From an uncultured Candidatus Saccharibacteria bacterium (GTDB lineage Bacteria; Patescibacteriota; Minisyncoccia; Phycocordibacterales; Zambryskibacteraceae), in contig CAYHLZ010000001.1 in the NCBI GenBank assembly GCA_964357635.1, positions 198,674 through 262,673 on the forward strand: a stretch of 64,000 bases of DNA. Direction: 5' to 3'. Numbering within the stretch: position 1 is the first letter of the stretch; each line of letters starts with the position of its first letter. The notes under the pieces were generated by a model, which was not told where the DNA came from, ran no database searches, and saw only the letters and a list, made by a program, of their open reading frames with translations. Made by a program: the position numbers and the translations under genes. Shown here one piece after another: positions 1 through 64,000 of the stretch.

Positions 1-742
1 TCCCAAGGAGTTAATAGTTGAAAAAGTGCTAAATGGATACGGTACGCCAATAGATGGACCTCTTCCGGCCGGAGTTTATCCTTGGACTAGTGGCAGAGAT
101 ACAAAGGCACCTCTTGAAGAAAGAATTGAAAGCGCCAAAACACTTTTAGCGGAAGCTGACTGGAAATTTAACGAAGAAACAGGTGTACTTGAAAAAAAAT
201 CTAAGTCGGGTACAATAAGTCTGTCGTTTTCAATCTCTACTGGTGACGCTCTAGAACTCCAAGCCGTAGCAGAAGAACTTGTTACTAGTTGGCAGAAACT
301 AGGTGCTAAGGTAACCGTTCAAGTCTTTGAGACAGGAGATCTGAATCAAAATGTCATCCGTTCGAGAAACTTTGACACCCTTCTTTTCGGTAAAGTCGTT
401 GGTAGAGATGCTGACTTGTATCCATTCTGGCACTCATCTCAAAAGGCTGATCCAGGATTAAACATTGCTCTTTATACCAATAGTCGTGCCGACAAATTGC
501 TAGAGGCAGCTCGAAGTGCTGACAAACCAGAAGAGGTTGAAGAGAATTACAAAGCGTTTGCTGAAGAGTTAAGAGTTGATATGCCAGCAATCTTTCTCTA
601 TACACCAAGTTTTCTTTATGTGGTACCTGAGAAGATAAAGGCAATTTCCCTCAACTCTCTAACTGTTTCTCAAGATAGATTCTTGGGTTTGAGAGATTGG
701 TATATAGAGACAAGTATGGTCTGGAAAATATTCGTTGATTAA
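1..742 (+). CDS. C-terminal fragment of an ABC transporter solute-binding protein (family 5, OppA/DppA-like); the 5' end lies outside the window
   Basis: The reading frame is open back to base 2 with no upstream stop. The C-terminal motifs (DLYPFWHSSQ..., GLNIALYTN, PAIFLYTP) are typical of peptide/nickel SBP_bac_5 proteins. Confidence 0.6.
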   Translation, partial: PKELIVEKVLNGYGTPIDGPLPAGVYPWTSGRDTKAPLEERIESAKTLLAEADWKFNEETGVLEKKSKSGTISLSFSISTGDALELQAVAEELVTSWQKLGAKVTVQVFETGDLNQNVIRSRNFDTLLFGKVVGRDADLYPFWHSSQKADPGLNIALYTNSRADKLLEAARSADKPEEVEENYKAFAEELRVDMPAIFLYTPSFLYVVPEKIKAISLNSLTVSQDRFLGLRDWYIETSMVWKIFVD

Positions 743-755
743 AATCTATTAAAAC

Positions 756-2531
756 ATGAACAACTCATTTAGTAGTGGTATGCGCCACAAAAACATTCGT
801 AGGAGGTCAAATGCTCCTGTGGCAGCAAAAAAGCCTCATGATATTATTCCCCCACTTGCGGAAGGAAATATAAGAATTATTCCACTGGGTGGAGTAGAAG
901 AAGTTGGTAGAAACATGACGGTAGTTGAATATGGTGACGATATTATCGTCATGGATGCCGGTATCAAATTTAGCGACCACGAAACACCGGGTATTGACTA
1001 TATTTTGCCCAACATTAAATATCTTGAAGAGCACAAAGACAAGATAAGAGCTGTTATCATCACCCACGGTCACCTAGACCACATTGGCTCTATCCCTTAT
1101 GTGCTAAATCGTTTCGGCAATCCACCTATCTACACTAGAGAATTCGGCTCTCTTCTTATCCAGAAGCGTCAAGCTGAATTTCCTCAACTTCCTCCTCTTG
1201 ATATAAAAATCGTTGAGGCCAATGATAAATTTATCCCCATAGGAAAACATTTTAAAGTTTGCTTCTTTGGCGTTACTCACTCTATCCCTGATTCTACCGG
1301 AGTTATCATTGAGACTCCTCACGGCGATATCGTCAACACCGGTGACGTTCGTATAGAAAACGAAGATGGTGTACCAGACGAGACGGAGATAGAACATTAT
1401 AAAAAGTTTAAGGATAGAAAAATTCTTCTTTTCTTGATGGACTCAACTGGTATAGAAAAGCCGGGGTTCTCCCCTTCCGAGAAAGTGATTGTAAAGAATA
1501 TTGATGGCATCGTGGCAACTTCACCCGGTCGTATTATCTTGGCAACCTTTGCTTCACAAGTTGAACGAGTTATTGAGTTTATAAAAATAGCGAAACATCA
1601 CTCAAGAAAAGTCTTTATTGAAGGCAGGGCCATGAAGACCAATGTTGAAATCATCAAACATTTAAATCTTGTTGATGTTGCTCACCTTTGTCCAATTGAA
1701 GACATTACGAAATACCCAAAGAATAAGGTCATGATTATCACCACAGGTGCTCAGGGTGAGGAGTATGCAGCTCTCATGCGTATGTCAAACAGAACGCACA
1801 AACAGATTCGTCTTGAGTCAACCGACACCATAGTCCTTTCTTCTTCTGTAATTCCAGGCAACGAACGCGCTATTTCAAAGCTTAAAGACAATCTTTATAG
1901 GAATGACTCTAAAATCATTACTTACCTAGATTCCGACGTTCACACCTCTGGTCACGGTAAGCGTGGAGAAATTGAGTGGCTACACAAGCAAATTCCTTAT
2001 AAATTCTTTATGCCAGTACACGGTAACCACTATATGCTCAAAATGCATGCGGAACTTGCGACAAGAATCGGTTGTCCACGAGAAAATATTATTGTGCCAG
2101 ACAACGGCAGTATTATTGAGCTTCAAGATGGAGGTAGCAAATATGTCAGACTTGCGGAGAAAGCTCCGTCGGAAGATATGGTTGTTGAAGGACTCTCTAT
2201 TGGTGACATTTCTGAAGTAGTTATTAGGGATAGAAAAATGCTTGCTGAAGATGGAATCTTTGTGGTTATTGCACTGGTTAATACCCGCACAGGACACCTC
2301 AAGAAGTCTCCAGATATAATCGCGCGTGGCTTTGTTTACTTGCGGGAATCTCAAGAACTACTTTCCGAGGCCAGACACTTAATCAAACGCTCTATTGAAA
2401 GCACGACCGTCGGCGCTAATCCTATTAACTTTGATTTTGCAAAGAATGCTGTTGTTGAAGACGTATCACGTTTTCTCTTCCAACGTACAGCCAAGGCTCC
2501 AATAGTTATCCCAGTTATTTTAGGCGCATAG
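756..2531 (+). CDS. rnj: Ribonuclease J (metallo-beta-lactamase / beta-CASP family)
   Basis: HGHLDHIG metallo-beta-lactamase motif, a beta-CASP region, a length of 591 aa, and the IPLGGVEEVGRNMTVVEYGDDIIVMDAG N-terminus typical of RNase J. Confidence 0.85.
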   Translation: MNNSFSSGMRHKNIRRRSNAPVAAKKPHDIIPPLAEGNIRIIPLGGVEEVGRNMTVVEYGDDIIVMDAGIKFSDHETPGIDYILPNIKYLEEHKDKIRAVIITHGHLDHIGSIPYVLNRFGNPPIYTREFGSLLIQKRQAEFPQLPPLDIKIVEANDKFIPIGKHFKVCFFGVTHSIPDSTGVIIETPHGDIVNTGDVRIENEDGVPDETEIEHYKKFKDRKILLFLMDSTGIEKPGFSPSEKVIVKNIDGIVATSPGRIILATFASQVERVIEFIKIAKHHSRKVFIEGRAMKTNVEIIKHLNLVDVAHLCPIEDITKYPKNKVMIITTGAQGEEYAALMRMSNRTHKQIRLESTDTIVLSSSVIPGNERAISKLKDNLYRNDSKIITYLDSDVHTSGHGKRGEIEWLHKQIPYKFFMPVHGNHYMLKMHAELATRIGCPRENIIVPDNGSIIELQDGGSKYVRLAEKAPSEDMVVEGLSIGDISEVVIRDRKMLAEDGIFVVIALVNTRTGHLKKSPDIIARGFVYLRESQELLSEARHLIKRSIESTTVGANPINFDFAKNAVVEDVSRFLFQRTAKAPIVIPVILGA

Positions 2532-2557
2532 GTTAAAATTTGGGCTATAATTAGTTC

Positions 2558-3706
2558 ATGAAAAGGTTTGTACCGGTCTTTGTCATCACTGTTTTTCTAT
2601 CGTTTCACTATGGCGCAATTCTTTATGTAAACTCGTCTCTTTTGGGTAAGTTTTTTAACCAAAACACTGTTAGCCTGCTTTTCATATTGGGTGCCGTGGC
2701 AAGCTGTATTTTGTTTCTTTTTACCGCACAGTTGATTGAATGGTTTGGTAAGCGCCTGCTTCTCCTAATCCTTCTTTCTGTTTCCACTCTTACAACTCTT
2801 GGCTTAGCTTTTGCCCAAACCGGCGCTAACGCAGCAGTCTATTTCTTGGCTCACGAATGCGTATTACTTACAATCTATTACTGTCTAGACATTTTTCTTG
2901 AAGAAGTCTCTCTAGATGGTAATACTGGTGAAGTTAGAGGCATTTATCTGACCCTTATTAATCTTGGAATAGCCGCTGGACCAATAATACTTTTAATCTT
3001 TGGCGATGATGAGACATTTAAACCTATTTATATACTTGCCACTGTTTTACTAATAGTTCCACTTGTTATGACTATTTTTACTTTAAAATCTCGTATGCCA
3101 AAGTGGCACGGGATAACCCACAGACACATTTTCCTACCTTTTAGAGCTTGGTGGAGACACGGGGCACTAAGACGTATAACTATTGCCAGACTTATACTTG
3201 AATCCTTTTTTGCTTTTATGATTATTTATACACCGGTTTACCTTCATAATAATCTTGGTTTTGAATGGTCGGAGCTTGGTATTATTTTTACCGTAATGCT
3301 TCTACCTTTTGTACTTTTTCAGTGGCCTGCTGGTGAACTTGCTGATCGCTACTATGGCGAGAAAGAAATTTTATGCATTGGATTTTTAATAACTGCCTTA
3401 TCTCTAGCGGTTATGCCGTTTCTAGGAAAGATATTTATGGCATGGCTTTTCATCCTTTTTGTTTCAAGAGTTGGCGCAAGTTTTGTTGAGATAATGACTG
3501 AAAGCTACTTTTTCAAACACGTTGGACCAAGAGACACTGGGCTTATAAGCATTTTTCGTCTCACCCGCCCCGTAAGCATCATTTTGGGCGCGGGAGCTGG
3601 GGTTCTAGCACTAAGTTTCCTCACCTTTGAACAAGTATTTTTTGTCTTGGCGGCAATTGTATTATTGGGCCTTAAGGTAAGTTTGGCTCTTAGAGATACG
3701 AAATAA
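2558..3706 (+). CDS. Polytopic membrane transporter, MFS-like
   Basis: About 12 hydrophobic segments over 382 aa, with two 6-TM halves separated by a basic loop. Confidence 0.45.
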   Translation: MKRFVPVFVITVFLSFHYGAILYVNSSLLGKFFNQNTVSLLFILGAVASCILFLFTAQLIEWFGKRLLLLILLSVSTLTTLGLAFAQTGANAAVYFLAHECVLLTIYYCLDIFLEEVSLDGNTGEVRGIYLTLINLGIAAGPIILLIFGDDETFKPIYILATVLLIVPLVMTIFTLKSRMPKWHGITHRHIFLPFRAWWRHGALRRITIARLILESFFAFMIIYTPVYLHNNLGFEWSELGIIFTVMLLPFVLFQWPAGELADRYYGEKEILCIGFLITALSLAVMPFLGKIFMAWLFILFVSRVGASFVEIMTESYFFKHVGPRDTGLISIFRLTRPVSIILGAGAGVLALSFLTFEQVFFVLAAIVLLGLKVSLALRDTK

Positions 3707-3710
3707 ATAT

Positions 3711-5351
3711 TTATTTTTTCTTTGCCTTCGCTACCTTTATAAACATAGAAAAAAGTGGGTGGGGAGAGAGTGGTCGAGCCTTAAATTCTGGATGAAACTG
3801 GGTCGCTAGGAAAAATGGATGAGCTTTTTGTGGCAACTCCACTATTTCACAAAGCTCGCCATTGGGAGATATTCCAGAGAAGGTCATTCCGGCTTTAGTT
3901 AGTCTTTCAACAAACTTTGGATTTACCTCAAAACGATGCCTATGTCTTTCTGAGATTTTAGTTGTTCCGTAAGCCTTAAACGCAAGGGTCTTTGGCTTTA
4001 TCACTGCTGGATAAGCACCAAGACGCATGCTGCCACCCAGTTTCTTATCTTTAATCTTATCTTTCTGATCCTCCATCACATCTATAACAGGATGTTTAGT
4101 AAATCTGTCTATTTCCGTTGTATTGGCATCTTTCAATTTAAGAACATTTCTTGCATATTCAACTATTGCCAACTGCATGCCATAACAAAGCCCAAAGTAA
4201 GGAATCTTTTTCTCCCGAGCAAATTTTATTGCACTTATAATTCCTTCTACCCCCCTAGCACCGAAACCTCCAGGAACTATTATGCCGTCATAGTTTTTAA
4301 GTTCTGAAACTTTACGCTTCCCTGTTTCATAATCTTTTGCATTTATCCACACTAATTCTGGTTTTACGCCTTGGTAAGCTGAAGAAATTCTCATTGCCTC
4401 TATAACCGACACATAAGCGTCAGAGAGTACAAAATCTCCTGTGTCAAAGTACTTACCAACCATGGCTATTTTTAATCCCCTCTTGGCTCTCTTGGTATAA
4501 GAGACAAATTTTCTCCAAGCCAAGAGGTCCTTTTTCTTAGATTTTAGACCAAATTGTCTTAATATTTTCTGACCCAACTCTTCTTTCTCAAAATTTATAG
4601 GCGCATCATAAATACTGTCAATGTCTGGTGCTGGAATAATATTTTCACTTAGAACGCCTGTTGCTAAGGCAATTTTTTCCTTCCGTTTCTCATCAATGGG
4701 CATTTCGCTTCTTGCGATAATCATATCTGGTTGAATACCATAAGAATTTAGTTGACGAATAGCATTTTGTGTAAGTTTGGTCTTCATTTCTCCAAGTTTT
4801 CTTGGTATGGGTAGATATGAGACCATAACAAACATTACATTCTCGGGTTCTCTTATTTTGAGTAACCTTGCCGCCTCAAGAAAGATAGCATTCTGATACT
4901 CTCCGACCGTACCCCCGATCTCCGTTATTGTGATGCCTGCTTTAGTTTTCTTTACAGAATTGTTGATACGAAGAAGGATTTCTTCCGTGACGTGATAAAC
5001 AGGTTCAACGCACTTGCCGTTGTATCCAAGGGCACGTTCTTTATCAATAATATGTTTTAAAACCATGCCATTGGTTAAGTAATTTTCCGAAGGCATGTCT
5101 ACATTCAAGAAACGTTCGTAATTGCCCATATCTTGGTCAGTTTCAAGACCAGAATCAAGCACAAAGACTTCTCCATGTTCAACAGGATTCATGGTGCCTG
5201 CATCAACATTTAGATATGGGTCTGCTTTTATCAGACTGATTGAGAAACCCTTTGATTGAAGAATAGCTCCGATTGAAGAAGTAGCGACACCTTTGCCAAC
5301 TCCCGACATTACCCCACCTACGACAAAGATGTATTTATGCCGTTTCTTCAT
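3711..5351 (-). CDS. pyrG: CTP synthase (start corrected to MKKRHKYIFVVGG)
   Basis: N-terminal P-loop-like GVMSGVGKG, the ADPYLNVDAGTMNP motif, and a C-terminal GATase segment with the catalytic GLCYGMQ cysteine motif. Confidence 0.9.
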   Translation of the reverse strand: MKKRHKYIFVVGGVMSGVGKGVATSSIGAILQSKGFSISLIKADPYLNVDAGTMNPVEHGEVFVLDSGLETDQDMGNYERFLNVDMPSENYLTNGMVLKHIIDKERALGYNGKCVEPVYHVTEEILLRINNSVKKTKAGITITEIGGTVGEYQNAIFLEAARLLKIREPENVMFVMVSYLPIPRKLGEMKTKLTQNAIRQLNSYGIQPDMIIARSEMPIDEKRKEKIALATGVLSENIIPAPDIDSIYDAPINFEKEELGQKILRQFGLKSKKKDLLAWRKFVSYTKRAKRGLKIAMVGKYFDTGDFVLSDAYVSVIEAMRISSAYQGVKPELVWINAKDYETGKRKVSELKNYDGIIVPGGFGARGVEGIISAIKFAREKKIPYFGLCYGMQLAIVEYARNVLKLKDANTTEIDRFTKHPVIDVMEDQKDKIKDKKLGGSMRLGAYPAVIKPKTLAFKAYGTTKISERHRHRFEVNPKFVERLTKAGMTFSGISPNGELCEIVELPQKAHPFFLATQFHPEFKARPLSPHPLFSMFIKVAKAKKK

Positions 5352-5423
5352 CTTGTTTCCATTGCAAAACATTATATAGGAAGCGTTGAAAATCATCCAA
5401 CTTTCGGATAGTGTGTAGTCTAT

Positions 5424-5494
5424 TGCGGGATCGTCTAATGGTAGGACATATGCCTCTGGAGCATATTATCTTGGTTCGAGTCCAAGTCCCGCAG
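5424..5494 (+). tRNA. tRNA-Gln (anticodon CUG)
   Basis: Manual fold: acceptor TGCGGGA/TCCCGCA, U8, D stem GTCT/GGAC, anticodon stem TATGC/GCATA with loop CTCTGGA (U33, CTG), T stem CTTGG/CCAAG with TTCGAGT loop, discriminator G. No CCA is encoded. Confidence 0.85.
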
Positions 5495-5529
5495 CAAGGT
5501 GTTTGTTTTGTGATGTATAATATGAACAT

Positions 5530-6912
5530 ATGAGAAGCATCGGTGAGAAGTGCGGAGTTTTTGGTGTCTATGGAAAAGGTTTAGATGCAAGTCGTCTAAC
5601 CTTTTTTGGTTTGTACGCTCTCCAACACAGAGGACAAGAAAGTTCTGGTATTGCCTCTGGAGATGGTAATAAGATTCGCTGTTTTAAAGATACAGGGCTC
5701 GTGGCACAAGTATTCAACGAAGAGGCTATATCTAGTCTTACGGGCCATATTGCTATAGGACACAACCGCTACTCAACCTCTTCTGGTACGGGTATTAAGC
5801 ACGCCCAGCCCATAGAAACAGAAGGTGGAAGCATGGTGCTTGCTCACAACGGCAATCTTCCCAACCTAGACAAACTTCAAGATTTTTTAAAGAAAAAAGG
5901 AGTTGTTGTCGCTGAAGTTTCTGATTCAAAGATTGTTTGCGAAGCAATTCATGCCCTAACCAAAGAAGGTAGGGAGATAGAAAAAGCTGTTGAAGAAGTC
6001 TTCCAGCTTATTGATGGCGCTTTTTCTATCCTCATAATGACAAAGGATAAACTCATCGCTATTCGCGACCACTTTGGAATCCGACCATTCTCTATTGGCA
6101 AATTAAATGGCGGGTTTATCTTCTCATCCGAAACATGCGCTTTTCACCCCATTGGAGCTACATTTCTAAGAGACGTTTTGCCGGGAGAGATGGTCATAGT
6201 GGATGAAAAAGGTTTAAGAAGTAAACAAGTTCTTCAGAGTAATCAGAAGCTAGACATTTTTGAATTCGTCTATTTTTCTAGACCCGATAGCGTTCTGCTT
6301 GGTAAATCTGTCTATGAAGTCCGAAAAAAATTTGGTGTTAAGTTGGCCAAAGAATATCCCATAGAAGCTGACGTTATTATCCCTGTGCCAGAGACAGCCA
6401 TACCTGTTGCTATCGGGTATGCCAACTCTTCTGGTATTCCTTTTGAAGCTGGACTTATAAAGAGTCGTTATATCCACAGAACATTTATTGAGCCAGAGCA
6501 ACATATCCGAGAACAGGGTGTTAAGTTGAAACTTGCTCCACTTAGAGAAGTTATTGAGAATAAGCGAGTTATTGTGGTGGATGACTCAATAGTGCGAGGC
6601 ACAACTTCAAAACAGATTGTAAAAATGCTTTTTGATACTGGGGCCAAAGAAGTTCACTTCCTTGTCTCTTCCCCGCCAGTAAAGTTCCCTGACTTTTACG
6701 GGATAGATCTTCCTCGTAGAGAGGATTTATTAGCATCAAAAAAGTCTATAGAAGAGATGAACAAGTATCTCGGTTCTACTTCACTTAACTTCCTTTCTTA
6801 TAAGAGCATGATAGAAGCAACTGGTGTGGATGAATCTTCTTTTTGTACCTCGTGCTTTACGGGAGTTTATCCGATTGATGTAAAAAATGCTATAATCAGA
6901 GAGAAAATTTGA
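5530..6912 (+). CDS. purF: Amidophosphoribosyltransferase (glutamine PRPP amidotransferase)
   Basis: Class-II GATase N-terminus with a Cys after a short propeptide (MRSIGEK-CGVFGVYG), a PRTase motif (VIVVDDSIVRGTT), and a length of 460 aa. Confidence 0.9.
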   Translation: MRSIGEKCGVFGVYGKGLDASRLTFFGLYALQHRGQESSGIASGDGNKIRCFKDTGLVAQVFNEEAISSLTGHIAIGHNRYSTSSGTGIKHAQPIETEGGSMVLAHNGNLPNLDKLQDFLKKKGVVVAEVSDSKIVCEAIHALTKEGREIEKAVEEVFQLIDGAFSILIMTKDKLIAIRDHFGIRPFSIGKLNGGFIFSSETCAFHPIGATFLRDVLPGEMVIVDEKGLRSKQVLQSNQKLDIFEFVYFSRPDSVLLGKSVYEVRKKFGVKLAKEYPIEADVIIPVPETAIPVAIGYANSSGIPFEAGLIKSRYIHRTFIEPEQHIREQGVKLKLAPLREVIENKRVIVVDDSIVRGTTSKQIVKMLFDTGAKEVHFLVSSPPVKFPDFYGIDLPRREDLLASKKSIEEMNKYLGSTSLNFLSYKSMIEATGVDESSFCTSCFTGVYPIDVKNAIIREKI

Positions 6913-7490
6913 TGCAAAACTATTACGCAAGTAGAGACCACGAGAAGATGAAAGAGGTTCTAATGTCCCCAGATAGAGAGGGTCCAGCTATTCACTACTA
7001 CATGATTCGCGGAGGAAGTGAAAAAACCAATATCACTGTCTGGGAAATGGGTTTAATTGGTCGAGAATATATTAAAACCTATGGACATTATCATGTTGGT
7101 GATGTAAATGAAAAATACACTGTTCTTCAAGGAAAAGGCATCATTATTATCCAAGAAAGGTCTTTGGACGTTAACGGTATTCCTATTGATGATGAAATAA
7201 GTAATTTTAGTGCCAAATTTGTGAAGAGTGGAGACGAGATAAATATACCTAAAAATGCTGGACACTTAATGGTAAATGTTGGTAAAGTTTGGCTCGTAAT
7301 GTCTGACAACTCCCCAGTCAGTTTTGAAGAAAAAGATCCTGTGAGCCTACCAGGACATGCCGATTACGAACCCTTTCGCAAACTTAGAGGAGCTGCTTAC
7401 TATGTGGTAGAAAAAGACGGTAAACCCACTCTAGTGAAGAATCCTAATTATAAAAAAGTTCCAAGTGCCAGTATTTCTAATCACCCATAA
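6912..7490 (+). CDS. pgiA: Cupin-type (archaeal-type) glucose-6-phosphate isomerase
   Basis: Motifs align with Pyrococcus cPGI: TYGHYH (TKGHFH), EKYTVLQGKG (EVYVALKGKG), IPKNAGHLMVNVG (VPPYWAHRTVNIG) and the C-terminal VKNPNYKK (VDNPRWKK). Metal ligands H, H, E, H are conserved. Confidence 0.75.
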   Translation: MQNYYASRDHEKMKEVLMSPDREGPAIHYYMIRGGSEKTNITVWEMGLIGREYIKTYGHYHVGDVNEKYTVLQGKGIIIIQERSLDVNGIPIDDEISNFSAKFVKSGDEINIPKNAGHLMVNVGKVWLVMSDNSPVSFEEKDPVSLPGHADYEPFRKLRGAAYYVVEKDGKPTLVKNPNYKKVPSASISNHP

Positions 7491-10400
7491 TTACCTCCAC
7501 ATTGTAGATTTTGCCGTCTGATGACAGGATAATCTCTTTTGAGTCCAACATTTTACCATTTACCGCTATAGACTTAACTCCGCGACTCAATCCTAAAGGA
7601 TTTTTGACAGTTATTTTATAGCTGGTTGATTTGAAGAAATAAGAAACCTTAAACTCTTTCCAGTCTTTGGGGATGCATGGATTTATAATTAATTTTGACT
7701 TAGAGATTTTAATACCCAAAATAAACTCTAAAGTTGTTCGGTACATTAGCCCCGCAGCACCGGTGTACCATGTCCAACCGCCTCGCCCTTCATATGACGG
7801 TTTTGAATAAATATCTGATGCAACTACATATGGTTCAACTCTATATTGAGTCACCCCTTCTGGACTTCTTGAACGATTAATCGGATTTATAAGGTCAATG
7901 ATGTTTTTTGCCTTGTCCCCTTCTCCTAAGGTAGCAAAAGCCTGTGCCACCCATAGAGCCGCATGGTTATATTGAGAACCATTTTCTCTCACTCCAGGCG
8001 GGTAATCTCCTGTATAACCCACACGCATAGATGACTTTGCTATAGGGGGCGCCAATAACTTCAAAAGTTTTTTGTCTGGCATCAGATATTTTTCTACTGC
8101 GTCCATGGCCTCTCTTGCCCTTTCTTCTGTGCCAGCCCTACTTAAAACTGCCCACGACTGAGTAATTGAGTCAATTTTTATTTCTTCGTTTAAGTGGGAC
8201 CCTAGTGGCGCGCCATCATCAAAGTAAGCTCTTCTGTACCAAGACCCGTCCCAGCCGTGAATCTCAAGCGCATTTTTAATTGATTCGGCAATATTTCTAT
8301 ATTTATCAAGATGTTCAACATCATTTAATTTGGTACAAACTTCAGAAAATCTAGTCAAAATTGAATACAAGAAAAACCCAGACCAAACACTCTCTCCTTT
8401 ACCATTAATTCCAACTTCATTAAATCCGTCGTTCCAGTCCCCTTTACCAATAAGAGGTAGTCCGTGTTCGCCGAAGAATAACGACTTATCAATAGCACGC
8501 GTACAGTGCTCAAATAGCGAATACTTACCTTTTGTTATTTCTGGAACACCCACCCACTCTTTTTTGTTTTTAAAGTCTAGAGCTGGTCCTTCTAGAAACG
8601 GCATTCGCTCGTCAAAAATACTGAAATCACCGGTGATTTCAACATAAGAACATACTATATGTGGTAACCACAACTGATGATCTGACATAACAGAACGCAT
8701 GCCGAAATTATTATGTTCATGCCACCAAGTCTGCACATCACCTTCCACAAATTGATGCTCGGCAGCATCAAGAATCACTTTTCGCACTAAATCAGGATTA
8801 GAATAGATAAATGCGGTTATATCTTGCAGTTGGTCTCTAAAGCCAAAGGCGCCAGATGGCTGTGAATATCCGGCTTTTGTAAATATTCTTGATGATAGGA
8901 TTTGATAAAGAATCCAGTCATTAAACATGATGTCTAGAGACTCGTCGGGTGTAGAGATTGTAATGCTTCTAGAAATTTGGTCCCAATATCGTTCAACTTG
9001 GGCTAGCGCCTCTGTTATCTTTGGTAACTTACGATAAGTGGTTACTAGTTTGCGTATTTCCTCAATGTTTTCCCCTTCTCCGAGAAGAATAAGAACGCTC
9101 TTTTCTTCGCCAGACTTAAGATTGACTACTGTCTGAAGGCTCACGCTGTGGTCAGGTTCATATTTAATCTCATTAGAAAGTTTTTCTTTCTTTAGCGCCT
9201 CTGGAGATTTCACACTACCGCCTCGCCCAAAAAATTCTTCTCTACTTGTTGAGATAGCGTAATTCCCCTTGTTCATGTCAAGAAAAACTAAATTCCCTTG
9301 AAAATGGTTTCTGACAATGTTTTGTGTTATGACTGCCTTTGTCTTGTTGTCTGTACTCGTTATGAGAGAGCGTTTAGTTTGTTCGTAATTTACACCTAGT
9401 ACCAACTCAAAAAATCCTGTCACAGAAAGATTTCTTGTTTCAGTTCCAGTATTTTTTATTGTGAGTTTAAAAATCTTTATTTTCTCCGTTGTGGGAACAA
9501 ACATAAGCAGTTTGTGCTCCAGAGAACCGCGCTTATGCTCAAAAGTAGAGTACCCTCGCCCATGTTTTACAGTGTATGAGCGATCTTCTCCCAAGGGATA
9601 AGGAGTTGGAGACCACAGTTCTCCAGTTTTTTCGTCTCTAATGTAGAGAATCTCACCAGAAGCATCTAATAAACTATCCGCGGCCCAACTTGTCAGCCTG
9701 TTGTCGTAACTGTCAACAGACCAAGTATGGCTCGATCCCCCCTCGGACACCATAAATCCAAACTGAGGGTTAGAAATAACATTAACCCAAGAAGCGGGAG
9801 TTTTAAGGTCTTGAGAGAGATGCATTACATATTCTTTTTTAGTCTCATCAAACCCACCTAAACCATTGTAAAAAGATAAAGAATTTGATGGCTTTAGTGC
9901 CACTTCTTTTTCTGGCAACTCTTTACTTGATTTGAAAATGTTTGGCAATGGTTTGATATTCGGCTTTCTATTTCTTGTTTTTATTTGATATTCAAGGTTA
10001 CCTTCCTCACTATCAAAAATTGCCGAGGCGTTAAAGAGTATAGAGTGTCTGTCTTCTACTGACATGAAATTTGTTTTCAAGTGAAAAACCTTACCGTTAC
10101 TGTGATTATTTTCAACTAGTTTGTTGTAGCGAATGATGAAATCAATCTCGTCATGTAGTGTTTTTATATACCCACCAGGATGTTCGTTGTAGATAACTAT
10201 GTCAATATTTAGACCTTTGTATGTTAAATATCGGTAGCAGAGTAAAACGTTTTTAATAAAATTAATATCTTCTATATCCTTAATTTTAACTACTATGATG
10301 GGCGTATCTCCAGAAATTCCATATTTCCACAGCGAATGAATCATTGGGAAAGCTGGGCTAACGTTGGTAGGCTTATCGCGCAGGTAACCACCAGCCAAGA

Positions 10401-13400
10401 TTCGAGAAGCCAGTTCTTGAAAAATCAGTGCCTGTTCAGAAGAAATACCAAATCTTTTAAGAGCATGTACGCTTTCTTGATTTGCTTTATCAATAATACT
10501 TACTGGGTTTTTTAAATTGCGATACTTTTTAATTACGCTGGTAAGATCCTCTAGGTTTGTTGAATAAGCATTAATAAAAATTATTTTTGTAGACTCATTT
10601 GGTTTTAGGTTTATTTTTTTCTGTAGGCTGAAGATGGAGTCTAGGGTGTAGTCCTTATCGTGACTCACACTTTCTTCGTGGTTAAAAATGTATGGAGAAA
10701 CAGTTGAACCTCTTCTTCCTAAAAACGATTCGCGAGAAGTATTGTATTTTATAACCTCATTTTTAACCTTATTATCAGCCATAAAATGAGCAAAATAGAA
10801 CTTTTTTGTTTTGTCAGGTAAATTATTTCTAGTGAAAACTAAAGATTTGTGTTCTTTGAGGAATTCTGATTTGATGAAAAGTCTTTGATATGCGGGATGT
10901 CCGATATCTTCTCCTTGTGAAGCCAGCACTACCTCTCCGTAACTAGAAACTTCAAAAGACTGTTGAAACTCATTTTGATTTGTTATTGTTAATTCTCTAA
11001 TCTCAACATTATCTTCTGGTGGTACAGAGATTTTAAGGATAGTGTCAATACCTTTGTTTGTTTGGTAAAACTCTGCTTTGTTCTCAGAAAAGATAACTTT
11101 ATAATTCTTCCCCAGAACTTTGGTTGGATGAAAAGTTGGTGACCACAAGCTGTTATCGTCAAGGTTACGAACATAAAGAAATGTGCCGGAACCCTCAAGA
11201 ACCGCGTCTTCTTTAAACCGTGTAAGTAGCAGATTATTGTACTTACTGTAACCACATCCAGTATTGCTTATTGACACTGAATAATTTCCATTAGAAAGAA
11301 AGGCAAACCTCGGCGTTTGGGTTCTCAGTGGAATATATTGTTTTACTAAGTGTCCAGAGTCAGTCGTATTTGAATAATCAATTAACAATCTTGATGTAAT
11401 TTTTGTCGGTTTGACTGGAGTTATGGCCCTAACCTTTTCTTCAAGCAATACTTCAACCGACGCTACTAGCGGATCTTCGTTAAAGAGTTTTCTTATTCGT
11501 TTGTCGTTTAGGGCGTTATTAAGATTACTCATAATAAATCCTTGGTGGTGTGCATAGTAAACCTTAGTAGCTACCCCACCCCTCTTTCTTTCCTTACTGG
11601 GCGTGTAATCAATAGCATCATAAAAACCGTAGCTACTGACCCCGCCTTGAAACATAAGTTTCTCTAAATTTTTTATTGAATTCTTAGGTTCAAATAAAAG
11701 TGACAGTACTGTTGTATATGGTGCTACCACTAGATAGTCGCCCAGACTTCTTTTAAGCCCGATATTTGGAACACCAAATGTTTGATACTCGTAATTCTTG
11801 TTTGCATTTAAGAGGTTATAAGCAGACTCGCCCATCCCCCAAGGGATGCCATATTTTTTAGCGTAACTAATATGAGCTTTTACGGCGGCCCTAGCATTTT
11901 TCCCCAAAAGACTTTCGTTGGTAACATCTAGGAAAATTAAAGAAGTTACATGTTCAAACAGTGATCCGCCCCACGAATAAAGAACCGGATTACTTCCAGA
12001 TTTAACAAACTTTCTGTTCAAGTGGAACCAGTGCTTCTTGGGTGCTTGATTTTTTAGTACCGCAATAAAACTTATGATATTGGTTTCTGAAGCAAGGAAA
12101 TCATAATAAGAACTGTCAATCTTATTAAATGTTGCATTGTAACCTATGTGGAAGAGTCCTCTTTCTTTGTTATATAGAAATCTAAAATCTGTTTCTTCAA
12201 AGATTTTATCGCACTGAACCACTAGTTTGTTGTAACTGTCAAAAAGTTTTGATGCGTTTTGTTCAGAAATCTCTACAATTTCAAGGATTCCCAAAAACCA
12301 AGTACGCACACTTTCTTTGTCTGTTTCTTCCAGAGAATAGCTTTCAATTTCAACTTCAATATCTAAATCCCGCACTGCCAAACTTAGTCTGGATTCTTTT
12401 AAGTCTAGTAGTGTGGGACACTGATTGAGTAAATGGAGAAGCTTCTCATATTTAATAGAAAAGTTTTTATAGCGTTTTAATTTATGAATAGCCGGAAAAT
12501 CGGAAACAATCTTAGAAAACGAAAATAAGTCTCTTGTTTCTTTCCTATATAGACTAATCAGGTTCTCAAGATTCTGAATCCAATAGTAAATATCCTGCAT
12601 GTTTTCTTTGCTATCTACGGCAACCATTTCGGTAATCAGCTTTTTTAACTCATGACTAGAATCTGATAATGAGAATAAAATTTCTTCAAATCCGGAGAGG
12701 GTTAGTTCAATATTGTGTTGCTTAAGACTATTTAAGGCTTTGCTGGAACTATTAATGATTTTGTTTAATTGTTCAACTTTTTCATTGTCATGTTTTTTTG
12801 TCTTGTCTCGCCTTATATTCTCTATAACAACGCTTGATTCTTTTGCAATAGAGACAAGAATATCGCTTAATCCTTGAACAACATTCTCTCCGATAGTCGG
12901 CTTTTTTAGAATATCTAAAATTCCCTGCTTCAAAGTAATAATTGACGCTAAAAAGTTGGCGCTATCAACACTGGAAACATATTGAGGGATAAGGGGTTTT
13001 AATAGTTTAATGTCATACCAGTTATAAAAATGACCTTGATAACGCTCAAGTTTGTTCAAGCTGTTGAATGTGTTGGTAAGTCTAGTTTTCAACTCGCTAA
13101 TTCCTATGTAACCAAAATCGTAAGCAGAAAGTAGAGAGAGAAGACCCATACCAATATTGGTTGGGGAGGTGGTGTTGTTTGAAGCTATAAGTGTTTTTTC
13201 TTCTTGAAAATGATCTGGTATTAACCAGTTATTTTCTGCGTTTGTAAATTCTAAGAAGTAACGGGAGCTTTTACATGCGATATGACGAAGAAGTTCCCTT
13301 TCCTTGGGCATAAAACTAATTGTGTCGGGTCTAGGACGACCCAGCCCATAGGCAATAAGAGGAGAGAGAATCCAAAGTACGCTCCAAATATATATGGGAA

Positions 13401-16260
13401 ATGCAGACGCATTAATGTTAATAAAAATTGAAATAAGCAATAATGACCCGGCTTGCGTAAACCACATAGTTGAATAAATCTCAAGTAAGGTACCTTTCAG
13501 TTTTTTTGCCACTTCCCCAGAACTTTGCCATCTAAGCATGTGCTTTCTGGTCAAATATTTATGGATAAAAGTGCTTACAATGGCACTAATGGCAACTCCA
13601 GCGTTATAAAAAAGAAACACACCACTTACCAGCACCTGCACCACAGCAAATACTGATTCGTTGATAAACGAACTAATTTTATTTTTCAAAGTGGAACTTC
13701 TTTCCCATTTAAGCAGTCCAATACAAACAGAAAATATAAATGGAGAACTCAAGATTATGATTATATAAACACTCCCCCAATACATGTTTGGACTAGATAA
13801 GCCCCATGACAGTAAGAGAAAAGCTAGTGAAACTATCGGAATAGAGCTTCTTCTTAGGTTATCGAAAATTTTCCACCTTGAAACAAAAGAAAATTCATTT
13901 TTTATTAAAGTGCCGTTACCGAGCCGGACTCTTGGAAAAAGCCAGTCAATAATTTGCCAATCGCCACGTGTCCACCGATGTAGACGTGAGACATATTCAT
14001 GATATTGAGAAGGAAAATCATCAGATAATTGGATGTCTGTAGCTAGTCCTGCTCGAGCATACAATCCCTCTAAGAGGTCATGACTAAGAACCGTATTGTC
14101 AGGAATCTTCCCTGCCATCGTTTTTTCAAAAATGTCTATATCATAGATACCCTTACCGAAAAATATTCCACTTTTAAACAAATCTTGATACACATCAGCC
14201 ACCACACTAGAATACGAGTCTATGCCAGAGGCGGAGGAAAAAAATTTAGAAAATAATGATTTGTTAGATGTTTTTAGTGACGTGGATACGCGAGGCTGGA
14301 TTATGCCATAACCACCACGTACAACATTTGTTTTCTCATCAAGGATAGCTCTATTGAGAGGATGTGCGATGCACCCAATGAGCTGACTTGCCGACTCTTT
14401 GGGCATTCGCGTGTCTTCATCTAGAGTTATTACATACTTAATGTTTCTAGGTAATTGAGAGAATTTATTGTTATCAATTATGTATGTGGTGTTTTGAGAC
14501 CCACGAATTAGCTGGTTAAACTCTCTTAATTTGCCTCTCTTTCTTTCCCAACCCATAAAGACGTTTTCTTTTGGGTTCCACAGGCGTTTCCTGTAAAATA
14601 GAAAAAACTTTCTTTCTCCGTTAGAGTATTTTTTATTTAGTTTATTAATCTCATCAGATACATAGATGGTTAGCCCTCTATCTTTCGGCATACTTTCCTC
14701 TAGTGCATCGGTAAAGTCCATCAATAATCCGAAAAAGATATTTTTGTCCTTATTACTTAGGTAATTTACTTCAAGTCGCCTTAATAGTTCGTTAATAGAA
14801 CTTATGTTTCTAAACATCCCCGACGTAACCACAAAGGTTCTAAATTCATCAGGTACTCCATTTTTAAAATCAAACTTAGGTAATGATTTTATCGGCAAAA
14901 AACTTACGATTAAAGAATTTAATAAGTTGGTACCCACTTCACTACTCAAAATAAAGATGAGGACAGCTGTTAGAGCCAAATACAGTCCGCTGGTATATTG
15001 AGCAACATAAAAGGAGACAAGTGCTGATATGCTAAGACAAACCAAAGAGATGCTAGTAAAATAAAATAAACTGGGATTATTGAGCAGTAAACGCCCATAT
15101 TTTTCAAAAAAAGTAGGTTTATAGCTAAACTTTTTTTCAAGTTCATCTCTGCCTTGCCCAATAAGATAGTGGCCGATATGTGCTTTTATAGAACCGTCAT
15201 CTTCAATCTGCCCACTTTCTGTTTTTTTACTGTGAGTAAGTTTAAGAGCATGTTTGGCAATTTCTGCTTCGTGTATACCAGTTACGTCAGCAACCCGAAC
15301 AACCGCATCTTTGTATAGGTTCTTGGTGCGATCATCAAGTGCCGTATAAACTCCAGCGGGATCATTGTGAAATATTTTATCAACCACGTTTACGTTACCC
15401 ACAAAGTCGCCCCACTGCACTTGGTTTAACCATCGCAAGCTCTCAAAAATATTTGATATCAAAACTCTTCTCTTATCTCGCTCATCACCTTCAATCTTGG
15501 CTAAATCCTTTATATCAATCCCCTGCTTTAATAGGTTTGACTTCAACCATTTGGTAACAGGGCGCGCTACGGGTTCGTAATGGGACAGTCTCTGCAGAAG
15601 ATAGAAGCCGAAATTTACAGGGATAATGTTGTATTTTGAAGTAAGTTCGTGAATAATCTCGGAGAATTGAGAGATGCGTTTTTGTTTAGTTTTTTTTATT
15701 ATTTGTTTAAACCAGAACTCTGCTTCATTAAACTCTATGGAAGAAAGAAGAATTCGTTCTATTAGATATTGAATGTTCTCCACCAGAATTATCTTTAAAA
15801 TAGTGGGAGTGGCATAGAGCTCTCGGAGAGTTAGTGGGGTGTGTTTCTGATAGGAGTTTATGAACTTCTCCATTACTTGTTTATCAATTTCGTTCTTGTT
15901 TGCCTTCAGTAATTCAGAAAAAATGAAGTAGGTTCTGGGAACAAAGTTTTGTCCACTCTTAGAAATCTGTGGTAATTTCAGAAATTCTTTTTTTACAATT
16001 CCATTTTCAATGTCAGAAATCGCATTTTCTATAATATAAAAATTATCAACCAACTCTGCCTCTTGAGTCAGGTAACTAGAACTGGTAATACTTTTTATAA
16101 AATTATTGTAGAGTTTGTAGGTACTGCGAACCTTTTTTTGTAAGTTATTAAAAAATGATTCAGCGGGTTTCGGTTTGGAAAAAAGAATGCCTCTTTTACT
16201 TAAATCTGAAGCAAGTTTATCAATTTTCTTAAGATTAACTGCTTCTAATAAATCGCTCAT
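7477..16260 (-). CDS. Giant membrane glycosyltransferase/glycoside phosphorylase, cyclic beta-1,2-glucan synthetase (NdvB/Cgs)-like, GT84 plus GH94
   Basis: At 2927 aa it has an N-terminal region with multiple TM helices flanking a GT domain carrying the ITLDEDTRMP DxD motif, then a large C-terminal GH94-like (cellobiose-phosphorylase-like) beta-sandwich plus (alpha/alpha)6 region. One uninterrupted ORF. Confidence 0.7.
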   Translation of the reverse strand: MSDLLEAVNLKKIDKLASDLSKRGILFSKPKPAESFFNNLQKKVRSTYKLYNNFIKSITSSSYLTQEAELVDNFYIIENAISDIENGIVKKEFLKLPQISKSGQNFVPRTYFIFSELLKANKNEIDKQVMEKFINSYQKHTPLTLRELYATPTILKIILVENIQYLIERILLSSIEFNEAEFWFKQIIKKTKQKRISQFSEIIHELTSKYNIIPVNFGFYLLQRLSHYEPVARPVTKWLKSNLLKQGIDIKDLAKIEGDERDKRRVLISNIFESLRWLNQVQWGDFVGNVNVVDKIFHNDPAGVYTALDDRTKNLYKDAVVRVADVTGIHEAEIAKHALKLTHSKKTESGQIEDDGSIKAHIGHYLIGQGRDELEKKFSYKPTFFEKYGRLLLNNPSLFYFTSISLVCLSISALVSFYVAQYTSGLYLALTAVLIFILSSEVGTNLLNSLIVSFLPIKSLPKFDFKNGVPDEFRTFVVTSGMFRNISSINELLRRLEVNYLSNKDKNIFFGLLMDFTDALEESMPKDRGLTIYVSDEINKLNKKYSNGERKFFLFYRKRLWNPKENVFMGWERKRGKLREFNQLIRGSQNTTYIIDNNKFSQLPRNIKYVITLDEDTRMPKESASQLIGCIAHPLNRAILDEKTNVVRGGYGIIQPRVSTSLKTSNKSLFSKFFSSASGIDSYSSVVADVYQDLFKSGIFFGKGIYDIDIFEKTMAGKIPDNTVLSHDLLEGLYARAGLATDIQLSDDFPSQYHEYVSRLHRWTRGDWQIIDWLFPRVRLGNGTLIKNEFSFVSRWKIFDNLRRSSIPIVSLAFLLLSWGLSSPNMYWGSVYIIIILSSPFIFSVCIGLLKWERSSTLKNKISSFINESVFAVVQVLVSGVFLFYNAGVAISAIVSTFIHKYLTRKHMLRWQSSGEVAKKLKGTLLEIYSTMWFTQAGSLLLISIFININASAFPIYIWSVLWILSPLIAYGLGRPRPDTISFMPKERELLRHIACKSSRYFLEFTNAENNWLIPDHFQEEKTLIASNNTTSPTNIGMGLLSLLSAYDFGYIGISELKTRLTNTFNSLNKLERYQGHFYNWYDIKLLKPLIPQYVSSVDSANFLASIITLKQGILDILKKPTIGENVVQGLSDILVSIAKESSVVIENIRRDKTKKHDNEKVEQLNKIINSSSKALNSLKQHNIELTLSGFEEILFSLSDSSHELKKLITEMVAVDSKENMQDIYYWIQNLENLISLYRKETRDLFSFSKIVSDFPAIHKLKRYKNFSIKYEKLLHLLNQCPTLLDLKESRLSLAVRDLDIEVEIESYSLEETDKESVRTWFLGILEIVEISEQNASKLFDSYNKLVVQCDKIFEETDFRFLYNKERGLFHIGYNATFNKIDSSYYDFLASETNIISFIAVLKNQAPKKHWFHLNRKFVKSGSNPVLYSWGGSLFEHVTSLIFLDVTNESLLGKNARAAVKAHISYAKKYGIPWGMGESAYNLLNANKNYEYQTFGVPNIGLKRSLGDYLVVAPYTTVLSLLFEPKNSIKNLEKLMFQGGVSSYGFYDAIDYTPSKERKRGGVATKVYYAHHQGFIMSNLNNALNDKRIRKLFNEDPLVASVEVLLEEKVRAITPVKPTKITSRLLIDYSNTTDSGHLVKQYIPLRTQTPRFAFLSNGNYSVSISNTGCGYSKYNNLLLTRFKEDAVLEGSGTFLYVRNLDDNSLWSPTFHPTKVLGKNYKVIFSENKAEFYQTNKGIDTILKISVPPEDNVEIRELTITNQNEFQQSFEVSSYGEVVLASQGEDIGHPAYQRLFIKSEFLKEHKSLVFTRNNLPDKTKKFYFAHFMADNKVKNEVIKYNTSRESFLGRRGSTVSPYIFNHEESVSHDKDYTLDSIFSLQKKINLKPNESTKIIFINAYSTNLEDLTSVIKKYRNLKNPVSIIDKANQESVHALKRFGISSEQALIFQELASRILAGGYLRDKPTNVSPAFPMIHSLWKYGISGDTPIIVVKIKDIEDINFIKNVLLCYRYLTYKGLNIDIVIYNEHPGGYIKTLHDEIDFIIRYNKLVENNHSNGKVFHLKTNFMSVEDRHSILFNASAIFDSEEGNLEYQIKTRNRKPNIKPLPNIFKSSKELPEKEVALKPSNSLSFYNGLGGFDETKKEYVMHLSQDLKTPASWVNVISNPQFGFMVSEGGSSHTWSVDSYDNRLTSWAADSLLDASGEILYIRDEKTGELWSPTPYPLGEDRSYTVKHGRGYSTFEHKRGSLEHKLLMFVPTTEKIKIFKLTIKNTGTETRNLSVTGFFELVLGVNYEQTKRSLITSTDNKTKAVITQNIVRNHFQGNLVFLDMNKGNYAISTSREEFFGRGGSVKSPEALKKEKLSNEIKYEPDHSVSLQTVVNLKSGEEKSVLILLGEGENIEEIRKLVTTYRKLPKITEALAQVERYWDQISRSITISTPDESLDIMFNDWILYQILSSRIFTKAGYSQPSGAFGFRDQLQDITAFIYSNPDLVRKVILDAAEHQFVEGDVQTWWHEHNNFGMRSVMSDHQLWLPHIVCSYVEITGDFSIFDERMPFLEGPALDFKNKKEWVGVPEITKGKYSLFEHCTRAIDKSLFFGEHGLPLIGKGDWNDGFNEVGINGKGESVWSGFFLYSILTRFSEVCTKLNDVEHLDKYRNIAESIKNALEIHGWDGSWYRRAYFDDGAPLGSHLNEEIKIDSITQSWAVLSRAGTEERAREAMDAVEKYLMPDKKLLKLLAPPIAKSSMRVGYTGDYPPGVRENGSQYNHAALWVAQAFATLGEGDKAKNIIDLINPINRSRSPEGVTQYRVEPYVVASDIYSKPSYEGRGGWTWYTGAAGLMYRTTLEFILGIKISKSKLIINPCIPKDWKEFKVSYFFKSTSYKITVKNPLGLSRGVKSIAVNGKMLDSKEIILSSDGKIYNVEVIMGD

Positions 16261-16316
16261 TCTATATGTTTGTGCTAAGGAGCAGGTTTAAACATCTTTA
16301 TTTTTAAAAAACTAAA

Positions 16317-16829
16317 CTAACGAACCGTTAAAGTACCCCACATCCCTTGTGCCCTATGGTTACCGACTGAACAGTAGTACTCAAAGCTTCCTGCCTTGTC
16401 TGCTACGAAGGTTATGGTTTGTTGTTCTCCCGTGCTGAGTAACCGAGTGGCAGCCTTAAATTCATCTATCTTGAGGTCGTGAGTACCACCGGTGTTTCTG
16501 AATGTAATTTTTACTGTATCCCCTTTGTTAACCGTTAAACTAGACGGCTTGAAAGAGAACATTTCATTATCAACAGTAAATTCCTTAACTGCAGGGGTAA
16601 GAGATGTCGCAGAAGGAGCGGGGCTCGGAACTGGTGCTGACTCGTTCCCGACAATCATTTCATCAACTTCGCTCCCCGGAACTGGCATCGTATTTTCCAC
16701 CTCTATTTCTGTTGGGGCTACGCTCTTGTTTTTGAATAAAAGAAATCCACCAGTAAGCACAAGAAGTATTAATAAGGCGACAATCAATTTATTGCTCATG
16801 TTGCTCAAATTACGTTTGTATAGACCCAA
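16317..16829 (-). CDS. Type-1 blue copper protein (cupredoxin, plastocyanin/azurin-like) with an N-terminal signal anchor
   Basis: C-terminal copper-site pattern H...YYCSVGNHRAQGMWG (Cys-His-Met ligands), plus an N-terminal TM/signal segment. Confidence 0.7.
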   Translation of the reverse strand: MGLYKRNLSNMSNKLIVALLILLVLTGGFLLFKNKSVAPTEIEVENTMPVPGSEVDEMIVGNESAPVPSPAPSATSLTPAVKEFTVDNEMFSFKPSSLTVNKGDTVKITFRNTGGTHDLKIDEFKAATRLLSTGEQQTITFVADKAGSFEYYCSVGNHRAQGMWGTLTVR

Positions 16830-17777
16830 TTATACCTTGAGATATTTGCGTATAGCAAGAGCGCTAGAAAGTGCGCCGATAAATATTCCTGATGCCATAA
16901 TGATAAAAGCGATTTCCAAGAAATGACGGAGGTAATAAGAGAAAATATTGAAACCGATAAAGAAACTCTCGGTTGTCCCTCCAAGCCAATATGTGAGTGG
17001 TAAAAGTAAAATTAGTGTTGAGATGCCGGCCACCACTCCGTAGATAACACCGAGCACTACAAAAGGTCCTTGAATATAGGTCATTGAGGCACCTACTAAG
17101 CGCATCACGCTTATTTCATCTCGAGCCAAGTAGATTGTCAGACGGATAGTGTTGAAAGCAATCAAGATAGAGATAGTGGCGAGAAAAATAGTTAGGGCAA
17201 AGCCTAATTTGTCGGCAGAAGAGATAACTCTAGTGAGTTTATCTATGGCGGCTTTGTTTTGGAAATAATTCACACGGTCAATGATATTGACCGTATCTGG
17301 GGAAAGAGCATTACCGCCTTCTAGAAACTCTGCAACAGAAGCATACTGGGCTGGGTCTCTTGCCTTAATATTGAGAACTGCACCAAGAGGATTTTCTCCG
17401 AGTTCATCAAGGGCAGAGAGGATGGACTGGTCGGATGCGTGTCTTTCTTTGAAAAGAGTCAAGGCTTCTTCACGAGACACGTAGGTGACTAGAGATACTT
17501 CTGGCAGAGATTCAATCGTATGTTTAAGCTCCAAAATAGCCTCTTCCTCGGCGCTCGTTACAAAGGTAACGTTAATATCAATCTTATTTTTTAGCTCAAC
17601 GAGAGTGGTATTTAGAATAGCTCCAGAGAAAGAGATAAGTCCTATAACTAAAAGAGTTACCATCATCACCAAGACAGAGGCAAGAGAAACAGTTGAGTCT
17701 CTCCAGAAATTAAAAAACCCCGTGCGGATAATCCTTTTAACTTTGGTCCAAAACATTTTCTTGTTGGTTTCCGTCAT
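16830..17777 (-). CDS. ftsX: Cell-division ABC transporter permease FtsX
   Basis: 4-TM FtsX topology with a large extracytoplasmic loop after TM1. It lies immediately downstream of ftsE. Confidence 0.75.
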   Translation of the reverse strand: MTETNKKMFWTKVKRIIRTGFFNFWRDSTVSLASVLVMMVTLLVIGLISFSGAILNTTLVELKNKIDINVTFVTSAEEEAILELKHTIESLPEVSLVTYVSREEALTLFKERHASDQSILSALDELGENPLGAVLNIKARDPAQYASVAEFLEGGNALSPDTVNIIDRVNYFQNKAAIDKLTRVISSADKLGFALTIFLATISILIAFNTIRLTIYLARDEISVMRLVGASMTYIQGPFVVLGVIYGVVAGISTLILLLPLTYWLGGTTESFFIGFNIFSYYLRHFLEIAFIIMASGIFIGALSSALAIRKYLKV

Positions 17778-17779
17778 GT

Positions 17780-18460
17780 TTATACAAAATATTTACCACT
17801 CTTGTCGTCGCGGACAACCCTGCCGTGCTCTATGGCGACAACGCGACGTTTGAGCAAATCAATTATACCCTTATTGTGCGTTGCCAATATCACAGTGGTG
17901 CCGAGATCATTAATCTTCTTAAGTATCTGGACGATGTCGTAAGTGTTGGCAGGATCCAGATTTCCAGTGGGTTCGTCGGCAATGATAATGTCGGGTTCGT
18001 TAACAAGAGCTCGGGCAATGGCAACTCTCTGTTTTTCTCCACCAGAGAGTTCGTGTGGAAAGTTCCAAACCTTGGGTGTTAGGTCAACAAGTTCTAGGAC
18101 GTGTGGTACATCGGACTCTATCTCCTCGTCTGTCCTCCCTGCCGCTTCCATGGTGAAGGCAATATTTTCGTAAACAGTTTTGTTTGGCAGAAGGCGAAAG
18201 TCTTGGAAAACCATACCCACTTTCCTACGGAAGATGTCCATTTCCTTTTTAGTTAGAGAGTGGATGTTGGCTGACTCGTAGTAAACAGCCCCTTCGGTCG
18301 GCTTCTCTTCTGCTAGAAAAAGCTTTAAGAGCGTGGTTTTCCCCGCACCAGAGGGGCCCACAATAGAGACAAATTCTTTGGGCTCTATAGAAAGCGTCAC
18401 CTCTTCAAGAGCTACAGAACTGTCTGGATATACTTTAGAAACACGGTCAAAGACTATCAT
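17780..18460 (-). CDS. ftsE: Cell-division ABC transporter ATP-binding protein FtsE (start placed at [11 protein letters not shown]; the ORF extends to 18496)
   Basis: Walker [13 protein letters not shown] signature [15 protein letters not shown], Walker [13 protein letters not shown], 226-238 aa. Operon with ftsX. Confidence 0.85.
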
Positions 18461-18519
18461 TTGCTTAATTCTACCATGTGTGGATTCTTGCAACAAGAAA
18501 TATGCTATATTAAGAGTTA

Positions 18520-19107
18520 ATGAAGAAAGAAATTGTCGTCATTATTGCCTTAGTTGCCGCTGGGTTTATCCTTTTTACCGGAACAAAGAGTTTTCAATTA
18601 AATAATCCGGAAGCCAGTTCTCCTTCCCCTATTTCTCTCCCGGCGTTTTTGTTTCCTACTCTAGAAGCACCCACGGCAGACAGAGCAACGGTTGGGAGCG
18701 AAGCTTGGCAAACACTTCAAAATTACCTAACCTTCGCCAAAAATCATGATCTTTCGGGCGTTAAAAGCCTTTCACATCAAATTTCTCCAACATGTGCTGA
18801 CCCGCTAAGAGAAAAAGAGTGCTTCGCCCTCATGGATAGCATTTATTCCCTAGCAGGTGAACTTGACCCAAGGATTTTCAAGTTTATACAGAATGACAAT
18901 AAACAAGTGGTGATGTACACAGATGGACCTGTAGTATTAATTATCTACTTCACTCGCTCGGAAAATAGAATTTTAAAAGTACTTGGCTTAAGAGCTTGTG
19001 TTGAAATGCAGGGTGGAGATCCTTGTGTAGAACCAGACACACTCAAAAATGATGAGGATAAAGATGGTTGGTGGGATACGGTAGAAACTCTTTTCTACAA
19101 CAACTAA
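18520..19107 (+). CDS. Hypothetical secreted/membrane-anchored protein
   Basis: N-terminal signal anchor; no recognisable motifs. Confidence 0.4.
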   Translation: MKKEIVVIIALVAAGFILFTGTKSFQLNNPEASSPSPISLPAFLFPTLEAPTADRATVGSEAWQTLQNYLTFAKNHDLSGVKSLSHQISPTCADPLREKECFALMDSIYSLAGELDPRIFKFIQNDNKQVVMYTDGPVVLIIYFTRSENRILKVLGLRACVEMQGGDPCVEPDTLKNDEDKDGWWDTVETLFYNN

Positions 19108-19109
19108 AA

Positions 19110-20132
19110 CTATTCAATAATGATTTTCGGGAAGAGATAATTCTTTGAGAAATAAAGGAGTATTAAAACAAGGACAAGGAGAAGAATAGCATAAATAATA
19201 TTTTTGGGATGCTGACGTTTTGGCTCAATTAATACGAGGATAAGAAGTGAAATAAAGATTATACCACCTATAACCATATACACGGTTTCTAGGGCTGTTT
19301 TGGGCGCAGTCAAGGCCCTATCTAGAGCAGATACCTCGGAGGTGGGCACATTTGTGGGCAGGACTTCTCTCGTGGCGGTGCTGACATAATCATTGTTTTG
19401 AACTGCGATAAACATCTCCGTTTCAGCAAGGACTTCTGTGTTTTCAGAAAGTACTTCTATCTCGCTTTCTGAAGTAGCAACTTCGCTAGAAACAGAAACT
19501 TCTTCTGCCAAAATAGTTACTTCTGGAGTTTCTTTTACAACTGGAGTCTCTACAACTACAACCGATTGTGGAACGGGTTGTGCGAAGAGTTGCACAACAT
19601 AAATAGTCTCGCGACCATTATAAACTCCAGGCGCCATGGCAATACCTATCTCGGTAAATTTATCATTCAAAATATTGGCACGGTGACCTTCCGAATTCAT
19701 CCAAGCTTGGACAACATCAGAAGATTCTGTGAAGTTAACAGCTAGATTTTCTCCAGCATAAAGAAACTTATATCCTCCTTCGCTAAACCAATACCAAGGA
19801 GTTTTACCGTCTGGACTGTTGTGGGCAAAATAACTTTTCTCTGCCATGTCATTGGCCTTGAGCTGGGCTGCATAAGCAAGAGTTGGATTCTCTGAAAGCA
19901 CTCCGAGATTCTGTGCCAAACGATTTGTGTTGGTAATATCAACCAAAACTCCTGTAATAACTGCCGAGAGGAGATCAGGGTGCCTCGTCATAAAGGAGTT
20001 TAAGAAGAACGCCATATTGAAAATAGCTACGGCGATAAGCGCAATAGAGATAACGCTTTTCTCTCGGACAAAGTGGGGTCTGTAATCGTTCCCTTCGTGA
20101 GGGACGAAGTGGTTTTTCAACCTCTTTCTCAT
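19110..20132 (-). CDS. CAP/SCP (PR-1-like) domain extracellular protein with an N-terminal and a C-terminal TM
   Basis: CAP motifs YFAHNSPDG...GENLA...NSEGHRANIL, followed by a Thr/Glu/Val-rich linker and a C-terminal membrane anchor. Confidence 0.65.
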   Translation of the reverse strand: MRKRLKNHFVPHEGNDYRPHFVREKSVISIALIAVAIFNMAFFLNSFMTRHPDLLSAVITGVLVDITNTNRLAQNLGVLSENPTLAYAAQLKANDMAEKSYFAHNSPDGKTPWYWFSEGGYKFLYAGENLAVNFTESSDVVQAWMNSEGHRANILNDKFTEIGIAMAPGVYNGRETIYVVQLFAQPVPQSVVVVETPVVKETPEVTILAEEVSVSSEVATSESEIEVLSENTEVLAETEMFIAVQNNDYVSTATREVLPTNVPTSEVSALDRALTAPKTALETVYMVIGGIIFISLLILVLIEPKRQHPKNIIYAILLLVLVLILLYFSKNYLFPKIIIE

Positions 20133-20213
20133 TGCCCTTAATTATGTCACATCTTGAGACAAAAAACCAGCCCCACTTAGTGAAGCTGGTTTTTTGTTTC
20201 TTTTAAGAAAATT

Positions 20214-23200
20214 TTAACCCCCGAAAAGATTTTTCAGGAAGTTTATAAGTCCTCCTCCACTCTCGCTTTCCCCTACTGCTGCAGGCAAACGATCAAGATC
20301 AATATCTTCTTCGCCTTCCTCGTCAACATTTTCCTCTTCGTTGTTGGTGGTTGGAGTATTAGAGTTTGATTCTGGCAGAGCAGACGCTAGAGGTTCGTGC
20401 GGAACATTCGGATTCTTTGACCACTCAATAAGTTCAGGCAGTTGTATTGCTAGGTCTGGACACTCGAGCATGTTGATCCATCGCAGTGTCGTCTGATAGA
20501 CAAGACCTGTTGGACCGTTGAGATTCCACGGGGTGAGAACTTCGCCGGCAAACTTCTCTTGGAATGCTCTAAGCACTTCAAGAGTTTGCGGACCATAGAC
20601 ACCGGTAATCGGGAGGTTGGAATGCATCCACTTGTTCAGGAACGTTTGAAGAAGTTTGACTTGCTCCACGTCATTGTTGGCAGAACCGAAGCGGATGAAT
20701 CTGTCCATGTAGAGTAAACAGCTCTCGCGAAATGTGGAAGCTCCCAAAACCTGGCCGTTACCACTTCTGAAGTCTCTACTGGTACTTGATGGATTAGATG
20801 GCTCGTCAGCAAGTGTTGGAGGGTTAGGATCAGACTCGTCGTCGTCATTTGGGTCGTAAGAAGACGAATTGGAAGCATCACTGTCAGTATGACACCCAGG
20901 ATCCTCTGAATCGGTTGCTTGGTCTCCATCGTTGTCATCGTCGTCGGAACACTGAGGAAGTTCTTGTTGTGATGGACAATCCTCTGTGCTGCTTTGATTA
21001 CCTTCAACATACGGGCACACGTCAACTACAACGGGGGCATTGAATCCGACACAATAGTAAGTCTGTCCAGCGACCACAGGGTCAATTAAGTCATAGTTGT
21101 CGTAATTCAGAACATCGTCACTGCAGTAGAATTCGGCTGAAACATCCTGGTCTTGGGGTTCTGTGGTATCTCCGGAAAACGCAATATAATTGGAGTCAAA
21201 TTGTTCGCGTAGCCAGACCAGAGAACCTGCTGGAACAGAGACGCTCGTGGTAAATGGAGTCCAGGCTTCGCCACCTGCTTCTACGCTGTCTCCGGGGTTT
21301 GAAGTGCCGTTAGGAGCCCACTCAAAGGTCCATTCTTCAATATGACAATCTTGGGTTTCGTCTTCAAGATCATCTGCTAGGAAGTTAGGAACAGTGGTAG
21401 AAGTGATATCGGCACTACCCTCTCCCCAGTTCGGAAGGTCATCTTCAGAATCGCAGACAATTTTGGAGGCGTATATAGTTGCAGTGTCTGGATCTGGGTA
21501 ATTCGGAACACATTCGTTTTCTACCTCATGGTAACCTTCTTCGCATTCTTCTGGAGGTGGAGGCACACAGGCATTTTCATTAAGTGAGAGTTTGTAGAGA
21601 AGTCCTGCTGGGTTACTTGCTGGGTCGGCACTTTGCTCGGCTGACTCCCAGTTAGTTACCGTGATTTCTAGCGTGTTTAATCCGCTGATAAGAAGCGAGC
21701 TTACATCGTAAGAATCTTGAGTAGCGAGTTGGAAATTATTCTGGTCAAATACAACGGGCAGAGAATTTCCATTTAATTTGACACTGTAGTTGTTATCAGC
21801 TGCGACATCAAGAGTTCCACCAGTCGGTGTTCCAACGATGGCAAATGTCTTGGTAAATACTTTTGTCAGGTCGCCGTCATTCGTCGGGGCTTCAACCGGA
21901 TCGGTTGCCCAGATCCAAGTGGCGTCGGGAATAGATGCAGTCCAAGCTGGATGAATAAAGGTGAGTTCGGATGCGTATCCATCTCCGTCACTAGTAGTAT
22001 CGTCAGAAACTAAAGTCTGAGAACTTACTACATCTTCACAAGGGGTTTGTTTCGGCACACAGACCAGACTTGCGTTATCAAGGTATCCACCAAAGCTGGT
22101 GTCGGTGCCGTTGTCAGAGAATTCAATTTTAGTCGTTGGATTAGTGGCTGTAAATGTGCGGCTGATGCTTTCCCAAACTGTATTGCCATTTAGGGTTCCG
22201 TCTGTCGCAACATTTGCGCCAAGTACCGAGCCATCAACTTTTACCTGCAAACTATTGTCTGCCAAATTGCGTCCAGGTCTTGGAGAATAATTGAAGTTAA
22301 GAGCGTATTCTTCCCCTACGATAGTAGGAATGTTCTGCCAAATTGTAACTGGATGGTCTCCGTCTAGTTCAGCATGTTGTGCTCCTGATGCTGGTGATCC
22401 AGCAACATTATTCTGAATCTCAAGACCAAGAGTTCCACCCTCTTGTGGGGTTACCCAAGCGACGAACCATTCAAGAAGAGGGTTTGAATCAGGAATGATG
22501 CTCCATGTCCCGTTACCTAAAACTGGCGTCTCAAAACCTCCGTTTTCTAGAAGGTTAAGTTCTGGCACACAAGCCTGAGGTGGCTCAACGTCATCATTGG
22601 TGACTGTGCATGTTTTCTCATCACCTAGCGCCATATTGCCAGAACAGTCTTCAGAAAATGTCGGAACACCGTAGCCCGGAGCAATTGACTCCGCAACACC
22701 ATAGGGACCTACACCAAGAATTACAAGAGTACCCTCTTCAGAGCCGGGAAATTGTCCTGCAGGGTTTGCGTTAACACCGTTTACAATAAGTGAAAAATCG
22801 TCGGCTTCTGCCGTACCGTTGTCATCATTAACCACGTGTTTGATAACTGTAAGAGTCGGGAGTTTTGAATTGGTTATGGTGCAGGTGTATGGTCCATTGC
22901 CATTATCTACAGGAATGTTGTTGCAATGATTAGCATTCTCTCCTGGTCGATCACTTGAGTAAGTGGCTGTGTAGCCGGATTCTGAATCCTCTACAACATC
23001 GTAAACGCCGTTAGCAAGTCCTGTAATTAGATTTGTACCGTCCGCCTCAAACTGATATCCGATTGGAGGAACTTCTCCTTGCTTATCAACAGTGAAACTG
23101 AAATCGTCTGCGCCTGCTTCCTCGTCACCGACAAAGACTTTCTTTACAATCAGTTGGATCGGCTCGTTTGTGAAGGTGCAAGTAATATCTTCATAGAGCG

Positions 23201-24059
23201 AAACGTTAACAGTGGCGGTACCTGTCTCTAGATCAATCTCGGCAGTTTCATCATCACAGTAAATACCTGTTAAGACGTAGCCATCTTTTTGGCTTTCCGT
23301 AACGGTGTAAATCCCTTCAACTAGATTGCCCAGCTTATGTTTTTCACCACCACCCAGAGAGAAGTTATCAGAGCCTTCTACGTTTGAAGAAAAGTCAAAC
23401 TTATCCTTAGTTGGTGAAGTTACGACCTTTCTTACTGCAATGTTGCCGAGCCTATCACCCTTAACGAGGACCCCATCTACACGGAAATATTCACTGGAAT
23501 CACTGGAAGATTGTCTAAAGCGTAGTATAAACGAGGAGTTATTTAGAGAGTCAGACAAATCAACAGACTGCATCGTACTCCAGCTTTCGTGCACATTGTT
23601 GTTTCCGTCGTCCAATTCGTGGGTTGCAAGCGATGTCCAGCCGGACGCTGAAGTGCAACTACCTGAAGCCCTGTATTCTACCGTGCCACTTTCGCTATCT
23701 TCGGCATCTGCGTCACCTCGCCAGAAATAATGTAAAAAGAGATTGGTATGTCCTGAAGTATCTATCGTTCTACAAATCCAGTCATCTTCGCCGATCTTTG
23801 CAAAAAGATCACCCTGTGGACTTACCTGATCTTCACCGCTTATAGCACCGGGTTGAGGAATGGTAGAAGAATCGTTGTCTGTCCCTTCTTCATTCCACCC
23901 ACTGATATCATCTGGATCAGAACCTGCAGTAAAACCATCACTAAAAACAGTTGCTGCGGAAACTGTTTTTGGAACCAAGAAGGCTAAGGAAACAAAAAGC
24001 CCGAACACGAGAAAAGTGTCTAGAATAAAACTTATTTTCTTCATATTTTTTGGTATCAA
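20214..24059 (-). CDS. Very large secreted cell-surface protein with repeated Ig-like/prealbumin-like (DUF11/SdrD-B-like) modules, a peptidoglycan-binding domain and an acidic C-terminal tail
   Basis: Signal peptide; recurrent T-C-T-(F/V/I)-TN modules (ITCTFTNEP, TCTITNSK, TCTVTNDD); PG_binding_1-like segment (LLQTFLNKWMHSNLPITGVYGPQTLEVLRAFQ); Asp/Glu/Ser-rich stretches. 1281 aa. Confidence 0.6.
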   Translation of the reverse strand: MIPKNMKKISFILDTFLVFGLFVSLAFLVPKTVSAATVFSDGFTAGSDPDDISGWNEEGTDNDSSTIPQPGAISGEDQVSPQGDLFAKIGEDDWICRTIDTSGHTNLFLHYFWRGDADAEDSESGTVEYRASGSCTSASGWTSLATHELDDGNNNVHESWSTMQSVDLSDSLNNSSFILRFRQSSSDSSEYFRVDGVLVKGDRLGNIAVRKVVTSPTKDKFDFSSNVEGSDNFSLGGGEKHKLGNLVEGIYTVTESQKDGYVLTGIYCDDETAEIDLETGTATVNVSLYEDITCTFTNEPIQLIVKKVFVGDEEAGADDFSFTVDKQGEVPPIGYQFEADGTNLITGLANGVYDVVEDSESGYTATYSSDRPGENANHCNNIPVDNGNGPYTCTITNSKLPTLTVIKHVVNDDNGTAEADDFSLIVNGVNANPAGQFPGSEEGTLVILGVGPYGVAESIAPGYGVPTFSEDCSGNMALGDEKTCTVTNDDVEPPQACVPELNLLENGGFETPVLGNGTWSIIPDSNPLLEWFVAWVTPQEGGTLGLEIQNNVAGSPASGAQHAELDGDHPVTIWQNIPTIVGEEYALNFNYSPRPGRNLADNSLQVKVDGSVLGANVATDGTLNGNTVWESISRTFTATNPTTKIEFSDNGTDTSFGGYLDNASLVCVPKQTPCEDVVSSQTLVSDDTTSDGDGYASELTFIHPAWTASIPDATWIWATDPVEAPTNDGDLTKVFTKTFAIVGTPTGGTLDVAADNNYSVKLNGNSLPVVFDQNNFQLATQDSYDVSSLLISGLNTLEITVTNWESAEQSADPASNPAGLLYKLSLNENACVPPPPEECEEGYHEVENECVPNYPDPDTATIYASKIVCDSEDDLPNWGEGSADITSTTVPNFLADDLEDETQDCHIEEWTFEWAPNGTSNPGDSVEAGGEAWTPFTTSVSVPAGSLVWLREQFDSNYIAFSGDTTEPQDQDVSAEFYCSDDVLNYDNYDLIDPVVAGQTYYCVGFNAPVVVDVCPYVEGNQSSTEDCPSQQELPQCSDDDDNDGDQATDSEDPGCHTDSDASNSSSYDPNDDDESDPNPPTLADEPSNPSSTSRDFRSGNGQVLGASTFRESCLLYMDRFIRFGSANNDVEQVKLLQTFLNKWMHSNLPITGVYGPQTLEVLRAFQEKFAGEVLTPWNLNGPTGLVYQTTLRWINMLECPDLAIQLPELIEWSKNPNVPHEPLASALPESNSNTPTTNNEEENVDEEGEEDIDLDRLPAAVGESESGGGLINFLKNLFGG

Positions 24060-24213
24060 GCTTATTAATTAAATAGGAATGGGAGCTCTCTAAAAGAGAG
24101 GATACTCCTATATGCCTTTGGGTGTCAAATGAGGATTTGACAATTGACAAGACTGGTTATTTTTTATATGGTCAAGGCGGTTTAGCGCCATTCCGGCGCT
24201 TATGGAGACTGCG

Positions 24214-24867
24214 ATGAAAAATGTGTTCTTTTCAATCGTTCTCTTGTTCGCGTCGGTATCGGCGTTCGCTGGGGGGACAACTTCCTCCGGAGGCACGGTG
24301 TACACCTCAATCTCGAACGAATCGTTTGGTTATGCCGACCTTCGCGGTGGGGACGGTGGGTGCATCGAGACCGAGACAATCATGTATGCGACGAGGTCCG
24401 CCAACCGGATCAACTTTGAGAAATGGATCATCACTACAGAGGTCAAGATCGACTCTATGGTCCGGCGCAACACCTGTACCGGTGTGCTCGAGTTCAGTGC
24501 TTCCGGAATCGGTCCAGTCGAGAGCTTCCAGCACATTGCCAGTACGTCCAAGGACGGAGTGGTAACCGATGCCATGGCGTCGGTCGTGGCAACCGTTCTC
24601 GTTAACGACACTGTGTCCGGCTCACGAGTTCCGGTGAGAGTCAGTCTCATCTGGACCGCCTTCGGAGTAAAGACGCTGCTCAACCACGAAACGAAACACA
24701 TATACCCGGGGGGATACTGGGATCTCTCAGCTCTTCTCCGCGGTAGTATGTACATCGAGTCGTCAGTTGCGGGTTCGCTCTCCGACGGTGTCTACGAGTA
24801 CGCCCAGACCTACGCATCTGCAACTTGGGCGCAAACGAACAACCTGTACATGGAGAACTCTCCGTAA
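24214..24867 (+). CDS. Hypothetical secreted protein encoded on a GC-rich island (start at MKNVFF)
   Basis: Signal peptide MKNVFFSIVLLFASVSAFA. GC is about 55% with GC3-biased codons, against about 40% in the flanks. Followed by an intrinsic terminator. Confidence 0.55.
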   Translation: MKNVFFSIVLLFASVSAFAGGTTSSGGTVYTSISNESFGYADLRGGDGGCIETETIMYATRSANRINFEKWIITTEVKIDSMVRRNTCTGVLEFSASGIGPVESFQHIASTSKDGVVTDAMASVVATVLVNDTVSGSRVPVRVSLIWTAFGVKTLLNHETKHIYPGGYWDLSALLRGSMYIESSVAGSLSDGVYEYAQTYASATWAQTNNLYMENSP

Positions 24868-24891
24868 TGATTCGGCGCAAGTCGCCACAAG

Positions 24892-24924
24892 GTGCTCCGG
24901 TGTCTAACATCGGAGCACTTTTTT
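24892..24924 (+). terminator. Intrinsic terminator after the GC-island gene
   Basis: GTGCTCCG-gtgtctaacat-CGGAGCAC hairpin followed by TTTTTT. Confidence 0.7.
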
Positions 24925-26248
24925 AATTAATCATTTTTATCTTGGCACCTATTTTATTAAGCCTACCAACGATATTTTCATACCCACGGTTTATGGCATA
25001 GACATTTCTAAGCGTCGACTTGCCCCGAGCGCCAAGCATCGCGACAAGAAGCATGACAGAAGGTCGGAGCGCTGGTGGACAGACTATCTGTGTCCCCCGA
25101 AGTTTCGTCGGTCCTTCTACAAAAACTCTGTGAGAGTCTGCAAGTTTTATAGAAGCTCCCAAGCGGTTAAGCTCGGTAAAGAAAACTGCCCTGTCTTCCC
25201 ACATCCAGTCGTGTATGAGAGTGCTCCCTGTCGCCTGTGTCGCAATGGGTACAAAAAATGGCAGGTTGTCTGTATTGATACCGGGGTAAGGCAGAGCGTG
25301 AATCTTGTCGTGAAGTGCGGTGAGCTTGGAAGGTTTTATAGTGATGTCCACCAGTTTCGTTTTTCTGTTCTTAGATAAATAAGTTTTTGAGAGTAAGAAC
25401 TTCTGACCCATCTTCTCAAGTTTGAGAAGTTCTACTTTTAAGAAATCTATTGGTGCCCGCTTCACTGTAAGTTTGGAGCGAGTTAAGATGGCAGCGGTGA
25501 CAAAAAACATTGCTTCAATAGGATCCTCGCTGTTGTAGTACTCAATATCTTTTTCTATATTTGGACTGCCTACTATGGTGAGAGTCTTCGTGCCGATGCC
25601 ATCTATTTTTATTCCTAGTTGAGCCAAGAAATAACACACTTCAAGAGTCATGTAGTTCTGCTGGGCGAAGTCAATAACCGTTTTCTGTGACAACACAGCT
25701 GCTCGCAGTATCGCATTAGTCGTGCCGGTATCCGATGCCTCGTACATCACCACTTCTTTGCGTGGAGGTTTGGCACTGGAAATCTGGTAGTGATTTTCTT
25801 TAGTTATAATTTTTAACCCCAAGTCTTCTAGAGCAAAGCGGTGCGCAGCAATGGTTCTCTCCCCCATCTTACAGCCACCGATATGCGGTAGTTTAAAGGA
25901 TTTAAAGCGTCCCGAGAGTGGGCCAATAAGCATTAGGGTAGAACGGATCCTGCCGGCGGCACGGGCGTTGATTTTATTTATTGAAAAGTTTTTAGGTGGA
26001 GAGATGGTGATTGTATGTTTGTCAGTCCATAAGACTTTTATGCCAAGACTTTTAAAAACTTCTATCAGGCGGTTAACTTCCTCTATGCGAGGGATGTTGT
26101 GGAGCGTAGTTTTGCCTCTGTTCACTAAAGCGGCGGCAAAGAGATGTGTTGCGCCGTTTTTAGACGAGTTGGTGGTAATAGTGCCCGAAAGTTTGCGTCC
26201 TCCCTCTATCTCAAAGTTGTCGCCATCTGACTGTTGGTTTTTTGCCAT
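24923..26248 (-). CDS. murA: UDP-N-acetylglucosamine 1-carboxyvinyltransferase
   Basis: EPSP-synthase fold with the MurA-typical N-terminus KLSGTITTNSSKNGATHLFAAALV...; about 440 aa. The start was placed at MAKNQQ to avoid overlapping the upstream gene. Confidence 0.85.
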   Translation of the reverse strand: MAKNQQSDGDNFEIEGGRKLSGTITTNSSKNGATHLFAAALVNRGKTTLHNIPRIEEVNRLIEVFKSLGIKVLWTDKHTITISPPKNFSINKINARAAGRIRSTLMLIGPLSGRFKSFKLPHIGGCKMGERTIAAHRFALEDLGLKIITKENHYQISSAKPPRKEVVMYEASDTGTTNAILRAAVLSQKTVIDFAQQNYMTLEVCYFLAQLGIKIDGIGTKTLTIVGSPNIEKDIEYYNSEDPIEAMFFVTAAILTRSKLTVKRAPIDFLKVELLKLEKMGQKFLLSKTYLSKNRKTKLVDITIKPSKLTALHDKIHALPYPGINTDNLPFFVPIATQATGSTLIHDWMWEDRAVFFTELNRLGASIKLADSHRVFVEGPTKLRGTQIVCPPALRPSVMLLVAMLGARGKSTLRNVYAINRGYENIVGRLNKIGAKIKMIN

Positions 26249-26252
26249 ATTT

Positions 26253-26810
26253 TTATTCAAACCTGACTGGGATCTCAAGCGCATCATCGTGCTCTGGCAG
26301 ACCAGAGGGGTTGTCCTTCTTTAAGATAAGTGTGCCACGTTTGCTATAAACTTCTGGGTTTACAGTAAAGTTTAGTGTCGTCTCAAATGGCACAAAGTCT
26401 TCTGTCATCCAGCCTGCCCCGCCATCGGCGGGGTCACTTTTCGCAGTCGCAATACCTTCAGCGATGATGAGTCCGTCCCAGTCTGTAAGATAAACTGGAA
26501 AACTAGCTTCAAAGAACCAGTATCCTCTCGCCTCTCCCTTGACTACGAGTGGGCTCTTTATAACCTGATTCGGTCTTGGGTTATTAAGCACTATAAGATC
26601 CATCTTTAAAAGTTCATTACCAATATCTTCTGTATAAGTTTTATCGCCGTCTCTACATTGCCTGGGGTAGCTCTCCATCACTGGATTTCCCTTCGCCACA
26701 CATTCTTCAAAACTAAGAGCAAGCTCTGTCTTACGACTATCTAAATGAAACCATGTGCCAAGACCTAAAACAATTAAGGCAAAAATAAAGATAAGGAATG
26801 TTTTTCTCAT
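26253..26810 (-). CDS. Secreted Gmad2 (GerM-associated) Ig-like domain protein
   Basis: Signal peptide plus a C-terminal region resembling the Gmad2 Ig-like domain (FEASFPVYLTDWDGLIIAEGIATA...FVPFETTLNF). Confidence 0.45.
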   Translation of the reverse strand: MRKTFLIFIFALIVLGLGTWFHLDSRKTELALSFEECVAKGNPVMESYPRQCRDGDKTYTEDIGNELLKMDLIVLNNPRPNQVIKSPLVVKGEARGYWFFEASFPVYLTDWDGLIIAEGIATAKSDPADGGAGWMTEDFVPFETTLNFTVNPEVYSKRGTLILKKDNPSGLPEHDDALEIPVRFE

Positions 26811-27190
26811 ACTATGTAGGGTAGAAATATGGTGAGACCGATAACGAGAGCGGTGATGGCAGAGATAAGAACTGCTCCAGCGGCGACGTCCTTGGTGTCT
26901 CTGGCGTATGGATGGGTTCCTGGTGAAGTTAGATTTATATCTATCTCAATGGCTGTATTAAAGGCTTCAGAAGCGAGCACAAATCCGAAAGCCAAGGTAA
27001 GTACTGCCCATTCTAAAGATGGGATGTCAAAGTAAATACCGAGTAGAATTGCACCGAGAAATACTACTATCTGTATCCAGGCATTGTGGGTTGTCTTAAT
27101 AAAGAGTTTAAGTCCCCTGCCCGCATGCACAAAACTCTTGGCGCGTTTAACGAGAGAAAACTCTTCTTTGGTATCAATTTTCTCGTCCAT
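26807..27190 (-). CDS. dgkA: Diacylglycerol/undecaprenol kinase (DgkA family); the start is corrected to the internal Met, while the ORF runs to 27388
   Basis: Prokaryotic DAGK signature with 3 TM segments (HNAWIQIVVFLGAILLG...ASEAFNTAIEIDINL). 127 aa from the internal start. Confidence 0.65.
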   Translation of the reverse strand: MDEKIDTKEEFSLVKRAKSFVHAGRGLKLFIKTTHNAWIQIVVFLGAILLGIYFDIPSLEWAVLTLAFGFVLASEAFNTAIEIDINLTSPGTHPYARDTKDVAAGAVLISAITALVIGLTIFLPYIV

Positions 27191-27262
27191 GTGCACAAAT
27201 TGTATCAGAAAATGGGTTATAATATAAGGTATTACTGAATTAGATAATAATGAATAAACGAT

Positions 27263-27709
27263 ATGAATAAATTTCTTGGATGTAATTGTTTCGGTAAGTG
27301 TAGAGACTGGGCGCCACTTGTCTTGCGTCTTGCTCTCGGTACGGTCTTTGCTTGGCACGGTTATGACAAAATCTTTACTATCGGACACGAGGGCGTCACA
27401 GGATTTTTGGGAAGCCTTGGTCTTCCGCTCCCATCTCTTATGGCCTACATCCTAGCCTACGGTGAATTTATCGGCGGTCTCTTGTTAATCGTCGGTCTCT
27501 TTACTCACTGGGCCGCTAAGTTTGGTCTAATCGTGGCTCTGGTTGCCTTCTTTACCGTTCATGTATCCAATGGCTTCTCTATTGCGAACGGTGGTTACGA
27601 GTTCATTATGCTTATCGGCGCAGCCTCTCTATCGCTTCTTATAACTGGTGCAGGTAAGTACTCACTTGACGCAAGGTGGCATAAAAATTCTAGTCCCGAA
27701 AGTAACTAA
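27263..27709 (+). CDS. DoxX family membrane protein
   Basis: DoxX-like N-terminus (APLVLRLALGTVFAWHGYDKI), 4 TM segments, 148 aa. Confidence 0.65.
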   Translation: MNKFLGCNCFGKCRDWAPLVLRLALGTVFAWHGYDKIFTIGHEGVTGFLGSLGLPLPSLMAYILAYGEFIGGLLLIVGLFTHWAAKFGLIVALVAFFTVHVSNGFSIANGGYEFIMLIGAASLSLLITGAGKYSLDARWHKNSSPESN

Positions 27710-27735
27710 AAATCTCTTTTATTATTGTTTCCGTA

Positions 27736-28449
27736 CTAGTAACCGGTGAATTCTTCAGTTCTGATATCGTCGTTACTTACCCCGCTCCTGTTTAGCATGT
27801 CTCGCATGGCGGTCACCATGGTTATGGGTCCTGCGATGTAGTAGATGGGAGTAAGTTTTTTGTCTACATGCCTCGCAAGCATCTCCGCATTGATATATCC
27901 CCTCTCGCCAAGCCATTTCTCTTTGGAACTTTCCATGTTGGTCATAGTGCCGACAAATTTAAAGTTTCTATCGTGAAATGGTAAGGAAATAAGGTTTTCT
28001 AGAAATGGTGCATCCTCTGGTCGCCGGTTGGAGTAAAGAAGAATGATTTTGTGCGGAAGAGAGCGGAGAGATGCATTCGTCACCATTGAGTAAAAGGGTG
28101 TGATCCCTATACCACCGGCTAAGAAAATTGCGGGCCTATTTACATTTTCATGTAGAAAGAAGTCACCGTATGGTCCTTCAATACTTAATTCTGTTCCCAC
28201 ACTCATATTTTTCAAAACACGTTTGAAGGATGTGTCTCGCATGCGAGTAGCTATGGCAAGGTGTTCATCTGTGGGAACGCTCGCCAGAGAAAAAGTGCGT
28301 TTGTCCCCCTCGGCATCAGTCTCTGGTGAATTAATAAGGAAAAAGTCGGCGTTTTGCCCTGCCTTATATTCAAAGTCCTTGGGTTTCTCAAACTTAAAGA
28401 GCATCGTTCCTTCGGCTATGGTCTCGGAGCCTAGGAGTTTCGTTTGCAT
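27736..28449 (-). CDS. Ferredoxin-NADP reductase-like FAD/NAD(P)-binding oxidoreductase
   Basis: FAD_binding_6 (RTFSLASVP) plus NAD_binding_1 (LAGGIGITPFYSM) motifs; 237 aa. Confidence 0.65.
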   Translation of the reverse strand: MQTKLLGSETIAEGTMLFKFEKPKDFEYKAGQNADFFLINSPETDAEGDKRTFSLASVPTDEHLAIATRMRDTSFKRVLKNMSVGTELSIEGPYGDFFLHENVNRPAIFLAGGIGITPFYSMVTNASLRSLPHKIILLYSNRRPEDAPFLENLISLPFHDRNFKFVGTMTNMESSKEKWLGERGYINAEMLARHVDKKLTPIYYIAGPITMVTAMRDMLNRSGVSNDDIRTEEFTGY

Positions 28450-28453
28450 ATAT

Positions 28454-29848
28454 TTATTCTATCTCACAGCGTTGGTCGTGTGGGTCAAAGATAGATTGCT
28501 CAACCTTCTCGCCCTTGATAAAACGAGAAATTCTCATACCACCAAAAATAGATGGCAAGATGCCCACGCCGTTACAACCGAGATTATAAAGGAGAGCGGT
28601 GTTACATGGCTCGGGACCCACTCTTCTGATGCCGTTGGGCGTGTAGCCCATAAGTCCGTGCCAAGAGAAAGCGTATTCAAAGTCAGTTTCAGGATATTTG
28701 TTGTAATTGTCACGAAGAAAGTTGTCTATAAGTATGCGCATATCTTCAGAAGAAGCTTCTTCGCGAGAGTAAAGAGCATGGTTGGGTAAAACTTTCTCTG
28801 GTCCACCAGTACAGGTCAGGTTAAACGAGGTGTCACCTTCGTGCTCGTGGGGGCGACGAGTAAGGTAGAAATATTCTTCGCCTGTTGGGTCAATGCTTTC
28901 TCCATAATCTTTCGGGAGATAACTAATAGCTATCGGCGGATGCTTCATGGGTTCAACATATCCAGACATGTAACCGATGCGCCCAGCGATGGAGTGGTGG
29001 AATTTAGTATCAATCTCTCTGCCAGTAGTGTTCAAGATTTTAAAGTTCTGAAACCCGTTGGTGCAGAGAACAATATTTCTCGCATTCACGGTGTAACCCA
29101 AGACGAGAAGTGAGCCCCCACCCTCTTTCAACTGAACAGTTTTTACCGGACTTCCTTCGTAGAAAGAAAATCTGTCTTTATATGTTGCCCCGAGATAACC
29201 GGCAAGTTCTTCCGAAAACATTGCACTGTTCATACAACCTTTCTGATAAGAAAGAGATGCTATGTAGACAGGGTTATTGCTCTCAATCAGATTTAAAACA
29301 TCTTTGTGTGAGGCGAGTTCATAAAGGTCTTTAAACTCTTCTGGAATCTCTGTGTGTTCGCTCCATTCCTCCGACACTATTAACTGCTCTGCAGGTAAAC
29401 CGCCCTGAACCCGAAAACGATTGCACTTAAGTTGCAAGATTACTTGGTCCAATGTTGAAAGACTGGCATAACCAGTAAAGCGATAAAGCGGGGTCTGAAG
29501 TTTCGCCTCTGCCATTATTTGGTCTATAAGTAGCCAGCCAGACTCAACCGACCTCTGACCATCTAGAGCTAGGTCAAAGCCAAATTCTTCTACCAGTTCT
29601 GTCAGTGGTCGCTCAAAGTAGCTTGTAATCTGACCCGCGTTGTGTCCCGTTGCCCCGTGCGCAATCTTATCGGCTTCCAACAGAACAACTTTTTTATCTG
29701 TGTTGCGCAAGATAAAGTAAGCTGTGACAACCCCAGCAATACCGCCACCAACGATAGCAACATCGCTATCTTGGCTTCTATTTATAGGAGAAACACCTCT
29801 CACGCGCTTCAGCTGTTTTATCCACGGCGAGTGATTCGGTATTGGCAT
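28454..29848 (-). CDS. FAD-dependent oxidoreductase (DAO family)
   Basis: N-terminal dinucleotide-binding motif VAIVGGGIAGVVTAYFI; 464 aa. Adjacent to the FNR-like gene with a 4-bp gap, so probably a two-component oxidoreductase. Confidence 0.6.
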   Translation of the reverse strand: MPIPNHSPWIKQLKRVRGVSPINRSQDSDVAIVGGGIAGVVTAYFILRNTDKKVVLLEADKIAHGATGHNAGQITSYFERPLTELVEEFGFDLALDGQRSVESGWLLIDQIMAEAKLQTPLYRFTGYASLSTLDQVILQLKCNRFRVQGGLPAEQLIVSEEWSEHTEIPEEFKDLYELASHKDVLNLIESNNPVYIASLSYQKGCMNSAMFSEELAGYLGATYKDRFSFYEGSPVKTVQLKEGGGSLLVLGYTVNARNIVLCTNGFQNFKILNTTGREIDTKFHHSIAGRIGYMSGYVEPMKHPPIAISYLPKDYGESIDPTGEEYFYLTRRPHEHEGDTSFNLTCTGGPEKVLPNHALYSREEASSEDMRILIDNFLRDNYNKYPETDFEYAFSWHGLMGYTPNGIRRVGPEPCNTALLYNLGCNGVGILPSIFGGMRISRFIKGEKVEQSIFDPHDQRCEIE

Positions 29849-29888
29849 CCTCTAATTATACAACCTTTCGTACTAGACTGGCTTAGGC

Positions 29889-30356
29889 TCAATTATTTCC
29901 GTTCACAATCTCTGCGATTTTTGGATTCCAAAGAATCATGTCCCCCTCTCTTTTACCATCATATTTCCAATCATGTTTTATTGGTACTTTTTTTATAGAA
30001 TCATTGCTTATCGCTAGGTTGTTACCTATATAAAAACCGAGATGTGGATGCCCATCTGTTTCATTTGATGGTTTCCAGACGATAACACTGCCTACAATTG
30101 GTTCGGAAATTTCACTCCAGCCAGACTCCTTCAAATCCCTAACGGTAGAAGAAACCGTGGCGTGAATTTCTTTTATATATTTGCAGATTACTAAAATGGA
30201 TGAAGCATAGAAAGCACATGACAGTCTGCCATTGTCCGTCGCATCAAGTTTCTCTCCATCGGAATTAATATAAAGATTTTGAAACATCTCTGTGCCGACA
30301 CTTTTCTCTATCATAGAAAGATAAGTATCAAACTGGCGAGGAGTTATCTTTGGCAT
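29889..30356 (-). CDS. NlpC/P60-superfamily (papain-like) Cys/His hydrolase, paralog A (AT-rich)
   Basis: Putative catalytic Cys (LSCAFYASSIL) and His (HPHLGFYIGNNLAIS), matching the NlpC/P60 pattern DCSGxV...HVGIYIG. It is a paralog of the next gene. Confidence 0.5.
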   Translation of the reverse strand: MPKITPRQFDTYLSMIEKSVGTEMFQNLYINSDGEKLDATDNGRLSCAFYASSILVICKYIKEIHATVSSTVRDLKESGWSEISEPIVGSVIVWKPSNETDGHPHLGFYIGNNLAISNDSIKKVPIKHDWKYDGKREGDMILWNPKIAEIVNGNN

Positions 30357-30438
30357 GCCAAAAATTCTATCACAAGAGAAAAAGAAAACCCCGCGCCTGC
30401 CAAATGGCTAACGCGGGGCGGAGGTGGGGTCTCGAGGT

Positions 30439-30954
30439 TCAGTGTCTCTGCCGAAGATGCTCATGCCACAGGCAGCGCTTGAGCTCTCGCGTGCCATTGA
30501 AGGTCATGTCGTGCTCAACTGGAACGCCGGTCAAGTAATTCATACTGACAGCGCGCGTGCCGCCAATGGAGAACCCAATGTGCATGTGTGGTTCATTGTC
30601 CTCGGGAAACTGTATTTCTTCCCAGATAAGCACGGCGCCTGGTAAAGGCGGACCCTGAAGATCTTTCCAGCCCGAGCGCTCGAGATCATTCACGGTACTC
30701 TCGACGGTTGGGTGACTGCATCCAATAAGTCGAAATTGAGAAAGGATGCTTGAGAAGTACCATGCGCAGGCATACATCCCGTTGTTGAGCACGTCTTCAC
30801 CGTTGGCAAGGTAGAGAGTCCGGAACTGTCGGCTATCAAGACTGTTCATGATAGCCGCCATAAGCGACCATTGAAGGTTTAGGGACTTGTGTTGACCTTT
30901 TGAGACAAGGAACATGGTGAGTGCCTTGCGAAAGGCGTAGTAAATGTGCCGCAC
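30439..30954 (-). CDS. NlpC/P60-superfamily (papain-like) Cys/His hydrolase, paralog B (GC-rich)
   Basis: Same architecture (YACAWYFSSIL ... HMHIGFSIGGTRAVS), but the coding sequence is about 55% GC. Confidence 0.5.
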   Translation of the reverse strand: MRHIYYAFRKALTMFLVSKGQHKSLNLQWSLMAAIMNSLDSRQFRTLYLANGEDVLNNGMYACAWYFSSILSQFRLIGCSHPTVESTVNDLERSGWKDLQGPPLPGAVLIWEEIQFPEDNEPHMHIGFSIGGTRAVSMNYLTGVPVEHDMTFNGTRELKRCLWHEHLRQRH

Positions 30955-31045
30955 AAGGCACCTCCTTGAGTTATGAAGTCTATAAGCTAATCACCCGACT
31001 AGCTTTCCAACCACAATTGTATCACCTTTATAAAGAAAAGTCAAC

Positions 31046-31387
31046 CTAAAACGTGAAATACTTGGCGAGACCCCCGACTAGTGGCAACTCTTTCTCATTC
31101 TTCTGGACAACGTGCACTATGCCCATAACAGAGAGAACGAAAGTGGCGAGGTTAATAACGTTGACAACCATGTAGAAGGAATACATCACAGAGCCGAAAA
31201 TCCATGCTACGAGAGACAGGCAGAAGACTACCAAACCTTGCTTGATATGAAATTTTACAAAAGAATCGTCTTTGCTCATGAGAAACGGTACGATAACAAG
31301 CGGTCCGAGATAAGAGAGGATACCCATCAAGGTTTTATTTGAACTTCCGCTTGGTTGGGCATTACTTTGATTGTTTTGTGGTGGCAT
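31046..31387 (-). CDS. DUF4870-like small membrane protein
   Basis: Gln/Ser-rich N-terminus, then ILSYLGPLVIVPFL...KFHIKQGLV and 3 TM segments; 113 aa. Confidence 0.5.
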   Translation of the reverse strand: MPPQNNQSNAQPSGSSNKTLMGILSYLGPLVIVPFLMSKDDSFVKFHIKQGLVVFCLSLVAWIFGSVMYSFYMVVNVINLATFVLSVMGIVHVVQKNEKELPLVGGLAKYFTF

Positions 31388-31452
31388 AATTTTGGTTTAT
31401 TTTTATTCCTTATACGGCCTTTATAATACCACATGATTATATTGTTCAAAAT

Positions 31453-32061
31453 GTGGTAGTATATATGTATATGAAAACAAAAGAGATCTATATTACAGTC
31501 GCCATTGTCGTTATTATTTTGGGAATTGTGCTTTGGACCAAAGAAACTGGGCGAGTTGAGAACGAGACCCTCAACACCTCAACAAGTACCCCGACAAACA
31601 CACAAGGAGGAAGTGGTCCCAGTGGTGCGGGTGGTATGCAGAAACCAACCACTTCTGTGGGCAACCAAAATGTTACCAAGTCCTCACAGGCACCAACCCA
31701 AGAGTCGGTACCGAGTATTCCTTCACTGTCCAGTCTTAATGGTTCAACGTTCCGACTGGTCTCATATAACGGTGTACCCGTTTCTTCATATTCGAAATAC
31801 ACTATATCGTTTGAAGAAACCTCTTTAAGTGCGAAATTCTGTAATAGTTTGAGTGGTAGCTTTGTTTTGGACAGAAGTTTGATCAGGGCGGGTAATTTAG
31901 TCGGTACCAAAATATCTTGCGCCTTACCGCCGAATATTATGGAAATTGAAACTGCCTTCGTCTCAATGCTTAATTTCGGGGCAACGATTTATCAAAGCGG
32001 TAACAAGATTATTTTGAGTTACTCTCCCAATAACACAGTAATGGTCTTTACTGGTTTTTAA
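31453..32061 (+). CDS. Secreted META (HslJ-like) domain protein; an alternative start lies at 31471
   Basis: Signal anchor, a Thr/Ser-rich linker, and a C-terminal META pattern (ISFEETSLSAKFCNSLSGSFVLD...GTKISCALP...ETAFVSML). Confidence 0.5.
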   Translation: MVVYMYMKTKEIYITVAIVVIILGIVLWTKETGRVENETLNTSTSTPTNTQGGSGPSGAGGMQKPTTSVGNQNVTKSSQAPTQESVPSIPSLSSLNGSTFRLVSYNGVPVSSYSKYTISFEETSLSAKFCNSLSGSFVLDRSLIRAGNLVGTKISCALPPNIMEIETAFVSMLNFGATIYQSGNKIILSYSPNNTVMVFTGF

Positions 32062-32346
32062 TCGACAGATTAATCCTTTTTGTCTGGTAAGCCCCACATC
32101 CAACGGGGTTTCTCCCTTGTCTCCCGGCAGATAAATATTAAAATAATAAGGAGAACCGCTGTCTCCGGAATGAAGTTTATAAGAGTATCACTGACAGAAT
32201 GTGATTTTGAATCTATCCGAAAAGCATTCAGCGTAATGAGGGCGATAAATACCGCAAGTGTCAGCCATCCCTGCCAGCGAAAAAGAAAATAATAGCCAAA
32301 GGTATAAAACGACCTTTCATGCTCGCACTCTATAACAAGTTAGCTC

Positions 32347-33255
32347 TTACTTAAAGACAACTGAGCCCGAGTCAAACTTAAGTTCCAAGATAAGTTCACC
32401 CTTGGAGGTGAAGTGGTAGTTAGACACATTTGAGAGAAGCTCCGTAAATTCGGATTCTTGAGAGCCCTCACAGTACATCAGAGTAGACATCATGTTGCCG
32501 AAAGTAAGTTTGTCTCCCGAGGCGTTGTAACTCCCGCCGACACCGTTACAGTCTGTCGTTGCAGAGAAATTTCCTTTGCTATCAAACGAGAGAGTAAAAA
32601 TATCTGTCTTCTTCGGCCTCACTTCCCTACCGTCGTTATAGAGTGCGGACTGCCAAACCCACTTTTTCATTCCGAGAGTCATCCTAGAAGGGTCCGCTTC
32701 GCCTTCAAAGTCTGGTTCTACTACCCCCCACTGCATACTTTCTGTGTCTAGCTTCAGATAAGCACTTTTACCCTCGGAAGGCTGTGTCGTCATCGGCTCG
32801 CCAGCCTTGCGGCCGGCATAATTTATAACCACCACATTTTTATGTTGCGGATTCCTGCTTAATTCGGTTGTCTGGGGAGCAATCCTGTCGCCCAAGAGGT
32901 ATCCGTCTGAACCCAAGTATCCTTGTTCGGTATTAAGAGCTGAAACTGCGTAGAAGAAAGTTCCGCTACCGCCAGTCTCTTGTGTGAGTAGGAAAACGAC
33001 ATCATCACGACCGTCATTATTTAAGTCGGTTACGAGTTCGTTGCCGAAATACCGAGTAATTATTTTTGATGCAGAACCGGGGGCAGTTTCTTGTTCTGCG
33101 ATACCGCCATTAAGTTTTACCCTAGCACCGTCAATCATGTATTCTGCATTCTTGTGGTCTGTGGCCAATGTGACTTGTCTATCTTTGTTGAATAGAAAAA
33201 TTCCGCCGATAAGTAAGAGCGCCAAAACAACAATTACAATAAATTTCCTTTGCAT
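32347..33255 (-). CDS. Secreted protein with a C-terminal META domain
   Basis: Signal peptide; C-terminal TTDCNGVGGSYNASGDKLTFGNMMSTLMYCEG...EFTELL matches the META/HslJ pattern. Confidence 0.45.
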   Translation of the reverse strand: MQRKFIVIVVLALLLIGGIFLFNKDRQVTLATDHKNAEYMIDGARVKLNGGIAEQETAPGSASKIITRYFGNELVTDLNNDGRDDVVFLLTQETGGSGTFFYAVSALNTEQGYLGSDGYLLGDRIAPQTTELSRNPQHKNVVVINYAGRKAGEPMTTQPSEGKSAYLKLDTESMQWGVVEPDFEGEADPSRMTLGMKKWVWQSALYNDGREVRPKKTDIFTLSFDSKGNFSATTDCNGVGGSYNASGDKLTFGNMMSTLMYCEGSQESEFTELLSNVSNYHFTSKGELILELKFDSGSVVFK

Positions 33256-33269
33256 ATCTTTATTCTATA

Positions 33270-33833
33270 CTAGACAATTAATTTCAAACATTCAGACAAA
33301 ATCGCTGGCTCGCTTTCTCCTGTGATGTGCTCGGCCTTGTGCAGTACAACGATTTTTGTGCCAAATTCGGCAAACTTTCTTTTGTTTTCTTCAAACGAAC
33401 CGTGCGGGTCGTCGTCAGATATAATCAAAACCGACTTCGGCGAAACTACTTTCACTTTTTCCAAGTTTATTGGTCTCTCAACCCATGGCTTCGCTATCTT
33501 TTCTTCTTCTTCGGTTTCTACATCCAAATCAAACCACCCAGCAACGTGTATTGTTCCTCCAACAGGTTTTTCTAGTGTCTCAAGATATCTCAATACCGCC
33601 TGACAGCCAATACTGTGTCCGACAAAATAAGTGTTCTCGTCAGGGGTACCGACAATGTCTCGGAGATACTTAACCCACTTTTCAATCACCGGGTTTTCGG
33701 TGTCGGGCATGTCGAGCACAAGGACTTCGTGTCCTAATTGCTCAAGCTCATTCTTAAGCCAAGGGAGCCAATTATCTTTTGCGCTACCGCCCCAGCCGTG
33801 GACGATGATTACTCGTTTTTTCATCCTTAACAC
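33270..33833 (-). CDS. Alpha/beta-fold serine hydrolase, YdeN/RBBP9 family
   Basis: VIIVHGWGGS...YFVGHSIGCQAV nucleophile elbow; 187 aa. Confidence 0.65.
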   Translation of the reverse strand: MLRMKKRVIIVHGWGGSAKDNWLPWLKNELEQLGHEVLVLDMPDTENPVIEKWVKYLRDIVGTPDENTYFVGHSIGCQAVLRYLETLEKPVGGTIHVAGWFDLDVETEEEEKIAKPWVERPINLEKVKVVSPKSVLIISDDDPHGSFEENKRKFAEFGTKIVVLHKAEHITGESEPAILSECLKLIV

Positions 33834-33842
33834 TTATTTTAC

Positions 33843-33877
33843 ACCAAAAAGAAAAGTCCGACCCAGGGGGTCAGACT
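33843..33877 (-). terminator. Intrinsic terminator downstream of the Cys-rich small gene
   Basis: On the minus strand, AGTCTGACCC-cct-GGGTCGGACT followed by a T-rich run. Confidence 0.55.
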
Positions 33878-33895
33878 TTCGAAGGTTCTCGGTGT

Positions 33896-34117
33896 TTATG
33901 TGTTGGACACCACCAGTATTAATTGTGGGTTCAGATTTTTCGGACAGTGGGCGAAGGGATTAACCCAGTTCGGTCCACCCGACTTGTCGTCGAGCATCCA
34001 ACAACCGCAATCAAACTTGCAGTAACAGGTCAGCTCGTCGTAGTCATGCCCACCTCTTTTCGGAGAAAGAGGCTTTCGCAGAAGCAACGGAAAATCGAGC
34101 ATGTCTTTGGCTCCCAT
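33896..34117 (-). CDS. Small Cys-rich protein (73 aa; 6 Cys, CYCKFDCGCW...HCP); hypothetical
   Basis: ORF delimited by an upstream 15-bp perfect hairpin and its own downstream terminator; GC about 50%. Confidence 0.35.
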   Translation of the reverse strand: MGAKDMLDFPLLLRKPLSPKRGGHDYDELTCYCKFDCGCWMLDDKSGGPNWVNPFAHCPKNLNPQLILVVSNT

Positions 34118-34178
34118 TATTAAGATCGAATCCTCGAGCTATCTTAGTCGAAAAATGGAAGAAAGCAACTAGTTTAGG

Positions 34179-34216
34179 AAAAACCGCTCGATGAGAATCA
34201 AATTCTCATCGAGCGG
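34179..34216 (-). terminator. Intrinsic terminator: 15-bp perfect stem overlapping the stop of the 89-aa gene
   Basis: CCGCTCGATGAGAAT-caa-ATTCTCATCGAGCGG, followed on the minus strand by TTTTTCC. Confidence 0.7.
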
Positions 34217-34475
34217 CTAGCCAAACTTCTCTTTCGTCTCGTCTCTGTCTTATCCTGTGTATCATTCTCATGTCGAGGCCGAGCAGTTTGTAATCCTTCT
34301 TGGCGGCCTCGTAGGTCATCCGTTTCGAGAACCAGGCTCGGTCCATCGCGCCAAGCAATAGGATTTGTGTGGCGTATACACTTCTTCTTTTTAGAAAGAT
34401 TTTGACAAATATCGGGCCGTTTTCACCCAGATACTTTCTGCCGAGCGAAACAAAGGTCTCCTTCGCGACAGGCAT
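34206..34475 (-). CDS. Hypothetical 89-aa basic protein
   Basis: ORF whose stop lies inside a strong terminator hairpin; no confident family assignment. Confidence 0.35.
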   Translation of the reverse strand: MPVAKETFVSLGRKYLGENGPIFVKIFLKRRSVYATQILLLGAMDRAWFSKRMTYEAAKKDYKLLGLDMRMIHRIRQRRDEREVWLAAR

Positions 34476-34549
34476 GGTTACCTCCTTTGTCTTTTGGCTA
34501 TATTAGTCAAAAACTCAAAAGAAGCAACCAAACAACCTTCATTTGAAAC

Positions 34550-34981
34550 CTACCAATTTTTACAACATTCAATAAGTTTTCTGCCTATCTCCTTCAGACG
34601 GTCATTTTTGTAAAAAAGATAAACGGTAAAAAATACAATCCACACCAAAATAATAATTCCCAAATCTCTTAACCATTCGCCGTTGACCAAAAGGACGAGA
34701 GAAATCGCCCAAAAAAGTGAAATAACAAATGGGAACTTGAAAATCTGCACCATGTCACTCTTACCGGAAAAGAAGTAGTACATTAAACCAACCGCGCTTC
34801 CACCTAAAAGAATGGCTAAAACAAGAGAATCTACTTCGGCGCCCGTAAAACGAAGAATTAGGAGCGTAAGCCAAGTAAGAGTAACGGAGGCGCAGAGAGC
34901 GCAAAAATCTTTCCTTGTTATTGTTCTGGCAATGAGTGAAAGAACGAAAAAACCCACCATTAAGATTAGAGCAAGCGTCAT
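34550..34981 (-). CDS. Integral membrane protein (4 TM)
   Basis: Hydrophobic profile; a 4-bp overlap with the upstream gene suggests an operon with the CxxC membrane protein. Confidence 0.4.
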   Translation of the reverse strand: MTLALILMVGFFVLSLIARTITRKDFCALCASVTLTWLTLLILRFTGAEVDSLVLAILLGGSAVGLMYYFFSGKSDMVQIFKFPFVISLFWAISLVLLVNGEWLRDLGIIILVWIVFFTVYLFYKNDRLKEIGRKLIECCKNW

Positions 34982-35496
34982 GACAAGAGTTCAACCACGA
35001 CTGACGCAACGACAAGAAGGAGGATGGCAATGGAAAGTCCTTGATACGGAAGAGTTTGTTTCCTTGTTCTGGTGATAAATTTGCTTATCGGATGAGCAAG
35101 AAACATGAGCACTGACCCTAAAAGCGTTCCTGCCAAAAACAGATTAACGGTATAGGTGTTGTGGAACAGTGTGCCGTACTCGCCTAAAATTTTTACATAA
35201 AGAGGTCCGTAGTCTCTGATGAGTGGCATTATGGGAATAATCGTTCCGAGAAATATCACTAGCCAGATTATTTGTGGCTGGTAAGGTAGGTACTCTTTCT
35301 TGGGAAGTTTGGAGAGCCAAGACGAGAGCGCCACCGCGAACCCTCCAATGAGAACTCCAACAACGACAGAAGAAATTCCGAGTGAAGTAGCCAGTATCGC
35401 CAGAGCCCCCGCCCCAACAGTACAGAGAGGACAATGTGCCAGTGCAAGCTTCGGGAAAAGGATTGCGACAGGTATCGTTAAGAGAGTTTTTTTCAT
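34978..35496 (-). CDS. Membrane protein with an N-terminal HCPLC (CxxC) motif
   Basis: Signal/TM followed by LALAHCPLCTVGAG, then 4-5 TM segments; it sits downstream of the csoR-DUF305-DUF1573 genes. Confidence 0.4.
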   Translation of the reverse strand: MKKTLLTIPVAILFPKLALAHCPLCTVGAGALAILATSLGISSVVVGVLIGGFAVALSSWLSKLPKKEYLPYQPQIIWLVIFLGTIIPIMPLIRDYGPLYVKILGEYGTLFHNTYTVNLFLAGTLLGSVLMFLAHPISKFITRTRKQTLPYQGLSIAILLLVVASVVVELLS

Positions 35497-35499
35497 CGA

Positions 35500-36018
35500 C
35501 TACAGTATAACCTCGGCCCTGATCTCAAGTTGGAGCGCTCCGCCATTCTCGTCCACAAGGTAAACATATCTTTCAATTACACCCACACCCGCCGGACCGT
35601 GTGCCGCAGGGTCAAAGACCACCTCAATAACTCTTTCTTCACCCACCTTCAGAATCTCATTTGCTTTTGGCACGCTGTTACCGTGTCCCGGCATGCCGAA
35701 AGGACCTCTTTTATTCTCACCGTTTATTATGTAGGCATTGGTACACATACAGGAAGTAACGACGCTGTCTACTCTGACATCTTGGTTACTCGTATTGGAA
35801 ACGGTGAAAGTCTTTTTTACCACACCGTCTTTCATGGCTATGGTACCGAAGTCGTATCTGGTTTCAGTTGCGCTTAATAGATTGTCAGAATTTACTTGAG
35901 CATCCGATGGTAAAACGGCGGTTTGATCGCCCTTGCCGAAGGAGAAAAGTCCGACAAAGAGCAGGGCTACAGCTGCTAGTGTTATAAGTGTCGTTTTCAT
36001 ATTACTTTGACCAAGCAT
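35500..36018 (-). CDS. DUF1573-like secreted protein
   Basis: Signal anchor; TFTVSNTSNQDVRV...VVTSCMCT motif typical of DUF1573 Ig-like proteins. Confidence 0.5.
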   Translation of the reverse strand: MLGQSNMKTTLITLAAVALLFVGLFSFGKGDQTAVLPSDAQVNSDNLLSATETRYDFGTIAMKDGVVKKTFTVSNTSNQDVRVDSVVTSCMCTNAYIINGENKRGPFGMPGHGNSVPKANEILKVGEERVIEVVFDPAAHGPAGVGVIERYVYLVDENGGALQLEIRAEVIL

Positions 36019-36598
36019 CGTACCAACCTCTCATCATCTGAATCTCACTTGACTGAGACGTGATGATGTTATCCGCAAGAGTTTTCATCTCCTCTCTGTC
36101 TGTACTTACTGCAAGCATCCTTGCCATCATAATCGCCATCTCGTGGTGTGGAATCATTTGAGATATGAACTCAAGGTCAAAATCTTCGGCCGCCCTAAGT
36201 TGACCCAAGTCTCCTTCCATACCCATCATACTCATACCCATACTGCCGTGACCCATCATCCCGCCCATGCCTGAAGAGTAGCTTGGTGTCCCGCCAAACC
36301 AATCCGCATACCACCCGCGCATATCTTTATTTTCTCTTTCCTGTGCCTCAATGATTCCCTGAGCGAGAGAAAGAATTTCTTGGCGCTTGGATCGCTCAAG
36401 TGCAAGTTTCGCCATGCTGATAGCTCCCTCGTGATGTGGAATCATTTCCTCTATGAAGTGCCTGTCAATATTTTGGCCCGTTATAATACTCGCCTGTCTC
36501 GTACCCATCATGGGGTAGGTGTTAAACCATGGTGCGATAAGAATACCTAAAATAACGCCCACAATTCCCGCTCCTAAATATTTTATGCTGTTGTCCAT
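36002..36598 (-). CDS. DUF305 family protein with a Met/Gly/His-rich linker (copper-resistance associated)
   Basis: Two DUF305 repeats (EEMIPHHEGAISMA and SQMIPHHEMAIMMA) separated by GMGGMMGHGSMGMSMMGMEG. Confidence 0.7.
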   Translation of the reverse strand: MDNSIKYLGAGIVGVILGILIAPWFNTYPMMGTRQASIITGQNIDRHFIEEMIPHHEGAISMAKLALERSKRQEILSLAQGIIEAQERENKDMRGWYADWFGGTPSYSSGMGGMMGHGSMGMSMMGMEGDLGQLRAAEDFDLEFISQMIPHHEMAIMMARMLAVSTDREEMKTLADNIITSQSSEIQMMRGWYDAWSK

Positions 36599-36599
36599 A

Positions 36600-36872
36600 T
36601 TATTTTTTCTTTTGGGAAACGTTATAAATTTTTAAAATTTCTCTGACCGCTTTGTCACCCTTGCCGTGCTTCATCTGGTGAGCCACGTGAGTCTCCAAGT
36701 GGTTCTGGAGCATCAGCGCCTCAAAGGCTCCCACGGCGCTTTTAATTGCTTGCGCTTGGGTGATGATGTCAACACAGTACTTCTCTTCCTCAACCATTCT
36801 TTTAACACCCCTCACTTGTCCCTCAACGCGGTTCAATCGGCTTTTTAATTTGTTTTTCATATCTGGTTTCAT
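36600..36872 (-). CDS. csoR: CsoR/RcnR-family metal-sensing transcriptional repressor
   Basis: 90 aa; RLNRVEGQVRGVKRMVEEEKYCVDIITQ...H...H pattern carrying the conserved Cys and His metal ligands. Its own promoter contains the operator palindrome. Confidence 0.8.
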   Translation of the reverse strand: MKPDMKNKLKSRLNRVEGQVRGVKRMVEEEKYCVDIITQAQAIKSAVGAFEALMLQNHLETHVAHQMKHGKGDKAVREILKIYNVSQKKK

Positions 36873-36883
36873 ACTTAAATAGT

Positions 36884-36904
36884 ATATACCCCCATCGGGT
36901 ATAT
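36884..36904 (-). promoter_or_regulatory. CsoR-type operator in the csoR promoter spacer (copy 1)
   Basis: Minus-strand sequence TTGCAA-TATACCCGATGGGGGTA-TATACT places the pseudo-palindrome ATATACCCGATGGGGGTATAT between -35 and -10, 12 bp upstream of the csoR ATG. Confidence 0.7.
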
Positions 36905-36948
36905 TGCAAGCAGTCTATAAAGACCTCTGTGTATTACTTTATAATTTC

Positions 36949-39075
36949 TCATGCTTTAACTAAGTCCCTCTCAACACGCTTCAGAAGCACCGCATTTGTA
37001 GCCACAATTATCGAAGAAATACTCATGAGAAGTGCCGCGAATTCCGGGCGGAGCATAATACCGAAGCTTGGATACAAGATTCCACCAGCTACTGGTATAG
37101 CTAGAATATTGTAGATTGAAGCCCAGAAAAGGTTTTGCTTCATCTTCCAAACTGTCGCCTTGCTTAAGGTTATTGCTCGAAGAATGTCTAACGGATCAGA
37201 TTTCATAAGGACAACCTTTGCTGTCTCAATCGCCACATCAGTACCTGCGCCAATTGCTATGCCAACATCGGCTTGAGCAAGCGCAGGAGCATCGTTGACA
37301 CCGTCACCGACCATGGCGGTAAATTTTCCTTCCTGCTGAAGTTTTTTGACGTAGTTGGCTTTATCCTCTGGCATCACTTCGGCAAACACTCTATCTATAC
37401 CGATCTGTTTCGCCACCCTTTCTGCCGTCGTCTTGTTGTCTCCGGTAATCATTACGGTTTCAATCCCAAGGTTCTTTAACTTTCTTACTGCTTCACTCGC
37501 ATTTTGCTTTATCGGATCGGCGGCTCCGATAACCGCTTTTACAGAACCGTCAATAGCCAATACCATGATGGTTTCTCCTCGGTCTAGGAACTCATTAATT
37601 TTTTGTTCCAACCCGCCAAGAACAATTTTATTGTCGCGCATGAGCTTCACTGTCCCGACAAGTATATTTTTATCGAGAACTGTCGCTTTTACTCCAAGTC
37701 CGGAAAGGTTCTCGAACCTTTCAACATTTTGAGGCAGTTCCAACTTTCGAGATTTAAGCTCATCAAGCACAGCTTGAGCTAAAGGATGAGATGATTTCGC
37801 TTCTGCTGCACCGACCAGTCGAAGCGCCTCTTCCTCACTAAAACCTTCCACAGTCGCTATATCCGTCACTTTGGGTTTTCCTAGAGTCAAGGTGCCTGTT
37901 TTGTCTAAGACGATTGCTTGAATTTTTGATACTTGTTCAAGGGTCGGAGCGTCCTTGATAAGAATATTGTGCTTTGCCCCCAAGCCGGTCCCAACTGCAA
38001 CGGCCGTTGGCGTAGCAAGTCCAAGAGCATCAGGACAAGCGATGACAACAGTAGCGATAGCAAAAGAGAGCGCGAGCATTATGGAGGACCCTACTACAAA
38101 AAACCAAATGCCAAAGACCAAAAGACCCGACCCTACCGCCGCAATAACGAGATACTTGGCAAACCTGTCAGCAATTTTTTGTCCTGGTGCCTTTGAGTTC
38201 TGCGCCTCTTCAACCATGCGGACAATTTGGGCGAGGGCGGTATCTTTGCCAATTTTTGTCGCCTTAAACCTTACCGAGCCGGCGGTGTTTATAGAGCCAC
38301 CAATTACCTGATCTCCATACTTTTTAGCGACTGGAAGCGACTCTCCGGTAACTAAAGACTCGTCAATGGCTGTTTCGCCGAGAATGATTTCACCGTCAAC
38401 CGGAACTTTGTCGCCCGGCTTAAGGATGACTATATCGCCAAGTTCTATCTCGGAAGTAGAAACGAGTGTTTCTATGCCATTCTTCAAGATTCTTGCTTGG
38501 GGTGGTACGAGATTAAAAAGTGCCTGCAAGGCGTCTGTTGTTCCGCGCCGAGATTTCATCTCCATCCAGTGACCGAACAGCACGAAAGTAATAAGCATCG
38601 CGGCCGCTTCATAGTATGAATCTGCGCCACCAGTCAAAGTCAAAAGAACGCTGAAACCGTATGCTGCCGTAATACCAACCGCAATAAGGACAGCCATGTT
38701 GAGGGTTTTATTTTTCAGGGCGAAGTAGGTTGAATATAGGAATATCCACCCGGAGTAGAAAAATACCGGCGTTGAGAGGATAAAGAGAAGCCACGGGAGC
38801 GGTATCGGAGACGGGAGATTAAGCTTCAAAAACTCTGTGCCTAAAGGTGAATACAGGATGATTGGAATTGTTAATATAAGCGAGAAGAAAAACTTATTCC
38901 GAATATCTATTTCCATGAGACGCGCCATCTCCCGACCAGCAAGACCGGTGTGATCCATACCCATCGTCATCGACATGCTCATTTTGAACTTCTTCCAAAA
39001 ATTCATTTTAGATACATTGCCCATCACATGTCCCGAGTGAACATGGTGTTTTTCGTTATGGTGATTGTGGTTCAT
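36949..39075 (-). CDS. P1B-type heavy-metal (probably copper) translocating ATPase; start placed at MNHNHH
   Basis: DKTGTLT, GDGVNDAPAL, TGES and a TM6 CPD(ALGLATP) motif. His-rich then Met-rich N-terminus (NHNHHNEKHHVHSGH...MSMSMTMGMDH). About 708 aa. Confidence 0.8.
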   Translation of the reverse strand: MNHNHHNEKHHVHSGHVMGNVSKMNFWKKFKMSMSMTMGMDHTGLAGREMARLMEIDIRNKFFFSLILTIPIILYSPLGTEFLKLNLPSPIPLPWLLFILSTPVFFYSGWIFLYSTYFALKNKTLNMAVLIAVGITAAYGFSVLLTLTGGADSYYEAAAMLITFVLFGHWMEMKSRRGTTDALQALFNLVPPQARILKNGIETLVSTSEIELGDIVILKPGDKVPVDGEIILGETAIDESLVTGESLPVAKKYGDQVIGGSINTAGSVRFKATKIGKDTALAQIVRMVEEAQNSKAPGQKIADRFAKYLVIAAVGSGLLVFGIWFFVVGSSIMLALSFAIATVVIACPDALGLATPTAVAVGTGLGAKHNILIKDAPTLEQVSKIQAIVLDKTGTLTLGKPKVTDIATVEGFSEEEALRLVGAAEAKSSHPLAQAVLDELKSRKLELPQNVERFENLSGLGVKATVLDKNILVGTVKLMRDNKIVLGGLEQKINEFLDRGETIMVLAIDGSVKAVIGAADPIKQNASEAVRKLKNLGIETVMITGDNKTTAERVAKQIGIDRVFAEVMPEDKANYVKKLQQEGKFTAMVGDGVNDAPALAQADVGIAIGAGTDVAIETAKVVLMKSDPLDILRAITLSKATVWKMKQNLFWASIYNILAIPVAGGILYPSFGIMLRPEFAALLMSISSIIVATNAVLLKRVERDLVKA

Positions 39076-39083
39076 GTATTTTT

Positions 39084-39542
39084 TTACTCCAAGTTCCATT
39101 TAAACAAACGCTCGGAGACTCCGCCAATGTTCTTGATTTTTAATTCAAGATAGGATGGCAGAGGATTTGTCGATTTAAATATCAAAACTCCTTCGCGATG
39201 ATGACCTCCTGGCTCTGACCCTTCCCATTTAACAGCCTTATATTCTTTGCCGTTGCCATCAACCAGTACGGCAATTTTTGCCATATCCTGATCCAGTTCA
39301 ACTGAATGTGTATCTAAAACAATATCAAATTTCCATTCTTTTGAATCAACAGATAAAACATATGGGGTAACTGTGACCACTACGTTTGCTTGATTATCGG
39401 TTCTTGATTCCCATTTTTGCTCTGTATCAGAAACCGAAGAATCACTTTGAGCCGGACTGGCGGCTGGCTTGGGATTATAGAAAAATAGCAATCCGACTAT
39501 AAACGCAAGCGCTAAAATGAATATTGATACGGTTTTATACAT
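39084..39542 (-). CDS. Secreted hypothetical protein (possible metal-binding beta-sandwich), upstream of the ATPase
   Basis: Signal anchor; GGHHREG motif; 152 aa. Confidence 0.35.
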   Translation of the reverse strand: MYKTVSIFILALAFIVGLLFFYNPKPAASPAQSDSSVSDTEQKWESRTDNQANVVVTVTPYVLSVDSKEWKFDIVLDTHSVELDQDMAKIAVLVDGNGKEYKAVKWEGSEPGGHHREGVLIFKSTNPLPSYLELKIKNIGGVSERLFKWNLE

Positions 39543-39981
39543 GATATCTTTTAAATTTAATAACTTTACTACCTATAAAAATAATGCCGAATAAGTTAAA
39601 GGCAATACCAATCCAGAAAATTTCAATCTGGTACTGGGCAATGATAACAAGAGCTCCAGCAATACCTAATATAGGCACAATATTGGCAAGATAGTGGGCA
39701 CAGCAAGAGACCATCGAGAGAGTAGAAGTTGTGCCTGTCACCGCTACTGTCTTATCTTTCATGATCATGTTACCCGTCTTCACCAAATACTTCAGGTATG
39801 AGTACAGCCCAATCTGAATGCCGAAGCCGACTGACAAACTCACAATAAAATACCAAAAATTGGAAAACTGGTTTTGAGCGAAGTCCCAACCGGAGACTAG
39901 CGTAAGAACGGTAAAATAGACACCAAGTAAAAGTCCGCTTGCCAGCACTCCGTACACAATTGCTTTGACTGAATTTCCCAT
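39535..39981 (-). CDS. Membrane protein with a CCAHY motif; the real start is probably the internal Met, while the ORF runs to 40206
   Basis: The first 75 codons of the long ORF are low-complexity and overlap the upstream small gene. From MGNSVKAIVYG onward there are 4 TM segments. Confidence 0.4.
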   Translation of the reverse strand: MGNSVKAIVYGVLASGLLLGVYFTVLTLVSGWDFAQNQFSNFWYFIVSLSVGFGIQIGLYSYLKYLVKTGNMIMKDKTVAVTGTTSTLSMVSCCAHYLANIVPILGIAGALVIIAQYQIEIFWIGIAFNLFGIIFIGSKVIKFKRYHV

Positions 39982-40024
39982 AATTATTTTTGGGTATCTC
40001 TCACTATCTCTCTCCCCGAGTTTC

Positions 40025-40240
40025 TTATAACCCCTCGCGCTCCAGTTGGCGACGATAGATAGCGCAGATGCCGGCAGAGATTGATATGAGTGTGAGAATG
40101 ATTGCGTCGTAATAGCAGTGCTGTTGCGTAAATCCAAAAATAGTTCCGTTCTCACCGGCAAGCCACGCTCCAATAAGTGCGAGCGCGCCCCAAATACCGG
40201 TAACAATGGATATCCAGTGAATGAATGATGATTTTTTCAT
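40025..40240 (-). CDS. Small 2-TM membrane protein (71 aa)
   Basis: Two hydrophobic helices and a conserved-looking QQHCYYD. Confidence 0.35.
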   Translation of the reverse strand: MKKSSFIHWISIVTGIWGALALIGAWLAGENGTIFGFTQQHCYYDAIILTLISISAGICAIYRRQLEREGL

Positions 40241-40265
40241 ATTATTTATTTAATTTATGATTATT

Positions 40266-41225
40266 TTATATACCGCACCCGCCTTGTTGCCTCTTCGGTG
40301 TAACTGTTTCTCCCGTGCCAACCCCGCACCCGCCCTCTCCTCTTTGTTGCCCCGATTGGCTCACTTGGGCAACGATTCTTGCGTAACCTTGAGCGCTCGA
40401 ATAATCGGCACCAAGCACCTTTTGAGGACTTATATCTTTCCATTCGATTCCACTCTTTTCCATATAAGACCCAATAGTCACGTAGGTGTCCGGAAACCAA
40501 TAAGAATTAACGATGAGAGCAGCTTTCCACATATCCTCTTCGCTTGCGCCTTGTGAGGCCATAAGTTCAAGAAGTCCGAGCATAGCCATGCCGTGGTTAC
40601 AGTCGGGAAAATGAACAGAATTGGCGCAACAGGGTCTGTATATGCCACGCGAGATTCTCTCTACCAGAGACTGCTGTTCGGGCGTCAGATTAAAAAATGT
40701 ATGTTTGCTGTAGTGGTCCATGGGATCTCCTTTTGCGATAGTCCAGCCCCCCGTTGAAGCAAAATTTCCGGCTCCGCCGTAGGAAGGATTTGTCATCTCA
40801 CCAGTCTCTAGAATTGGATTTGAGTTCGCGAGCCCGAGTACCCAGAATAGATTCAGGAGATACCCGGCATTGTCCTGAGTAATTTTGAGCTGGCCGTTGT
40901 TCTGTCCGAGAAGCAGATTCTTGTATTCTTCGGTGAATGCGCCTCTTTTTTCGTAGATGGCCTTGAATTTGTCGGCATCAATTGCGCCTAGGCTTGCGAG
41001 CTTGGCGCCGAGATCACTCCAAGTAACAGGCAAAACAAATCCTTCAGGTGGTAGAACTTTTTTCTCTAATTCTCTGATTTGTCTTTGCTCTGATGCGCCA
41101 AGAGAGTCGGCTCTTTCTTGATTTATTATTTTTGAATCTGTTGTATAAATTAAGGCACTGGCAAGAATTGTTGCGGAAATGACTATGCTCGCCGGAATCA
41201 AATTGTTTCTCGAATCCAGTTTCAT
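40266..41225 (-). CDS. Membrane-anchored Cys/His-rich protein (candidate copper-binding), first gene of the operator-controlled ATPase operon
   Basis: N-terminal TM; PCCANSVHFPDCNHGMAM and C-terminal GGCGVGTG...GGCGI motifs. The promoter immediately upstream carries the operator palindrome. Confidence 0.4.
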   Translation of the reverse strand: MKLDSRNNLIPASIVISATILASALIYTTDSKIINQERADSLGASEQRQIRELEKKVLPPEGFVLPVTWSDLGAKLASLGAIDADKFKAIYEKRGAFTEEYKNLLLGQNNGQLKITQDNAGYLLNLFWVLGLANSNPILETGEMTNPSYGGAGNFASTGGWTIAKGDPMDHYSKHTFFNLTPEQQSLVERISRGIYRPCCANSVHFPDCNHGMAMLGLLELMASQGASEEDMWKAALIVNSYWFPDTYVTIGSYMEKSGIEWKDISPQKVLGADYSSAQGYARIVAQVSQSGQQRGEGGCGVGTGETVTPKRQQGGCGI

Positions 41226-41236
41226 ATATAAATAAC

Positions 41237-41257
41237 ATATACCCCCCTTAGGTATAT
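41237..41257 (-). promoter_or_regulatory. CsoR-type operator (copy 2) in the promoter of the ATPase operon
   Basis: Minus-strand sequence TTGCAA-TATACCTAAGGGGGGTA-TATGTT. Its 21-nt core ATATACCTAAGGGGGGTATAT matches copy 1. Confidence 0.65.
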
Positions 41258-41303
41258 TGCAAGTCCCCTATTAAAACTGGTGTGGATTACTTCTCCTACT
41301 TAA

Positions 41304-41453
41304 CTAAGATTTTTTAAAATCAGCCCAGAGAAACATTACGCCCAAAGCCAAGAAAAGACCCGCTTCCAACCAATTTTGTTTCTGAAAAGCTTCAATAAGG
41401 GCAAGGCCGAAAAATAAAACAAAGACAGCGAAATTTGCACCCAATTTATTCAT
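41304..41453 (-). CDS. Small hydrophobic protein (49 aa; MNKLGANFAVFVLFFGLALIEAF...); it is below the ORF-track length cutoff
   Basis: ATG to TAG, 150 nt, two hydrophobic segments. Found by manual translation of the minus strand. Confidence 0.3.
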   Translation of the reverse strand: MNKLGANFAVFVLFFGLALIEAFQKQNWLEAGLFLALGVMFLWADFKKS

Positions 41454-41504
41454 ATTTCAATTCTACCACTGAAAAAGAAGTGTCTTAGGTTTATTATTTA
41501 ATAC

Positions 41505-41533
41505 TTGACACTTTGCCTAGTATCTGCTATACT
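41505..41533 (+). promoter_or_regulatory. Sigma70-type promoter P1 (TTGACA-N17-TATACT) driving sRNA-like unit 1
   Basis: TTGACA at 41505-41510 and TATACT at 41528-41533, separated by a 17-nt spacer. Confidence 0.65.
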
Positions 41534-41539
41534 ACTCAT

Positions 41540-41728
41540 GTGGCTCTTTGGATTGCTCCTGGCGCTCGAAACATGTTAGACCTGTGGTTTGCAGACCGAA
41601 CCTTGGTCTGACAGGTTCCTCGATGATGTCGCCTTGAGGGACGACAAAGTCCGAGATAGCGCTTCGTTGAAGCTATACCGAGAACCATACTGGGCCCGGG
41701 GGCGAAAACTCCCGGGCTCTTTTTATTT
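41540..41728 (+). ncRNA. Candidate small non-coding RNA 1 (about 185 nt), family unknown
   Basis: Consensus promoter immediately upstream. An intrinsic terminator (GCCCGGGGG-cgaaaact-CCCGGGC then CTTTTTATTT) at 41692-41728. Several internal hairpins; no credible ORF. Confidence 0.5.
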
Positions 41729-41755
41729 GTTTGAAAAGTGCTTATTATTTGACAC

Positions 41756-41784
41756 TTGACACTTACTCTTGTGTCTGCTATACT
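41756..41784 (+). promoter_or_regulatory. Sigma70-type promoter P2, near-identical to P1
   Basis: TTGACA at 41756-41761 (a second overlapping TTGACA at 41749-41754) and TATACT at 41779-41784. The TCTGCTATACT block is shared with P1. Confidence 0.65.
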
Positions 41785-41790
41785 CCACAG

Positions 41791-42015
41791 TGGACTGGCT
41801 GAAAGGAGAGTGTCTTCAACAACGACCTGAATCGCTCGTCAAATCTTTATTTCAACACCAGGACCTGCATCATCATCACCGGCACTTCGACCGACGGCAT
41901 CACCGGCGGCGCGCCGCGCGACACGGCCGAGGGCACGAAGGAGTACTAGCTCCCGAGTGCACGGCCCCACGGGCCCGGGAAGGACTTCAAACTTCCCGGG
42001 CCTGTTTCATTTTTA
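41791..42015 (+). ncRNA. Candidate small non-coding RNA 2 (about 225 nt), with a GC-rich core, family unknown
   Basis: Promoter P2 upstream. Terminator GGCCCGGGAAG-gacttcaaa-CTTCCCGGGCC then TGTTTCATTTTT at 41972-42015. A convergent gene follows, so it is not a 5' leader. Confidence 0.5.
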
Positions 42016-42486
42016 AGAAATCTTCTCTGCAATCAATAATTCTTTTGTATAGATAGTGTCGGGAACATTTTCATATGGTTTTATCCCCTCTCCGATTGAT
42101 TCGGACACTTTGTGGTAAGTTACTTTTTGAACGAGTTTCCTCTGAAGCAGATAATTATTGAGCGTCGGACCGCTCGTCACTACAATATTGATGTCAGGTT
42201 CTATCGCCTCTTCGGGAGTGTTAACAACCTTGTAACCACTTTTTGGTTTAAAGTTTTTGTCTCTTGTAACTACAAATTTTTCTATCGGAAGCTCGTCAAA
42301 TTGCTTCCTTTCTTTATCATCATAAGTCTGTATCGCATCATAAGTCTTCCTGCCTATTAAGATGCGGTCATATTTCTTGAGGACATTAAGAGTGTGTGGC
42401 CAATAGGAGTCAGGGATAAAGTCTTCGCTCCCGTCTTTACGAGCAATATATCCGTCTTCTGAAATTACGTTATAGAGCGTAACCAT
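42013..42486 (-). CDS. Dihydrofolate reductase-like protein (RibD C-terminal/DHFR family)
   Basis: MVTLYNVISEDGYIARKDGSEDF...ILIGRKTYD...NIVVTSGPTLNNYLL pattern of the DHFR-like fold; 157 aa. Confidence 0.6.
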   Translation of the reverse strand: MVTLYNVISEDGYIARKDGSEDFIPDSYWPHTLNVLKKYDRILIGRKTYDAIQTYDDKERKQFDELPIEKFVVTRDKNFKPKSGYKVVNTPEEAIEPDINIVVTSGPTLNNYLLQRKLVQKVTYHKVSESIGEGIKPYENVPDTIYTKELLIAEKIS

Positions 42487-42492
42487 TATCTT

Positions 42493-43032
42493 TTATTCAT
42501 GAAATAGATGTGCATTTTCTAGATGGATAAGTGCGGTGGTTATGGCTTGTTTAGTATATGTAAGTCTATCTAATCTACCGTGAGTCAAGATACCGATAAG
42601 ACCTTCTGCTGCTCCAACATTCTTGTTTGTTGTTAATCCTGCTTCAGCTGTTGCATCAGACATATTCATTCCTTTTTCGTGTATCAATTTAGCAATGATT
42701 TTGGGTGGCTCAAAGGCAGAAGATAATCCGAGATGAATATTTTTACCATCATATATTGCACACACGCACAGATCCATAACACCAGTTTTTGTATGTGGCA
42801 CAGCCATGAGTCCACTTTCAATTCCAAAACTATAATCCCCATCTCCAATAGATACTTTTGCGCGATTAATTGCTCCTGTAATAGTCTCTTCCAACGACTT
42901 TGGTTGATCGCTTATGCCGTTGGGAACAGATACACCTTCAACCATGCTATTAGCTAGCATCGGATATTGAGTAATGAGTTCTTTAACAGCAGTAATTTTT
43001 TGAGGATTTAGTGAAGCTACAATAATTTTCAT
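42493..43032 (-). CDS. Inosine/xanthosine triphosphatase (YjjX, Maf/Ham1 superfamily)
   Basis: MKIIVASLNPQKITAV...GVSVPNGISDQP...FGIESG pattern typical of YjjX NTPases; 179 aa. Confidence 0.55.
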   Translation of the reverse strand: MKIIVASLNPQKITAVKELITQYPMLANSMVEGVSVPNGISDQPKSLEETITGAINRAKVSIGDGDYSFGIESGLMAVPHTKTGVMDLCVCAIYDGKNIHLGLSSAFEPPKIIAKLIHEKGMNMSDATAEAGLTTNKNVGAAEGLIGILTHGRLDRLTYTKQAITTALIHLENAHLFHE

Positions 43033-43045
43033 TTTCCTAATTTTA

Positions 43046-43567
43046 TCAACGAATACCGGTATCGCAAGAGATAACTATGTTCTCTACCCTATCAGGGCTG
43101 ACGGTAACCGAGACATCACCACAAGTTTTGGATATACCATTGTTAACGGCGTTGACGATGTAATCTCCAGGTGGCAGGTTAATCAAAAACTTTCCGTCCT
43201 TGCCACTTTTCATAGTTGCAAAAGTTTTCTCCGATGAAGCTCGGCGCACGACGACATCCGTCTCATATGGAGCGTCCGGACACTCCTCTCCGACACGCAT
43301 CACAGGACACATCGGTCCGCGCAAGATCGTACCTCCTATTCCAGACTGGTACGGCAAGATACCTGCCCCACCTCCACCAACACTAGGGCACTCCGCAAAT
43401 TCGCACCTAGGACCAGTACGGCCAACGTAGGAGCCGTCAGGGCAAAGTTTCGCTTCTTGGGTACAGAAAACTTGTTCGTCGCTCTTACTCCCTGACAACC
43501 CCACAAGTACGCCAAAAATAGCGAGTGTGAGAAGCGTAATGAGCCCAAAAATAATCTTTTTACTCAT
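43046..43567 (-). CDS. Secreted hypothetical protein with a C-terminal carboxypeptidase-regulatory-like beta-sandwich
   Basis: Signal anchor; Gly-rich linker; PGDYIVNAVNNG...VSVTVS. Confidence 0.35.
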   Translation of the reverse strand: MSKKIIFGLITLLTLAIFGVLVGLSGSKSDEQVFCTQEAKLCPDGSYVGRTGPRCEFAECPSVGGGGAGILPYQSGIGGTILRGPMCPVMRVGEECPDAPYETDVVVRRASSEKTFATMKSGKDGKFLINLPPGDYIVNAVNNGISKTCGDVSVTVSPDRVENIVISCDTGIR

Positions 43568-43573
43568 TTAAAA

Positions 43574-43747
43574 CTAATTTGGCTTGTGGAAGTGTTTGCC
43601 CACGTAGTACGGCCAGATGAAGAGGGCGAGAACCCCTTTCCAGAAAGGAAGATGAAGATAGCCAATGCTGAAAATCCACCCAATCATCCAGATAGCACTG
43701 CACGCCTGATTTATTTCTATTGTTTTTACTGTTTCTGCTATTTCCAT
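43574..43747 (-). CDS. Small membrane protein (57 aa), tandem paralog 1; below the ORF-track cutoff
   Basis: MEIAETVKTIEINQACSAIWMIGWIFSIGYLHLPFWKGVLALFIWPYYVGKHFHKPN; ATG to TAG. Confidence 0.4.
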   Translation of the reverse strand: MEIAETVKTIEINQACSAIWMIGWIFSIGYLHLPFWKGVLALFIWPYYVGKHFHKPN

Positions 43748-43756
43748 GATGAATTT

Positions 43757-43918
43757 TTAATTAATAAGCGCGAACTGGAGACCTAAGTAATACGGCCAGA
43801 GCGCTAGAGCTAAGAGCCCCTTACCGAAACTTAGGTGTAAGAAGCCAATAGTGAAAAGCCACCCTATAAGCCAAATTCCGCCCGTAAACACATGGTTTTC
43901 TATCTTTATCTTTTGCAT
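43757..43918 (-). CDS. Small membrane protein (53 aa), tandem paralog 2
   Basis: MQKIKIENHVFTGGIWLIGWLFTIGFLHLSFGKGLLALALWPYYLGLQFALIN; shares the GWxF(S/T)IGxLHLxFxKGxLALxxWPYY motif with paralog 1. Confidence 0.4.
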   Translation of the reverse strand: MQKIKIENHVFTGGIWLIGWLFTIGFLHLSFGKGLLALALWPYYLGLQFALIN

Positions 43919-43955
43919 ACTCTATATTATACAACAAACTATCAGCTATGTGGGG

Positions 43956-44144
43956 CTAATTTATCTCAACATTTTTCGCAAGAGTTTTAAATCTCTCTCC
44001 GTTTGATTGAACTACGGTAATAGTAATATGACCAGTTTTGCTCGTATTGATATCTTTAACCACACCAGATTTTCCTACATGTGTTCCCCCAATAACCTTG
44101 CACCTCGCGCCATCTTTTAGTTTTTTGTCTGATTTAAGTTTCAT
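43956..44144 (-). CDS. Small KOW-like hypothetical protein (62 aa)
   Basis: ARCKVIGGTHVGKSGVVKDI resembles a KOW motif. Confidence 0.3.
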   Translation of the reverse strand: MKLKSDKKLKDGARCKVIGGTHVGKSGVVKDINTSKTGHITITVVQSNGERFKTLAKNVEIN

Positions 44145-44170
44145 TGCTACGGAACTTGGACTAGGAAAAA

Positions 44171-44917
44171 CTACTTAATAAACTTCAGATTTTTTACTGT
44201 GGCGCCGCGCTCGGTCATCTGGGCCTGCACAGACACTTTTGCTATTTCTTTAAATTCCGCGGGTTTGCATACAGCTTTCACTCCTTCTAGACTCGTACAC
44301 TGACTTGTTGCGTCAAAGAAGAGTGGTACAACGTTACCCTTCACACCATTATCTTCAAACACTAAGTGCCAATTTTTAGGGTCAAATGGTTTTGGTATTG
44401 AACCCTTTAGTAAGTTACCCTCCTTTTCAAAAGCAAATTCCCTTACCGGCGGAATGTCACCCTTAGTACACTCAATTGTGTCTATGTACCAACCGCCATC
44501 CTTGGCAAGAGTTACGATTGCTGCCTCCGATGCGTTTTTCTCTCTAGACATTACAAGTAGTTGTGCCGCGTCAGCCTGCTCGAATACTCGCGAGGTTGTA
44601 ATTTTATCTGGTGTCTTTGTCGTGCACAAAACTGGATCTGGAGATGCGCCAAGAGTACTTTCCTTTGCAAGTCTGTCTCGAAGTTCTTTACTCAAAAGCG
44701 GAGACTTCATCAGTGTCACTCTATTAGGATCTGCGGTGGTCGGCTCTTTAATCGCCTTAAGCCACTGGTCATAGAAATTTCCGACAGTATCCACTGCGTC
44801 AAGAGTTGATACTTGCTGCCCCACAGAACCACCTTCGTCGTTCCTAGAGAAAAACCAAACAAGTCCCCCAATTACTATTAAAACTGCGACTACTATGATT
44901 ATCTTTTTTTTATCCAT
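44171..44917 (-). CDS. Secreted hypothetical protein
   Basis: N-terminal signal anchor; 248 aa; no recognisable motif. Confidence 0.35.
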   Translation of the reverse strand: MDKKKIIIVVAVLIVIGGLVWFFSRNDEGGSVGQQVSTLDAVDTVGNFYDQWLKAIKEPTTADPNRVTLMKSPLLSKELRDRLAKESTLGASPDPVLCTTKTPDKITTSRVFEQADAAQLLVMSREKNASEAAIVTLAKDGGWYIDTIECTKGDIPPVREFAFEKEGNLLKGSIPKPFDPKNWHLVFEDNGVKGNVVPLFFDATSQCTSLEGVKAVCKPAEFKEIAKVSVQAQMTERGATVKNLKFIK

Positions 44918-44984
44918 ATGTTTCTTTTAAGGATAGCATATATTGAACTGTGCTTGCTAGCTACGTGGTATAAAGTTGAAACTT

Positions 44985-45497
44985 TTATAGGAGCTCCAAT
45001 ACTCGGCTCCTCACTTCCTCCACACTAGCAACATCTGTTCGTAGAGTGATGGCGTTAGGGTTTTTGTTGGTTTGGTATAAATCATACATTTCCTTGAATT
45101 TTTCCTTAGAAGTGTTTGCAATTCGACTTTCTGGTTTTGTAAGTGCTGACAACACCCTCTCATCAAATCTGGTAGCACACACATCAAAATCCGCTTCCAG
45201 GTTAATTTCCACAATTTCGTATTTGTGAGCTACAGCTATATCTTTCAATTTCTCTCGCCAAACGCGAGTGAGACCAACATCGGATACAACATCGTACTGA
45301 AGGTCGAAAGCTCTTTCTGCCATAACAAGTAACATTTCAAGAATATCTTCTTTGTATTTACCTGAAACATAGTTTGAGAATTGCCATTTAAGAGAATCGT
45401 ATGAGAGATAGAAAAAATGCTCTTTTTCCTTGAGTACTCTTTTTATTATAGTGCTTTTGCCAGAGCAAGGACTGCCATTAATAATGGTTAGCTTCAT
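44985..45497 (-). CDS. P-loop NTPase/kinase (AAA_33 / zeta-toxin-like small kinase fold)
   Basis: Walker A GSPCSGKST at the N-terminus; 170 aa. Confidence 0.5.
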   Translation of the reverse strand: MKLTIINGSPCSGKSTIIKRVLKEKEHFFYLSYDSLKWQFSNYVSGKYKEDILEMLLVMAERAFDLQYDVVSDVGLTRVWREKLKDIAVAHKYEIVEINLEADFDVCATRFDERVLSALTKPESRIANTSKEKFKEMYDLYQTNKNPNAITLRTDVASVEEVRSRVLELL

Positions 45498-45534
45498 ATC
45501 TTTAGAATATCACGGGTTGCGGGACTTGGAATCT

Positions 45535-46044
45535 TCACTGAACGATTTTTCTCAGGACATCAGCAGTAATCCTGCAGTCCTCCAGAGCATCGTGTAGACC
45601 ACGAGGTTTTGCTCCAAAAGCTTGGAAAATTTCCTCAGAATTTATTTTTCCAGTATAGCCACCTTTTAACAAGTGAACATATGCAAGTGGCCAGATGTCT
45701 AAAATATGATAATCATAAAGTGTTGGGTCAATTCCAGCAGAAGATATTATTGTTTTAAAATGTCTAAAATCTAAATCAGCAACAAAAGACGCGATCAAAA
45801 TATCTGTTCCAAATTTATCAAAAACTATTTTACCAACCTCTGCTTGTGATAGAGCGCCTTCAAGCATTTCTTGTGTAATACCAGATATAAGTTTTTCTAT
45901 TTTATCGACCATGTTTGCATAAATATAAGAAGAAAAACTATCTTTTTCTTCGAGAGTATTTTTATCTAAGAGTATTGCACCAATTTGTTTGGGAACATGA
46001 AGTCCTTCAAAATCAATCAATAAAATATCCTTAGGAAATCTCAT
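45535..46044 (-). CDS. DEDD-family 3'-5' exonuclease (DnaQ/oligoribonuclease-like)
   Basis: Exo I motif LLIDFEG (the N-terminal acidic pair of the DEDD fold); Exo III HDALEDCRITADV near the C-terminus. Confidence 0.55.
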   Translation of the reverse strand: MRFPKDILLIDFEGLHVPKQIGAILLDKNTLEEKDSFSSYIYANMVDKIEKLISGITQEMLEGALSQAEVGKIVFDKFGTDILIASFVADLDFRHFKTIISSAGIDPTLYDYHILDIWPLAYVHLLKGGYTGKINSEEIFQAFGAKPRGLHDALEDCRITADVLRKIVQ

Positions 46045-46113
46045 TGATTAAATTATACCAAACTTGCGGGTTGTGGGACTTGGAGTCTTCACTACTGGGA
46101 AACCCTCGGGTAT

Positions 46114-46386
46114 TTATTTCATTAAATTCAACTTCTTTTCTCTGCGCCAACCTTTAATTTCTGATTCTCTCTTTCGTGCTTCCTTCAATGTATTAAACTC
46201 CTCTTTATATCTAAAAACAACTGGTCTTCTTAGTTTCGTATAATGAGCCCCAGATTTTGAGTTGTTGTGTTGGTCTAACCTTCTATTAAGATCATTTGTA
46301 CATCCAACATAGAAAGATTTATCTCTGCATTCAAGTATATAAACAAAATATGACATAAGAAGTTTCAGCCCCTCGTCACCCTTCAT
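46114..46386 (-). CDS. GIY-YIG nuclease family protein (UPF0213-like)
   Basis: YFVYILECRDKSFYVGCTNDLNRRLDQH matches the GIY-YIG motif; 90 aa. Confidence 0.7.
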   Translation of the reverse strand: MKGDEGLKLLMSYFVYILECRDKSFYVGCTNDLNRRLDQHNNSKSGAHYTKLRRPVVFRYKEEFNTLKEARKRESEIKGWRREKKLNLMK

Positions 46387-46472
46387 GAATCAGGGTTTCT
46401 CGGGGACTTCTTCTCTATATTTAGCTGGCCGTAGGCACTGATGAGCCTTCGTCCAGCGAAGGTGAAGAAGTG

Positions 46473-46543
46473 CTGCGGGACTTGGACTCGAACCAAGATA
46501 CTCGCCTCCAAAGGGCGATGTCCTACCATTAGACGATCCCGCA
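46473..46543 (-). tRNA. tRNA-Gln (anticodon UUG)
   Basis: Reverse complement TGCGGGATCGTCTAATGGTAGGACATCGCCCTTTGGAGGCGAGTATCTTGGTTCGAGTCCAAGTCCCGCAG. Identical to the tRNA at 5424 except in the anticodon arm; loop CTTTGGA. Confidence 0.85.
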
Positions 46544-46589
46544 ATGTAATACAATTTATCAGAAAAACCTCTAATTTTCCACACCCCCT

Positions 46590-46859
46590 CTATTCTAGTG
46601 TTCTCAAGAACTTCAGAACAGACTTTCCATCATTTGTGAGTGTGTGACGAACGCTGTTATTATCATTTCGCTTCATTATAAGACCCGAGATAGTTAGCCG
46701 ACGAATATGGTCCGCCCCTGTTTTATAATTAATCTTCAGGGCATCCGACACCTCAACCACAGATAACTCTGGTGATCTTGCTAATAATTCAAGGATTTCA
46801 ATCCTTCTGTGGTTTGAAAACCCTCTAACTAATCTTTCTAATTGTCTAGGCTTTCTCAT
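46590..46859 (-). CDS. ArsR/SmtB-family HTH transcriptional regulator
   Basis: Winged-helix region RIEILELLARSPELSVVEVSDALKINYKTGADHIRRL; 89 aa. Confidence 0.65.
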   Translation of the reverse strand: MRKPRQLERLVRGFSNHRRIEILELLARSPELSVVEVSDALKINYKTGADHIRRLTISGLIMKRNDNNSVRHTLTNDGKSVLKFLRTLE

Positions 46860-46891
46860 TGTATTCTGGTGTTCTTGAGAACATAAGAATG

Positions 46892-47941
46892 CTACTTGAT
46901 AGATTCAGCTAGCGCAAGCTCTAGAGCAAGCTCAGGGATAGAGGTTCTCCCGCTGTCTTCGTAGGCGGTGATGAAGCGTAAGAGCGTCTCTGCCGTCAGG
47001 TCTTTCTCGGCCTTCTCGGCAAGAGATTTTAGGAATTTAAATTCGTCTTCCCCCACCTCTTCTTCAATGTCTTTCTCCATACCAGCCTTCAGACGAAGAA
47101 GAAAGAGGAGTCGCAGTTTCTCTAAAATAAGTTTGGCAAAGAGTTTTGAATCGGCATTCGCCTCCCCTGCTTTCTTTATCGCCTTCAATCCCTTCTCCAA
47201 GTTTTTCTCCACTACTGCCGAGATAACTTCCCGCATCAGTTCTCCCCTCGGCGCACCCGTCACCGCTTCTACTTCCTCTCTTGTAATCTTTTTATCACTC
47301 GTGGATGAAAGAATTTTCTCCAAGATTCCATGCACATCGCGGAATGAGCCGTCTCCGAGAAGAGCAATGAGTTCTGCCGCTTCTTTTTCAAGCACCACAC
47401 CCTCTTTCTTGGCAACAGAGGAGATAAAGTCTTTGAGTATTGCTTGAGTCGGTTGTCTAAATCTGAATGTCTGACAGCGCGAGATGACTGTCTCCGGCAC
47501 TTTCTCAAGTTCGGTGGTGGCGAAGATAAAGACAACGTGCTTGGGTGGTTCCTCCAGAGTTTTCAAAAAGGCGTTCCACGCTTCTTTGGTGAGCATGTGC
47601 GTTTCGTCAATGATATAGACCTTGTACTTGGACTCAAATGGCAAAGTGTTCACCGACTCCCTGATTTCACGGACATCATCTATGCCCCGGTTAGAAGCAG
47701 CATCCATCTCCACAAGGTCGTTTGCCGATGTGCCAATCTCACGTGCAAGAATTCTTGCCACAGAAGTTTTCCCTGTACCTCTCGGACCAGAAAAGAGATA
47801 GGCGTGCGAGATGTTACCGAGTTTGAGTGCTCCCTCCAAGACTTTCACAATATGGTCTTGCCCGACAACATCACCGAATTTCTCTGGTCTATACCTTCTA
47901 TATAAAACTTGGGGTGACTTCTCCGCTTTTTTCATAGACAT
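46892..47941 (-). CDS. dnaX: DNA polymerase III subunit gamma/tau (short form)
   Basis: YRPEKFGDVVGQDHIV...AYLFSGPRGTGKTS, with a Walker B/sensor pattern (IIDETHMLT). Confidence 0.85.
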   Translation of the reverse strand: MSMKKAEKSPQVLYRRYRPEKFGDVVGQDHIVKVLEGALKLGNISHAYLFSGPRGTGKTSVARILAREIGTSANDLVEMDAASNRGIDDVREIRESVNTLPFESKYKVYIIDETHMLTKEAWNAFLKTLEEPPKHVVFIFATTELEKVPETVISRCQTFRFRQPTQAILKDFISSVAKKEGVVLEKEAAELIALLGDGSFRDVHGILEKILSSTSDKKITREEVEAVTGAPRGELMREVISAVVEKNLEKGLKAIKKAGEANADSKLFAKLILEKLRLLFLLRLKAGMEKDIEEEVGEDEFKFLKSLAEKAEKDLTAETLLRFITAYEDSGRTSIPELALELALAESIK

Positions 47942-47950
47942 TAGTATAAC

Positions 47951-48907
47951 TTATTCGCCAAGAAACTCCGAAATAATCTTTTCCACCTCTTCTCCCCCAT
48001 CTTGCTCCATGAGTCGCGCACGTAAGTCTGCCGCGCCGTCAAAGCCGTTTACATATGCCTTGAAGTGCTTTTTCATAATGGCAAAGCTCTTGACGCTACC
48101 TAGGAGTTTTTCAAAAAGTTTTGTGTGTTCCACAAGTACTTTGAGTTTCTCTTCTGTTGTCGGTAAGTGTTTTGAGAAGAGCCACGGGTTACCAAATATT
48201 CCTCTCCCAATCATGACCCCATCGCAACCTGTCTCTTCACACTTCTTTTTTGCATCGTCAATGTCTACAACGTCACCATTACCAAAGATTAGAGTGTCTA
48301 CTCCTGCCTCATCACGTATCTTTACCGCCTCTTTCACAAGGTCCCACCTCGCAGGCACTTTTGACATTTCTTTTCTCGTGCGAGCATGAATCGTTACCAC
48401 GGCAGGTTCTTCTTTCAAAATTTCTGGAAGCCATTTATCCAGTTCTGGTTTGTTGTAACCGGTTCTTGCTTTGAGTGAGACAGGCAAATCCCCTGCACCC
48501 TCTTTGGCCGCTTTTATAAGAACTCTCGCAAGCTTTGCGTCCTTCATAAGTTTTGCTCCCGCACCCTGTTTTTCTATCGTCCTGTCTGGGCAACCCATAT
48601 TTATATCCACCCCGTCAAAGCCGAGTTTCCGCGCCAACTCCGCCGCCTTTTTCATATGCTCTGGATTTGAAGTGAAGAACTGTGCCACTATCGGGCGTTC
48701 CGCTTCCGAGTATTCCAAGTCTTTCAAAAGTTTTTTTCTCCCCTCCTCTGGCGCAAGAACCAGACCATCGGCTGAAACGAACTCGGTCCACATCACATCA
48801 GGCTTGCCATACTTGGCGATAACGCTTCGGAAGGCAGCATCTGTGACATTGGCCATGGGTGCCAGCGCCATTACAGGCTTTTTCAAACTTTGCCAGAAGT
48901 TACTCAC
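47951..48907 (-). CDS. dus: tRNA-dihydrouridine synthase
   Basis: ALAPMANVTDAAFR N-terminus, a TIM-barrel FMN site (DINMGCP) and the catalytic-Cys region; 318 aa. Confidence 0.8.
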   Translation of the reverse strand: MSNFWQSLKKPVMALAPMANVTDAAFRSVIAKYGKPDVMWTEFVSADGLVLAPEEGRKKLLKDLEYSEAERPIVAQFFTSNPEHMKKAAELARKLGFDGVDINMGCPDRTIEKQGAGAKLMKDAKLARVLIKAAKEGAGDLPVSLKARTGYNKPELDKWLPEILKEEPAVVTIHARTRKEMSKVPARWDLVKEAVKIRDEAGVDTLIFGNGDVVDIDDAKKKCEETGCDGVMIGRGIFGNPWLFSKHLPTTEEKLKVLVEHTKLFEKLLGSVKSFAIMKKHFKAYVNGFDGAADLRARLMEQDGGEEVEKIISEFLGE

Positions 48908-48908
48908 T

Positions 48909-49742
48909 TTATTTAAACTTATAAAAAACTTTGTTCTCGCTACTTAGGTTTAGATAAAGAATCCTGTCCAGAAAATCTTTTTGTGCACGAATAGAGTCGT
49001 CAGAAAGAAAGGCGTTTAAGTTTGCGAATATCTGCGAAAGCTCATTATCTTTCTGCCAGATAATTTTCCCGCCACTAGAGAGAAATATCTGATAGTCGTC
49101 CTCTCCGATCTCTAGAGCTACGGAGTCAACGTTTAAATCCTTGATGTCTTCTCTAAATTTTGAAAATGCTTTAAACTCTTCAACGTTCATTAGCCTCTCA
49201 CCAACCGGTTCCGAGAAAGCTTTCTCGGTGGCATATACAAAGTAACTATTCCCCGAAAACGATGGTGCCGGTGCAAAGATAAGCCCTTCTTCATCAAGGA
49301 AATAGCACTTGCCCGTCTCTTGAGAGATGATAACTTCTCTGCAATACAGAGCGTGAGGCAGACGCTCTTCAACGCTTATATAAAGAGTTCTCTCTTTCAA
49401 ATCAAGCGTAGCGGAAGAAAGTCTCGGAAACTCTGTCACAAGGGCGCGCTCAATAGTACGACGAGGATAGAGTATAAAGTTTGACCTCGGCACCACAAAG
49501 AGGTAGAAACCGGTAAGCAGATTTTCGGCAACAAGAGTAATCTCGTCTCTATCTATAACATTCTCTCCTAGAACAGAAACTTCAGAGACTTGAAACCGTT
49601 CTTCGCGTAGAAAATAAACTAGCCCGTAAGTTATAGAAGAAATCAGAAAAAGAAAAAAGATAAGAAGCGCAATTTTCTTTCTCTTCTTTTTTTTATAAAA
49701 TTTTGATGAATGAAGAACTTTTCCGCTTGAGACAATTTTCAT
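48909..49742 (-). CDS. ftsQ: FtsQ/DivIB-like cell-division protein (TM plus POTRA)
   Basis: Basic N-terminus, a single TM, then a POTRA-like block (FQVSEVSVLGENVIDRDEI). A weak call. Confidence 0.4.
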   Translation of the reverse strand: MKIVSSGKVLHSSKFYKKKKRKKIALLIFFLFLISSITYGLVYFLREERFQVSEVSVLGENVIDRDEITLVAENLLTGFYLFVVPRSNFILYPRRTIERALVTEFPRLSSATLDLKERTLYISVEERLPHALYCREVIISQETGKCYFLDEEGLIFAPAPSFSGNSYFVYATEKAFSEPVGERLMNVEEFKAFSKFREDIKDLNVDSVALEIGEDDYQIFLSSGGKIIWQKDNELSQIFANLNAFLSDDSIRAQKDFLDRILYLNLSSENKVFYKFK

Positions 49743-51004
49743 TTCTTTATCACAGAAAGACCGTTCATATAAGGCACCAGAACTTGAGGAATCTTTATAG
49801 AACCATCTTCTTGTTGGAAATTCTCTACTAGAGAAACAAGGATACGAGGAGTAGGTATGGCGGTGGCATTCAAAGAATGCACGTACTTTATCTTGCCGTC
49901 ACTATCTTTGTAGCGAGTATTGAATCTCCTTGTCTGAAAGTCGTGGTAGTAAGAAGCGCTTGCTATCTCTCTGTATTTCCCCTCCTTCGGCACCCAGAGT
50001 TCTGTGTCATACGACTTCACGTGAGCGCCCTTGAGGTCTCCGGTGCAAATGACCAACTGCTGATATGGAATACCAAGAGATTCTATAAACTCTTCGGTGT
50101 TTCTATTTAACTCTTCATGGAATTTTACAGACTCATCATGACTTGCTTCGCATAAGACGAGTTGTTCAAGTTTGAAAAACTCATGCACTCGGATGAGACC
50201 CTTCACATCCTTAGAGTAACTTCCTGCTTCACGTCTAAAACATGGAGAGAAAGCCAAGTACCTCTTCGGCAAATCTTTTTTCTCGAAAAGTTCTTCAGCG
50301 TGGTATGCCATCATTGGAATCTCAGCAGTTCCCGCCAGGTAGTCCCCGTCTTGGGTCTGGTAAATATCTTCCGCGCCACTCGGCAAGTGTCCTGTGCCGT
50401 ATAAAAAGTTTTTGTGAACGATAACTGGTGGCAAAAATAGGTCAAAACCTTTGCCGAGAAAAAAGTCTCTAGAATAATTCCAAATAGCCCAAGAAAGCAT
50501 TGCACCGGAATTTTTTAAGTAATAGCCCCTAAAGCCGTGAGTCTTGGTCCCCCTTTCAAAGTCAACCATGTTTAACTCGGTCATGAGTTCAATATGGTCT
50601 TTGGGTTCAAAGTTAAACTTCGGTTTCTCGCCCCAAGTCTTTAAAACTTTGTTATCCTCCTCGCCTTTTCCATGTGGTACCGAAGCATCTGGCACATTGG
50701 GTACCTCAAGCATCAAGGCCTGCCATTCTTTCAAAACATTTTTGAGTTCCGCTTCTTCTTTCTCAAGTTCACCTTTGAGCACCTTCATCTTCTCCATGAT
50801 TTGGGAGCGCTCTTCCGAACTTGCTTTAACTATGGCGTTACTGGAAACCTTTTGTTCTGCTCTCTTTTCTTCGGTGCGGGCAAGTAAATTTTTACGCCTA
50901 TCATCTACTAGAAGAAGCCTGTCAATGTCAAAACTTATGCGTTTCAACTTCGCTGCCTCCTCCAAGAGCTTCTTATTCTCTCTAATAAACTTGATGTCGA
51001 GCAT
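49739..51004 (-). CDS. serS: Seryl-tRNA synthetase (start at MLDIKFIREN)
   Basis: N-terminal coiled-coil arm and class-II core motifs (FRREAGSYSKDVKGLIRVHEF, GLPYQQLVICTGDLKGAHVKSYD). Confidence 0.9.
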   Translation of the reverse strand: MLDIKFIRENKKLLEEAAKLKRISFDIDRLLLVDDRRKNLLARTEEKRAEQKVSSNAIVKASSEERSQIMEKMKVLKGELEKEEAELKNVLKEWQALMLEVPNVPDASVPHGKGEEDNKVLKTWGEKPKFNFEPKDHIELMTELNMVDFERGTKTHGFRGYYLKNSGAMLSWAIWNYSRDFFLGKGFDLFLPPVIVHKNFLYGTGHLPSGAEDIYQTQDGDYLAGTAEIPMMAYHAEELFEKKDLPKRYLAFSPCFRREAGSYSKDVKGLIRVHEFFKLEQLVLCEASHDESVKFHEELNRNTEEFIESLGIPYQQLVICTGDLKGAHVKSYDTELWVPKEGKYREIASASYYHDFQTRRFNTRYKDSDGKIKYVHSLNATAIPTPRILVSLVENFQQEDGSIKIPQVLVPYMNGLSVIKK

Positions 51005-51026
51005 ATTACATAGCAATATTAACATA

Positions 51027-51884
51027 ATGATACGCGAACTTCTTCCACACGAGTTTCCAGAACTTCTTAAAGAAATCCCTGACCCTCCAAAACAGTTGCG
51101 CTACGAAGGCGCCTTACCTAAAGATGGTAACAAGCTCTTGGCAGTTGTCGGCTCAAGAAAGTATTCAAGTTATGGTAGGGAAGTTTGCGAAACAATTATT
51201 TCCGGACTCTCCGACTCCCCCATAACCATAGTCTCGGGTCTGGCACTTGGTATAGATTCCATAGCTCATCGTGCCTCTATGCGCGCAGGTCTTCAAACCA
51301 TTGCGATACCCGGCTCTGGCCTTGACCGCAAGGTGCTTCACCCGCATTCGCACGTTAATCTCGCAAACGAAATTATTGAAAATGGTGGGGGACTTATGTC
51401 TGAATACGACGACACGATGCCTTCCGGTGCATGGGCTTTCCCAAGGAGAAACAGAATCATGGCAGGGATGTGTCATGCGGTCCTCGTCATTGAAGCAGAG
51501 AAAAAGTCTGGCACCCTTATCACTTCTCGCCTCGCCACAGAATACAACCGAGAAGTGGGAGCTGTCCCTGGTCCTATAAACTCCCCCACATCTGATGGAC
51601 CGCATATGCTCATTAGACTCGGCGCAGCGCTGGTCCGTGACGCAAACGATTGTTTGGAGCTTCTGGGGCTAAAGAGAAAGGATGAGGCGCCAACTTTGCT
51701 TGATTTGGAAGAGCTTTCGGACGAGGAGAAAATTTTTATAAAAATATTGGAGAATCCGTGCTCCAGAGATGAACTTATAAGGGAAAGTAAACTGGATACT
51801 GGTGGCGCTAGTGCAATACTTTCGCTTCTGGAAATCAAAGGGTTGATTGTGGAGGAACTTGGTGAAGTTCGTAAAACTTTTTAA
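51027..51884 (+). CDS. dprA: DNA processing protein DprA/Smf (start corrected to MIRELLPHEF; the ORF-track N-terminal extension is spurious)
   Basis: Rossmann-like DprA core (AVVGSRKYSSYGREV...IVSGLALGIDSIAHRASMRAGLQTIAIPGSGLD...GTLITSRLATEYNREVGAVPG) and a C-terminal winged-helix domain. Confidence 0.85.
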   Translation: MIRELLPHEFPELLKEIPDPPKQLRYEGALPKDGNKLLAVVGSRKYSSYGREVCETIISGLSDSPITIVSGLALGIDSIAHRASMRAGLQTIAIPGSGLDRKVLHPHSHVNLANEIIENGGGLMSEYDDTMPSGAWAFPRRNRIMAGMCHAVLVIEAEKKSGTLITSRLATEYNREVGAVPGPINSPTSDGPHMLIRLGAALVRDANDCLELLGLKRKDEAPTLLDLEELSDEEKIFIKILENPCSRDELIRESKLDTGGASAILSLLEIKGLIVEELGEVRKTF

Positions 51885-51931
51885 CGAGACAAGTTTGCAA
51901 ATAAAAAGTTTCTGTAGTACTAATTGAGACC

Positions 51932-54121
51932 ATGAAGCTTTTAATAGTAGAGTCACCGTCAAAAGCAAAGACGATTGAAAAATATCTTGGAAAAGATTTT
52001 CGCGTGCTTGCTTCTGTTGGCCATATTCGCGACCTGCCCAAGTCAAACAGGGCAGCTATTGATATAGAAGCAGGCTTTGTCCCCCACTACGAAGTAGTGA
52101 AAGGAAAGGAAAAAATAATTGCCGAAATTAAATCACTTGTAAAAAAGGCAGATGAGGTACTCCTTGCCACAGACCCCGACCGAGAGGGCGAAGCTATTGC
52201 TTGGCACGTTCAAGAGGCTGTGGGACTAAAAAACCTTAAACGCATAGTGTTTTACGAAATAACCAAGGAGGCTATAGAAGAGGCTCTAGAGAAGCCCAGA
52301 GCCATTGATACGGGTCTTAGGGAGGCACAAGAAGCTAGACGAGTCCTTGACCGACTGGTGGGATACGATCTCTCTGGGCTCATTTGGAAAAAGGTGCGTT
52401 ACGGACTCTCTGCCGGCAGAGTGCAATCCCCTGCACTTCGTATCATCATGGAGTGCGAACGTGAGATACGTGCCTTCAAGCCGATTACTTTCTGGAGTAT
52501 TACCGCAAACCTTGAGGATAAACTTAAAAATAATCTTCTATTCTTCTCTTCCAAAGAACCCACAGAGAAAGAAGAAGTAGAAAAAATTCTTTCTCTTGCT
52601 AAAGGTGGTTCTTGGAAAGTAACAGATATTAAGGAGACAGAGATGATGCGCACAGCTCGTGCTCCGTTTATCACCTCAACACTACAACAGACAGCAAGCT
52701 CTAGACTTGGGTTTGCCCCTTCGCAAAGTATGAGTATCGCCCAGAAACTCTATGAATCAGGGCACATTACTTACATGCGCACAGACTCTACAAATCTTGG
52801 TGGAGCTGCGCGCAAAGATATTGAAAATGTGGTGAAGAAGAAATATGGAGAAAACTATTTTGAATCACACGTCTTCGCTAAGAAGTCTAAGAACGCCCAA
52901 GAAGCACACGAAGCCATAAGACCGACACATATGGACGTAGAAAACGCTGGCAATACAGAAGCAGAGAAAAGGTTATACCAACTTATCTGGCAGAGAACTC
53001 TCTCTAGTCAAATGAAGTCAGCTAAAGTTATGCGCACTAAAGTTGTTGCTAACACCCACGCCACGGCGGGGCAAGTTTCCGACAAATCTTTCCCAGACTT
53101 CTGGCTCAATGGTTCACGCATCCTTTTTGACGGCTGGCTTAGAGCAGACAGAGCCTCTGCTGGTGAAGATGTCGTTTTACCGAAACTTGTGGTTGGCGAC
53201 CCGCTAAAACTTCTGGAGATTCATTCGGAAGAGAAACAAACAGAGCCACCAGCGCGATATTCTGAAGCAGGACTTATCAAAGAACTTGAGAAGCGTGGTA
53301 TCGGCCGACCGTCCACCTATGCCTCTATCATAAAAACTCTTACTGACCGCGGTTATGTAGAGAAAATTTCTAAAGCACTCTGTCCAACAGATACCGGTGA
53401 TGTTGTTAGCTCTTTTATTGAGGAACATTTCCCTACTTATATTAGTGACTCATTCACTGCCGAGATGGAAAACGAGTTGGATGACATTGCCAACGGGGAG
53501 CGTACTTACAAAAAAACTTTGAAAGACTTTTATACTCCTTTTCAAAAGGCGGTTAAATCTAAAGACGATATTCAAAAAGTGACCAATTTAGGAAAAGCGC
53601 CAAACGATGAGAAGTGCCCAGTCTGTGGTTCTCAAATGATAATTAAACTTGGTAAGAGTGGCAGATTTCTTTCGTGCGAGAAGTTTCCTCTATGCTCTGG
53701 TGCGCGAACTATAGACGGCAAAGAACTTCAAGGGCCGAAAGATACCGGAGAACTCTGTCCTAAATGTGAGAAAGGAAACTTGGTTACTCGTGAGGGTAAG
53801 TTTGGTATGTTTACCGCCTGCTCGCGCTTCCCTAAATGCAAATTTATAAAGAAAGACGAAGAACAAGAAAGAGCAAACTCAACAGGTGTAGAATGCCCCA
53901 CTTGTAAAAAAGGGTTCTTATCAGAACGAAGAGGTAGATTTGGAGTATTCTATAGTTGTTCTAACTATCCAGATTGTAAATATGCTATAAAAGCTAAGCC
54001 GACGGGCGAGATCTGCAAGACCTGTGGGTCTCTTATGATGGAAGGTACAAAGACCATTCCAGAGCGCTGTTCAGATAAAAAATGCCCCAACCACAACCCT
54101 CACAAACTAGAGAAGAAGTAG
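51932..54121 (+). CDS. topA: DNA topoisomerase I with four C-terminal C4 zinc ribbons
   Basis: Toprim N-terminus (LLIVESPSKAKTIEKYLG); the active-site Tyr region (GHITYMRTDS) lies after aa 280; repeated CPxC...C..C zinc ribbons. Confidence 0.9.
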   Translation: MKLLIVESPSKAKTIEKYLGKDFRVLASVGHIRDLPKSNRAAIDIEAGFVPHYEVVKGKEKIIAEIKSLVKKADEVLLATDPDREGEAIAWHVQEAVGLKNLKRIVFYEITKEAIEEALEKPRAIDTGLREAQEARRVLDRLVGYDLSGLIWKKVRYGLSAGRVQSPALRIIMECEREIRAFKPITFWSITANLEDKLKNNLLFFSSKEPTEKEEVEKILSLAKGGSWKVTDIKETEMMRTARAPFITSTLQQTASSRLGFAPSQSMSIAQKLYESGHITYMRTDSTNLGGAARKDIENVVKKKYGENYFESHVFAKKSKNAQEAHEAIRPTHMDVENAGNTEAEKRLYQLIWQRTLSSQMKSAKVMRTKVVANTHATAGQVSDKSFPDFWLNGSRILFDGWLRADRASAGEDVVLPKLVVGDPLKLLEIHSEEKQTEPPARYSEAGLIKELEKRGIGRPSTYASIIKTLTDRGYVEKISKALCPTDTGDVVSSFIEEHFPTYISDSFTAEMENELDDIANGERTYKKTLKDFYTPFQKAVKSKDDIQKVTNLGKAPNDEKCPVCGSQMIIKLGKSGRFLSCEKFPLCSGARTIDGKELQGPKDTGELCPKCEKGNLVTREGKFGMFTACSRFPKCKFIKKDEEQERANSTGVECPTCKKGFLSERRGRFGVFYSCSNYPDCKYAIKAKPTGEICKTCGSLMMEGTKTIPERCSDKKCPNHNPHKLEKK

Positions 54122-54147
54122 ACTCTCCAGCCAAAATTACAAGGAGC

Positions 54148-55641
54148 ATGGCGAGTCCTTCTCCTGAAGATATTGCGCTCGTCAAGAAAGCTTTTTCACT
54201 TGCTCGTCGCGCCAATGAAGGACGGGTGAGATTTTCTGGCGAGCCAAATTTGAGACACTTAGTAGAGTCTGCAAAAACTCTTGCAGAACTCGGCACTGGC
54301 ACCGCCACCATTGTCGCAGGACTACTTCATGATTCTATAGAAGATGCTGGCGTCCAAAGAGAGGTAATCGTAAAAGAATTCGGGGAAGAAGTTGCCTTCC
54401 TCATTGACGGAGTATCAAAACTTGGACACTTAAAGTACAAAGGGGCCGACAGACATAACGAAAGTCTTCGCAAACTCTTCGTAGCGATGTCAGAGGATAT
54501 TAGAGTTCTTCTCATTAAGCTTGCGTGCCGTTTACACAATATGAGAACTCTCGCCTATGTGCCGAAAGATAAACAAGGGCGTCTCGCCAGAGAGTCACTT
54601 GAGATATATGCGCCCATAGCTTACCGTCTAGGCATCAGAAAGATCAATCGTGAACTTGAAGACCTATCTTTTCCTTATGTTTATCCCAAGGAGTATGAGG
54701 AGATGAGAAAAACGTTGAAAGAAAGACACTTTGATAGAACTGAAAGTTTGGAAAAATTTTCTCGCTCTGTGAAAAAGGCTCTGGCTAAAGAAGGACTGAC
54801 TAAGGTTAAAACAGAGTATAGAGTAAAAGGACTTTATAGTCTTTATAAAAAGTATTTAAGATACGACCGAGATCTTGAAAAGATATATGACCTTAGTGCC
54901 ATGCGTATCTTGGTTGACTCTACGGTGGACTGCTACCGAGTTCTAGGAACAATACATGCACGCTGGAGACCTCTACCCGGTCGTATCAAGGATTACATCT
55001 CTGACCCCAAGGCAAACGGTTATCAAGCACTACACACCACTGTTTTCATTGGTGATGGCAACATTGTGGAAGTCCAGATTAAAACTCAAGATATGCACAA
55101 ATATTCAGAATACGGTATTGCCTCACACCTTTCTTATAAAGGAGGTAAAGAAAACAAAGATGTCTTGGCTTGGGTTCACGCTCTCCTACCAAAATCAACC
55201 CGGCCGAATAATGAAGGAGACCTGTCTGCCGGCAAGGCAGGAAACATGGACGTGCCCGCTTGGATAAAGGAACTTGCCCAGTATGAAGAACCTTCAAAAG
55301 ATTACAAACTTTTTCGAGAAGGTCTCACCAGCGATTTCTTTAGCCACAGGATATTCGTCTTCTCGCCCAAAGGAGATGTGGTGGACCTGCCAAATGACTC
55401 TACACCAATAGATTTTGCCTATTCAATACATTCAGATATTGGAAACCAAATGGCAGGGGCGAAGGTGAACGGTAAACTTGTCTCACTTGATAGCACGCTT
55501 CATAACGGAGATATTGTCATGATTGTGACGAAAGAGAATGCTAAACCAAACCGTAAATGGTTGGAGATGGCAAAGACCTCGCTTGCTCGTCGCCATATCC
55601 GACACAGACTTACTGAACTAAAAGACTTGAACCGCGACTAG
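54148..55641 (+). CDS. RelA/SpoT-homolog (p)ppGpp synthetase/hydrolase, short form (HD plus synthetase plus TGS, no ACT)
   Basis: HD motif (GLLHDSIED), synthetase motif (RILVDSTVDCYRVLGTIH...HTTV), and a TGS-like C-terminus (VNGKLVSLDSTLHNGDIVMIV). An RBS AAGGAG sits 1 nt before the chosen ATG. Confidence 0.8.
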   Translation: MASPSPEDIALVKKAFSLARRANEGRVRFSGEPNLRHLVESAKTLAELGTGTATIVAGLLHDSIEDAGVQREVIVKEFGEEVAFLIDGVSKLGHLKYKGADRHNESLRKLFVAMSEDIRVLLIKLACRLHNMRTLAYVPKDKQGRLARESLEIYAPIAYRLGIRKINRELEDLSFPYVYPKEYEEMRKTLKERHFDRTESLEKFSRSVKKALAKEGLTKVKTEYRVKGLYSLYKKYLRYDRDLEKIYDLSAMRILVDSTVDCYRVLGTIHARWRPLPGRIKDYISDPKANGYQALHTTVFIGDGNIVEVQIKTQDMHKYSEYGIASHLSYKGGKENKDVLAWVHALLPKSTRPNNEGDLSAGKAGNMDVPAWIKELAQYEEPSKDYKLFREGLTSDFFSHRIFVFSPKGDVVDLPNDSTPIDFAYSIHSDIGNQMAGAKVNGKLVSLDSTLHNGDIVMIVTKENAKPNRKWLEMAKTSLARRHIRHRLTELKDLNRD

Positions 55642-56561
55642 ATACTAAACTTACTAACAGAGTAGAGAGAATCGTCATCATCTGCCATGATTCTTTCTTC
55701 TTCGGTTAGTGCTGGAGCATTCTCTACAGACACTTCTGTACCTTCATCAGAAACAATTCTTTCAAGAAGTGCGCGTAAATCATCCTTATCAAAAAAGTCT
55801 ATGGTCACTCGCCCACCCGCCTCTTTCTTCTCAATTCTCACTCGAGTACCCAACTTTTCTTTGAACTGGTCTTCTATCTCTATGAGCTCTTGGTCTATGA
55901 GCTTTCTGGCGCGTTCTACGGCAATGTGGCGAGCGATACTCTCGGCTTCTCGGACATTGAGTTTCTTTGCCACAATTTCTTTGAAAAGAGTTTCCTGTTC
56001 TTGAGGTCTATCAATAAGCATCATTAATGGTCGGGTGTGTCCTTCGGTAATCTGATTCTTTGAAAGCGCTTCAATGATGTATTCCGGCAAAGTAAGAATG
56101 CGAAGGGAGTTTGAGACATATTCGCGACTCTTGCCGACCTTCTTACCAATCTCGTGGTGTTTAAAGTTAAATTCCCTTACTAGGCGGCCAAAGGCACGGG
56201 CTCGGTCAACTGGAGTAAGGTCTTCACGTTGAATGTTTTCTATTATGGCAAGCTCAAGCTTCATCAGGTCCGTCTCCTCACCTGTGCGGATAAGAACCGG
56301 TACCTGTGAGAGTCCTGCAAGACGAGCGGCGCGAAGGCGTCGTTCTCCTGCGACCAGTTCATACTCAACCCCAAGTCCTCCATCTTCTTTTAAAACTTCG
56401 TTACGAGTAACTACAAGCGCTTGGAGTACGCCGTACTGACGAATAGAATCTGCTAGGGCTCTCAACTGTGTTTCATCAAACTCTCGGCGAGGCTGATATG
56501 GGTTTGGTTTTATTTTATCCACCTCAACCCAGAAAACGGCATCGTTATAGAATCGCGACAT
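55638..56561 (-). CDS. parB: ParB/Spo0J-family partition (nucleoid occlusion-like) protein
   Basis: ParB N-terminal motifs (GVLQALVV, VAGERRLRAARLAGL) plus an HTH region. Confidence 0.75.
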   Translation of the reverse strand: MSRFYNDAVFWVEVDKIKPNPYQPRREFDETQLRALADSIRQYGVLQALVVTRNEVLKEDGGLGVEYELVAGERRLRAARLAGLSQVPVLIRTGEETDLMKLELAIIENIQREDLTPVDRARAFGRLVREFNFKHHEIGKKVGKSREYVSNSLRILTLPEYIIEALSKNQITEGHTRPLMMLIDRPQEQETLFKEIVAKKLNVREAESIARHIAVERARKLIDQELIEIEDQFKEKLGTRVRIEKKEAGGRVTIDFFDKDDLRALLERIVSDEGTEVSVENAPALTEEERIMADDDDSLYSVSKFSI

Positions 56562-56609
56562 AACTAGATTTTAACACGATTTTTTTGTAGAGTTAAGTCA
56601 CTTATCCTT

Positions 56610-56693
56610 GCCGGAGTGGCGGAATGGCAGACGCGCACGACTCAAAATCGTGTCTCGCAAGGGGTGTGGGTTCAAGTCCCACCTCCGGCACCA
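56610..56693 (+). tRNA. tRNA-Leu (anticodon CAA), type II with a long variable arm; CCA encoded
   Basis: Acceptor GCCGGAG/CTCCGGC, anticodon stem CACGA/TCGTG with loop CTCAAAA (A36-A37-A38), a long variable arm, T stem GTGGG/CCCAC, discriminator A, CCA. Confidence 0.85.
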
Positions 56694-57557
56694 ATGAAGA
56701 AAAAGATACTGGTAATACTTGGACCCACGGCCTCTGGGAAAAGTGCGTTGGGAGTAAGACTTGCTAAAAAATTTGGCGGAGAAATTATCTCTGCTGATTC
56801 TAGGCAAATTTATCGCGGGCTTGATATCGGGACAGGGAAAATCACTAAAAAAGAAATGAGGGGTGTTAAGCACCATCTTCTTGACGTGGCCAGTCCCAAG
56901 GAGCAGTTCTCCGTAGCTGAGTATAAAAAATTGGCAGAGGAGAAAATAAACAAAATTAAGTTCCCTATTGTTGTGGGCGGTACTGGATTCTATATAGACG
57001 CTCTTGCAGGAAAGGCTAGTTATCCTGATGTGCCCCCAAACAAAAAGTTAAGAAAAAGGCTTGGCCAGGAATCTGCAGATGAGCTCTTTAAGATTCTAAA
57101 GAAAAAAGATTCACGGAGGGCACAAACAATAGACCGACATAATAAGGTTCGTTTAATAAGAGCACTTGAAATCATTGAGGTACTGGGCCAAGTTCCACCT
57201 ATTCTTAAGTTCTCAAGAACATCAGAATACCAATTTATATACATTGGATTGAGGCCAGATGATTTGGAAAGAAGAATTTACAAAAGGCTCGTAAAAAGGA
57301 TTTTGGGAATAATTCGGGAAACAAAGAAATTGCCCTTCAAGCGCGCTTACGAATTGGGGCTTGAATACCGCTATGCTGCTTTATATTTAAAGAAAAAAAT
57401 AAGTAAAAAGGAAATGGTCGAGAGACTTAACAGAGCCATCCGAGAGTACGCCAAGCGACAGATGACCTGGTTCAAACGCAACAAAGAAATTAAATGGTTC
57501 AAACCAGAAGAATATAAAAAGATAGAAAAGTTCGCCAAATCAAGACTTTTGGCTTAA
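56694..57557 (+). CDS. miaA: tRNA dimethylallyltransferase (start corrected to MKKKILVILGPTASGKS; the ORF-track N-terminus is translated tRNA)
   Basis: P-loop GPTASGKS, the ADSRQIYRGLDIGT motif, and a length of 287 aa. The ATG directly abuts the tRNA-Leu CCA. Confidence 0.85.
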   Translation: MKKKILVILGPTASGKSALGVRLAKKFGGEIISADSRQIYRGLDIGTGKITKKEMRGVKHHLLDVASPKEQFSVAEYKKLAEEKINKIKFPIVVGGTGFYIDALAGKASYPDVPPNKKLRKRLGQESADELFKILKKKDSRRAQTIDRHNKVRLIRALEIIEVLGQVPPILKFSRTSEYQFIYIGLRPDDLERRIYKRLVKRILGIIRETKKLPFKRAYELGLEYRYAALYLKKKISKKEMVERLNRAIREYAKRQMTWFKRNKEIKWFKPEEYKKIEKFAKSRLLA

Positions 57558-57569
57558 TGTTAGAGACAA

Positions 57570-58784
57570 ATGAGTATAGACAAGATATTAAAAGAGCTTG
57601 AGAAGTGCGAGTACAAAGTATCCACCGACACCAGGAAAGATATTAGTGGCTCTATTTATTTTGCTCTGAAGGGAGAAACCCATGACGGTAACCACTTTGT
57701 AAAAGATGCTCTGGAAAAAGGTGCGGTAGTGGCTGTTACGGATAAAAAAGAAAACGCTGGTGAGAATGTGTATGTGGTAGAAGACAGTTTAAAAACGCTT
57801 CAAGAAGTAGCGAGAAAATATAGAGAACAATTCAATATTCCTATTATTGCTATAGGTGGCTCAAATGGGAAAACGACAAGTAAAGACTTGGTACGCGATG
57901 TATTGAAAACGAAATATAAAGTTTTTGCCACAGCGGGTAATTTAAATAACGAAATCGGTGTCCCCCTTTCAATACTTTCCATAAAAAAAGATTGTGAGAT
58001 AGCAATAATTGAAGTTGGCGCTAACCGCAGAGGTGATCATAAGTTCTTACTTGATATGGTGAGACCAACACACGTTGCGGTTACAAATAACGGCATGGAT
58101 CACCTTGAAGGATTCGGCTCCCCTGAAGGTGTAAGGATGGCCAATAAAGAAATATATGATTGGGCACTCCAACACTCGGCCACTGCTTTTGTAAATAAGA
58201 AACACCCAGACTTGGTTCTGGATTCAGAAGGAGTTTCGCGTGTTTTGTATCCTGAAAAAGAGCTTGAATATAAAACGAAACTTGCCGGCGATTACAACAG
58301 AGAAAACATTGAACTTGCTTTGGCCGTGGGAAACAGTATGGATGTAAAGACAGAAGATGCCCTTAGAGCTATTGCTTCATATGAACCGTCCGGAAACCGC
58401 TCACAAGTTATAACAAAAAATGGGATAAATTTTGTCGTGGATTGCTACAATGCTAATCCTTCAAGCATGAAGGCTTCTCTTGAAAGTTTCTTGAAAGATT
58501 CCAAGAATCATAAAGGTGTTGTCTTGGGAGACATGCTAGAACTCGGAAAATATTCTCTAGAAGAACATAAGAAAGTGGTTAAATATCTTTCAGAGCAAAA
58601 ATTAGATTTTCTGGTATTTGTCGGAGAGGAGTTTAAAAAAGCGCTTGTTGGTGAGAGTTTAAAACATCTGTGGTTTCCAGATTCAGAAAAAGCGAAAGAC
58701 TGGTTTAGAGGCGAAAAATTTGACGGCTTCACCTTTCTCCTTAAGGGTTCGCGAGGGATGAAAATAGAAAAAATCTTAGAGTAA
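57570..58784 (+). CDS. murF: Mur ligase family protein, MurF-like (UDP-MurNAc-tripeptide--D-Ala-D-Ala ligase)
   Basis: IIAIGGSNGKTTSKD P-loop, GNLNNEIGVP motif and a Mur ligase C-terminal domain; shorter than a typical MurF. Confidence 0.6.
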   Translation: MSIDKILKELEKCEYKVSTDTRKDISGSIYFALKGETHDGNHFVKDALEKGAVVAVTDKKENAGENVYVVEDSLKTLQEVARKYREQFNIPIIAIGGSNGKTTSKDLVRDVLKTKYKVFATAGNLNNEIGVPLSILSIKKDCEIAIIEVGANRRGDHKFLLDMVRPTHVAVTNNGMDHLEGFGSPEGVRMANKEIYDWALQHSATAFVNKKHPDLVLDSEGVSRVLYPEKELEYKTKLAGDYNRENIELALAVGNSMDVKTEDALRAIASYEPSGNRSQVITKNGINFVVDCYNANPSSMKASLESFLKDSKNHKGVVLGDMLELGKYSLEEHKKVVKYLSEQKLDFLVFVGEEFKKALVGESLKHLWFPDSEKAKDWFRGEKFDGFTFLLKGSRGMKIEKILE

Positions 58785-58787
58785 CTT

Positions 58788-58861
58788 TGGCGGGCGATGA
58801 GGGAATCGAACCCCCGACAGCGGATTTGGAGGCCGCAGTTATGCCACTTAACTAATCGCCC
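58788..58861 (-). tRNA. tRNA-Trp (anticodon CCA); CCA end encoded
   Basis: Reverse complement GGGCGATTAGTTAAGTGGCATAACTGCGGCCTCCAAATCCGCTGTCGGGGGTTCGATTCCCTCATCGCCCGCCA; loop CTCCAAA. The anticodon stem has one C-U mismatch. Confidence 0.75.
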
Positions 58862-58884
58862 TAGAATTGCTATTTTAACACAGA

Positions 58885-59058
58885 CTAAGCCTTTTTCTCC
58901 TTATAAACGGTGTGTTTGCGGACAATAGGATTATATTTCTTTAATTCAAGTTTGCGCTCTACAGATTTCCTGTTTTTGCGCGAGTAGTAGGTGTGACCCT
59001 TGCCCTTCCCCTTTTCGTCCCCTACAGAGACTAGTTTTATTAGATGGTCTTGCGACAT
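58885..59058 (-). CDS. rpmG: 50S ribosomal protein L33 (Cys-free form), start at MSQDHLIK
   Basis: GHTYYSRKNRKSVERKLELKKYNPIVRKHTVYKEKK matches the L33 C-terminus. Adjacent to tRNA-Trp, as in many bacteria. Confidence 0.75.
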   Translation of the reverse strand: MSQDHLIKLVSVGDEKGKGKGHTYYSRKNRKSVERKLELKKYNPIVRKHTVYKEKKA

Positions 59059-59074
59059 AGCCAAATAGGATACA

Positions 59075-59902
59075 CTAGGACAAATATTTTGCAAATTTCC
59101 CCATAAGGTCTCTTGTAATCTTACCGACTAAACCATCGGCTATCTTGAAGTTATCAACTTTTACCACGGGCACAATATCTTTAAATGAAGCAGTGATGAA
59201 CACTTCGTCAGCGGACTTAAGTTCTTGAAAACTAACTTCCCTTCTCTCAACCTTATAATCTTGTTCTGCAAGCTTTAAAACAATTTTACGAGTTATACCC
59301 TCAAGAACTTCTTCCTCTGGTGTAATAAGAACATTGTCTTTAATTAAAAAAATATTACTTGTAGCACACTCTAAAACCTTACCCTCGTTAACATATAAGA
59401 TTTCTAATGCACCGTTTTCATTCTTAAAATTTTGCAGACTAGCACCCATGATGTAGTTGGTGGTCTTAAGCTTGGGCATTTCGCGCTTATATTCATGCGT
59501 AATGAGCTTAGCACCTTTTTCATAATTTTCTTTCGGTAGAGCCTTCCACTCTTCAGCGAGCATATAGAAAGTCGGTTCATCAAAATTGTGTTCTATGCCA
59601 TTGATGACCCTTCCGCCTGTAAGCACAATCCTAATACTTGCCCTAGTAGTAAACTCTGACTTTTTAACTATTTCAATTATTATTTCTTCTGCTAGTTTTG
59701 CACTTACTGGTACCTTTATGTTTAAAGCTTCTGCGCCACGAATAAGTCTTTGCCAGTGGTCACTAAAATGAAGTGGTTTAGTGTTTATTACGGCAAGTGC
59801 TTCATACATACCATAACCACGTAATAAGCCGATGTCTAAAATAGAGACCTTTGCATCTCGCAAGGGTAATATTTCTCCATTAAAAAAGCAATACTGGTTC
59901 AT
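59075..59902 (-). CDS. Class IV PLP-dependent aminotransferase (branched-chain/D-amino-acid aminotransferase family)
   Basis: Fold-type IV pattern (FFNGEILPLRDAKVSILDIGLLRGYGMYE...); 275 aa. Confidence 0.7.
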   Translation of the reverse strand: MNQYCFFNGEILPLRDAKVSILDIGLLRGYGMYEALAVINTKPLHFSDHWQRLIRGAEALNIKVPVSAKLAEEIIIEIVKKSEFTTRASIRIVLTGGRVINGIEHNFDEPTFYMLAEEWKALPKENYEKGAKLITHEYKREMPKLKTTNYIMGASLQNFKNENGALEILYVNEGKVLECATSNIFLIKDNVLITPEEEVLEGITRKIVLKLAEQDYKVERREVSFQELKSADEVFITASFKDIVPVVKVDNFKIADGLVGKITRDLMGKFAKYLS

Positions 59903-59920
59903 CTGTGTGTTTTATTATAC

Positions 59921-59946
59921 CCTGCCTGCCTGCCGGCAGGCAGGGC
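59921..59946. repeat. GC-rich perfect palindrome in a divergent intergenic region
   Basis: CCCTGCCTGCC-TGCC-GGCAGGCAGGG, with 11-bp arms, between divergently transcribed genes. Confidence 0.6.
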
Positions 59947-59992
59947 AAAGTTGTCTTTCCACTTTCGCTCTAGTAAAGTAAGAATACTTCAT

Positions 59993-61441
59993 ATGTCTCA
60001 GAAGAAAACAATACTCGTAACGGGTGGAGCGGGATTTATCGGCTCACACCTCTGTAGGCGACTGGAAAAAGATGGGCACAGAGTAATTTCGCTTGATAAT
60101 TATTTTGCAGGCAGACGAGAAAATCATGTCTCTGGGGTGGAATATAGAGAAGGGCACACTAAAGATGTTGAGGCTCTAGTGCCGGAAAAGATTGATATTA
60201 TCTTTCACCTTGGAGAGTATGCTCGAGTAGAACAAAGCGTGCTTGAAAAAGAGGTGGTGCATAACCTCAATGTCATTGGCACAAGGTCTGTCTTGGATTT
60301 CTGGAAAAAACGTGGTTGTAAACTTGTCTATGCTGGTTCGTCCACTAAGTTTGGCGATGATGGAAAAGCAAGAGAAACCACACCCTATGCCTCAACCAAA
60401 GCCAGAAATACAGAAATAGTAAAAGAAATTGGCGATGTCAAAAGACTTCCCTACGCCATAACTTACTTTTACAACGTATATGGTCCTGGTGAGCGGTCAG
60501 GAATTTACGGCACGGTCATAGAAATTTTTAAACAAATGTATTTATCGGGTTCCCCTATCACAGTTGTAAAACCGGGCACACAGACTCGTAACTTTACCCA
60601 CGTTGACGATATTGTGGATGGACTTATTCTGGTGGGAGAAAGAGGGCAAGGAGACGAATATGGTCTTGGTAATGAAAAAATGTATTCCATACTAGAAATA
60701 GCAAAAATGTTTGGTGGCGAAGTCATGCTCCTTCCGGAAAGAACGGGAAACCGCATGATGTCTGGTTTAGACACAAAGAAATCAAGAGGGCTTGGCTGGA
60801 GTCCGCAAAGAAGTGTAGAAGAATATATACGAGAGTTTGTCGCGACAAGTGCTCGTGGCGACAAGAAAGAGAAACGAGTACTTGTCTTTTCAACAACTTT
60901 TCTACCGATTACCGGCCCCGCTGAAGAAGCACTCATTGAACTTATAAATAAAATGCCCGAGGTGAAGTTTGACATCGTGACATCCTGTTTCTCACCATAT
61001 ACAAAAAATCCAGTAGAACAAAAAAATAATATTACTATTCACAGAGTCGGCTTCGGACATAAGACCGACAAATATCTTCTACCTTTTCTTGGTTACCGCA
61101 GAGCCAAGAAGCTCCACGCCGAACATAAATATCTTTTCACTTGGTCTATCATGGCAAGTTATGCGGCTTTGGCGGGAGTCTTCCTCAAGCGCAGGTTAAA
61201 ACTTCCTCTACTCATCACGCTTGCTGATCACGATATCACCGAGATTTCACCATTTTTCATAACTATACTTAAAGCAATTCTTTCCGATGCAGATCAAGTT
61301 TACGGAGAAAGCAGACAAGAAGAACATGTAAAAAAACTTATTGGCAAAAACTTGAGAAAATCAATGGGAGAAGGAGATGCCTTCGCCAACCAAATCCGCT
61401 TTCTTTACAGCAGTATTTTATATCATACGCCAGGTAAGTAA
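59993..61441 (+). CDS. Fusion protein: NAD-dependent sugar epimerase/dehydratase (SDR) plus a C-terminal GT4-type glycosyltransferase N-domain only
   Basis: N-terminus ILVTGGAGFIGSHL plus a YxxxK SDR core. The C-terminal 190 aa are paralogous to the N-terminal Rossmann half of the GT4 enzyme at 62159 (RVLVFSTTFLPITGPAEEALIEL vs RILIFSLAYFPKHVGGAEVAIKEI). There is no EX7E catalytic half. Confidence 0.6.
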   Translation: MSQKKTILVTGGAGFIGSHLCRRLEKDGHRVISLDNYFAGRRENHVSGVEYREGHTKDVEALVPEKIDIIFHLGEYARVEQSVLEKEVVHNLNVIGTRSVLDFWKKRGCKLVYAGSSTKFGDDGKARETTPYASTKARNTEIVKEIGDVKRLPYAITYFYNVYGPGERSGIYGTVIEIFKQMYLSGSPITVVKPGTQTRNFTHVDDIVDGLILVGERGQGDEYGLGNEKMYSILEIAKMFGGEVMLLPERTGNRMMSGLDTKKSRGLGWSPQRSVEEYIREFVATSARGDKKEKRVLVFSTTFLPITGPAEEALIELINKMPEVKFDIVTSCFSPYTKNPVEQKNNITIHRVGFGHKTDKYLLPFLGYRRAKKLHAEHKYLFTWSIMASYAALAGVFLKRRLKLPLLITLADHDITEISPFFITILKAILSDADQVYGESRQEEHVKKLIGKNLRKSMGEGDAFANQIRFLYSSILYHTPGK

Positions 61442-61476
61442 TGATAAAAGCGGGCGCCTCTCGGTAGAGGCGCCCT

Positions 61477-62106
61477 TTACTTTAGGACATCGTGTTCTTG
61501 GAGTTCTTTCTCCAGAGACCCGATATCATGGTGGAAACCGTGATAGACGATTCCGTGTCCGCCAAGGTTTTTCCAGCTGTTGATATTGCTTTCGTAATCG
61601 TCCACGAGGATTGCTTCGTCGGGACGAACACCTGCAAGCTTTAGCGCATATTCGTAGATACGGGGTTCAGGCTTTGAGGCTCCGACTCGGTACGAGAGAA
61701 TGTGGCGCTCTCCTGGAATGTGTTTGAAGAGAAATGGATGCTTCTTGAAGTAGCGTTCGTAGTGAATTTCGTTCGTGTTGGAAAGAAGATACATCACCAC
61801 TTCAGTCCGCACCTTTTCAAGTAAAGTGTCCAAACCTGCAACATCTTCGAAAAAGATATCAGTGTAATACTCCTCGAAGAGTGCCTGTGGGATCTCTATC
61901 TTGGTCCGAGCCATAAACTCGTGGTAATAGTCTTCAGGTGAGATATCACCGCGATCGAAGGCTCGGTACACGTCGTTTTGAATCTGGTTGAGTTCCCGAG
62001 CAGGGAGCGTCGTGTATCCTTCACGGATAAGCCTTCGATAGAAGAACTCCATGTGAAAGGTTGAAAAAACATTTCCGAAATCAAGGAACAGCGCCTTAAT
62101 AGACAT
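61477..62106 (-). CDS. HAD-superfamily hydrolase
   Basis: Motif I FLDFGNV and motif IV (LVDDYESNI); 209 aa. Confidence 0.65.
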   Translation of the reverse strand: MSIKALFLDFGNVFSTFHMEFFYRRLIREGYTTLPARELNQIQNDVYRAFDRGDISPEDYYHEFMARTKIEIPQALFEEYYTDIFFEDVAGLDTLLEKVRTEVVMYLLSNTNEIHYERYFKKHPFLFKHIPGERHILSYRVGASKPEPRIYEYALKLAGVRPDEAILVDDYESNINSWKNLGGHGIVYHGFHHDIGSLEKELQEHDVLK

Positions 62107-62158
62107 ATCTTTAGTCTCCTTTTGAACAGTTTTGACCAGGGACAGCTTAACCTATAGT

Positions 62159-63385
62159 ATGAAAGAGTCAATGCCTAAAAGAATACTTATATTCTCTCTC
62201 GCCTATTTTCCTAAACATGTCGGTGGTGCCGAGGTAGCTATTAAGGAAATTACAGACAGGATTCCCTCTTCTCTCTATGAATTTCACATGGTGACGCTTC
62301 GTTTTGATTCTACTCTCCCTAAAATGGAAAAGGTCGGTAACGTTTTCGTGCATCGCATTGGATTTGTAAAAAGGAATCCAACTATGGCAGATTTGCGTAA
62401 ATTCCCTCTTCACTTTAATAAATTGCTGTTTCAGTTCTGGGCTTTTTTCAAAGCAGCAACACTCCACCGTAAACTTGATTTCTACGCTACCTGGGCAATG
62501 ATGGCGCACTCCTGTGGAGTACCGGCAGCACTTTTCAAATTAAGTCACAAAAAAGTTAAATATGTATTAACCCTGCAGGAAGGCGACCCGCCAGAGTACA
62601 TAGAACGTAAGATGTTGCCTCTTTTCCCATTGTTTAAACGTGCCTTCACTTCTGCAGATATGATACAGAGCATTTCAACTTTCCTCGTAACATGGAGCAA
62701 GAAGATGGGGGCAAACTGTCCGACTGTGGTGATACCAAACGCGGTCAACATAAAACACTTTTCTCAAACCTACCCTACAGAAGAGCTTAATGGAATAAAG
62801 GATAAATTGAAGAAAAAGAAAAATGACGTTTTCCTTATCACTACATCAAGATTGGTGAAAAAGAATGCTTGCGACGACGTTATCAGGTCTCTGACTCATC
62901 TGCCCAAAAATTATCACTTCATCATCTTGGGAACTGGACCAGACGAAGACATGTTGCGCGCACTTGCCAGAGGTCTCAAGGTAGAGTCACGAGTACAATT
63001 TTTGGGTCAAATTGGACACGCAGACCTACCAAAGTATCTTGTGGCAAGTGATATTTTTATCAGACCCTCGCTCTCTGAAGGTATGGGGAACTCGTTTGTG
63101 GAAGCCATGGCGGCCAAACTCCCAGTTATTGCAACACAAGAAGGTGGTATTGCCGATTTCCTCTTTGATCCAGAGCTAAATACTGAAAAAGACCCCACAG
63201 GGCGGGCGGTAAAGGCACGTGACCCAGAAGGCATTGCCCGAGCAGCTAAACTATACATAAGTGATAAGGCAATGACAGAGAAAATTGTGTCCAATGCAGA
63301 GAAAATGGCACGGGAGAAATATGACTGGAATCTTATCGCCAAAGATATGGAAGAGAAGGTCTTTGGTGCTCTGCTTAAGGTCTAG
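62159..63385 (+). CDS. Glycosyltransferase family 4 (GT-B, retaining)
   Basis: N-terminal Glyco_trans_4 domain plus C-terminal SEGMGNSFVEAMAAKLPVIAT (EX7E region). Confidence 0.75.
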   Translation: MKESMPKRILIFSLAYFPKHVGGAEVAIKEITDRIPSSLYEFHMVTLRFDSTLPKMEKVGNVFVHRIGFVKRNPTMADLRKFPLHFNKLLFQFWAFFKAATLHRKLDFYATWAMMAHSCGVPAALFKLSHKKVKYVLTLQEGDPPEYIERKMLPLFPLFKRAFTSADMIQSISTFLVTWSKKMGANCPTVVIPNAVNIKHFSQTYPTEELNGIKDKLKKKKNDVFLITTSRLVKKNACDDVIRSLTHLPKNYHFIILGTGPDEDMLRALARGLKVESRVQFLGQIGHADLPKYLVASDIFIRPSLSEGMGNSFVEAMAAKLPVIATQEGGIADFLFDPELNTEKDPTGRAVKARDPEGIARAAKLYISDKAMTEKIVSNAEKMAREKYDWNLIAKDMEEKVFGALLKV

Positions 63386-63675
63386 AGAAAAAGAACGAAT
63401 ACTAAAAAAATTAGGACGAAACAGGCAAACGTTCCAACAGTTTTAAGAAAGAAACTTACGGCTTCTTGTCTCTGGTTATCAAGATGTAGGCGAAGCGGTT
63501 CATAGACAAAGAGATATCCCATAACTGCGGCAGATAGAACAAAGAGGCTCAACATTAGTATCGGCATAAGGATCGTCTCCTCGCGGCCGTCAGGATCAAT
63601 GCTGAACATAATTGAGACAATAAAAACAATATACAAAGCTGCGAATAACGCGTTTAAGAACGGATTTTTATTCAT
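63382..63675 (-). CDS. Small membrane protein (3 TM)
   Basis: Hydrophobic profile; 97 aa. Confidence 0.35.
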   Translation of the reverse strand: MNKNPFLNALFAALYIVFIVSIMFSIDPDGREETILMPILMLSLFVLSAAVMGYLFVYEPLRLHLDNQRQEAVSFFLKTVGTFACFVLIFLVFVLFL

Positions 63676-63690
63676 ATTTATTTCTGGCGA

Positions 63691-63951
63691 TTAGTCTGCG
63701 GCGTAAACTTCCGTGCCCTCCTTCGCGCTTTGAGATAATTTCACGGCCACCTCATCTCCTTTCTTACCTGACTTAACCGGCTCGTGGTCAAGTTGCATAG
63801 AAGAAATAGTTTCGGAAAATTGCTTATCTCCTCGCTTAAACTTTACCTCGTCTCCAACCTTAAGGGCCTTGTTTAGCTTAATAACCGCTACACTGATTTT
63901 GTCGTACCAGTGGTTTACTTCGCCAAGTTTATTGCTTTTTGCTTTTGGCAT
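63691..63951 (-). CDS. Small hypothetical protein (86 aa), possibly a beta-barrel
   Basis: Well-formed ORF; no confident family. Confidence 0.3.
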   Translation of the reverse strand: MPKAKSNKLGEVNHWYDKISVAVIKLNKALKVGDEVKFKRGDKQFSETISSMQLDHEPVKSGKKGDEVAVKLSQSAKEGTEVYAAD

Positions 63952-64000
63952 ACCCCAAATGCTACACCCCCAATATACTTTTGCAACTATTGAAAAACCG

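Follow-up and report, generated by a model that had tools for sequence, protein, structure and literature searches.

A GC-rich NlpC/P60/CHAP-type gene beside its low-GC homologue in a groundwater Patescibacteria genome: a probable ancient xenolog

Two adjacent homologous genes in a Patescibacteria genome, here called A and B, differ by 14.7 points in GC content. Our analysis indicates that B is probably an ancient xenolog, derived from a GC-richer lineage and retained beside the vertically inherited A, with the two genes predicted to form two transcription units. The host is a metagenome-assembled genome (MAG) from groundwater (Hainich well H41, 0.1 µm fraction), and the window, that is, the whole stretch of DNA analyzed, covers 64 kb with a mean GC of 42.3%. 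A preliminary description made from this sequence had offered two explanations for the contrast, a xenolog inserted next to a native homologue or a composition-shifted duplicate. The first is the one favored here; the second is disfavored by the tree, by the length of a loop, and by composition. The relevant features are listed in Table 1.

Table 1. Genes A and B, their predicted expression signals, and nearby cell-envelope genes in the window
Feature	Coordinates	Strand	Description
Gene A	29889-30356	minus	155 aa; 37.6% GC; AAB719_00885; predicted NlpC/P60/CHAP-fold cysteine hydrolase; putative native copy
Gene B	30439-30954	minus	171 aa; 52.3% GC; AAB719_00890; paralog with an extra N-terminal helix; putative xenolog
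Predicted sigma-70-type promoter of B	31016-31044	minus	TTGACT, 17 nt, TACAAT, with TG before the -10; promoter scan, 10/12 matches
Shine-Dalgarno sequence of B	30961-30965	minus	GGAGG; 6 nt upstream of the GTG; conserved in L001
Predicted intrinsic terminator of B	30376-30419	minus	G+C-rich hairpin 30388-30419, U-run 30376-30387
Predicted extended -10 element of A	30364-30372	minus	TGATAGAAT; 7 nt upstream of the ATG; missed by the two-hexamer scan
FtsX and FtsE	16830-18496	minus	Nearby cell-envelope genes
1281-aa SpaA-repeat/PG_binding_1 protein	20214-24059	minus	Nearby cell-envelope gene
MurA	24923-26287	minus	Nearby cell-envelope gene

Both open reading frames (ORFs) were found on the minus strand where the preliminary description had placed them. 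Their homology along the length was borne out by BLASTP (93 bits, 35% identity over 143 residues, E 2e-29), and the motif pairs quoted at that time lie within the alignment. The GC contrast was also real, the earlier figure of about 55% for B being slightly high; the peak 300-nt window of the GC-rich stretch reaches 56% GC, and the 82-bp spacer between A and B has 54.9%. By codon position, GC1/GC2/GC3 is 43/36.5/33% in A and 56/40/61% in B. Among the 53 long ORFs of the window (mean 42.9% GC, sd 4.0; range 33.5-55%; GC3 20-68%), B ranks second at +2.3 sd and A lies at -1.3 sd, and the step between them is the maximum for any pair of adjacent ORFs. Synonymous codon usage, a check that had been proposed earlier, was moderately atypical in B (z 2.8, rank 5 of 53) and typical in A (z -0.7). 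No obvious marker of high expression, such as a ribosomal protein, was seen among the ORFs of the window that were scanned. At the protein level, K/R is 5/11 in B and 13/4 in A, and GARP residues are commoner in B. A shift from Lys to Arg together with more GARP residues is typical of GC-rich proteomes.

Two other ORFs of the window stand out in composition. The one at 24202-24867 (plus strand; 221 aa, 55% GC, GC3 68.5%, codon-usage z 9) is a stronger outlier than B; Pfam and NCBIfam gave no match to it, and public records call it a gene. The giant ORF at 7477-16260 (minus strand; 2927 aa), with a low GC of 36.9%, has the most deviant codon usage of the window (z 17).

An assembly chimera was ruled out, because the identical A/B arrangement had been assembled independently in three replicate metagenomes. 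An overlapping antisense gene was considered as the source of B's high GC and rejected, the ORFs opposite B all being short (<=73 aa). Known RNA families and tRNAs were also looked for as an explanation of the GC-rich stretch, and none was found. The NCBI model of B has 158 aa and is 13 codons short; we place the start at the GTG at 30954. The NCBI start was judged too late because the Shine-Dalgarno (SD) sequence and the N-terminal peptide are conserved (the first 13 residues in L001, a contig of a second lineage that carries the pair).

The composition of B was also compared with that of its family. Over 80 species, the GC of the family gene follows that of the host (gene GC = 0.94 x host GC - 0.01; r 0.88; residual sd 3.7 points), lying on average 3.8 points lower. 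On this regression, A implies a host of 41% GC, and the actual host has 42%. B implies a host of ~57% (GC1 61, GC2 54, GC3 56), and its residual reaches about +3.7 sd; no positive offset in the 80 species exceeds +2.6 points. Held against gene-to-gene variance, as had been suggested, the difference between the two genes stands out both as the largest step between adjacent ORFs and in this residual. A mirror-image case was found in L013 (5400-6600) and L014 (1-1200), where DNA of 55-60% GC surrounds a ~1.2-kb island of 38-42% GC that contains a family member. This suggests that the family has been exchanged repeatedly between Patescibacteria of different GC.

The phylogeny proposed in the preliminary description did not cluster B with A. 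Many family members match B with 113-129 bits and 39-46% identity, rising to 49% with more sequences, and are thus closer to it than A is. In neighbor-joining (NJ) trees of 266 and 373 sequences, built on 144 columns and with B on a long branch, the B clade was monophyletic in 92-93% of the replicates. In 98 of 100 bootstraps it did not group within the A-type clade of 40 sequences, and it was sister to A in none; the trees resolved no sister group for it. The loop from the conserved Trp to the HxH motif has 13 residues in B and 10 in 33 of the 39 A-type sequences; outside the A type, most family members have 11-13. Judged from these sequences, the 10-residue loop is derived in A's clade, and B keeps the ancestral length.

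The search for relatives of B returned no donor lineage, the nearest ones being genes of 29-47% GC. The three nearest outgroups were considered as donors and set aside, as their contigs (37-47% GC) are not donor-like. When 5.8 billion proteins were searched with a profile, no additional members of the B clade appeared and the scores dropped from 309 to 168 bits, and a scan of JGI metagenome contigs for B-type genes returned the L001 contig again and nothing else.

The B-A tandem was found in two other lineages. In the second lineage (L001/L083/L084, from three samples) B' has 50.7% GC and A' 41%, and in the third (L082) B'' has 54.8% and A'' 46%, which places B 9-10 GC points above A in both. 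Identity across the lineages is 59-60% for the B proteins and 73-77% for the A proteins. The window and the L001 lineage also have in common a DUF4870 membrane protein gene upstream and a diacylglycerol kinase gene downstream. An additional ORF of 92-94 aa, with no function assigned, lies between the DUF4870 gene and B' in L001 (959-1243, plus strand) and is absent from the window. In L082 the neighboring desaturase gene is GC-rich as well (56.6%), and B may simply match a GC-richer host there. Because the tandem is common to diverged lineages, B would have been acquired once, before they split, and not recently. The insertion proposed earlier is therefore retained as a xenologous one, and not as a recent event specific to this genome, since the tandem and its GC contrast occur in at least two other diverged lineages.

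Between the lineages, fourfold sites at conserved residues have come near saturation (identity 0.35-0.47 vs. 0.26-0.29 by chance), and B has a GC4 of 0.55-0.65 and a GC3 of ~0.61-0.64 in all three. In a simple relaxation calculation, pure amelioration needs an ancestral GC4 of ~0.73-0.9. This in turn needs a donor of at least 57% GC, so selection may help to maintain the composition of B. A passive, half-completed amelioration is possible, since family genes in Patescibacteria of 57-60% GC reach a GC3 of 0.69-0.79. The first 66 nt of B (30889-30954) are 88% identical to L001 1369-1434, most synonymous sites included, vs. 61% for the rest of the coding sequence; this 5' segment may be under an RNA-level or translation-initiation constraint.

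From these data we infer a direction and a source for the transfer. A would be the copy inherited vertically, and B would come from a different lineage of ~55-60% GC that carried the same family. The integration of B, directly upstream of A, would date to an ancestor shared by a small group of lineages, and B would since have been retained as an extra, faster-evolving copy with the base and amino-acid composition of its donor. The insertion of B exactly beside a homologue is mechanistically unexplained and counts against the xenolog reading. No mobility genes (integrase, transposase) were found among the neighbors of A and B and no tRNA within 15 kb of them, and no pair of direct or inverted repeats brackets the GC-rich segment. 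The flanking direct repeats that the preliminary description had proposed to look for amounted to short chance matches, none of them bracketing B.

Three other explanations were weighed, and with phylogenetics at the NJ level all of them are less likely than a xenologous origin. In the first, A and B split early by duplication, B was lost elsewhere, and its GC is a selected property of the gene. We consider this rather unlikely. It is consistent with the deep, unplaced position of B in the tree and with the tandem arrangement, which is what duplication would produce, as well as with a GC3 that is still near 0.61-0.64 in the three lineages although synonymous sites approach saturation. However, the family is found in more than 130 species, and practically every one of them would have had to lose B: the 80 loci inspected in other species are all single-copy, with no second family copy, and no stand-alone B-type gene appeared among the 5.8 billion proteins. 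GC1, GC2, and the K-to-R shift, moreover, point to a long residence in a GC-rich genome and not to selection at the codon level.

The composition-shifted duplicate of the preliminary description corresponds to a tandem duplication of A at this locus, in an ancestor of these lineages, after which B would have evolved fast and risen in GC, for example because its codon usage or the structure of its mRNA was under selection in connection with its strong promoter and SD sequence. The two genes are adjacent and on the same strand, and B does evolve faster (59% vs. 76% identity over the same splits). B also has strong canonical expression signals, and the conservation of its first 66 nt suggests a constraint at the nucleotide level. 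Nevertheless, a duplicate of A should have A as its nearest relative at any evolutionary rate. B is closer to dozens of family members than to A, which argues against a recent tandem duplicate, and nearly all replicates exclude it from the A-type clade. Its loop has 13 residues and not the derived 10 of the A type, and codon selection leaves the raised GC1 and GC2 unexplained. A duplication of A is thus highly improbable. The notion that the contrast is normal gene-to-gene scatter without historical signal is barely credible: it can call on the heterogeneity of ORF GC and GC3 in the window, on the ORF at 24202-24867, which exceeds B in GC and in codon atypicality, and on the modest codon-usage z of B, but the step from A to B is the largest between adjacent ORFs, the residual of B on the family regression lies beyond the positive offsets of all 80 species, the B orthologues of the other lineages show the offset again, and the tree, as evidence independent of composition, sets B apart from A.

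The search for known domains gave weak matches to both proteins. Pfam CHAP (PF05257) matched A with 16.3 bits (E 0.014) and B with 14.7 bits (E 0.045), below its gathering threshold of 26 bits. NLPC_P60 (PF00877; threshold 23 bits) matched A below threshold (14.3 bits, E 0.041) and did not match B; the best family member reached E 9e-4. Of 49 family members examined, 27 matched CHAP and eight NLPC_P60 (E<=0.01), the CHAP matches all being sub-threshold, and none of the 49 had a match outside the NlpC/P60-CHAP clan (Peptidase_CA). NCBIfam, PHROGs, and PDB sequence searches with A and B returned nothing significant; the best profile matches to PDB sequences were heat-shock factors, which were judged spurious. 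A literature search on Patescibacteria and NlpC found nothing relevant. A has 62 close homologues, and a profile search revealed 803 family clusters at 50% identity; the named members are almost all from Patescibacteria/Parcubacteria MAGs and are annotated as hypothetical.

The AF2 models of A and B have a pLDDT of 93 and 92, respectively, and B has Foldseek matches to NlpC/P60 proteins. The models predict a papain-like alpha+beta fold in which an N-terminal helix packs on an antiparallel sheet; the extra N-terminal helix of B is formed by residues 2-18. The putative catalytic Cys and His, which the preliminary description had seen in both proteins, are C47 and H105 in A and C63 and H125 in B, and they are invariant in the 45-49 family sequences. 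In the model of A, C47 opens the helix 47-57, and H105 is placed at the start of the strand 105-111, C-terminal to the Cys, as in the non-permuted order. D38, G43, S52, H65, T67, W80, G89, S117, and R136 are also invariant in the family. At the expected third catalytic position, ~12 residues past the His, are the invariant S117 and N118, which is conserved in at least 90% of the sequences; this near-invariant Asn is replaced by Met in B and in the B protein of L001. Based on sequence and models, we read A and B as papain-like Cys-His amidohydrolases of an unannotated clade of the NlpC/P60/CHAP superfamily that is widespread in Patescibacteria. The nucleophile would be the Cys at the N-terminus of the helix, activated by the His on the following beta-sheet, and an amide bond would be cleaved.

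No signal peptide, lipobox, transmembrane segment, or cell-wall-binding module was found in A or B, nor a hydrophobic N-terminus or an additional Pfam domain. The maximum 19-residue Kyte-Doolittle mean is 1.21 in A and 0.89 in B, the peak falling on the catalytic helix in each. Both proteins are probably cytoplasmic. Elsewhere in the family, the domain occurs C-terminal to a papain-like Peptidase_C39_2 domain in P0071, P0088, P0132, and P0198, and is fused to an FkbM-type methyltransferase in P0093; these proteins also lack signal peptides.

Over the loci of 80 species, the recurrent neighbors of the family gene are mur genes only. murD is adjacent in 7-8 of the 80 loci, and murA lies at most four genes away in five, the window included. 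FtsX and FtsE are also encoded near A and B (Table 1), and in other bacteria FtsEX regulates NlpC/P60/CHAP hydrolases. The most plausible substrate, by analogy of fold and from the weak signal of the mur neighbors, would be a gamma-glutamyl or other bond of a peptide or precursor derived from peptidoglycan.

The two proteins differ in several ways from the known members of the superfamily. Their identity to NlpC/P60 endopeptidases (MEROPS C40; Bacillus subtilis LytE, Escherichia coli MepS, Thermus thermophilus 4xcm) is ~10-18%. Unlike these, A and B have no signal peptide, lipobox, or cell-wall-binding domain, and they add an N-terminal helix/beta-hairpin module of ~45 residues. The family also adds the invariant D38, H65, T67, W80, and R136, not known from C40, and has Ser/Asn where the third catalytic residue is usually His. 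Compared with CHAP proteins (PF05257; the LysK/LysGH15 endolysins, Gsp amidase), A and B score below the gathering threshold and lack lysin modules; they differ from phage CHAP endolysins in not being phage-borne, with no significant PHROG match.

The signals predicted around the two genes (Table 1) divide them. A comparable TTGACT...TATAAT occurs upstream of B' in L001. The putative terminator of B folds at -28.1 kcal/mol (z -3.15 vs. shuffles) and was missed by the pattern scanner owing to an interior loop; a hairpin and T-run occupy the same position in L001 and L082. Its hairpin accounts for the GC-rich spacer between A and B. Before A, TGnTAGAAT followed by 7 nt and ATG is conserved in L001 and L082, and the order of terminator, extended -10, and ATG is kept in both. 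No SD sequence was found upstream of A. With a -10 element 7 nt before the ATG and no SD sequence, the transcript of A is probably leaderless. Since a predicted terminator and promoter lie between B and A, the genes would not form one operon, and we infer two separate transcription units. Among 83 family genes, a -10-like hexamer precedes the start by 5-10 nt in 29 and an SD-like motif occurs in only nine, counts that rest on predicted start codons; leaderless expression seems to be common in the family. By eye, a sequence resembling the 3' end of a tRNA gene precedes the family gene in about seven of the 80 loci (L009, L019, L030, L041, L046, L052, L074).

A further proposal concerns what the pair does. 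The GC richness of B, instead of being a fading trace of its donor, could be actively maintained in genomes of 42% GC over deeply diverged lineages, through selection on its mRNA or through the needs of an SD-led gene next to a leaderless one. A and B could then be a functionally differentiated two-enzyme module, from a cytoplasmic NlpC/P60-like family not described before, with which Patescibacteria process scavenged cell-wall peptides. We offer this as speculation, and think it unlikely to be correct.

Gene displacement in situ, and the expansion of gene families by transfer and not by duplication, have reportedly been described, in work such as that of Omelchenko et al. (2003) and of Treangen and Rocha (2011). 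As in cases of xenologous acquisition, A and B are homologues that lie side by side, the neighbor is not the nearest relative, and the extra copy is atypical and patchy in distribution. Unlike in displacement in situ, both copies persist through deep divergence. Also, in contrast to typical xenologous acquisitions, the foreign composition of B is evident despite near-saturated synonymous sites, and the two genes do not appear to form one operon.

The expansion of families by transfer is well known, and our results do not overturn the current understanding. If B is a xenolog, the pair would be a case in which a family of a reduced episymbiont genome has grown by acquisition from relatives and not by duplication, with the foreign copy settled beside the native one, where it persists. 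A by-product of the analysis is the family itself, an unannotated branch of a known superfamily. At 50% identity it forms ~800 clusters, which come almost exclusively from Patescibacteria; it lacks a signal peptide and is covered by no Pfam or NCBIfam model. CPR bacteria lack many biosynthetic pathways. If this family processes peptidoglycan peptides inside the cell, it would bear on how these bacteria build or recycle their walls.

Follow-up and report, generated by a model that had tools for sequence, protein, structure and literature searches.

The locus of interest consists of ten close-packed genes on the minus strand (41225–34550) of the window, a 64-kb stretch of DNA from an uncultivated, tiny-genome Parcubacterium (Patescibacteria). 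The genes form two tandem units: in minus-strand order, unit B (41225–36949) comes first and unit A (36872–34550) second (Table 1). The content and order of the two groups are as claimed in the original prediction. Four of the encoded proteins belong to known families: a CsoR-family repressor, a CopM/DUF305 protein, a DUF1573 protein and a CopB-like P1B ATPase. The remaining six (p319, p71, CCAHY, GGHH, HCPLC and TM4)—one more than the five uncharacterized proteins originally counted—match no Pfam or NCBIfam model. Among the models proposed for checking the locus, DUF305 and DUF1573 gave matches, while YtkA-like and DUF2892 match no ORF. Since a 49-aa ORF (41304–41453), initially included, is situated 5' of operator 2 and lacks homologues in all 80 related loci, it is probably outside the locus. 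No HMA chaperone, multicopper oxidase, recognizable cuproenzyme, or CcdA/DsbD or thioredoxin gene was found within the 64-kb window. The predicted lack of a CopZ-type chaperone and an oxidase therefore holds here, but the oxidase is missing only locally: it lies directly 3' of the ATPase in two of three related loci.

Table 1. Features of the two-unit locus (window positions)
Feature	Position	Strand	Unit	Details
p319, Cys/His protein, 319 aa	40266–41225	-	B	
p71, 2-TM protein, 71 aa	40025–40240	-	B	
CCAHY membrane protein, 148 aa	39535–39981	-	B	
GGHH protein, 152 aa	39084–39542	-	B	
P1B ATPase, 716 aa	36949–39099	-	B	
csoR	36600–36872	-	A	PF02583, E 9e-26
DUF305/CopM protein	36002–36598	-	A	PF03713, E 2e-43
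DUF1573 protein	35500–36018	-	A	PF07610, E 3e-12
HCPLC membrane protein, 172 aa	34978–35496	-	A	
TM4, 'CC-tail' multi-TM protein, 143 aa	34550–34981	-	A	
Promoter/operator 2	41234–41262	-		before p319 gene; -35 TTGCAA (41262–41257), CsoR box TATACCTAAGGGGGGTATA (41256–41238), -10 TATGTT (41239–41234)
Promoter/operator 1	36881–36909	-		before csoR; -35 TTGCAA (36909–36904), CsoR box TATACCCGATGGGGGTATA (36903–36885), -10 TATACT (36886–36881)
Repeat copy 1, 93 nt	36847–36939	-		75% identity (70/93) to copy 2
Repeat copy 2, 93 nt	41200–41292	-		upstream sequence, promoter, operator, first ~26 nt coding

Both units begin with a sigma-70-like promoter, the 17-nt spacer of which is a canonical CsoR box (TATACC-N5-GGGGTATA); both boxes fit the published consensus, TATACCCnnnnnGGGTATA (PMC5057107). 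With up to two mismatches allowed, the pattern TATACCNNNNNGGGGTATA occurs only at these two sites (36885–36903 and 41238–41256) in the 64 kb, where 0.21 matches are expected by chance; the observed count was reached in 0 of 100 shuffles. The -10 element of operator 2 is weak, and its promoter scores 8/12, slightly below the promoter-scan threshold. For both csoR and the p319 gene, the ATG lies 8 nt past the -10 element, and so the p319 transcript is probably leaderless. In 25 other species csoR is preceded by the same design (TTGACa, ATACCC..GGGGTAT, a -10, and an ATG 9–13 nt further on).

Comparison of the two promoter regions revealed two points. Firstly, the operators are indeed embedded in the promoters, but they are not the same 27-nt sequence, as had been proposed: their cores are identical at 23 of 27 positions. 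Secondly, the similarity continues beyond the operators, as a 93-nt repeat that extends into the first codons of both csoR and the p319 gene. The first eight codons of p319 (MKLDSRNN) are derived from csoR (MKPDMKNK). We propose that the two-operator layout arose when the csoR promoter and operator were duplicated along with the 5' end of the gene, and the p319 gene captured this 93-nt segment in frame. The dual operator control described in the original prediction is present in the form of two boxes, but is peculiar to this genome; a CsoR box precedes none of 79 p319 homologues, and the closest relative found (L169) has one box. A CPD-type ATPase in L009 has a CsoR box of its own. Likewise, two promoters are present but no terminator was found between the ATPase stop and the csoR promoter; the two predicted operons may thus be parts of a single long unit, with the csoR promoter inside it, and independent control of units A and B is unproven.

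Among known regulons, the locus is closest to those of the CsoR-copZA type (B. subtilis, M. tuberculosis and C. glutamicum) and to that of the x-C-H-H CsoR from T. thermophilus. In common with them it has a PF02583 repressor, a G-tract pseudopalindromic box overlapping the promoter (TATACCC-N-GGGGTATA), and an autoregulated csoR that shares a transcript with a copper P1B ATPase gene or neighbours it. It differs from them in its x-C-H-H ligands, the lack of CopZ or HMA, the probably leaderless mRNAs, a box apparently duplicated by promoter capture, and eight accessory genes (six without a described family).

The predicted csoR does encode a CsoR-family protein, but one of the x-C-H-H type (C33, H58, H62) rather than with canonical C-H-C ligands. 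Among 80 loci, the CsoR-family genes encode C-H-H in 21 and C-H-C in 22. Repressors of the x-C-H-H type count as copper sensors (PMC8643695). Given the third ligand His and the multi-metal response of T. thermophilus-type CsoR, which responds also to Zn and Cd, strict copper specificity is not established. The locus could, in principle, sense and export Ni, Co, Zn, Ag or Cd instead of copper, an alternative that we regard as improbable. Its RcnR-like ligands lie in a segment, HLETHVAHQ, similar to HLTEHIVHQ of E. coli RcnR, and the repressor scores 50 bits against NCBIfam RcnR; against this, its top matches are to CsoR/RicR (PDB 4m1p, E 4e-16; RicR, 66 bits), it lacks the N-terminal His that serves as the RcnR 'W' ligand, and its operator has the form of a CsoR box instead of the RcnR pattern (TACT-G6-N-AGTA).

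The pump bears on the same question. It is a P1B ATPase, as predicted (588 bits for TIGR01511, cut-off 397), and CopB-like, with a His/Met-rich N-terminus and without an HMA domain. Its transmembrane motifs are CPD, YN and MSISS; the CPD stands in place of CPC or CPH, such that an Asp replaces the second Cys or His of the pump's TM4 motif. As CPD is an uncharacterized motif, this substitution leaves some room for another metal, but the copper-type YN and MSxSS are retained, the Zn-type Lys and DxG are absent, and the partners in relatives are copper-linked (CopM, CopG, multicopper oxidase, YHS, HMBD). CPD has been assigned to an atypical P1B-3 subtype (PMC5552934). Like CopB (P1B-3), including the Rhizobiales CPD subtype, the pump combines a His-rich N-terminus and no HMA with YN(x)4P and MSxSS; it departs from CopB in having CPD for CPH, and from the rhizobial CPD enzymes, described as His-poor (PMC5552934), in being His- and Met-rich. 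Relatives in three loci (L006, L009 and L079) instead carry an N-terminal CPMHP..CPxCGM domain.

Three of the unnamed proteins are encoded between the p319 gene and the pump. CCAHY, whose correct start codon is the ATG at 39981 (in agreement with the NCBI annotation), has four TM helices, the third of which begins, on the side nearest the cytoplasm, with a vicinal Cys pair (SCCAHY); 1190 homologues were found. GGHH is an ectoprotein, anchored and with an Ig-like beta-sandwich fold, in which THSVEL...Q-D and GHH-x-EG are invariant; its best structural match is CrdA. The two genes overlap by 8 nt. Where both occur in a locus, they are adjacent in 12 of 13 cases (overlapping in 11), and L030 carries a CCAHY-GGHH fusion. 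The pair lies directly 5' of the ATPase and 3' of csoR in L086 and L169, while in L087 and L088 GGHH and the ATPase are 1–3 genes apart in one csoR-led gene run. An anchored beta-sandwich with conserved His recalls CopC/CopD, YcnI/YcnJ, CrdA, CusF and CueP, and, as in CopC/CopD-type pairs, the gene for the sandwich is coupled to that of a small polytopic membrane protein beside a copper pump. The pair shows no sequence match to any of these families, and its motifs (THSVEL, GGHHREG and SCCAHY) differ from theirs; CCAHY has only four TM helices, and its intramembrane Cys pair recalls MerT/MerF. The third protein, p71, adjoins csoR or the ATPase in relatives with up to 86% identity across species; its Cys/His residues are not conserved.

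The CopC/CrdA-type fold of GGHH raises the idea that acquiring copper or maturing cuproproteins is the task of the accessory proteins, with CCAHY/GGHH as a CopD/CopC- or YcnJ/YcnI-like importer, and the ATPase as a CopA2/FixI-like pump metallating a surface cuproenzyme. The multicopper oxidase genes 3' of the ATPase in two relatives fit this idea, as does the unusually strong, enzyme-like conservation of p319. We nevertheless consider it very improbable: CsoR-type derepression occurs at high, not low, copper; copper normally represses its own uptake systems; the window holds no recognizable cuproenzyme; and the ATPase, His-rich at its N-terminus, resembles CopB rather than FixI.

The rest of the locus encodes extracytoplasmic and membrane proteins. 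The DUF305 protein, predicted as such, can already be classified as CopM (109 bits; NCBIfam cut-off 90). It is an anchored ectoprotein with two DUF305 domains and a Met/His-rich linker. As in Synechocystis (copMRS), it is Met/His-rich and extracytoplasmic, but it is under CsoR rather than the CopRS two-component system and is membrane-tethered, in a cell probably without an outer membrane. The DUF1573 protein is an anchored Ig-like ectoprotein with conserved TSCMCT, GMPGH and DPxAHGP; C90 is kept in 61 of 61 aligned sequences. The signal peptide of HCPLC ends in AxA, and the mature protein is therefore predicted to begin, outside the cytoplasm, with His-Cys-Pro-Leu-Cys, ahead of four TM helices; the protein has a single CxxC. 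TM4 has two invariant Cys motifs: a CxxC where a TM helix begins on the cytoplasmic side, and a CC in the Lys/Arg-rich C-terminal tail. In metagenomic loci, HCPLC has DUF411/CopG directly upstream in 67 of 80 and a 'CC-tail' protein (TM4 or soluble) directly downstream in 70 of 80; a P1B ATPase is present in 34 of the 51 loci of at least 5 kb. p319 is an extracytoplasmic protein with an N-terminal anchor, invariant in H171, H175, C199-C200-x8-C209-x-H211 and C300, among others, and nearly so in C317. It has at least 7586 homologues, with 60–70% identity across classes, and all those named are Patescibacteria. Within 10 kb of p319 lie a P1B ATPase (67 of 80 species), DUF1573 (59/80) and CsoR (39/80).

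As in CopG (DUF411) modules and the Scs/DsbD-CcdA-CcmH thiol systems associated with copper tolerance, the copper genes here encode both Cys-rich proteins outside the cytoplasm and membrane proteins that bear Cys residues; where relatives have CopG, CcdA/DsbD_TM, Redoxin or HMA-DsbD_2, the window has DUF1573, HCPLC and TM4 instead. It is conceivable, if rather unlikely, that DUF1573, HCPLC/CcdA-like, CC-tail and p319 mainly maintain extracytoplasmic thiols, in the manner of Scs or DsbD-CcmG-CcmH. They would then be redox enzymes rather than copper binders, passing reducing power across the membrane to mend copper-catalyzed mis-oxidation of surface cysteines, with copper only the inducing signal. 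In 74–76 of 80 species p319 has a DsbD/CcdA-type membrane protein in its vicinity, Redoxin/AhpC-TSA or thioredoxin genes share the clusters in relatives, and in some DUF1573 variants the CxC site contains selenocysteine (UGC; NCBIfam OS_HP2), as is typical of redox proteins. In addition, the predicted model of p319, of mediocre quality (pLDDT 65), is structurally closest to CcmH; p319 lacks the CcmH LRCxxC motif, and neither Foldseek nor a sequence profile found a match in the PDB. Pulling in the other direction, the window has no CcdA/DsbD or thioredoxin gene, the one CxxC of HCPLC does not make a CcdA-like electron relay evident, its usual partner CopG/DUF411 is a known copper-resistance family, and the DUF1573 site (TSCMCT, GMPGH) is flanked by conserved Met and His, a feature of Cu(I) sites. 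Thiol maintenance overlaps with copper handling, and does not exclude it.

All six unnamed proteins were found again in copper loci of Patescibacteria, across hundreds of related genomes. Nine of the ten genes recur in L169, joined there by YHS and DUF5676 genes, in a single csoR-led operon (csoR-YHS-CCAHY-GGHH-ATPase-DUF5676-CopM-DUF1573-p319-HCPLC-TM4). In many genomes the small ORFs are thus conserved beside genes for copper ATPases and CsoR. No clear non-metal function emerged for any of them, and the proposal of a lineage-specific CsoR regulon with uncharacterized Cys/His/Met proteins is borne out.

Taken together, we infer, with a probability of roughly two in three, that the cluster is a copper-responsive regulon in which CsoR controls both the efflux of copper and the handling of copper and thiols by tethered proteins outside the cytoplasm; which metal is involved, which way copper is passed on and what each of the six unnamed proteins does are part of this inference. 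An x-C-H-H CsoR tetramer of the Thermus thermophilus type would occupy both boxes, each filling the 17-nt spacer between -35 and -10. A rise in cytoplasmic Cu(I) would release CsoR, and both units would be transcribed as leaderless mRNAs. From unit B, the CopB-like, HMA-less CPD ATPase would export copper, possibly with p71 as a small subunit; tethered GGHH and its 4-TM partner CCAHY would sit at the outer face of the pump, and accept or hand on exported copper, by analogy with CopC/CopD, CusF and CueP. The same unit would supply the p319 ectoprotein, bearing a putative Cys3-His cluster. Unit A would deliver new CsoR, tethered copper-binding CopM, the DUF1573 ectoprotein with its Cys-Met-Cys site, and the HCPLC/TM4 membrane pair, which fills the slot taken in most relatives by a CcdA/DsbD-type thiol-reductant channel and a 'CC-tail' protein. 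Under copper stress, the unit A proteins may bind extracytoplasmic Cu(I) and keep the surface thiols of this Parcubacterium reduced.

The genes described here, from a Patescibacteria MAG, most likely form a CsoR-gated copper-stress response. Ten genes lie on the minus strand between positions 41225 and 34550, separated by gaps of at most 43 nt or overlapping by 4–17 nt (NCBI locus tags AAB719_009xx). The original prediction of a copper locus had named four gene families, and HMM searches confirm each of them: (i) the CsoR-family repressor (PF02583; 90.6 bits, cut-off 22.8, E 8.8e-26), (ii) the DUF305 protein (PF03713, E 2e-43), which belongs to NCBIfam CopM (NF049983; 109.3 bits in two stretches, cut-off 90), (iii) the DUF1573 protein (PF07610; 46.8 bits, cut-off 26.1, E 3e-12), and (iv) the P1B ATPase (copper subfamily TIGR01511, 588.5 bits, cut-off 397; TIGR01525, 605 bits, cut-off 346). 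The other six proteins, here called p319, p71, CCAHY, GGHH, HCPLC and TM4, returned nothing usable in Pfam (E up to 10) or NCBIfam (E up to 1). Two family assignments proposed earlier fell away: no ORF of the locus has a Pfam match to YtkA-like proteins, and the 71-aa protein has none to DUF2892 (YgaP-like 2-TM) at E up to 10. The start of CCAHY was taken as the ATG that agrees with the NCBI annotation, setting aside the TTG that the mechanical ORF list gives further upstream. A 49-aa ORF was dropped as a member of the locus, having no homologue in 80 related loci.

Positions of the locus genes, their operators and neighbouring features in the window.
Feature	Position	Strand	Description
Operator 2 box	41238-41256		p319 promoter: TTGCAA - TATACCTAAGGGGGGTA - TATGTT - 8 nt - ATG
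p319	41225-40266	minus	319 aa
p71		minus	71 aa
CCAHY	start 39981	minus	148 aa
GGHH		minus	152 aa
P1B ATPase	39099-36949	minus	CPD-type pump
Operator 1 box	36885-36903		csoR promoter: TTGCAA - TATACCCGATGGGGGTA - TATACT - 8 nt - ATG
csoR	36872-36600	minus	CsoR-family repressor
CopM/DUF305 gene		minus	DUF305 protein
DUF1573 gene		minus	DUF1573 protein
HCPLC		minus	172 aa
TM4	34981-34550	minus	143 aa
Inverted repeat	34184-34216		15-nt arms, 3-nt loop
Dropped ORF	41304-41453		49 aa
Candidate small RNA, first	41505-41728	plus	
Candidate small RNA, second	41756-42014	plus	
Small membrane ORF, first	43574-43747	minus	57 aa
Small membrane ORF, second	43757-43918	minus	53 aa

Several further features flank the locus. 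Just upstream, on the opposite strand, are two candidate small RNAs in tandem. The same near-consensus promoter (TTGACA-17-TATACT with TG, 11/12) precedes both, and both have a strong GC-rich terminator; the promoter regions form a direct repeat (81% identical), and the predicted folds are more stable than those of shuffled sequences (z -4.5 and -3.4), the first being a long closed rod. Neither candidate matches an Rfam family, and in the stretch upstream of the locus no Rfam family scored above threshold. The two small membrane ORFs are adjacent paralogues with the common motif IW(M/L)IGW(I/L)F(S/T)IG(Y/F)LHL..(W/G)KG.LAL..WPYY.G. Downstream of the locus, a perfect inverted repeat (CCGCTCGATGAGAAT / ATTCTCATCGAGCGG), with no T-run after it, overlaps the end of an 89-aa ORF.

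The best PDB match of the window CsoR is CsoR 4m1p (E 4e-16). Its ligand positions (C33, H58 and H62) give the pattern C-H-H rather than the canonical x-C-H-C triad (C36, H61 and C65 in Mtb), and the N-terminal His is absent. The x-C-H-H pattern is that of the T. thermophilus type, which reportedly answers to several metals (PMC5057107), but which a family-wide analysis puts among the Cu sensors (PMC8643695). A locus serving another metal, or one for copper acquisition, is a reading that we consider less likely than a copper-stress response. Both patterns occur in the related loci, which carry 22 C-H-C and 21 C-H-H CsoR-family genes. The C-H-C genes that were compared with the list of ATPase motifs accompany CPC pumps with an HMA domain, while the C-H-H genes pair with CPH or CPC pumps and, in the window, with a CPD pump. 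Six related loci (L001, L007, L008, L026, L062 and L066; L071 is similar) also hold a second, distinct CsoR-family paralogue of the C-H-H pattern. It starts MVDQKLKKRA(I/V)H (in L071, MLNSDLKKRTLH), with C-P-x-L following the ligand Cys, and lies downstream of p319 in every case and directly after it in most, with no box matching the search pattern nearby.

The csoR box, TATACCCGATGGGGGTATA, sits between the -35 and -10 elements of csoR's own promoter, and agrees with the CsoR box as published for Bradyrhizobium (TATACCCnnnnnGGGTATA) and Corynebacterium (ATACCCCnnnGGGGTAT; PMC5057107). Across the 64 kb, the palindromic box TATACC-N5-GGGGTATA is found only at the csoR and p319 promoters; 0.21 matches are expected by chance, and none of 100 shuffles reaches the observed number. 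The prediction of one shared operator at two promoters thus holds for the placement of the boxes, but not for their identity: the 27-nt cores agree at 23 of 27 positions. Both cores belong to a 93-nt direct repeat (75% identity) that extends into the coding sequences. Since only 8 nt separate each -10 element from the start codon and neither csoR nor p319 is preceded by a Shine-Dalgarno sequence, both transcripts are probably leaderless. The comparison set consisted of 80 species-representative loci fetched through p319, many of them truncated. In 25 of these species csoR is closely preceded by an ATACC-N5-9-GGTAT box, always in the same layout: TTGAC(a/t), the box, a -10 element overlapping the 3' arm of the box, and an ATG 9–13 nt past it. 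This constancy indicates that the lineage's standard arrangement is a leaderless csoR whose operator is embedded in the promoter, and it is strong evidence that both CsoR sites in the window are functional. No intrinsic terminator was found from the ATPase stop to the csoR promoter, so read-through from the p319-led unit into the csoR-led unit is likely.

The two-operator layout can be compared with the closest relative found, L169 (a related locus from another genome), whose shared proteins are 37–74% identical to those of the window. L169 and another related locus, L087, come from the Hainich and Rifle groundwater sites. L169 is a single tight operon with one CsoR box, in the order csoR-YHS-CCAHY-GGHH-ATPase-DUF5676-CopM-DUF1573-p319-HCPLC-TM4. 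The window has nine of these genes, carries p71 in the place of YHS, and is without DUF5676. In the window p319 stands at the head, and csoR and a second promoter copy follow the ATPase. The N-terminus of the window p319, MKLDSRNN, resembles that of CsoR, MKPDMKNK; p319 homologues start M-x-N-E and have a longer tail. None of 79 p319 homologues has a CsoR box upstream. These sequences are most simply explained by a duplication of the csoR promoter, operator and first eight codons, and by an in-frame fusion of the copy to p319. The window would then be a clean example of a regulon gaining a second operator, by the copying of a promoter, an operator and a 5' gene end onto another gene.

CopA pumps carry CPC, and CopB pumps CPH, in the metal-binding transmembrane helix. 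The helix of the window ATPase, IACPDALGLATP, contains CPD at this position, and so neither the P1B-1 (CPC) nor the P1B-3 (CPH) motif. The copper-type YN and MxxSS motifs are present (IYNILAIP and LMSISS), and the N-terminus lacks an HMA domain and is His/Met-rich (MNHNHHNEKHHVHSGH, then MSMSMTMGMDH), as in P1B-3 pumps. The literature mentions CPD once, for three Rhizobiales, where it was described as an atypical P1B-3 subtype (PMC5552934). Four of the related loci encode CPD pumps that are 54–58% identical to the window ATPase, one of them (L009) with its own CsoR box. The most similar CPD-type pumps, of L006, L009 and L079, have at the N-terminus a YTCPMHPEV..PGxCPxCGM metal-binding domain of the HMBD type (PF19335), as found in L086-L088, where the window pump has its His/Met-rich stretch.

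Had the small ORFs not been conserved beside copper ATPases, the original prediction would have failed. Instead, each of them has conserved homologues, with invariant motifs at conserved positions, and we reject the idea that they are spurious. For p319 at least 7586 homologues were found (60–70% identity); all named ones are from Patescibacteria, and none has a Pfam domain. Invariant are the block GIYRPCC-N-S..FPDCNHG-AMLG, H171, H175 and C300, while the C-terminal C317 is nearly so. Within 10 kb of p319 in the 80 species, many of whose loci are truncated, a P1B ATPase is encoded in 67, DUF1573 in 59, CsoR in 39, a DsbD/CcdA-type membrane protein in 74–76, and a 'CC-tail' protein in 47. The main alternative to a copper-stress response, with which it partly overlaps, draws on such neighbours: the core could chiefly be a copper-induced thiol-repair system. 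A likeness of p319 to CcmH, the thiol oxidoreductase of cytochrome c maturation, is a lead only; p319 has RPCC-x8-C-x-H, but neither the LRCxxC active-site motif of CcmH nor a Pfam match (E up to 10). The structural model of p319 is of moderate quality only (pLDDT 65), a Foldseek search of the PDB with it gave nothing below E 1, and the sequence profile had no PDB match at E up to 10. In many relatives (e.g., L013 11021-12043 and L058 10991-12739) the gene after p319 encodes an HMA-DsbD_2 (PF13386) membrane protein, to which a cupredoxin domain is added in some cases; in L054 a separate CsoR box lies ~90 nt upstream of this gene. No HMA-DsbD_2 gene occurs in the window.

CCAHY and GGHH (1190 and 1366 homologues) travel together: of the 13 loci having both, 12 place them side by side, with a 4-nt overlap in most. 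They directly precede the ATPase, downstream of csoR, in L086 and L169, and in L087 and L088 they share a csoR-led run with the ATPase, 1–3 genes lying between GGHH and the latter. Conservation of the small ORFs next to copper genes supports the original view of a lineage-specific elaboration of the CsoR regulon, with the corrections made here. In L030 (12856-13749) the two are fused in one 297-aa ORF, for which a sequencing frameshift is a possible cause; the fusion is a hint, of the Rosetta-stone kind, that they may act jointly. The GGHH model is confident (pLDDT 80) and predicts an anchored Ig-like beta-sandwich, the fold of CopC/CrdA/YtkA-like proteins, but there is no sequence-family match to these (best, DUF5643, E 0.015, below its cut-off). 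In CCAHY, a vicinal CC marks the cytoplasm-proximal end of TM3. A vicinal CC in a TM helix is all that CCAHY has in common with MerT/MerF-type permeases, and it matches no Pfam or NCBIfam model. JGI labels some CCAHY homologues 'Cu+-exporting ATPase', and long ATPases were therefore tested for a CCAHY-like N-terminal domain; this was rejected, the extensions being tandem HMA domains or a CPMHP..CPxCGM domain. The remaining small protein of this unit, p71, adjoins csoR or the ATPase in 12 loci (identity up to 86%). In the DUF1573 protein the CxC motif is TSCMCT (C90 is shared by all 61 aligned sequences and C92 by 58 of them), accompanied by the conserved motifs GMPGH and DPxAHGP; selenocysteine variants of the family have UGC at the CxC site.

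HCPLC (222 cluster representatives at 50% identity) was used to anchor a separate metagenome scan, with the narrower alignment A4 because alignment A3 was too diverse. Among the 80 loci recovered, DUF411/CopG lies immediately upstream of HCPLC in 67, and immediately downstream is TM4 in 55 or a soluble protein ending in CC in 15. Among the loci that span 5 kb or more (51), a P1B ATPase is encoded in 34, CsoR in 23 and p319 in 17. No locus has both TM4 and the soluble CC-tail protein near p319, which suggests that the two are interchangeable. As a test of TM4 as a CopZ substitute, TM4 loci show some enrichment in CPH/CPD pumps, yet CPC+HMA pumps also occur. The almost invariant A-x-A-H-C-P-L-C of the HCPLC family points to cleavage by signal peptidase, which would leave His-Cys-Pro-Leu-Cys as the mature, outward N-terminus of a 4-TM protein. 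In the TM4 family a CxxC beside a positively charged loop is invariant, as is the terminal CC of a tail rich in Lys and Arg, and both motifs are accordingly predicted to be cytoplasmic. Neither protein, nor any of 38 HCPLC family members, has any Pfam match, to CcdA/DsbD_TM or otherwise, and HCPLC has a lone N-terminal CPLC rather than two TM-embedded Cys; a 259-aa protein of the relatives does join DsbD_TM upon iteration.

As a copper-stress response, the locus would work as follows. Copper would be exported by the CopB-like CPD pump. CopM, GGHH with CCAHY, the DUF1573 protein and p319 would bind and transfer copper outside the cytoplasm while tethered to the membrane. The Cys-motif membrane proteins HCPLC and TM4 add to this; in the window they occupy the slot that in most relatives belongs to a CcdA/DsbD-type reductant channel and a CC-tail protein.

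A related block was found on L083, a groundwater contig that looks archaeal because of its GatD-type and intein-containing SAM synthetase genes. Positions 5509-8499 encode a p319-like Cys domain (hhalign probability 76%, E 2e-5), CopG, HCPLC, a CC-tail protein of the soluble form and a GGHH homologue (E 1e-28); L084 was also noted for this block. This suggests that the set is common to CPR bacteria and DPANN-like archaea. A bolder proposal, tentative and on balance doubtful, is that a previously undescribed copper toolkit, common to CPR bacteria and one or more groundwater lineages of archaeal appearance, takes the place of CopZ, Cus and CueO. The CC-tail protein (TM4 or the soluble form, never both per locus) would be the missing Cu(I) chaperone, working with HCPLC, whose mature N-terminus would be an outward copper site; DUF1573 or CopG would be their ecto-partner, CCAHY-GGHH a dedicated acceptor at the pump exit, and p319 a new Cys3-His copper or thiol ectoenzyme.

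A large part of bacterial diversity belongs to the Patescibacteria, which combine minimal genomes with a life attached to other cells. To our knowledge, their metal homeostasis is essentially unstudied; literature searches returned nothing on these protein families, or on copper handling or metal homeostasis in Patescibacteria. The regulatory logic and the pump are of known kinds; what is new is the set of accessory genes, together with the duplication of the operator. The direct wiring of the 319-aa gene to a CsoR box supplies a regulatory argument that is not available from the relatives. The locus keeps a classical CsoR switch and P-type pump amid at least six conserved families without a Pfam or NCBIfam model, and the invariant Cys/His motifs of these families (the Cys and His of p71 are not conserved) offer a concrete, testable prediction of metal binding.

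Follow-up and report, generated by a model that had tools for sequence, protein, structure and literature searches.

CsoR repressors and their operators

Type 2 CsoR sites, as defined by Tan, Vijgenboom and Worrall, consist of two short G/C tracts placed 2-4 nt apart, which occupy about 11 bp between AT-rich inverted repeats (PMC3902906). They contain a 5'-TAC-N9-GTA-3' dyad whose mutation abolishes binding, and the Streptomyces consensus is ATATACCCCTNAGGGGTATAT (PMC3902906). Two tetramers bind each operator via an RLXR motif in helix alpha1 of the protein (PMC3902906). The CstR persulfide sensors recognize an operator that is almost identical to the CsoR type (PMC8643695), and the DNA site alone therefore cannot identify the signal to which a given repressor responds. 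Among the proteins of this family, the cluster with an x-C-H-H ligand fingerprint (cluster 17) has been assigned to copper sensors by its CopA/CopZ genomic neighbourhood (PMC8643695). The CsoR of Thermus thermophilus HB8, the one characterized member with Cys-His-His as ligands, is described in PMC5057107 as poorly metal-selective, responding to Cu+, Cu2+, Zn2+ and Cd2+; its motif is written H-C-H-H there and x-C-H-H in PMC8643695.

Regulation in the Patescibacteria (Candidate Phyla Radiation) is almost unstudied, and a literature search found no paper on CsoR in this phylum. The window analysed here, a 64-kb stretch of DNA from an uncultured Candidatus Saccharibacteria bacterium, contains two copies of a CsoR-type box, each set within a promoter, one ahead of a csoR gene and the other ahead of an operon that ends in a P1B-type ATPase gene. 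In the analysis, the source genome was classed as Patescibacteria of a Parcubacteria/Paceibacterota-like kind. The favoured reading, to which a probability of roughly 85% is given, is that both sites are CsoR-family operators, that they place two promoters (P1 and P2) in one regulon from which the repressor is likely released by Cu(I), and that the second site was acquired through a 4.2-kb insertion. This is a known kind of regulatory switch in a little-studied phylum, and it leaves knowledge of how CsoR acts unchanged. It adds a variant sensor fingerprint, a phylum-wide leaderless promoter-operator module and a history of insertion and duplication, which are of some value and unlikely to surprise a specialist.

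Sequence and geometry of the two sites

The initial annotation read the minus strand as TTGCAA-17 nt-TATACT at the first site and TTGCAA-17 nt-TATGTT at the second, and both readings are exact at their coordinates (Table 1). P1, which scored 9/12 matches in the promoter scan, has the 17-nt spacer TATACCCGATGGGGGTA and is followed, after the 8-nt stretch ATTTAAGT, by the ATG (36872-36870) of a 90-aa ORF. In P2, the 17-nt spacer is TATACCTAAGGGGGGTA, and the 8-nt stretch ATTTATAT separates the -10 box from the ATG (41225-41223) of a 319-aa ORF. Each operator is a 21-bp, AT-flanked pseudo-palindrome of the form ATATACC-N7-GGTATAT; it takes up the whole spacer of a sigma-70-type promoter and reaches its -10 box.

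The cores of the two sites, ATACCCGATGGGGGTAT in copy 1 and ATACCTAAGGGGGGTAT in copy 2, both contain the pattern ATACC-N4-GGGGGTAT with 0 mismatches. As the sites are of equal length and this one fixed-length pattern fits them both, the variable gap of three or four nucleotides originally proposed is unneeded. Copy 1 divides into ATATA-CCC-GAT-GGGGG-TATAT and copy 2 into ATATA-CC-TAA-GGGGGG-TATAT, so that in each the G/C tracts lie 3 nt apart and 11 bp separate the AT-rich arms. The dyad reads TAC-CCGATGGGG-GTA in copy 1 and TAC-CTAAGGGGG-GTA in copy 2. The proposal of a CsoR-type, G-tract-containing pseudo-palindrome is thus borne out by the published type 2 definition, to which both sites conform (PMC3902906). 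Both also match the Streptomyces lividans consensus ATATACCCCTNAGGGGTATAT and the Corynebacterium glutamicum box ATACCCCnnnGGGGTAT. The left C-tract of copy 2 is minimal or degenerate, being reduced to CC.

A role of the palindrome in RNA structure was considered and rejected, given that the predicted transcription start lies downstream of the site, that the centre varies without a compensatory pattern and that an Rfam search gave no match at the palindrome. Upstream of the -35 box, and within the duplicated block described below, is the DnaA-box-like word TCCACA, which occurs in 13 of 79 promoters where about 2 would be expected. Its enrichment is only modest, and it is found in both orientations and at variable distances; it is not put forward as a functional element.

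Table 1. Coordinates of the promoters, operators, repeats and genes of the csoR locus, counted from the first letter of the window.
Feature	Position	Strand	Details	Basis
csoR promoter P1	36881..36909	-	-35 TTGCAA 36909-36904; 17-nt spacer; -10 TATACT 36886-36881	direct reading
P2, promoter of the p319-to-ATPase operon	41234..41262	-	-35 TTGCAA 41262-41257; 17-nt spacer; -10 TATGTT 41239-41234	direct reading, pattern match
Operator copy 1, ATATACCCGATGGGGGTATAT, type 2 CsoR box (predicted)	36884..36904	-	core 36902-36886; TAC 36901-36899; GTA 36889-36887	
Operator copy 2, ATATACCTAAGGGGGGTATAT (predicted)	41237..41257	-	core 41255-41239; TAC 41254-41252; GTA 41242-41240	
Direct repeat, right copy, 118 nt	36847..36964	-	upstream element, promoter, operator, first ~9 codons	
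Direct repeat, left copy, 109 nt	41200..41308	-	with the right copy flanks the ~4.2-kb block 41199-36965	
csoR, 90-aa CsoR/RcnR-family repressor	36600..36872	-	RLNR 12-15, Y32, C33, H58, H62, E78	PF02583, structure alignment
DUF305 / CopM-family metallochaperone, csoR operon gene 2	36002..36598	-	PF03713 E 2e-43; NF049983 CopM 109 bits vs cut-off 90	
DUF1573 protein, csoR operon	35500-36018	-	remaining genes of the operon together span 34550..36018	ORF list, Pfam
172-aa membrane protein, csoR operon	34978-35496	-	HCPLC	
143-aa membrane protein, csoR operon	34550-34981	-		
p319 (319 aa), first P2 gene, predicted leaderless	40266..41225	-	membrane-anchored; invariant RPCC...FPDCNHGMAMLG motif; N-terminus MKLDSRNN	
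p71, small two-TM protein, P2 operon	40025..40240	-	homologs beside csoR in two related loci	ORF list
p148, membrane protein, P2 operon	39535..39981	-	CC motif; internal ATG taken as start	
p152, N-terminally anchored protein, P2 operon	39084..39542	-		
P1B-type heavy-metal ATPase (716 aa), last P2 gene	36949..39099	-	TIGR01511 588 bits vs cut-off 397	

Rarity and phylogenetic footprint

Within the 64 kb of the window, exact matches to ATACC-N4-GGGGGTAT are confined to copies 1 and 2, and allowing up to 2 mismatches adds only copy 1 itself, read on the opposite strand. When the -35 box is included, the resulting pattern of 22 specified bases, TTGCAATATACC-N4-GGGGGTATAT, has 2 occurrences in the window, while 100 dinucleotide-preserving shuffles yielded 0. 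When a weight matrix derived from 78 related sites was run over the window at a threshold of at least 14 bits, nothing beyond the two copies was found. Copy 1 scores 24 bits, and copy 2 about 15 bits, the lowest of all 85 sites that reach the threshold, whereas the csoR-proximal sites score no less than 18.5 bits, with a median of 30.

The footprint was assessed in 80 csoR loci from different Patescibacteria species, whose CsoR proteins are 48-81% identical. In 78 of these loci, the 100 nt upstream of csoR contain a box with at most 1 mismatch in the ATACC/GGTAT arms, which agrees with the earlier placement of the operator between the -35 and -10 elements, in the 17-nt spacer of both window promoters. 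The distance from the end of the box to the csoR start codon is exactly 9 nt in 48 loci and 10-14 nt in another 23; in all 71 the box is placed between a TTGACA-like -35 element and a -10 box. The aligned consensus of the 78 csoR promoters is TTgaca-g-TATACCCCnnnGGGGTATAcT-N6-ATGAAA, with a variable centre and flanks that are not conserved. In the common geometry, the final three bases of the box are also the first three of the -10 element (TATACT in 36 loci). The small clade to which the window belongs (L001, L002 and L083) has the box 4 nt further upstream, entirely inside the spacer.

Exact ATACC-N7-GGTAT occurs at 81 sites in the 837 kb searched, 73 of them ahead of csoR and the rest mostly before ATPase, HMA or p319 genes. 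With the matrix, 85 sites score at least 14 bits, and 78 are csoR-proximal. Of the remaining seven, two are the window copies, two stand ahead of ATPase genes, one ahead of the gene for an HMA-domain ATPase and two ahead of small membrane ORFs. Occurrence of the motif at many unrelated loci, which the initial annotation had named as the observation that would speak against it, is not what is seen; few sites lie outside the csoR promoters, and nearly all of these are at metal genes.

Predicted leaderless transcription

With 8 nt between the end of the -10 hexamer and the ATG in either copy, both transcripts are predicted to be leaderless or nearly so. Shine-Dalgarno-like motifs precede 4 of the 58 putative genes of the window, which is not above the level at control ATGs (10%). 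For 23 of the 58 genes, a TANNNT hexamer ends 5-9 nt ahead of the ATG, compared with 7.6% at control ATGs (p about 1e-11), in a test that uses the -10 element by itself; requiring a -35 match too gave only 3 genes. Eight of the 23 carry an extended TGn. On these counts, leaderless initiation is predicted to be the norm in the source genome. As such transcripts have no 5' UTR, the spacer and -10 region become the natural place for a repressor site. Literature searches on leaderless translation in Patescibacteria found nothing specific.

Gene content of the two operons

Downstream of csoR are genes for a CopM-family metallochaperone, a DUF1573 protein and two membrane proteins; homologs of the last three also come after csoR in six related contigs, L001, L002 and L083 among them. 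The P2 operon begins with p319, which has no known domain and belongs to a family restricted to Patescibacteria, with more than 7,500 members and without a known domain or fold. It continues with p71 and with p148 and p152, a neighbouring pair that is also kept in four other loci, and it ends with the ATPase gene. The ATPase has a His/Met-rich N-terminus and, by inspection, N-x6-YN-x4-P and M-x2-SS-x5-N motifs. No terminator-like hairpin was found on the minus strand between 41225 and 34550. Since none lies between the ATPase gene and P1, read-through from P2 may reach csoR, and the contribution of P1 to csoR expression may be below that of this read-through.

The repressor and its signal

The identification of the 90-aa protein as CsoR stands: it matches the repressor family PF02583 with 90.6 bits (cut-off 22.8; E 8.8e-26) over residues 6-82, and its best solved relatives in the alignment are the CsoRs 4M1P, 4ADZ, 2HH7 and 3AAI. 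In alignment to the solved structures, C33, H58 and H62 fall on the X, Y and Z ligand positions, giving an x-C-H-H fingerprint of the T. thermophilus type (3AAI) and not the x-C-H-C of Mycobacterium tuberculosis, Geobacillus and Streptomyces. The canonical Cu(I)-sensor fingerprint is absent, as the Z position is His62 and the protein contains a single Cys. C-H-H is present in 81 of 81 Patescibacteria proteins, and 76 of these have a single Cys. The second-shell residues Y32 and E78 align with Y35 and E81 of the M. tuberculosis protein, and the pattern YC-24-H-3-H-15-E is found in all 81. A second-shell Tyr/Glu pair has an established allosteric role in the CsoRs of M. tuberculosis and Bacillus subtilis. 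The DNA-contact motif RLXR is present as RLNR (residues 12-15); it is seemingly absent from most relatives, but many of these, on inspection, carry the basic patch in an RRLK form.

Because the fingerprint is x-C-H-H and not x-C-H-C, a copper signal has to be deduced from gene context. The neighbours of csoR are a TIGR01511 ATPase and CopM, and in this copper-efflux neighbourhood, as in the C-H-H ligands, the protein resembles the x-C-H-H type, a likeness of fingerprint and context. Copper is thus the most likely inducer, judged by the ATPase and CopM genes.

The principal competitor is that this CsoR-family protein does bind the two sites but answers to a signal other than Cu(I), such as Ni/Co (as RcnR and InrS do), Zn/Cd or a broad range of metals, and this is regarded as unlikely. 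Its attraction lies in the variant fingerprint, which is shared with the T. thermophilus protein whose response to Cu+, Cu2+, Zn2+ and Cd2+ is reported in PMC5057107, in weak matches to the NCBIfam RcnR (50 bits vs cut-off 138) and FrmR (34 bits vs cut-off 133) models, and in the ATPase, where the transmembrane motif is CPD (residues 355-357) in place of the usual CPC/CPH. CPD is common to the three closest relatives of the ATPase. Against this reading, 61 of the 64 ATPases encoded beside related csoR genes have CPH or CPC. Nickel or cobalt sensing of the RcnR kind is argued against by the lack of a His at residue 3 together with the type 2 site: the W-position His that RcnR requires is absent from the N-terminus (MKPD), where Pro occupies residue 3, a position that varies among relatives, and the operator is two-tract with TAC-N9-GTA, not the RcnR type 1 TACT-G6-N-AGTA. 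Copper is favoured over the other metals by an ATPase that scores above the copper-specific TIGR01511 cut-off and carries the YN and MxxSS motifs, by a CopM-family metallochaperone in the predicted csoR transcript and by the assignment of the x-C-H-H cluster to copper from its genomic neighbourhood (PMC8643695).

Insertion of a gene block and the duplicated cassette

The two promoters lie in a direct repeat that flanks a block (41199-36965) comprising p319, p71, p148, p152 and the ATPase gene. Without gaps, the repeat covers 93 nt at 75% identity (36847-36939 vs 41200-41292); with a 9-nt indel, it extends over 36964-36847 and 41308-41200, from CTTAGTTAA to about nine codons into the coding sequence. 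It is longer than the operator first described, and about nine codons of coding sequence are included in it.

In the closest relatives, a single promoter is followed by csoR, the ATPase gene, DUF305, DUF411, a 172-aa gene and a 143-aa gene. Contig L083, whose CsoR is 94% identical, has p49, a single promoter cassette and csoR; in L083, L001 and L002 the sole csoR promoter is the ortholog of P1. Positions 3879-4158 of L083 align to 41479-41200 of the window (86%) and positions 4065-4409 to 36940-36596 (87%), the 94-nt overlap of the two alignments being the duplicated cassette. As L083 aligns to both junctions, the window has the structure of an L083-like locus interrupted by a block of about 4.2 kb. 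The entry of this block into the csoR promoter would be the event by which the second operator arose.

Compared segment by segment, the cassette copies are hybrid. Upstream of the -35 box, L083 is closer to copy 2 (25/30) than to copy 1 (18/30), whereas in the first 30 coding nucleotides it is closer to copy 1 (27/30) than to copy 2 (21/30). Homologs of p319 begin with MENE and an acidic tail, while the window p319 begins with MKLDSRNN, resembling the MKPDMKNK of CsoR, and the p319 N-terminus is accordingly read, from its sequence, as derived from the csoR cassette. Either of two origins, an in-situ duplication or the single-crossover integration of a circle with a related cassette, would fit.

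Copy 2 could also be a decaying by-product of the insertion and duplication that is no longer effectively regulated by CsoR, leaving copy 1 as the only working site. That the score of copy 2 falls below every csoR-proximal site, that its left tract has shrunk and that identity between the non-orthologous halves of the cassette has fallen to 60-70% are all in keeping with such decay, and copy 2 may well bind weakly, having a CC-only left tract and the lowest score of the 85 sites. Yet the best-preserved part of the duplicate is the promoter-operator itself (-35, dyad, G-tract, AT flanks and -10-to-ATG spacing, 30/37 identical), and the flanking segments have diverged more, which argues that copy 2 is maintained by selection despite being the weakest site. 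In other species, asymmetric sites with a single G-tract work, and the operators of S. lividans differ in affinity by design (PMC3902906). Other Patescibacteria also have independent boxes before ATPase genes (in three loci). Loss of function at copy 2 is, on balance, considered quite improbable, and the reading of both sites as operators is retained.

Other readings of the sites

A sensor of something other than metal, either a CstR-type persulfide or an FrmR-type formaldehyde sensor, was suggested by the cst operator of Streptococcus mitis, ATATACCCTTATGGGGTATAT, which is nearly identical to the consensus obtained here (PMC8643695). CstR requires two Cys in an x-C-x-C dithiol arrangement; the window protein has only the one, as do 76 of its 81 relatives, the Y-position His is retained in all, and CstR chemistry is thereby excluded. 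FrmR requires Pro2 with Cys35 and is excluded by Lys at residue 2 of the MKPD N-terminus, residue 3 not being conserved. Genes for sulfurtransferases or formaldehyde detoxification are absent nearby, where the neighbours are a P1B ATPase and CopM, and non-metal sensing is therefore rated very improbable. The notion of a chance palindrome or generic promoter feature without a dedicated regulator, conceivable in an AT-rich genome where TATA-like words are common and -10 palindromes can arise by chance, has a negligible probability and is already refuted by the comparative data, as no shuffle reproduced the 22-base pattern and 78 of 80 species have the box together with csoR, with few sites elsewhere in 837 kb and nearly all of those at metal genes.

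Proposed mechanism

If both sites are CsoR-family operators, two apo-tetramers would clamp each of them through the TAC/GTA dyad and the arginine-rich patch of helix alpha1 (RLNR), by analogy with characterized CsoRs. At P1 and P2, the bound repressor would cover the spacer together with the edge of each -10 box, thereby excluding RNA polymerase. Coordination of a metal, most likely Cu(I), by Cys33, His58 and His62 would release the repressor, with the allosteric switch passing through the second-shell residues Tyr32 and Glu78.

Release of P1 is predicted to allow expression of csoR, copM (DUF305), the DUF1573 gene and the two membrane-protein genes, which would create negative autoregulation. 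The proposed autoregulation of csoR is supported by analogy with S. lividans and Bradyrhizobium, where this arrangement is documented (PMC3902906; PMC5057107). Release of P2 would allow expression of p319, p71, p148, p152 and the copper-type P1B ATPase, and read-through from P2 probably reaches csoR, in which case repressor on copy 1 might act as a roadblock. Derepression at copy 2, the weaker site, would be expected to need less metal. In terms of history, a block of about 4.2 kb is proposed to have inserted into an ancestral p49-promoter-csoR locus and to have duplicated the 109-118-nt cassette, which would have placed the incoming operon under CsoR control and given p319 its csoR-derived N-terminus.

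Implications

At this locus, a repressor comes together with an operator conserved across 78 of 80 species, a combination suited to direct in vitro testing. It illustrates how a repressor site can be fitted into the promoter spacer where a genome appears to dispense with 5' UTRs and Shine-Dalgarno sequences, and it offers a sequence-level example of how a regulon may grow when an inserted operon comes to be flanked by copies of a promoter/operator/start-codon cassette. In addition, it yields copper handling as a hypothesis for p319, p148/p152, and the DUF1573 and membrane proteins encoded downstream of csoR.

A broader proposition is put forward tentatively, with the odds considered to be against it. 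The leaderless promoter, operator and start codon may form an indivisible cassette of about 110 nt, at which recombination may generally recruit operons, and the p319 family may be a new extracytoplasmic component of copper handling, sensed via a phylum-wide clade of single-Cys (x-C-H-H) CsoR proteins. If so, recombination at the cassette would have captured the 4.2-kb block and made a csoR-p319 N-terminal chimera, and the p319 family, with its invariant Cys/His/Met motif, would be under metal control.

Comparison with known CsoR systems

In B. subtilis, the CsoR-copZA system described by Smaldone and Helmann in 2007 reportedly has an asymmetric G-tract pseudo-palindrome at the copZA promoter. 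The csoR gene of B. subtilis is not known to lie beside a duplicated cassette. The copZA operator belongs to the same TAC-N9-GTA type 2 class, according to PMC3902906.

The T. thermophilus HB8 CsoR (3AAI; Sakamoto et al. 2010) has Cys-His-His at X-Y-Z, as does the window protein, and an association with a copper ATPase, putative in the window, is shared. It differs in an extra N-terminal His, His5, to which PMC5057107 attributes a broader metal selectivity; a conserved His is lacking at this place in the window protein and its relatives. The two proteins have low sequence identity (E 7e-11). The C. glutamicum CsoR box, ATACCCCnnnGGGGTAT, as quoted in PMC5057107, is identical to the consensus of the 78 Patescibacteria promoters, although that organism belongs to another phylum and has a canonical C-H-C sensor.

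The csoR-cueA divergon of Bradyrhizobium liaoningense has the box TATACCC-N5-GGGTATA, which overlaps the -10 element, as is the case here (PMC5057107). Mapping showed that its csoR transcript starts at the A of the ATG and is leaderless by experiment (PMC5057107), whereas here it is predicted to be so from the DNA. In B. liaoningense, the repressor acts on its own gene and on that of a P1B ATPase (PMC5057107), and the window arrangement is predicted to be alike. Both the placement of the operator and the leaderless arrangement thus have an experimental precedent. The two loci differ in that B. liaoningense has one shared box in a bidirectional promoter and a C-H-C repressor, while the window has two co-directional copies 4.35 kb apart and a C-H-H protein.

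The S. lividans CsoR has three type 2 operators, at csoR, copZA1 and copZA2 (PMC3902906). Its sites share with those of the window ATATACCCC-N3-GGGGTATAT, the essential TAC-N9-GTA dyad and the AT-rich flanks. At the level of the regulon, the likeness extends to one autoregulatory site at csoR with the others at Cu-ATPase operons, to the RLXR motif and to unequal sites in one regulon, binding and copper transport being predicted in the present case. The S. lividans protein is of the x-C-H-C type with an N-terminal extension, in contrast to the minimal 90-aa x-C-H-H protein of the window. Unlike those of S. lividans, the window sites are asymmetric (CCC/GGGGG and CC/GGGGGG) and occur in a Patescibacteria host with predicted leaderless transcripts.

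Composition of the csoR operon and its surroundings

In the closest relatives of the CsoR-family repressor gene (loci L081, L082 and L084), a DUF411 gene lies between the DUF305 gene and the gene for the 172-aa membrane protein, while the csoR operon of the window carries a DUF1573 gene in this place. In addition, unlike in these three loci, no ATPase gene directly follows csoR in the window. In combination, these two differences show that the csoR operon was remodelled at more than one point. Just downstream of the operon, a perfect inverted repeat (Table) could serve as a terminator or a binding site.

Two of the genes behind the second operator copy, p148 and p152, contain no known domains. 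The first encodes a protein with four transmembrane segments and a VSCCAH motif, and the second an anchored protein. The genes are found side by side close to csoR in four further genomes, and in one of these (L028) the pair is located about 2.3 kb upstream of a CPD-type ATPase gene that is itself preceded by the operator.

The duplicated promoter-operator cassette also includes a DnaA-box-like word in both window copies. Of 79 csoR promoters, 13 carry this word, in either orientation, at a distance of 15-55 nt on the 5' side of the operator, where about two would be expected. The csoR loci with it include L001, L059, L075, L078 and L046.

Table. Coordinates of features in the window
Feature	Position	Strand	Description
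P1B ATPase CPD motif	residues 355-357 of 36949-39099	-	in place of CPC or CPH
Inverted repeat	34184-34216		perfect, 15 nt, 3-nt gap; CCGCTCGATGAGAAT / ATTCTCATCGAGCGG
p148 + p152	39084-39981	-	adjacent; also near csoR in L005, L025, L028, L079
DnaA-box-like word	36931-36940 and 41281-41292	-	TAATCCACA / TTATCCACA
Paired small-RNA candidates	41491-42016	+	promoter repeat, hairpin + U-run, RNAfold

Candidate small RNAs and translation starts

Two strong, nearly identical promoters (41505-41533 and 41756-41784, plus strand; TTGACA-17-TATACT with an extended TG) occur as a 48-nt repeat. They are followed by GC-rich transcripts of about 190 nt (41540-41728) and 225 nt (41791-42016), each ending in a strong hairpin and U-run, with RNAfold z-scores of -4.5 and -3.1, respectively. 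Both appear untranslated and are candidate unclassified small RNAs. Rfam matched neither to a family at its gathering threshold, and a cut-off of E<1 yielded nothing but noise. In the close relative with a single cassette (L083), only the promoter of the second candidate is shared.

Shine-Dalgarno signals are essentially absent from the genome (4 of 58 genes in the window, below the 10% background). A -10-like hexamer, often of the form TGnTAnAAT, is situated 5-9 nt before the ATG in about 40% of window genes, which implies widespread leaderless mRNAs. Separately, a single minus-strand ORF of 2,927 aa spans 7476-16260, very large given the small genome.

Metal site of the P1B ATPase

The transmembrane metal site of the window ATPase reads CPD in place of the usual CPC or CPH. 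This motif is retained in its three closest relatives, from L008 (85%), L049 (60%) and L028 (59%). The 64 csoR-adjoining ATPases of related loci include 42 with CPH and 19 with CPC. The His/Met-rich N-terminus of the window enzyme resembles that of CopB.
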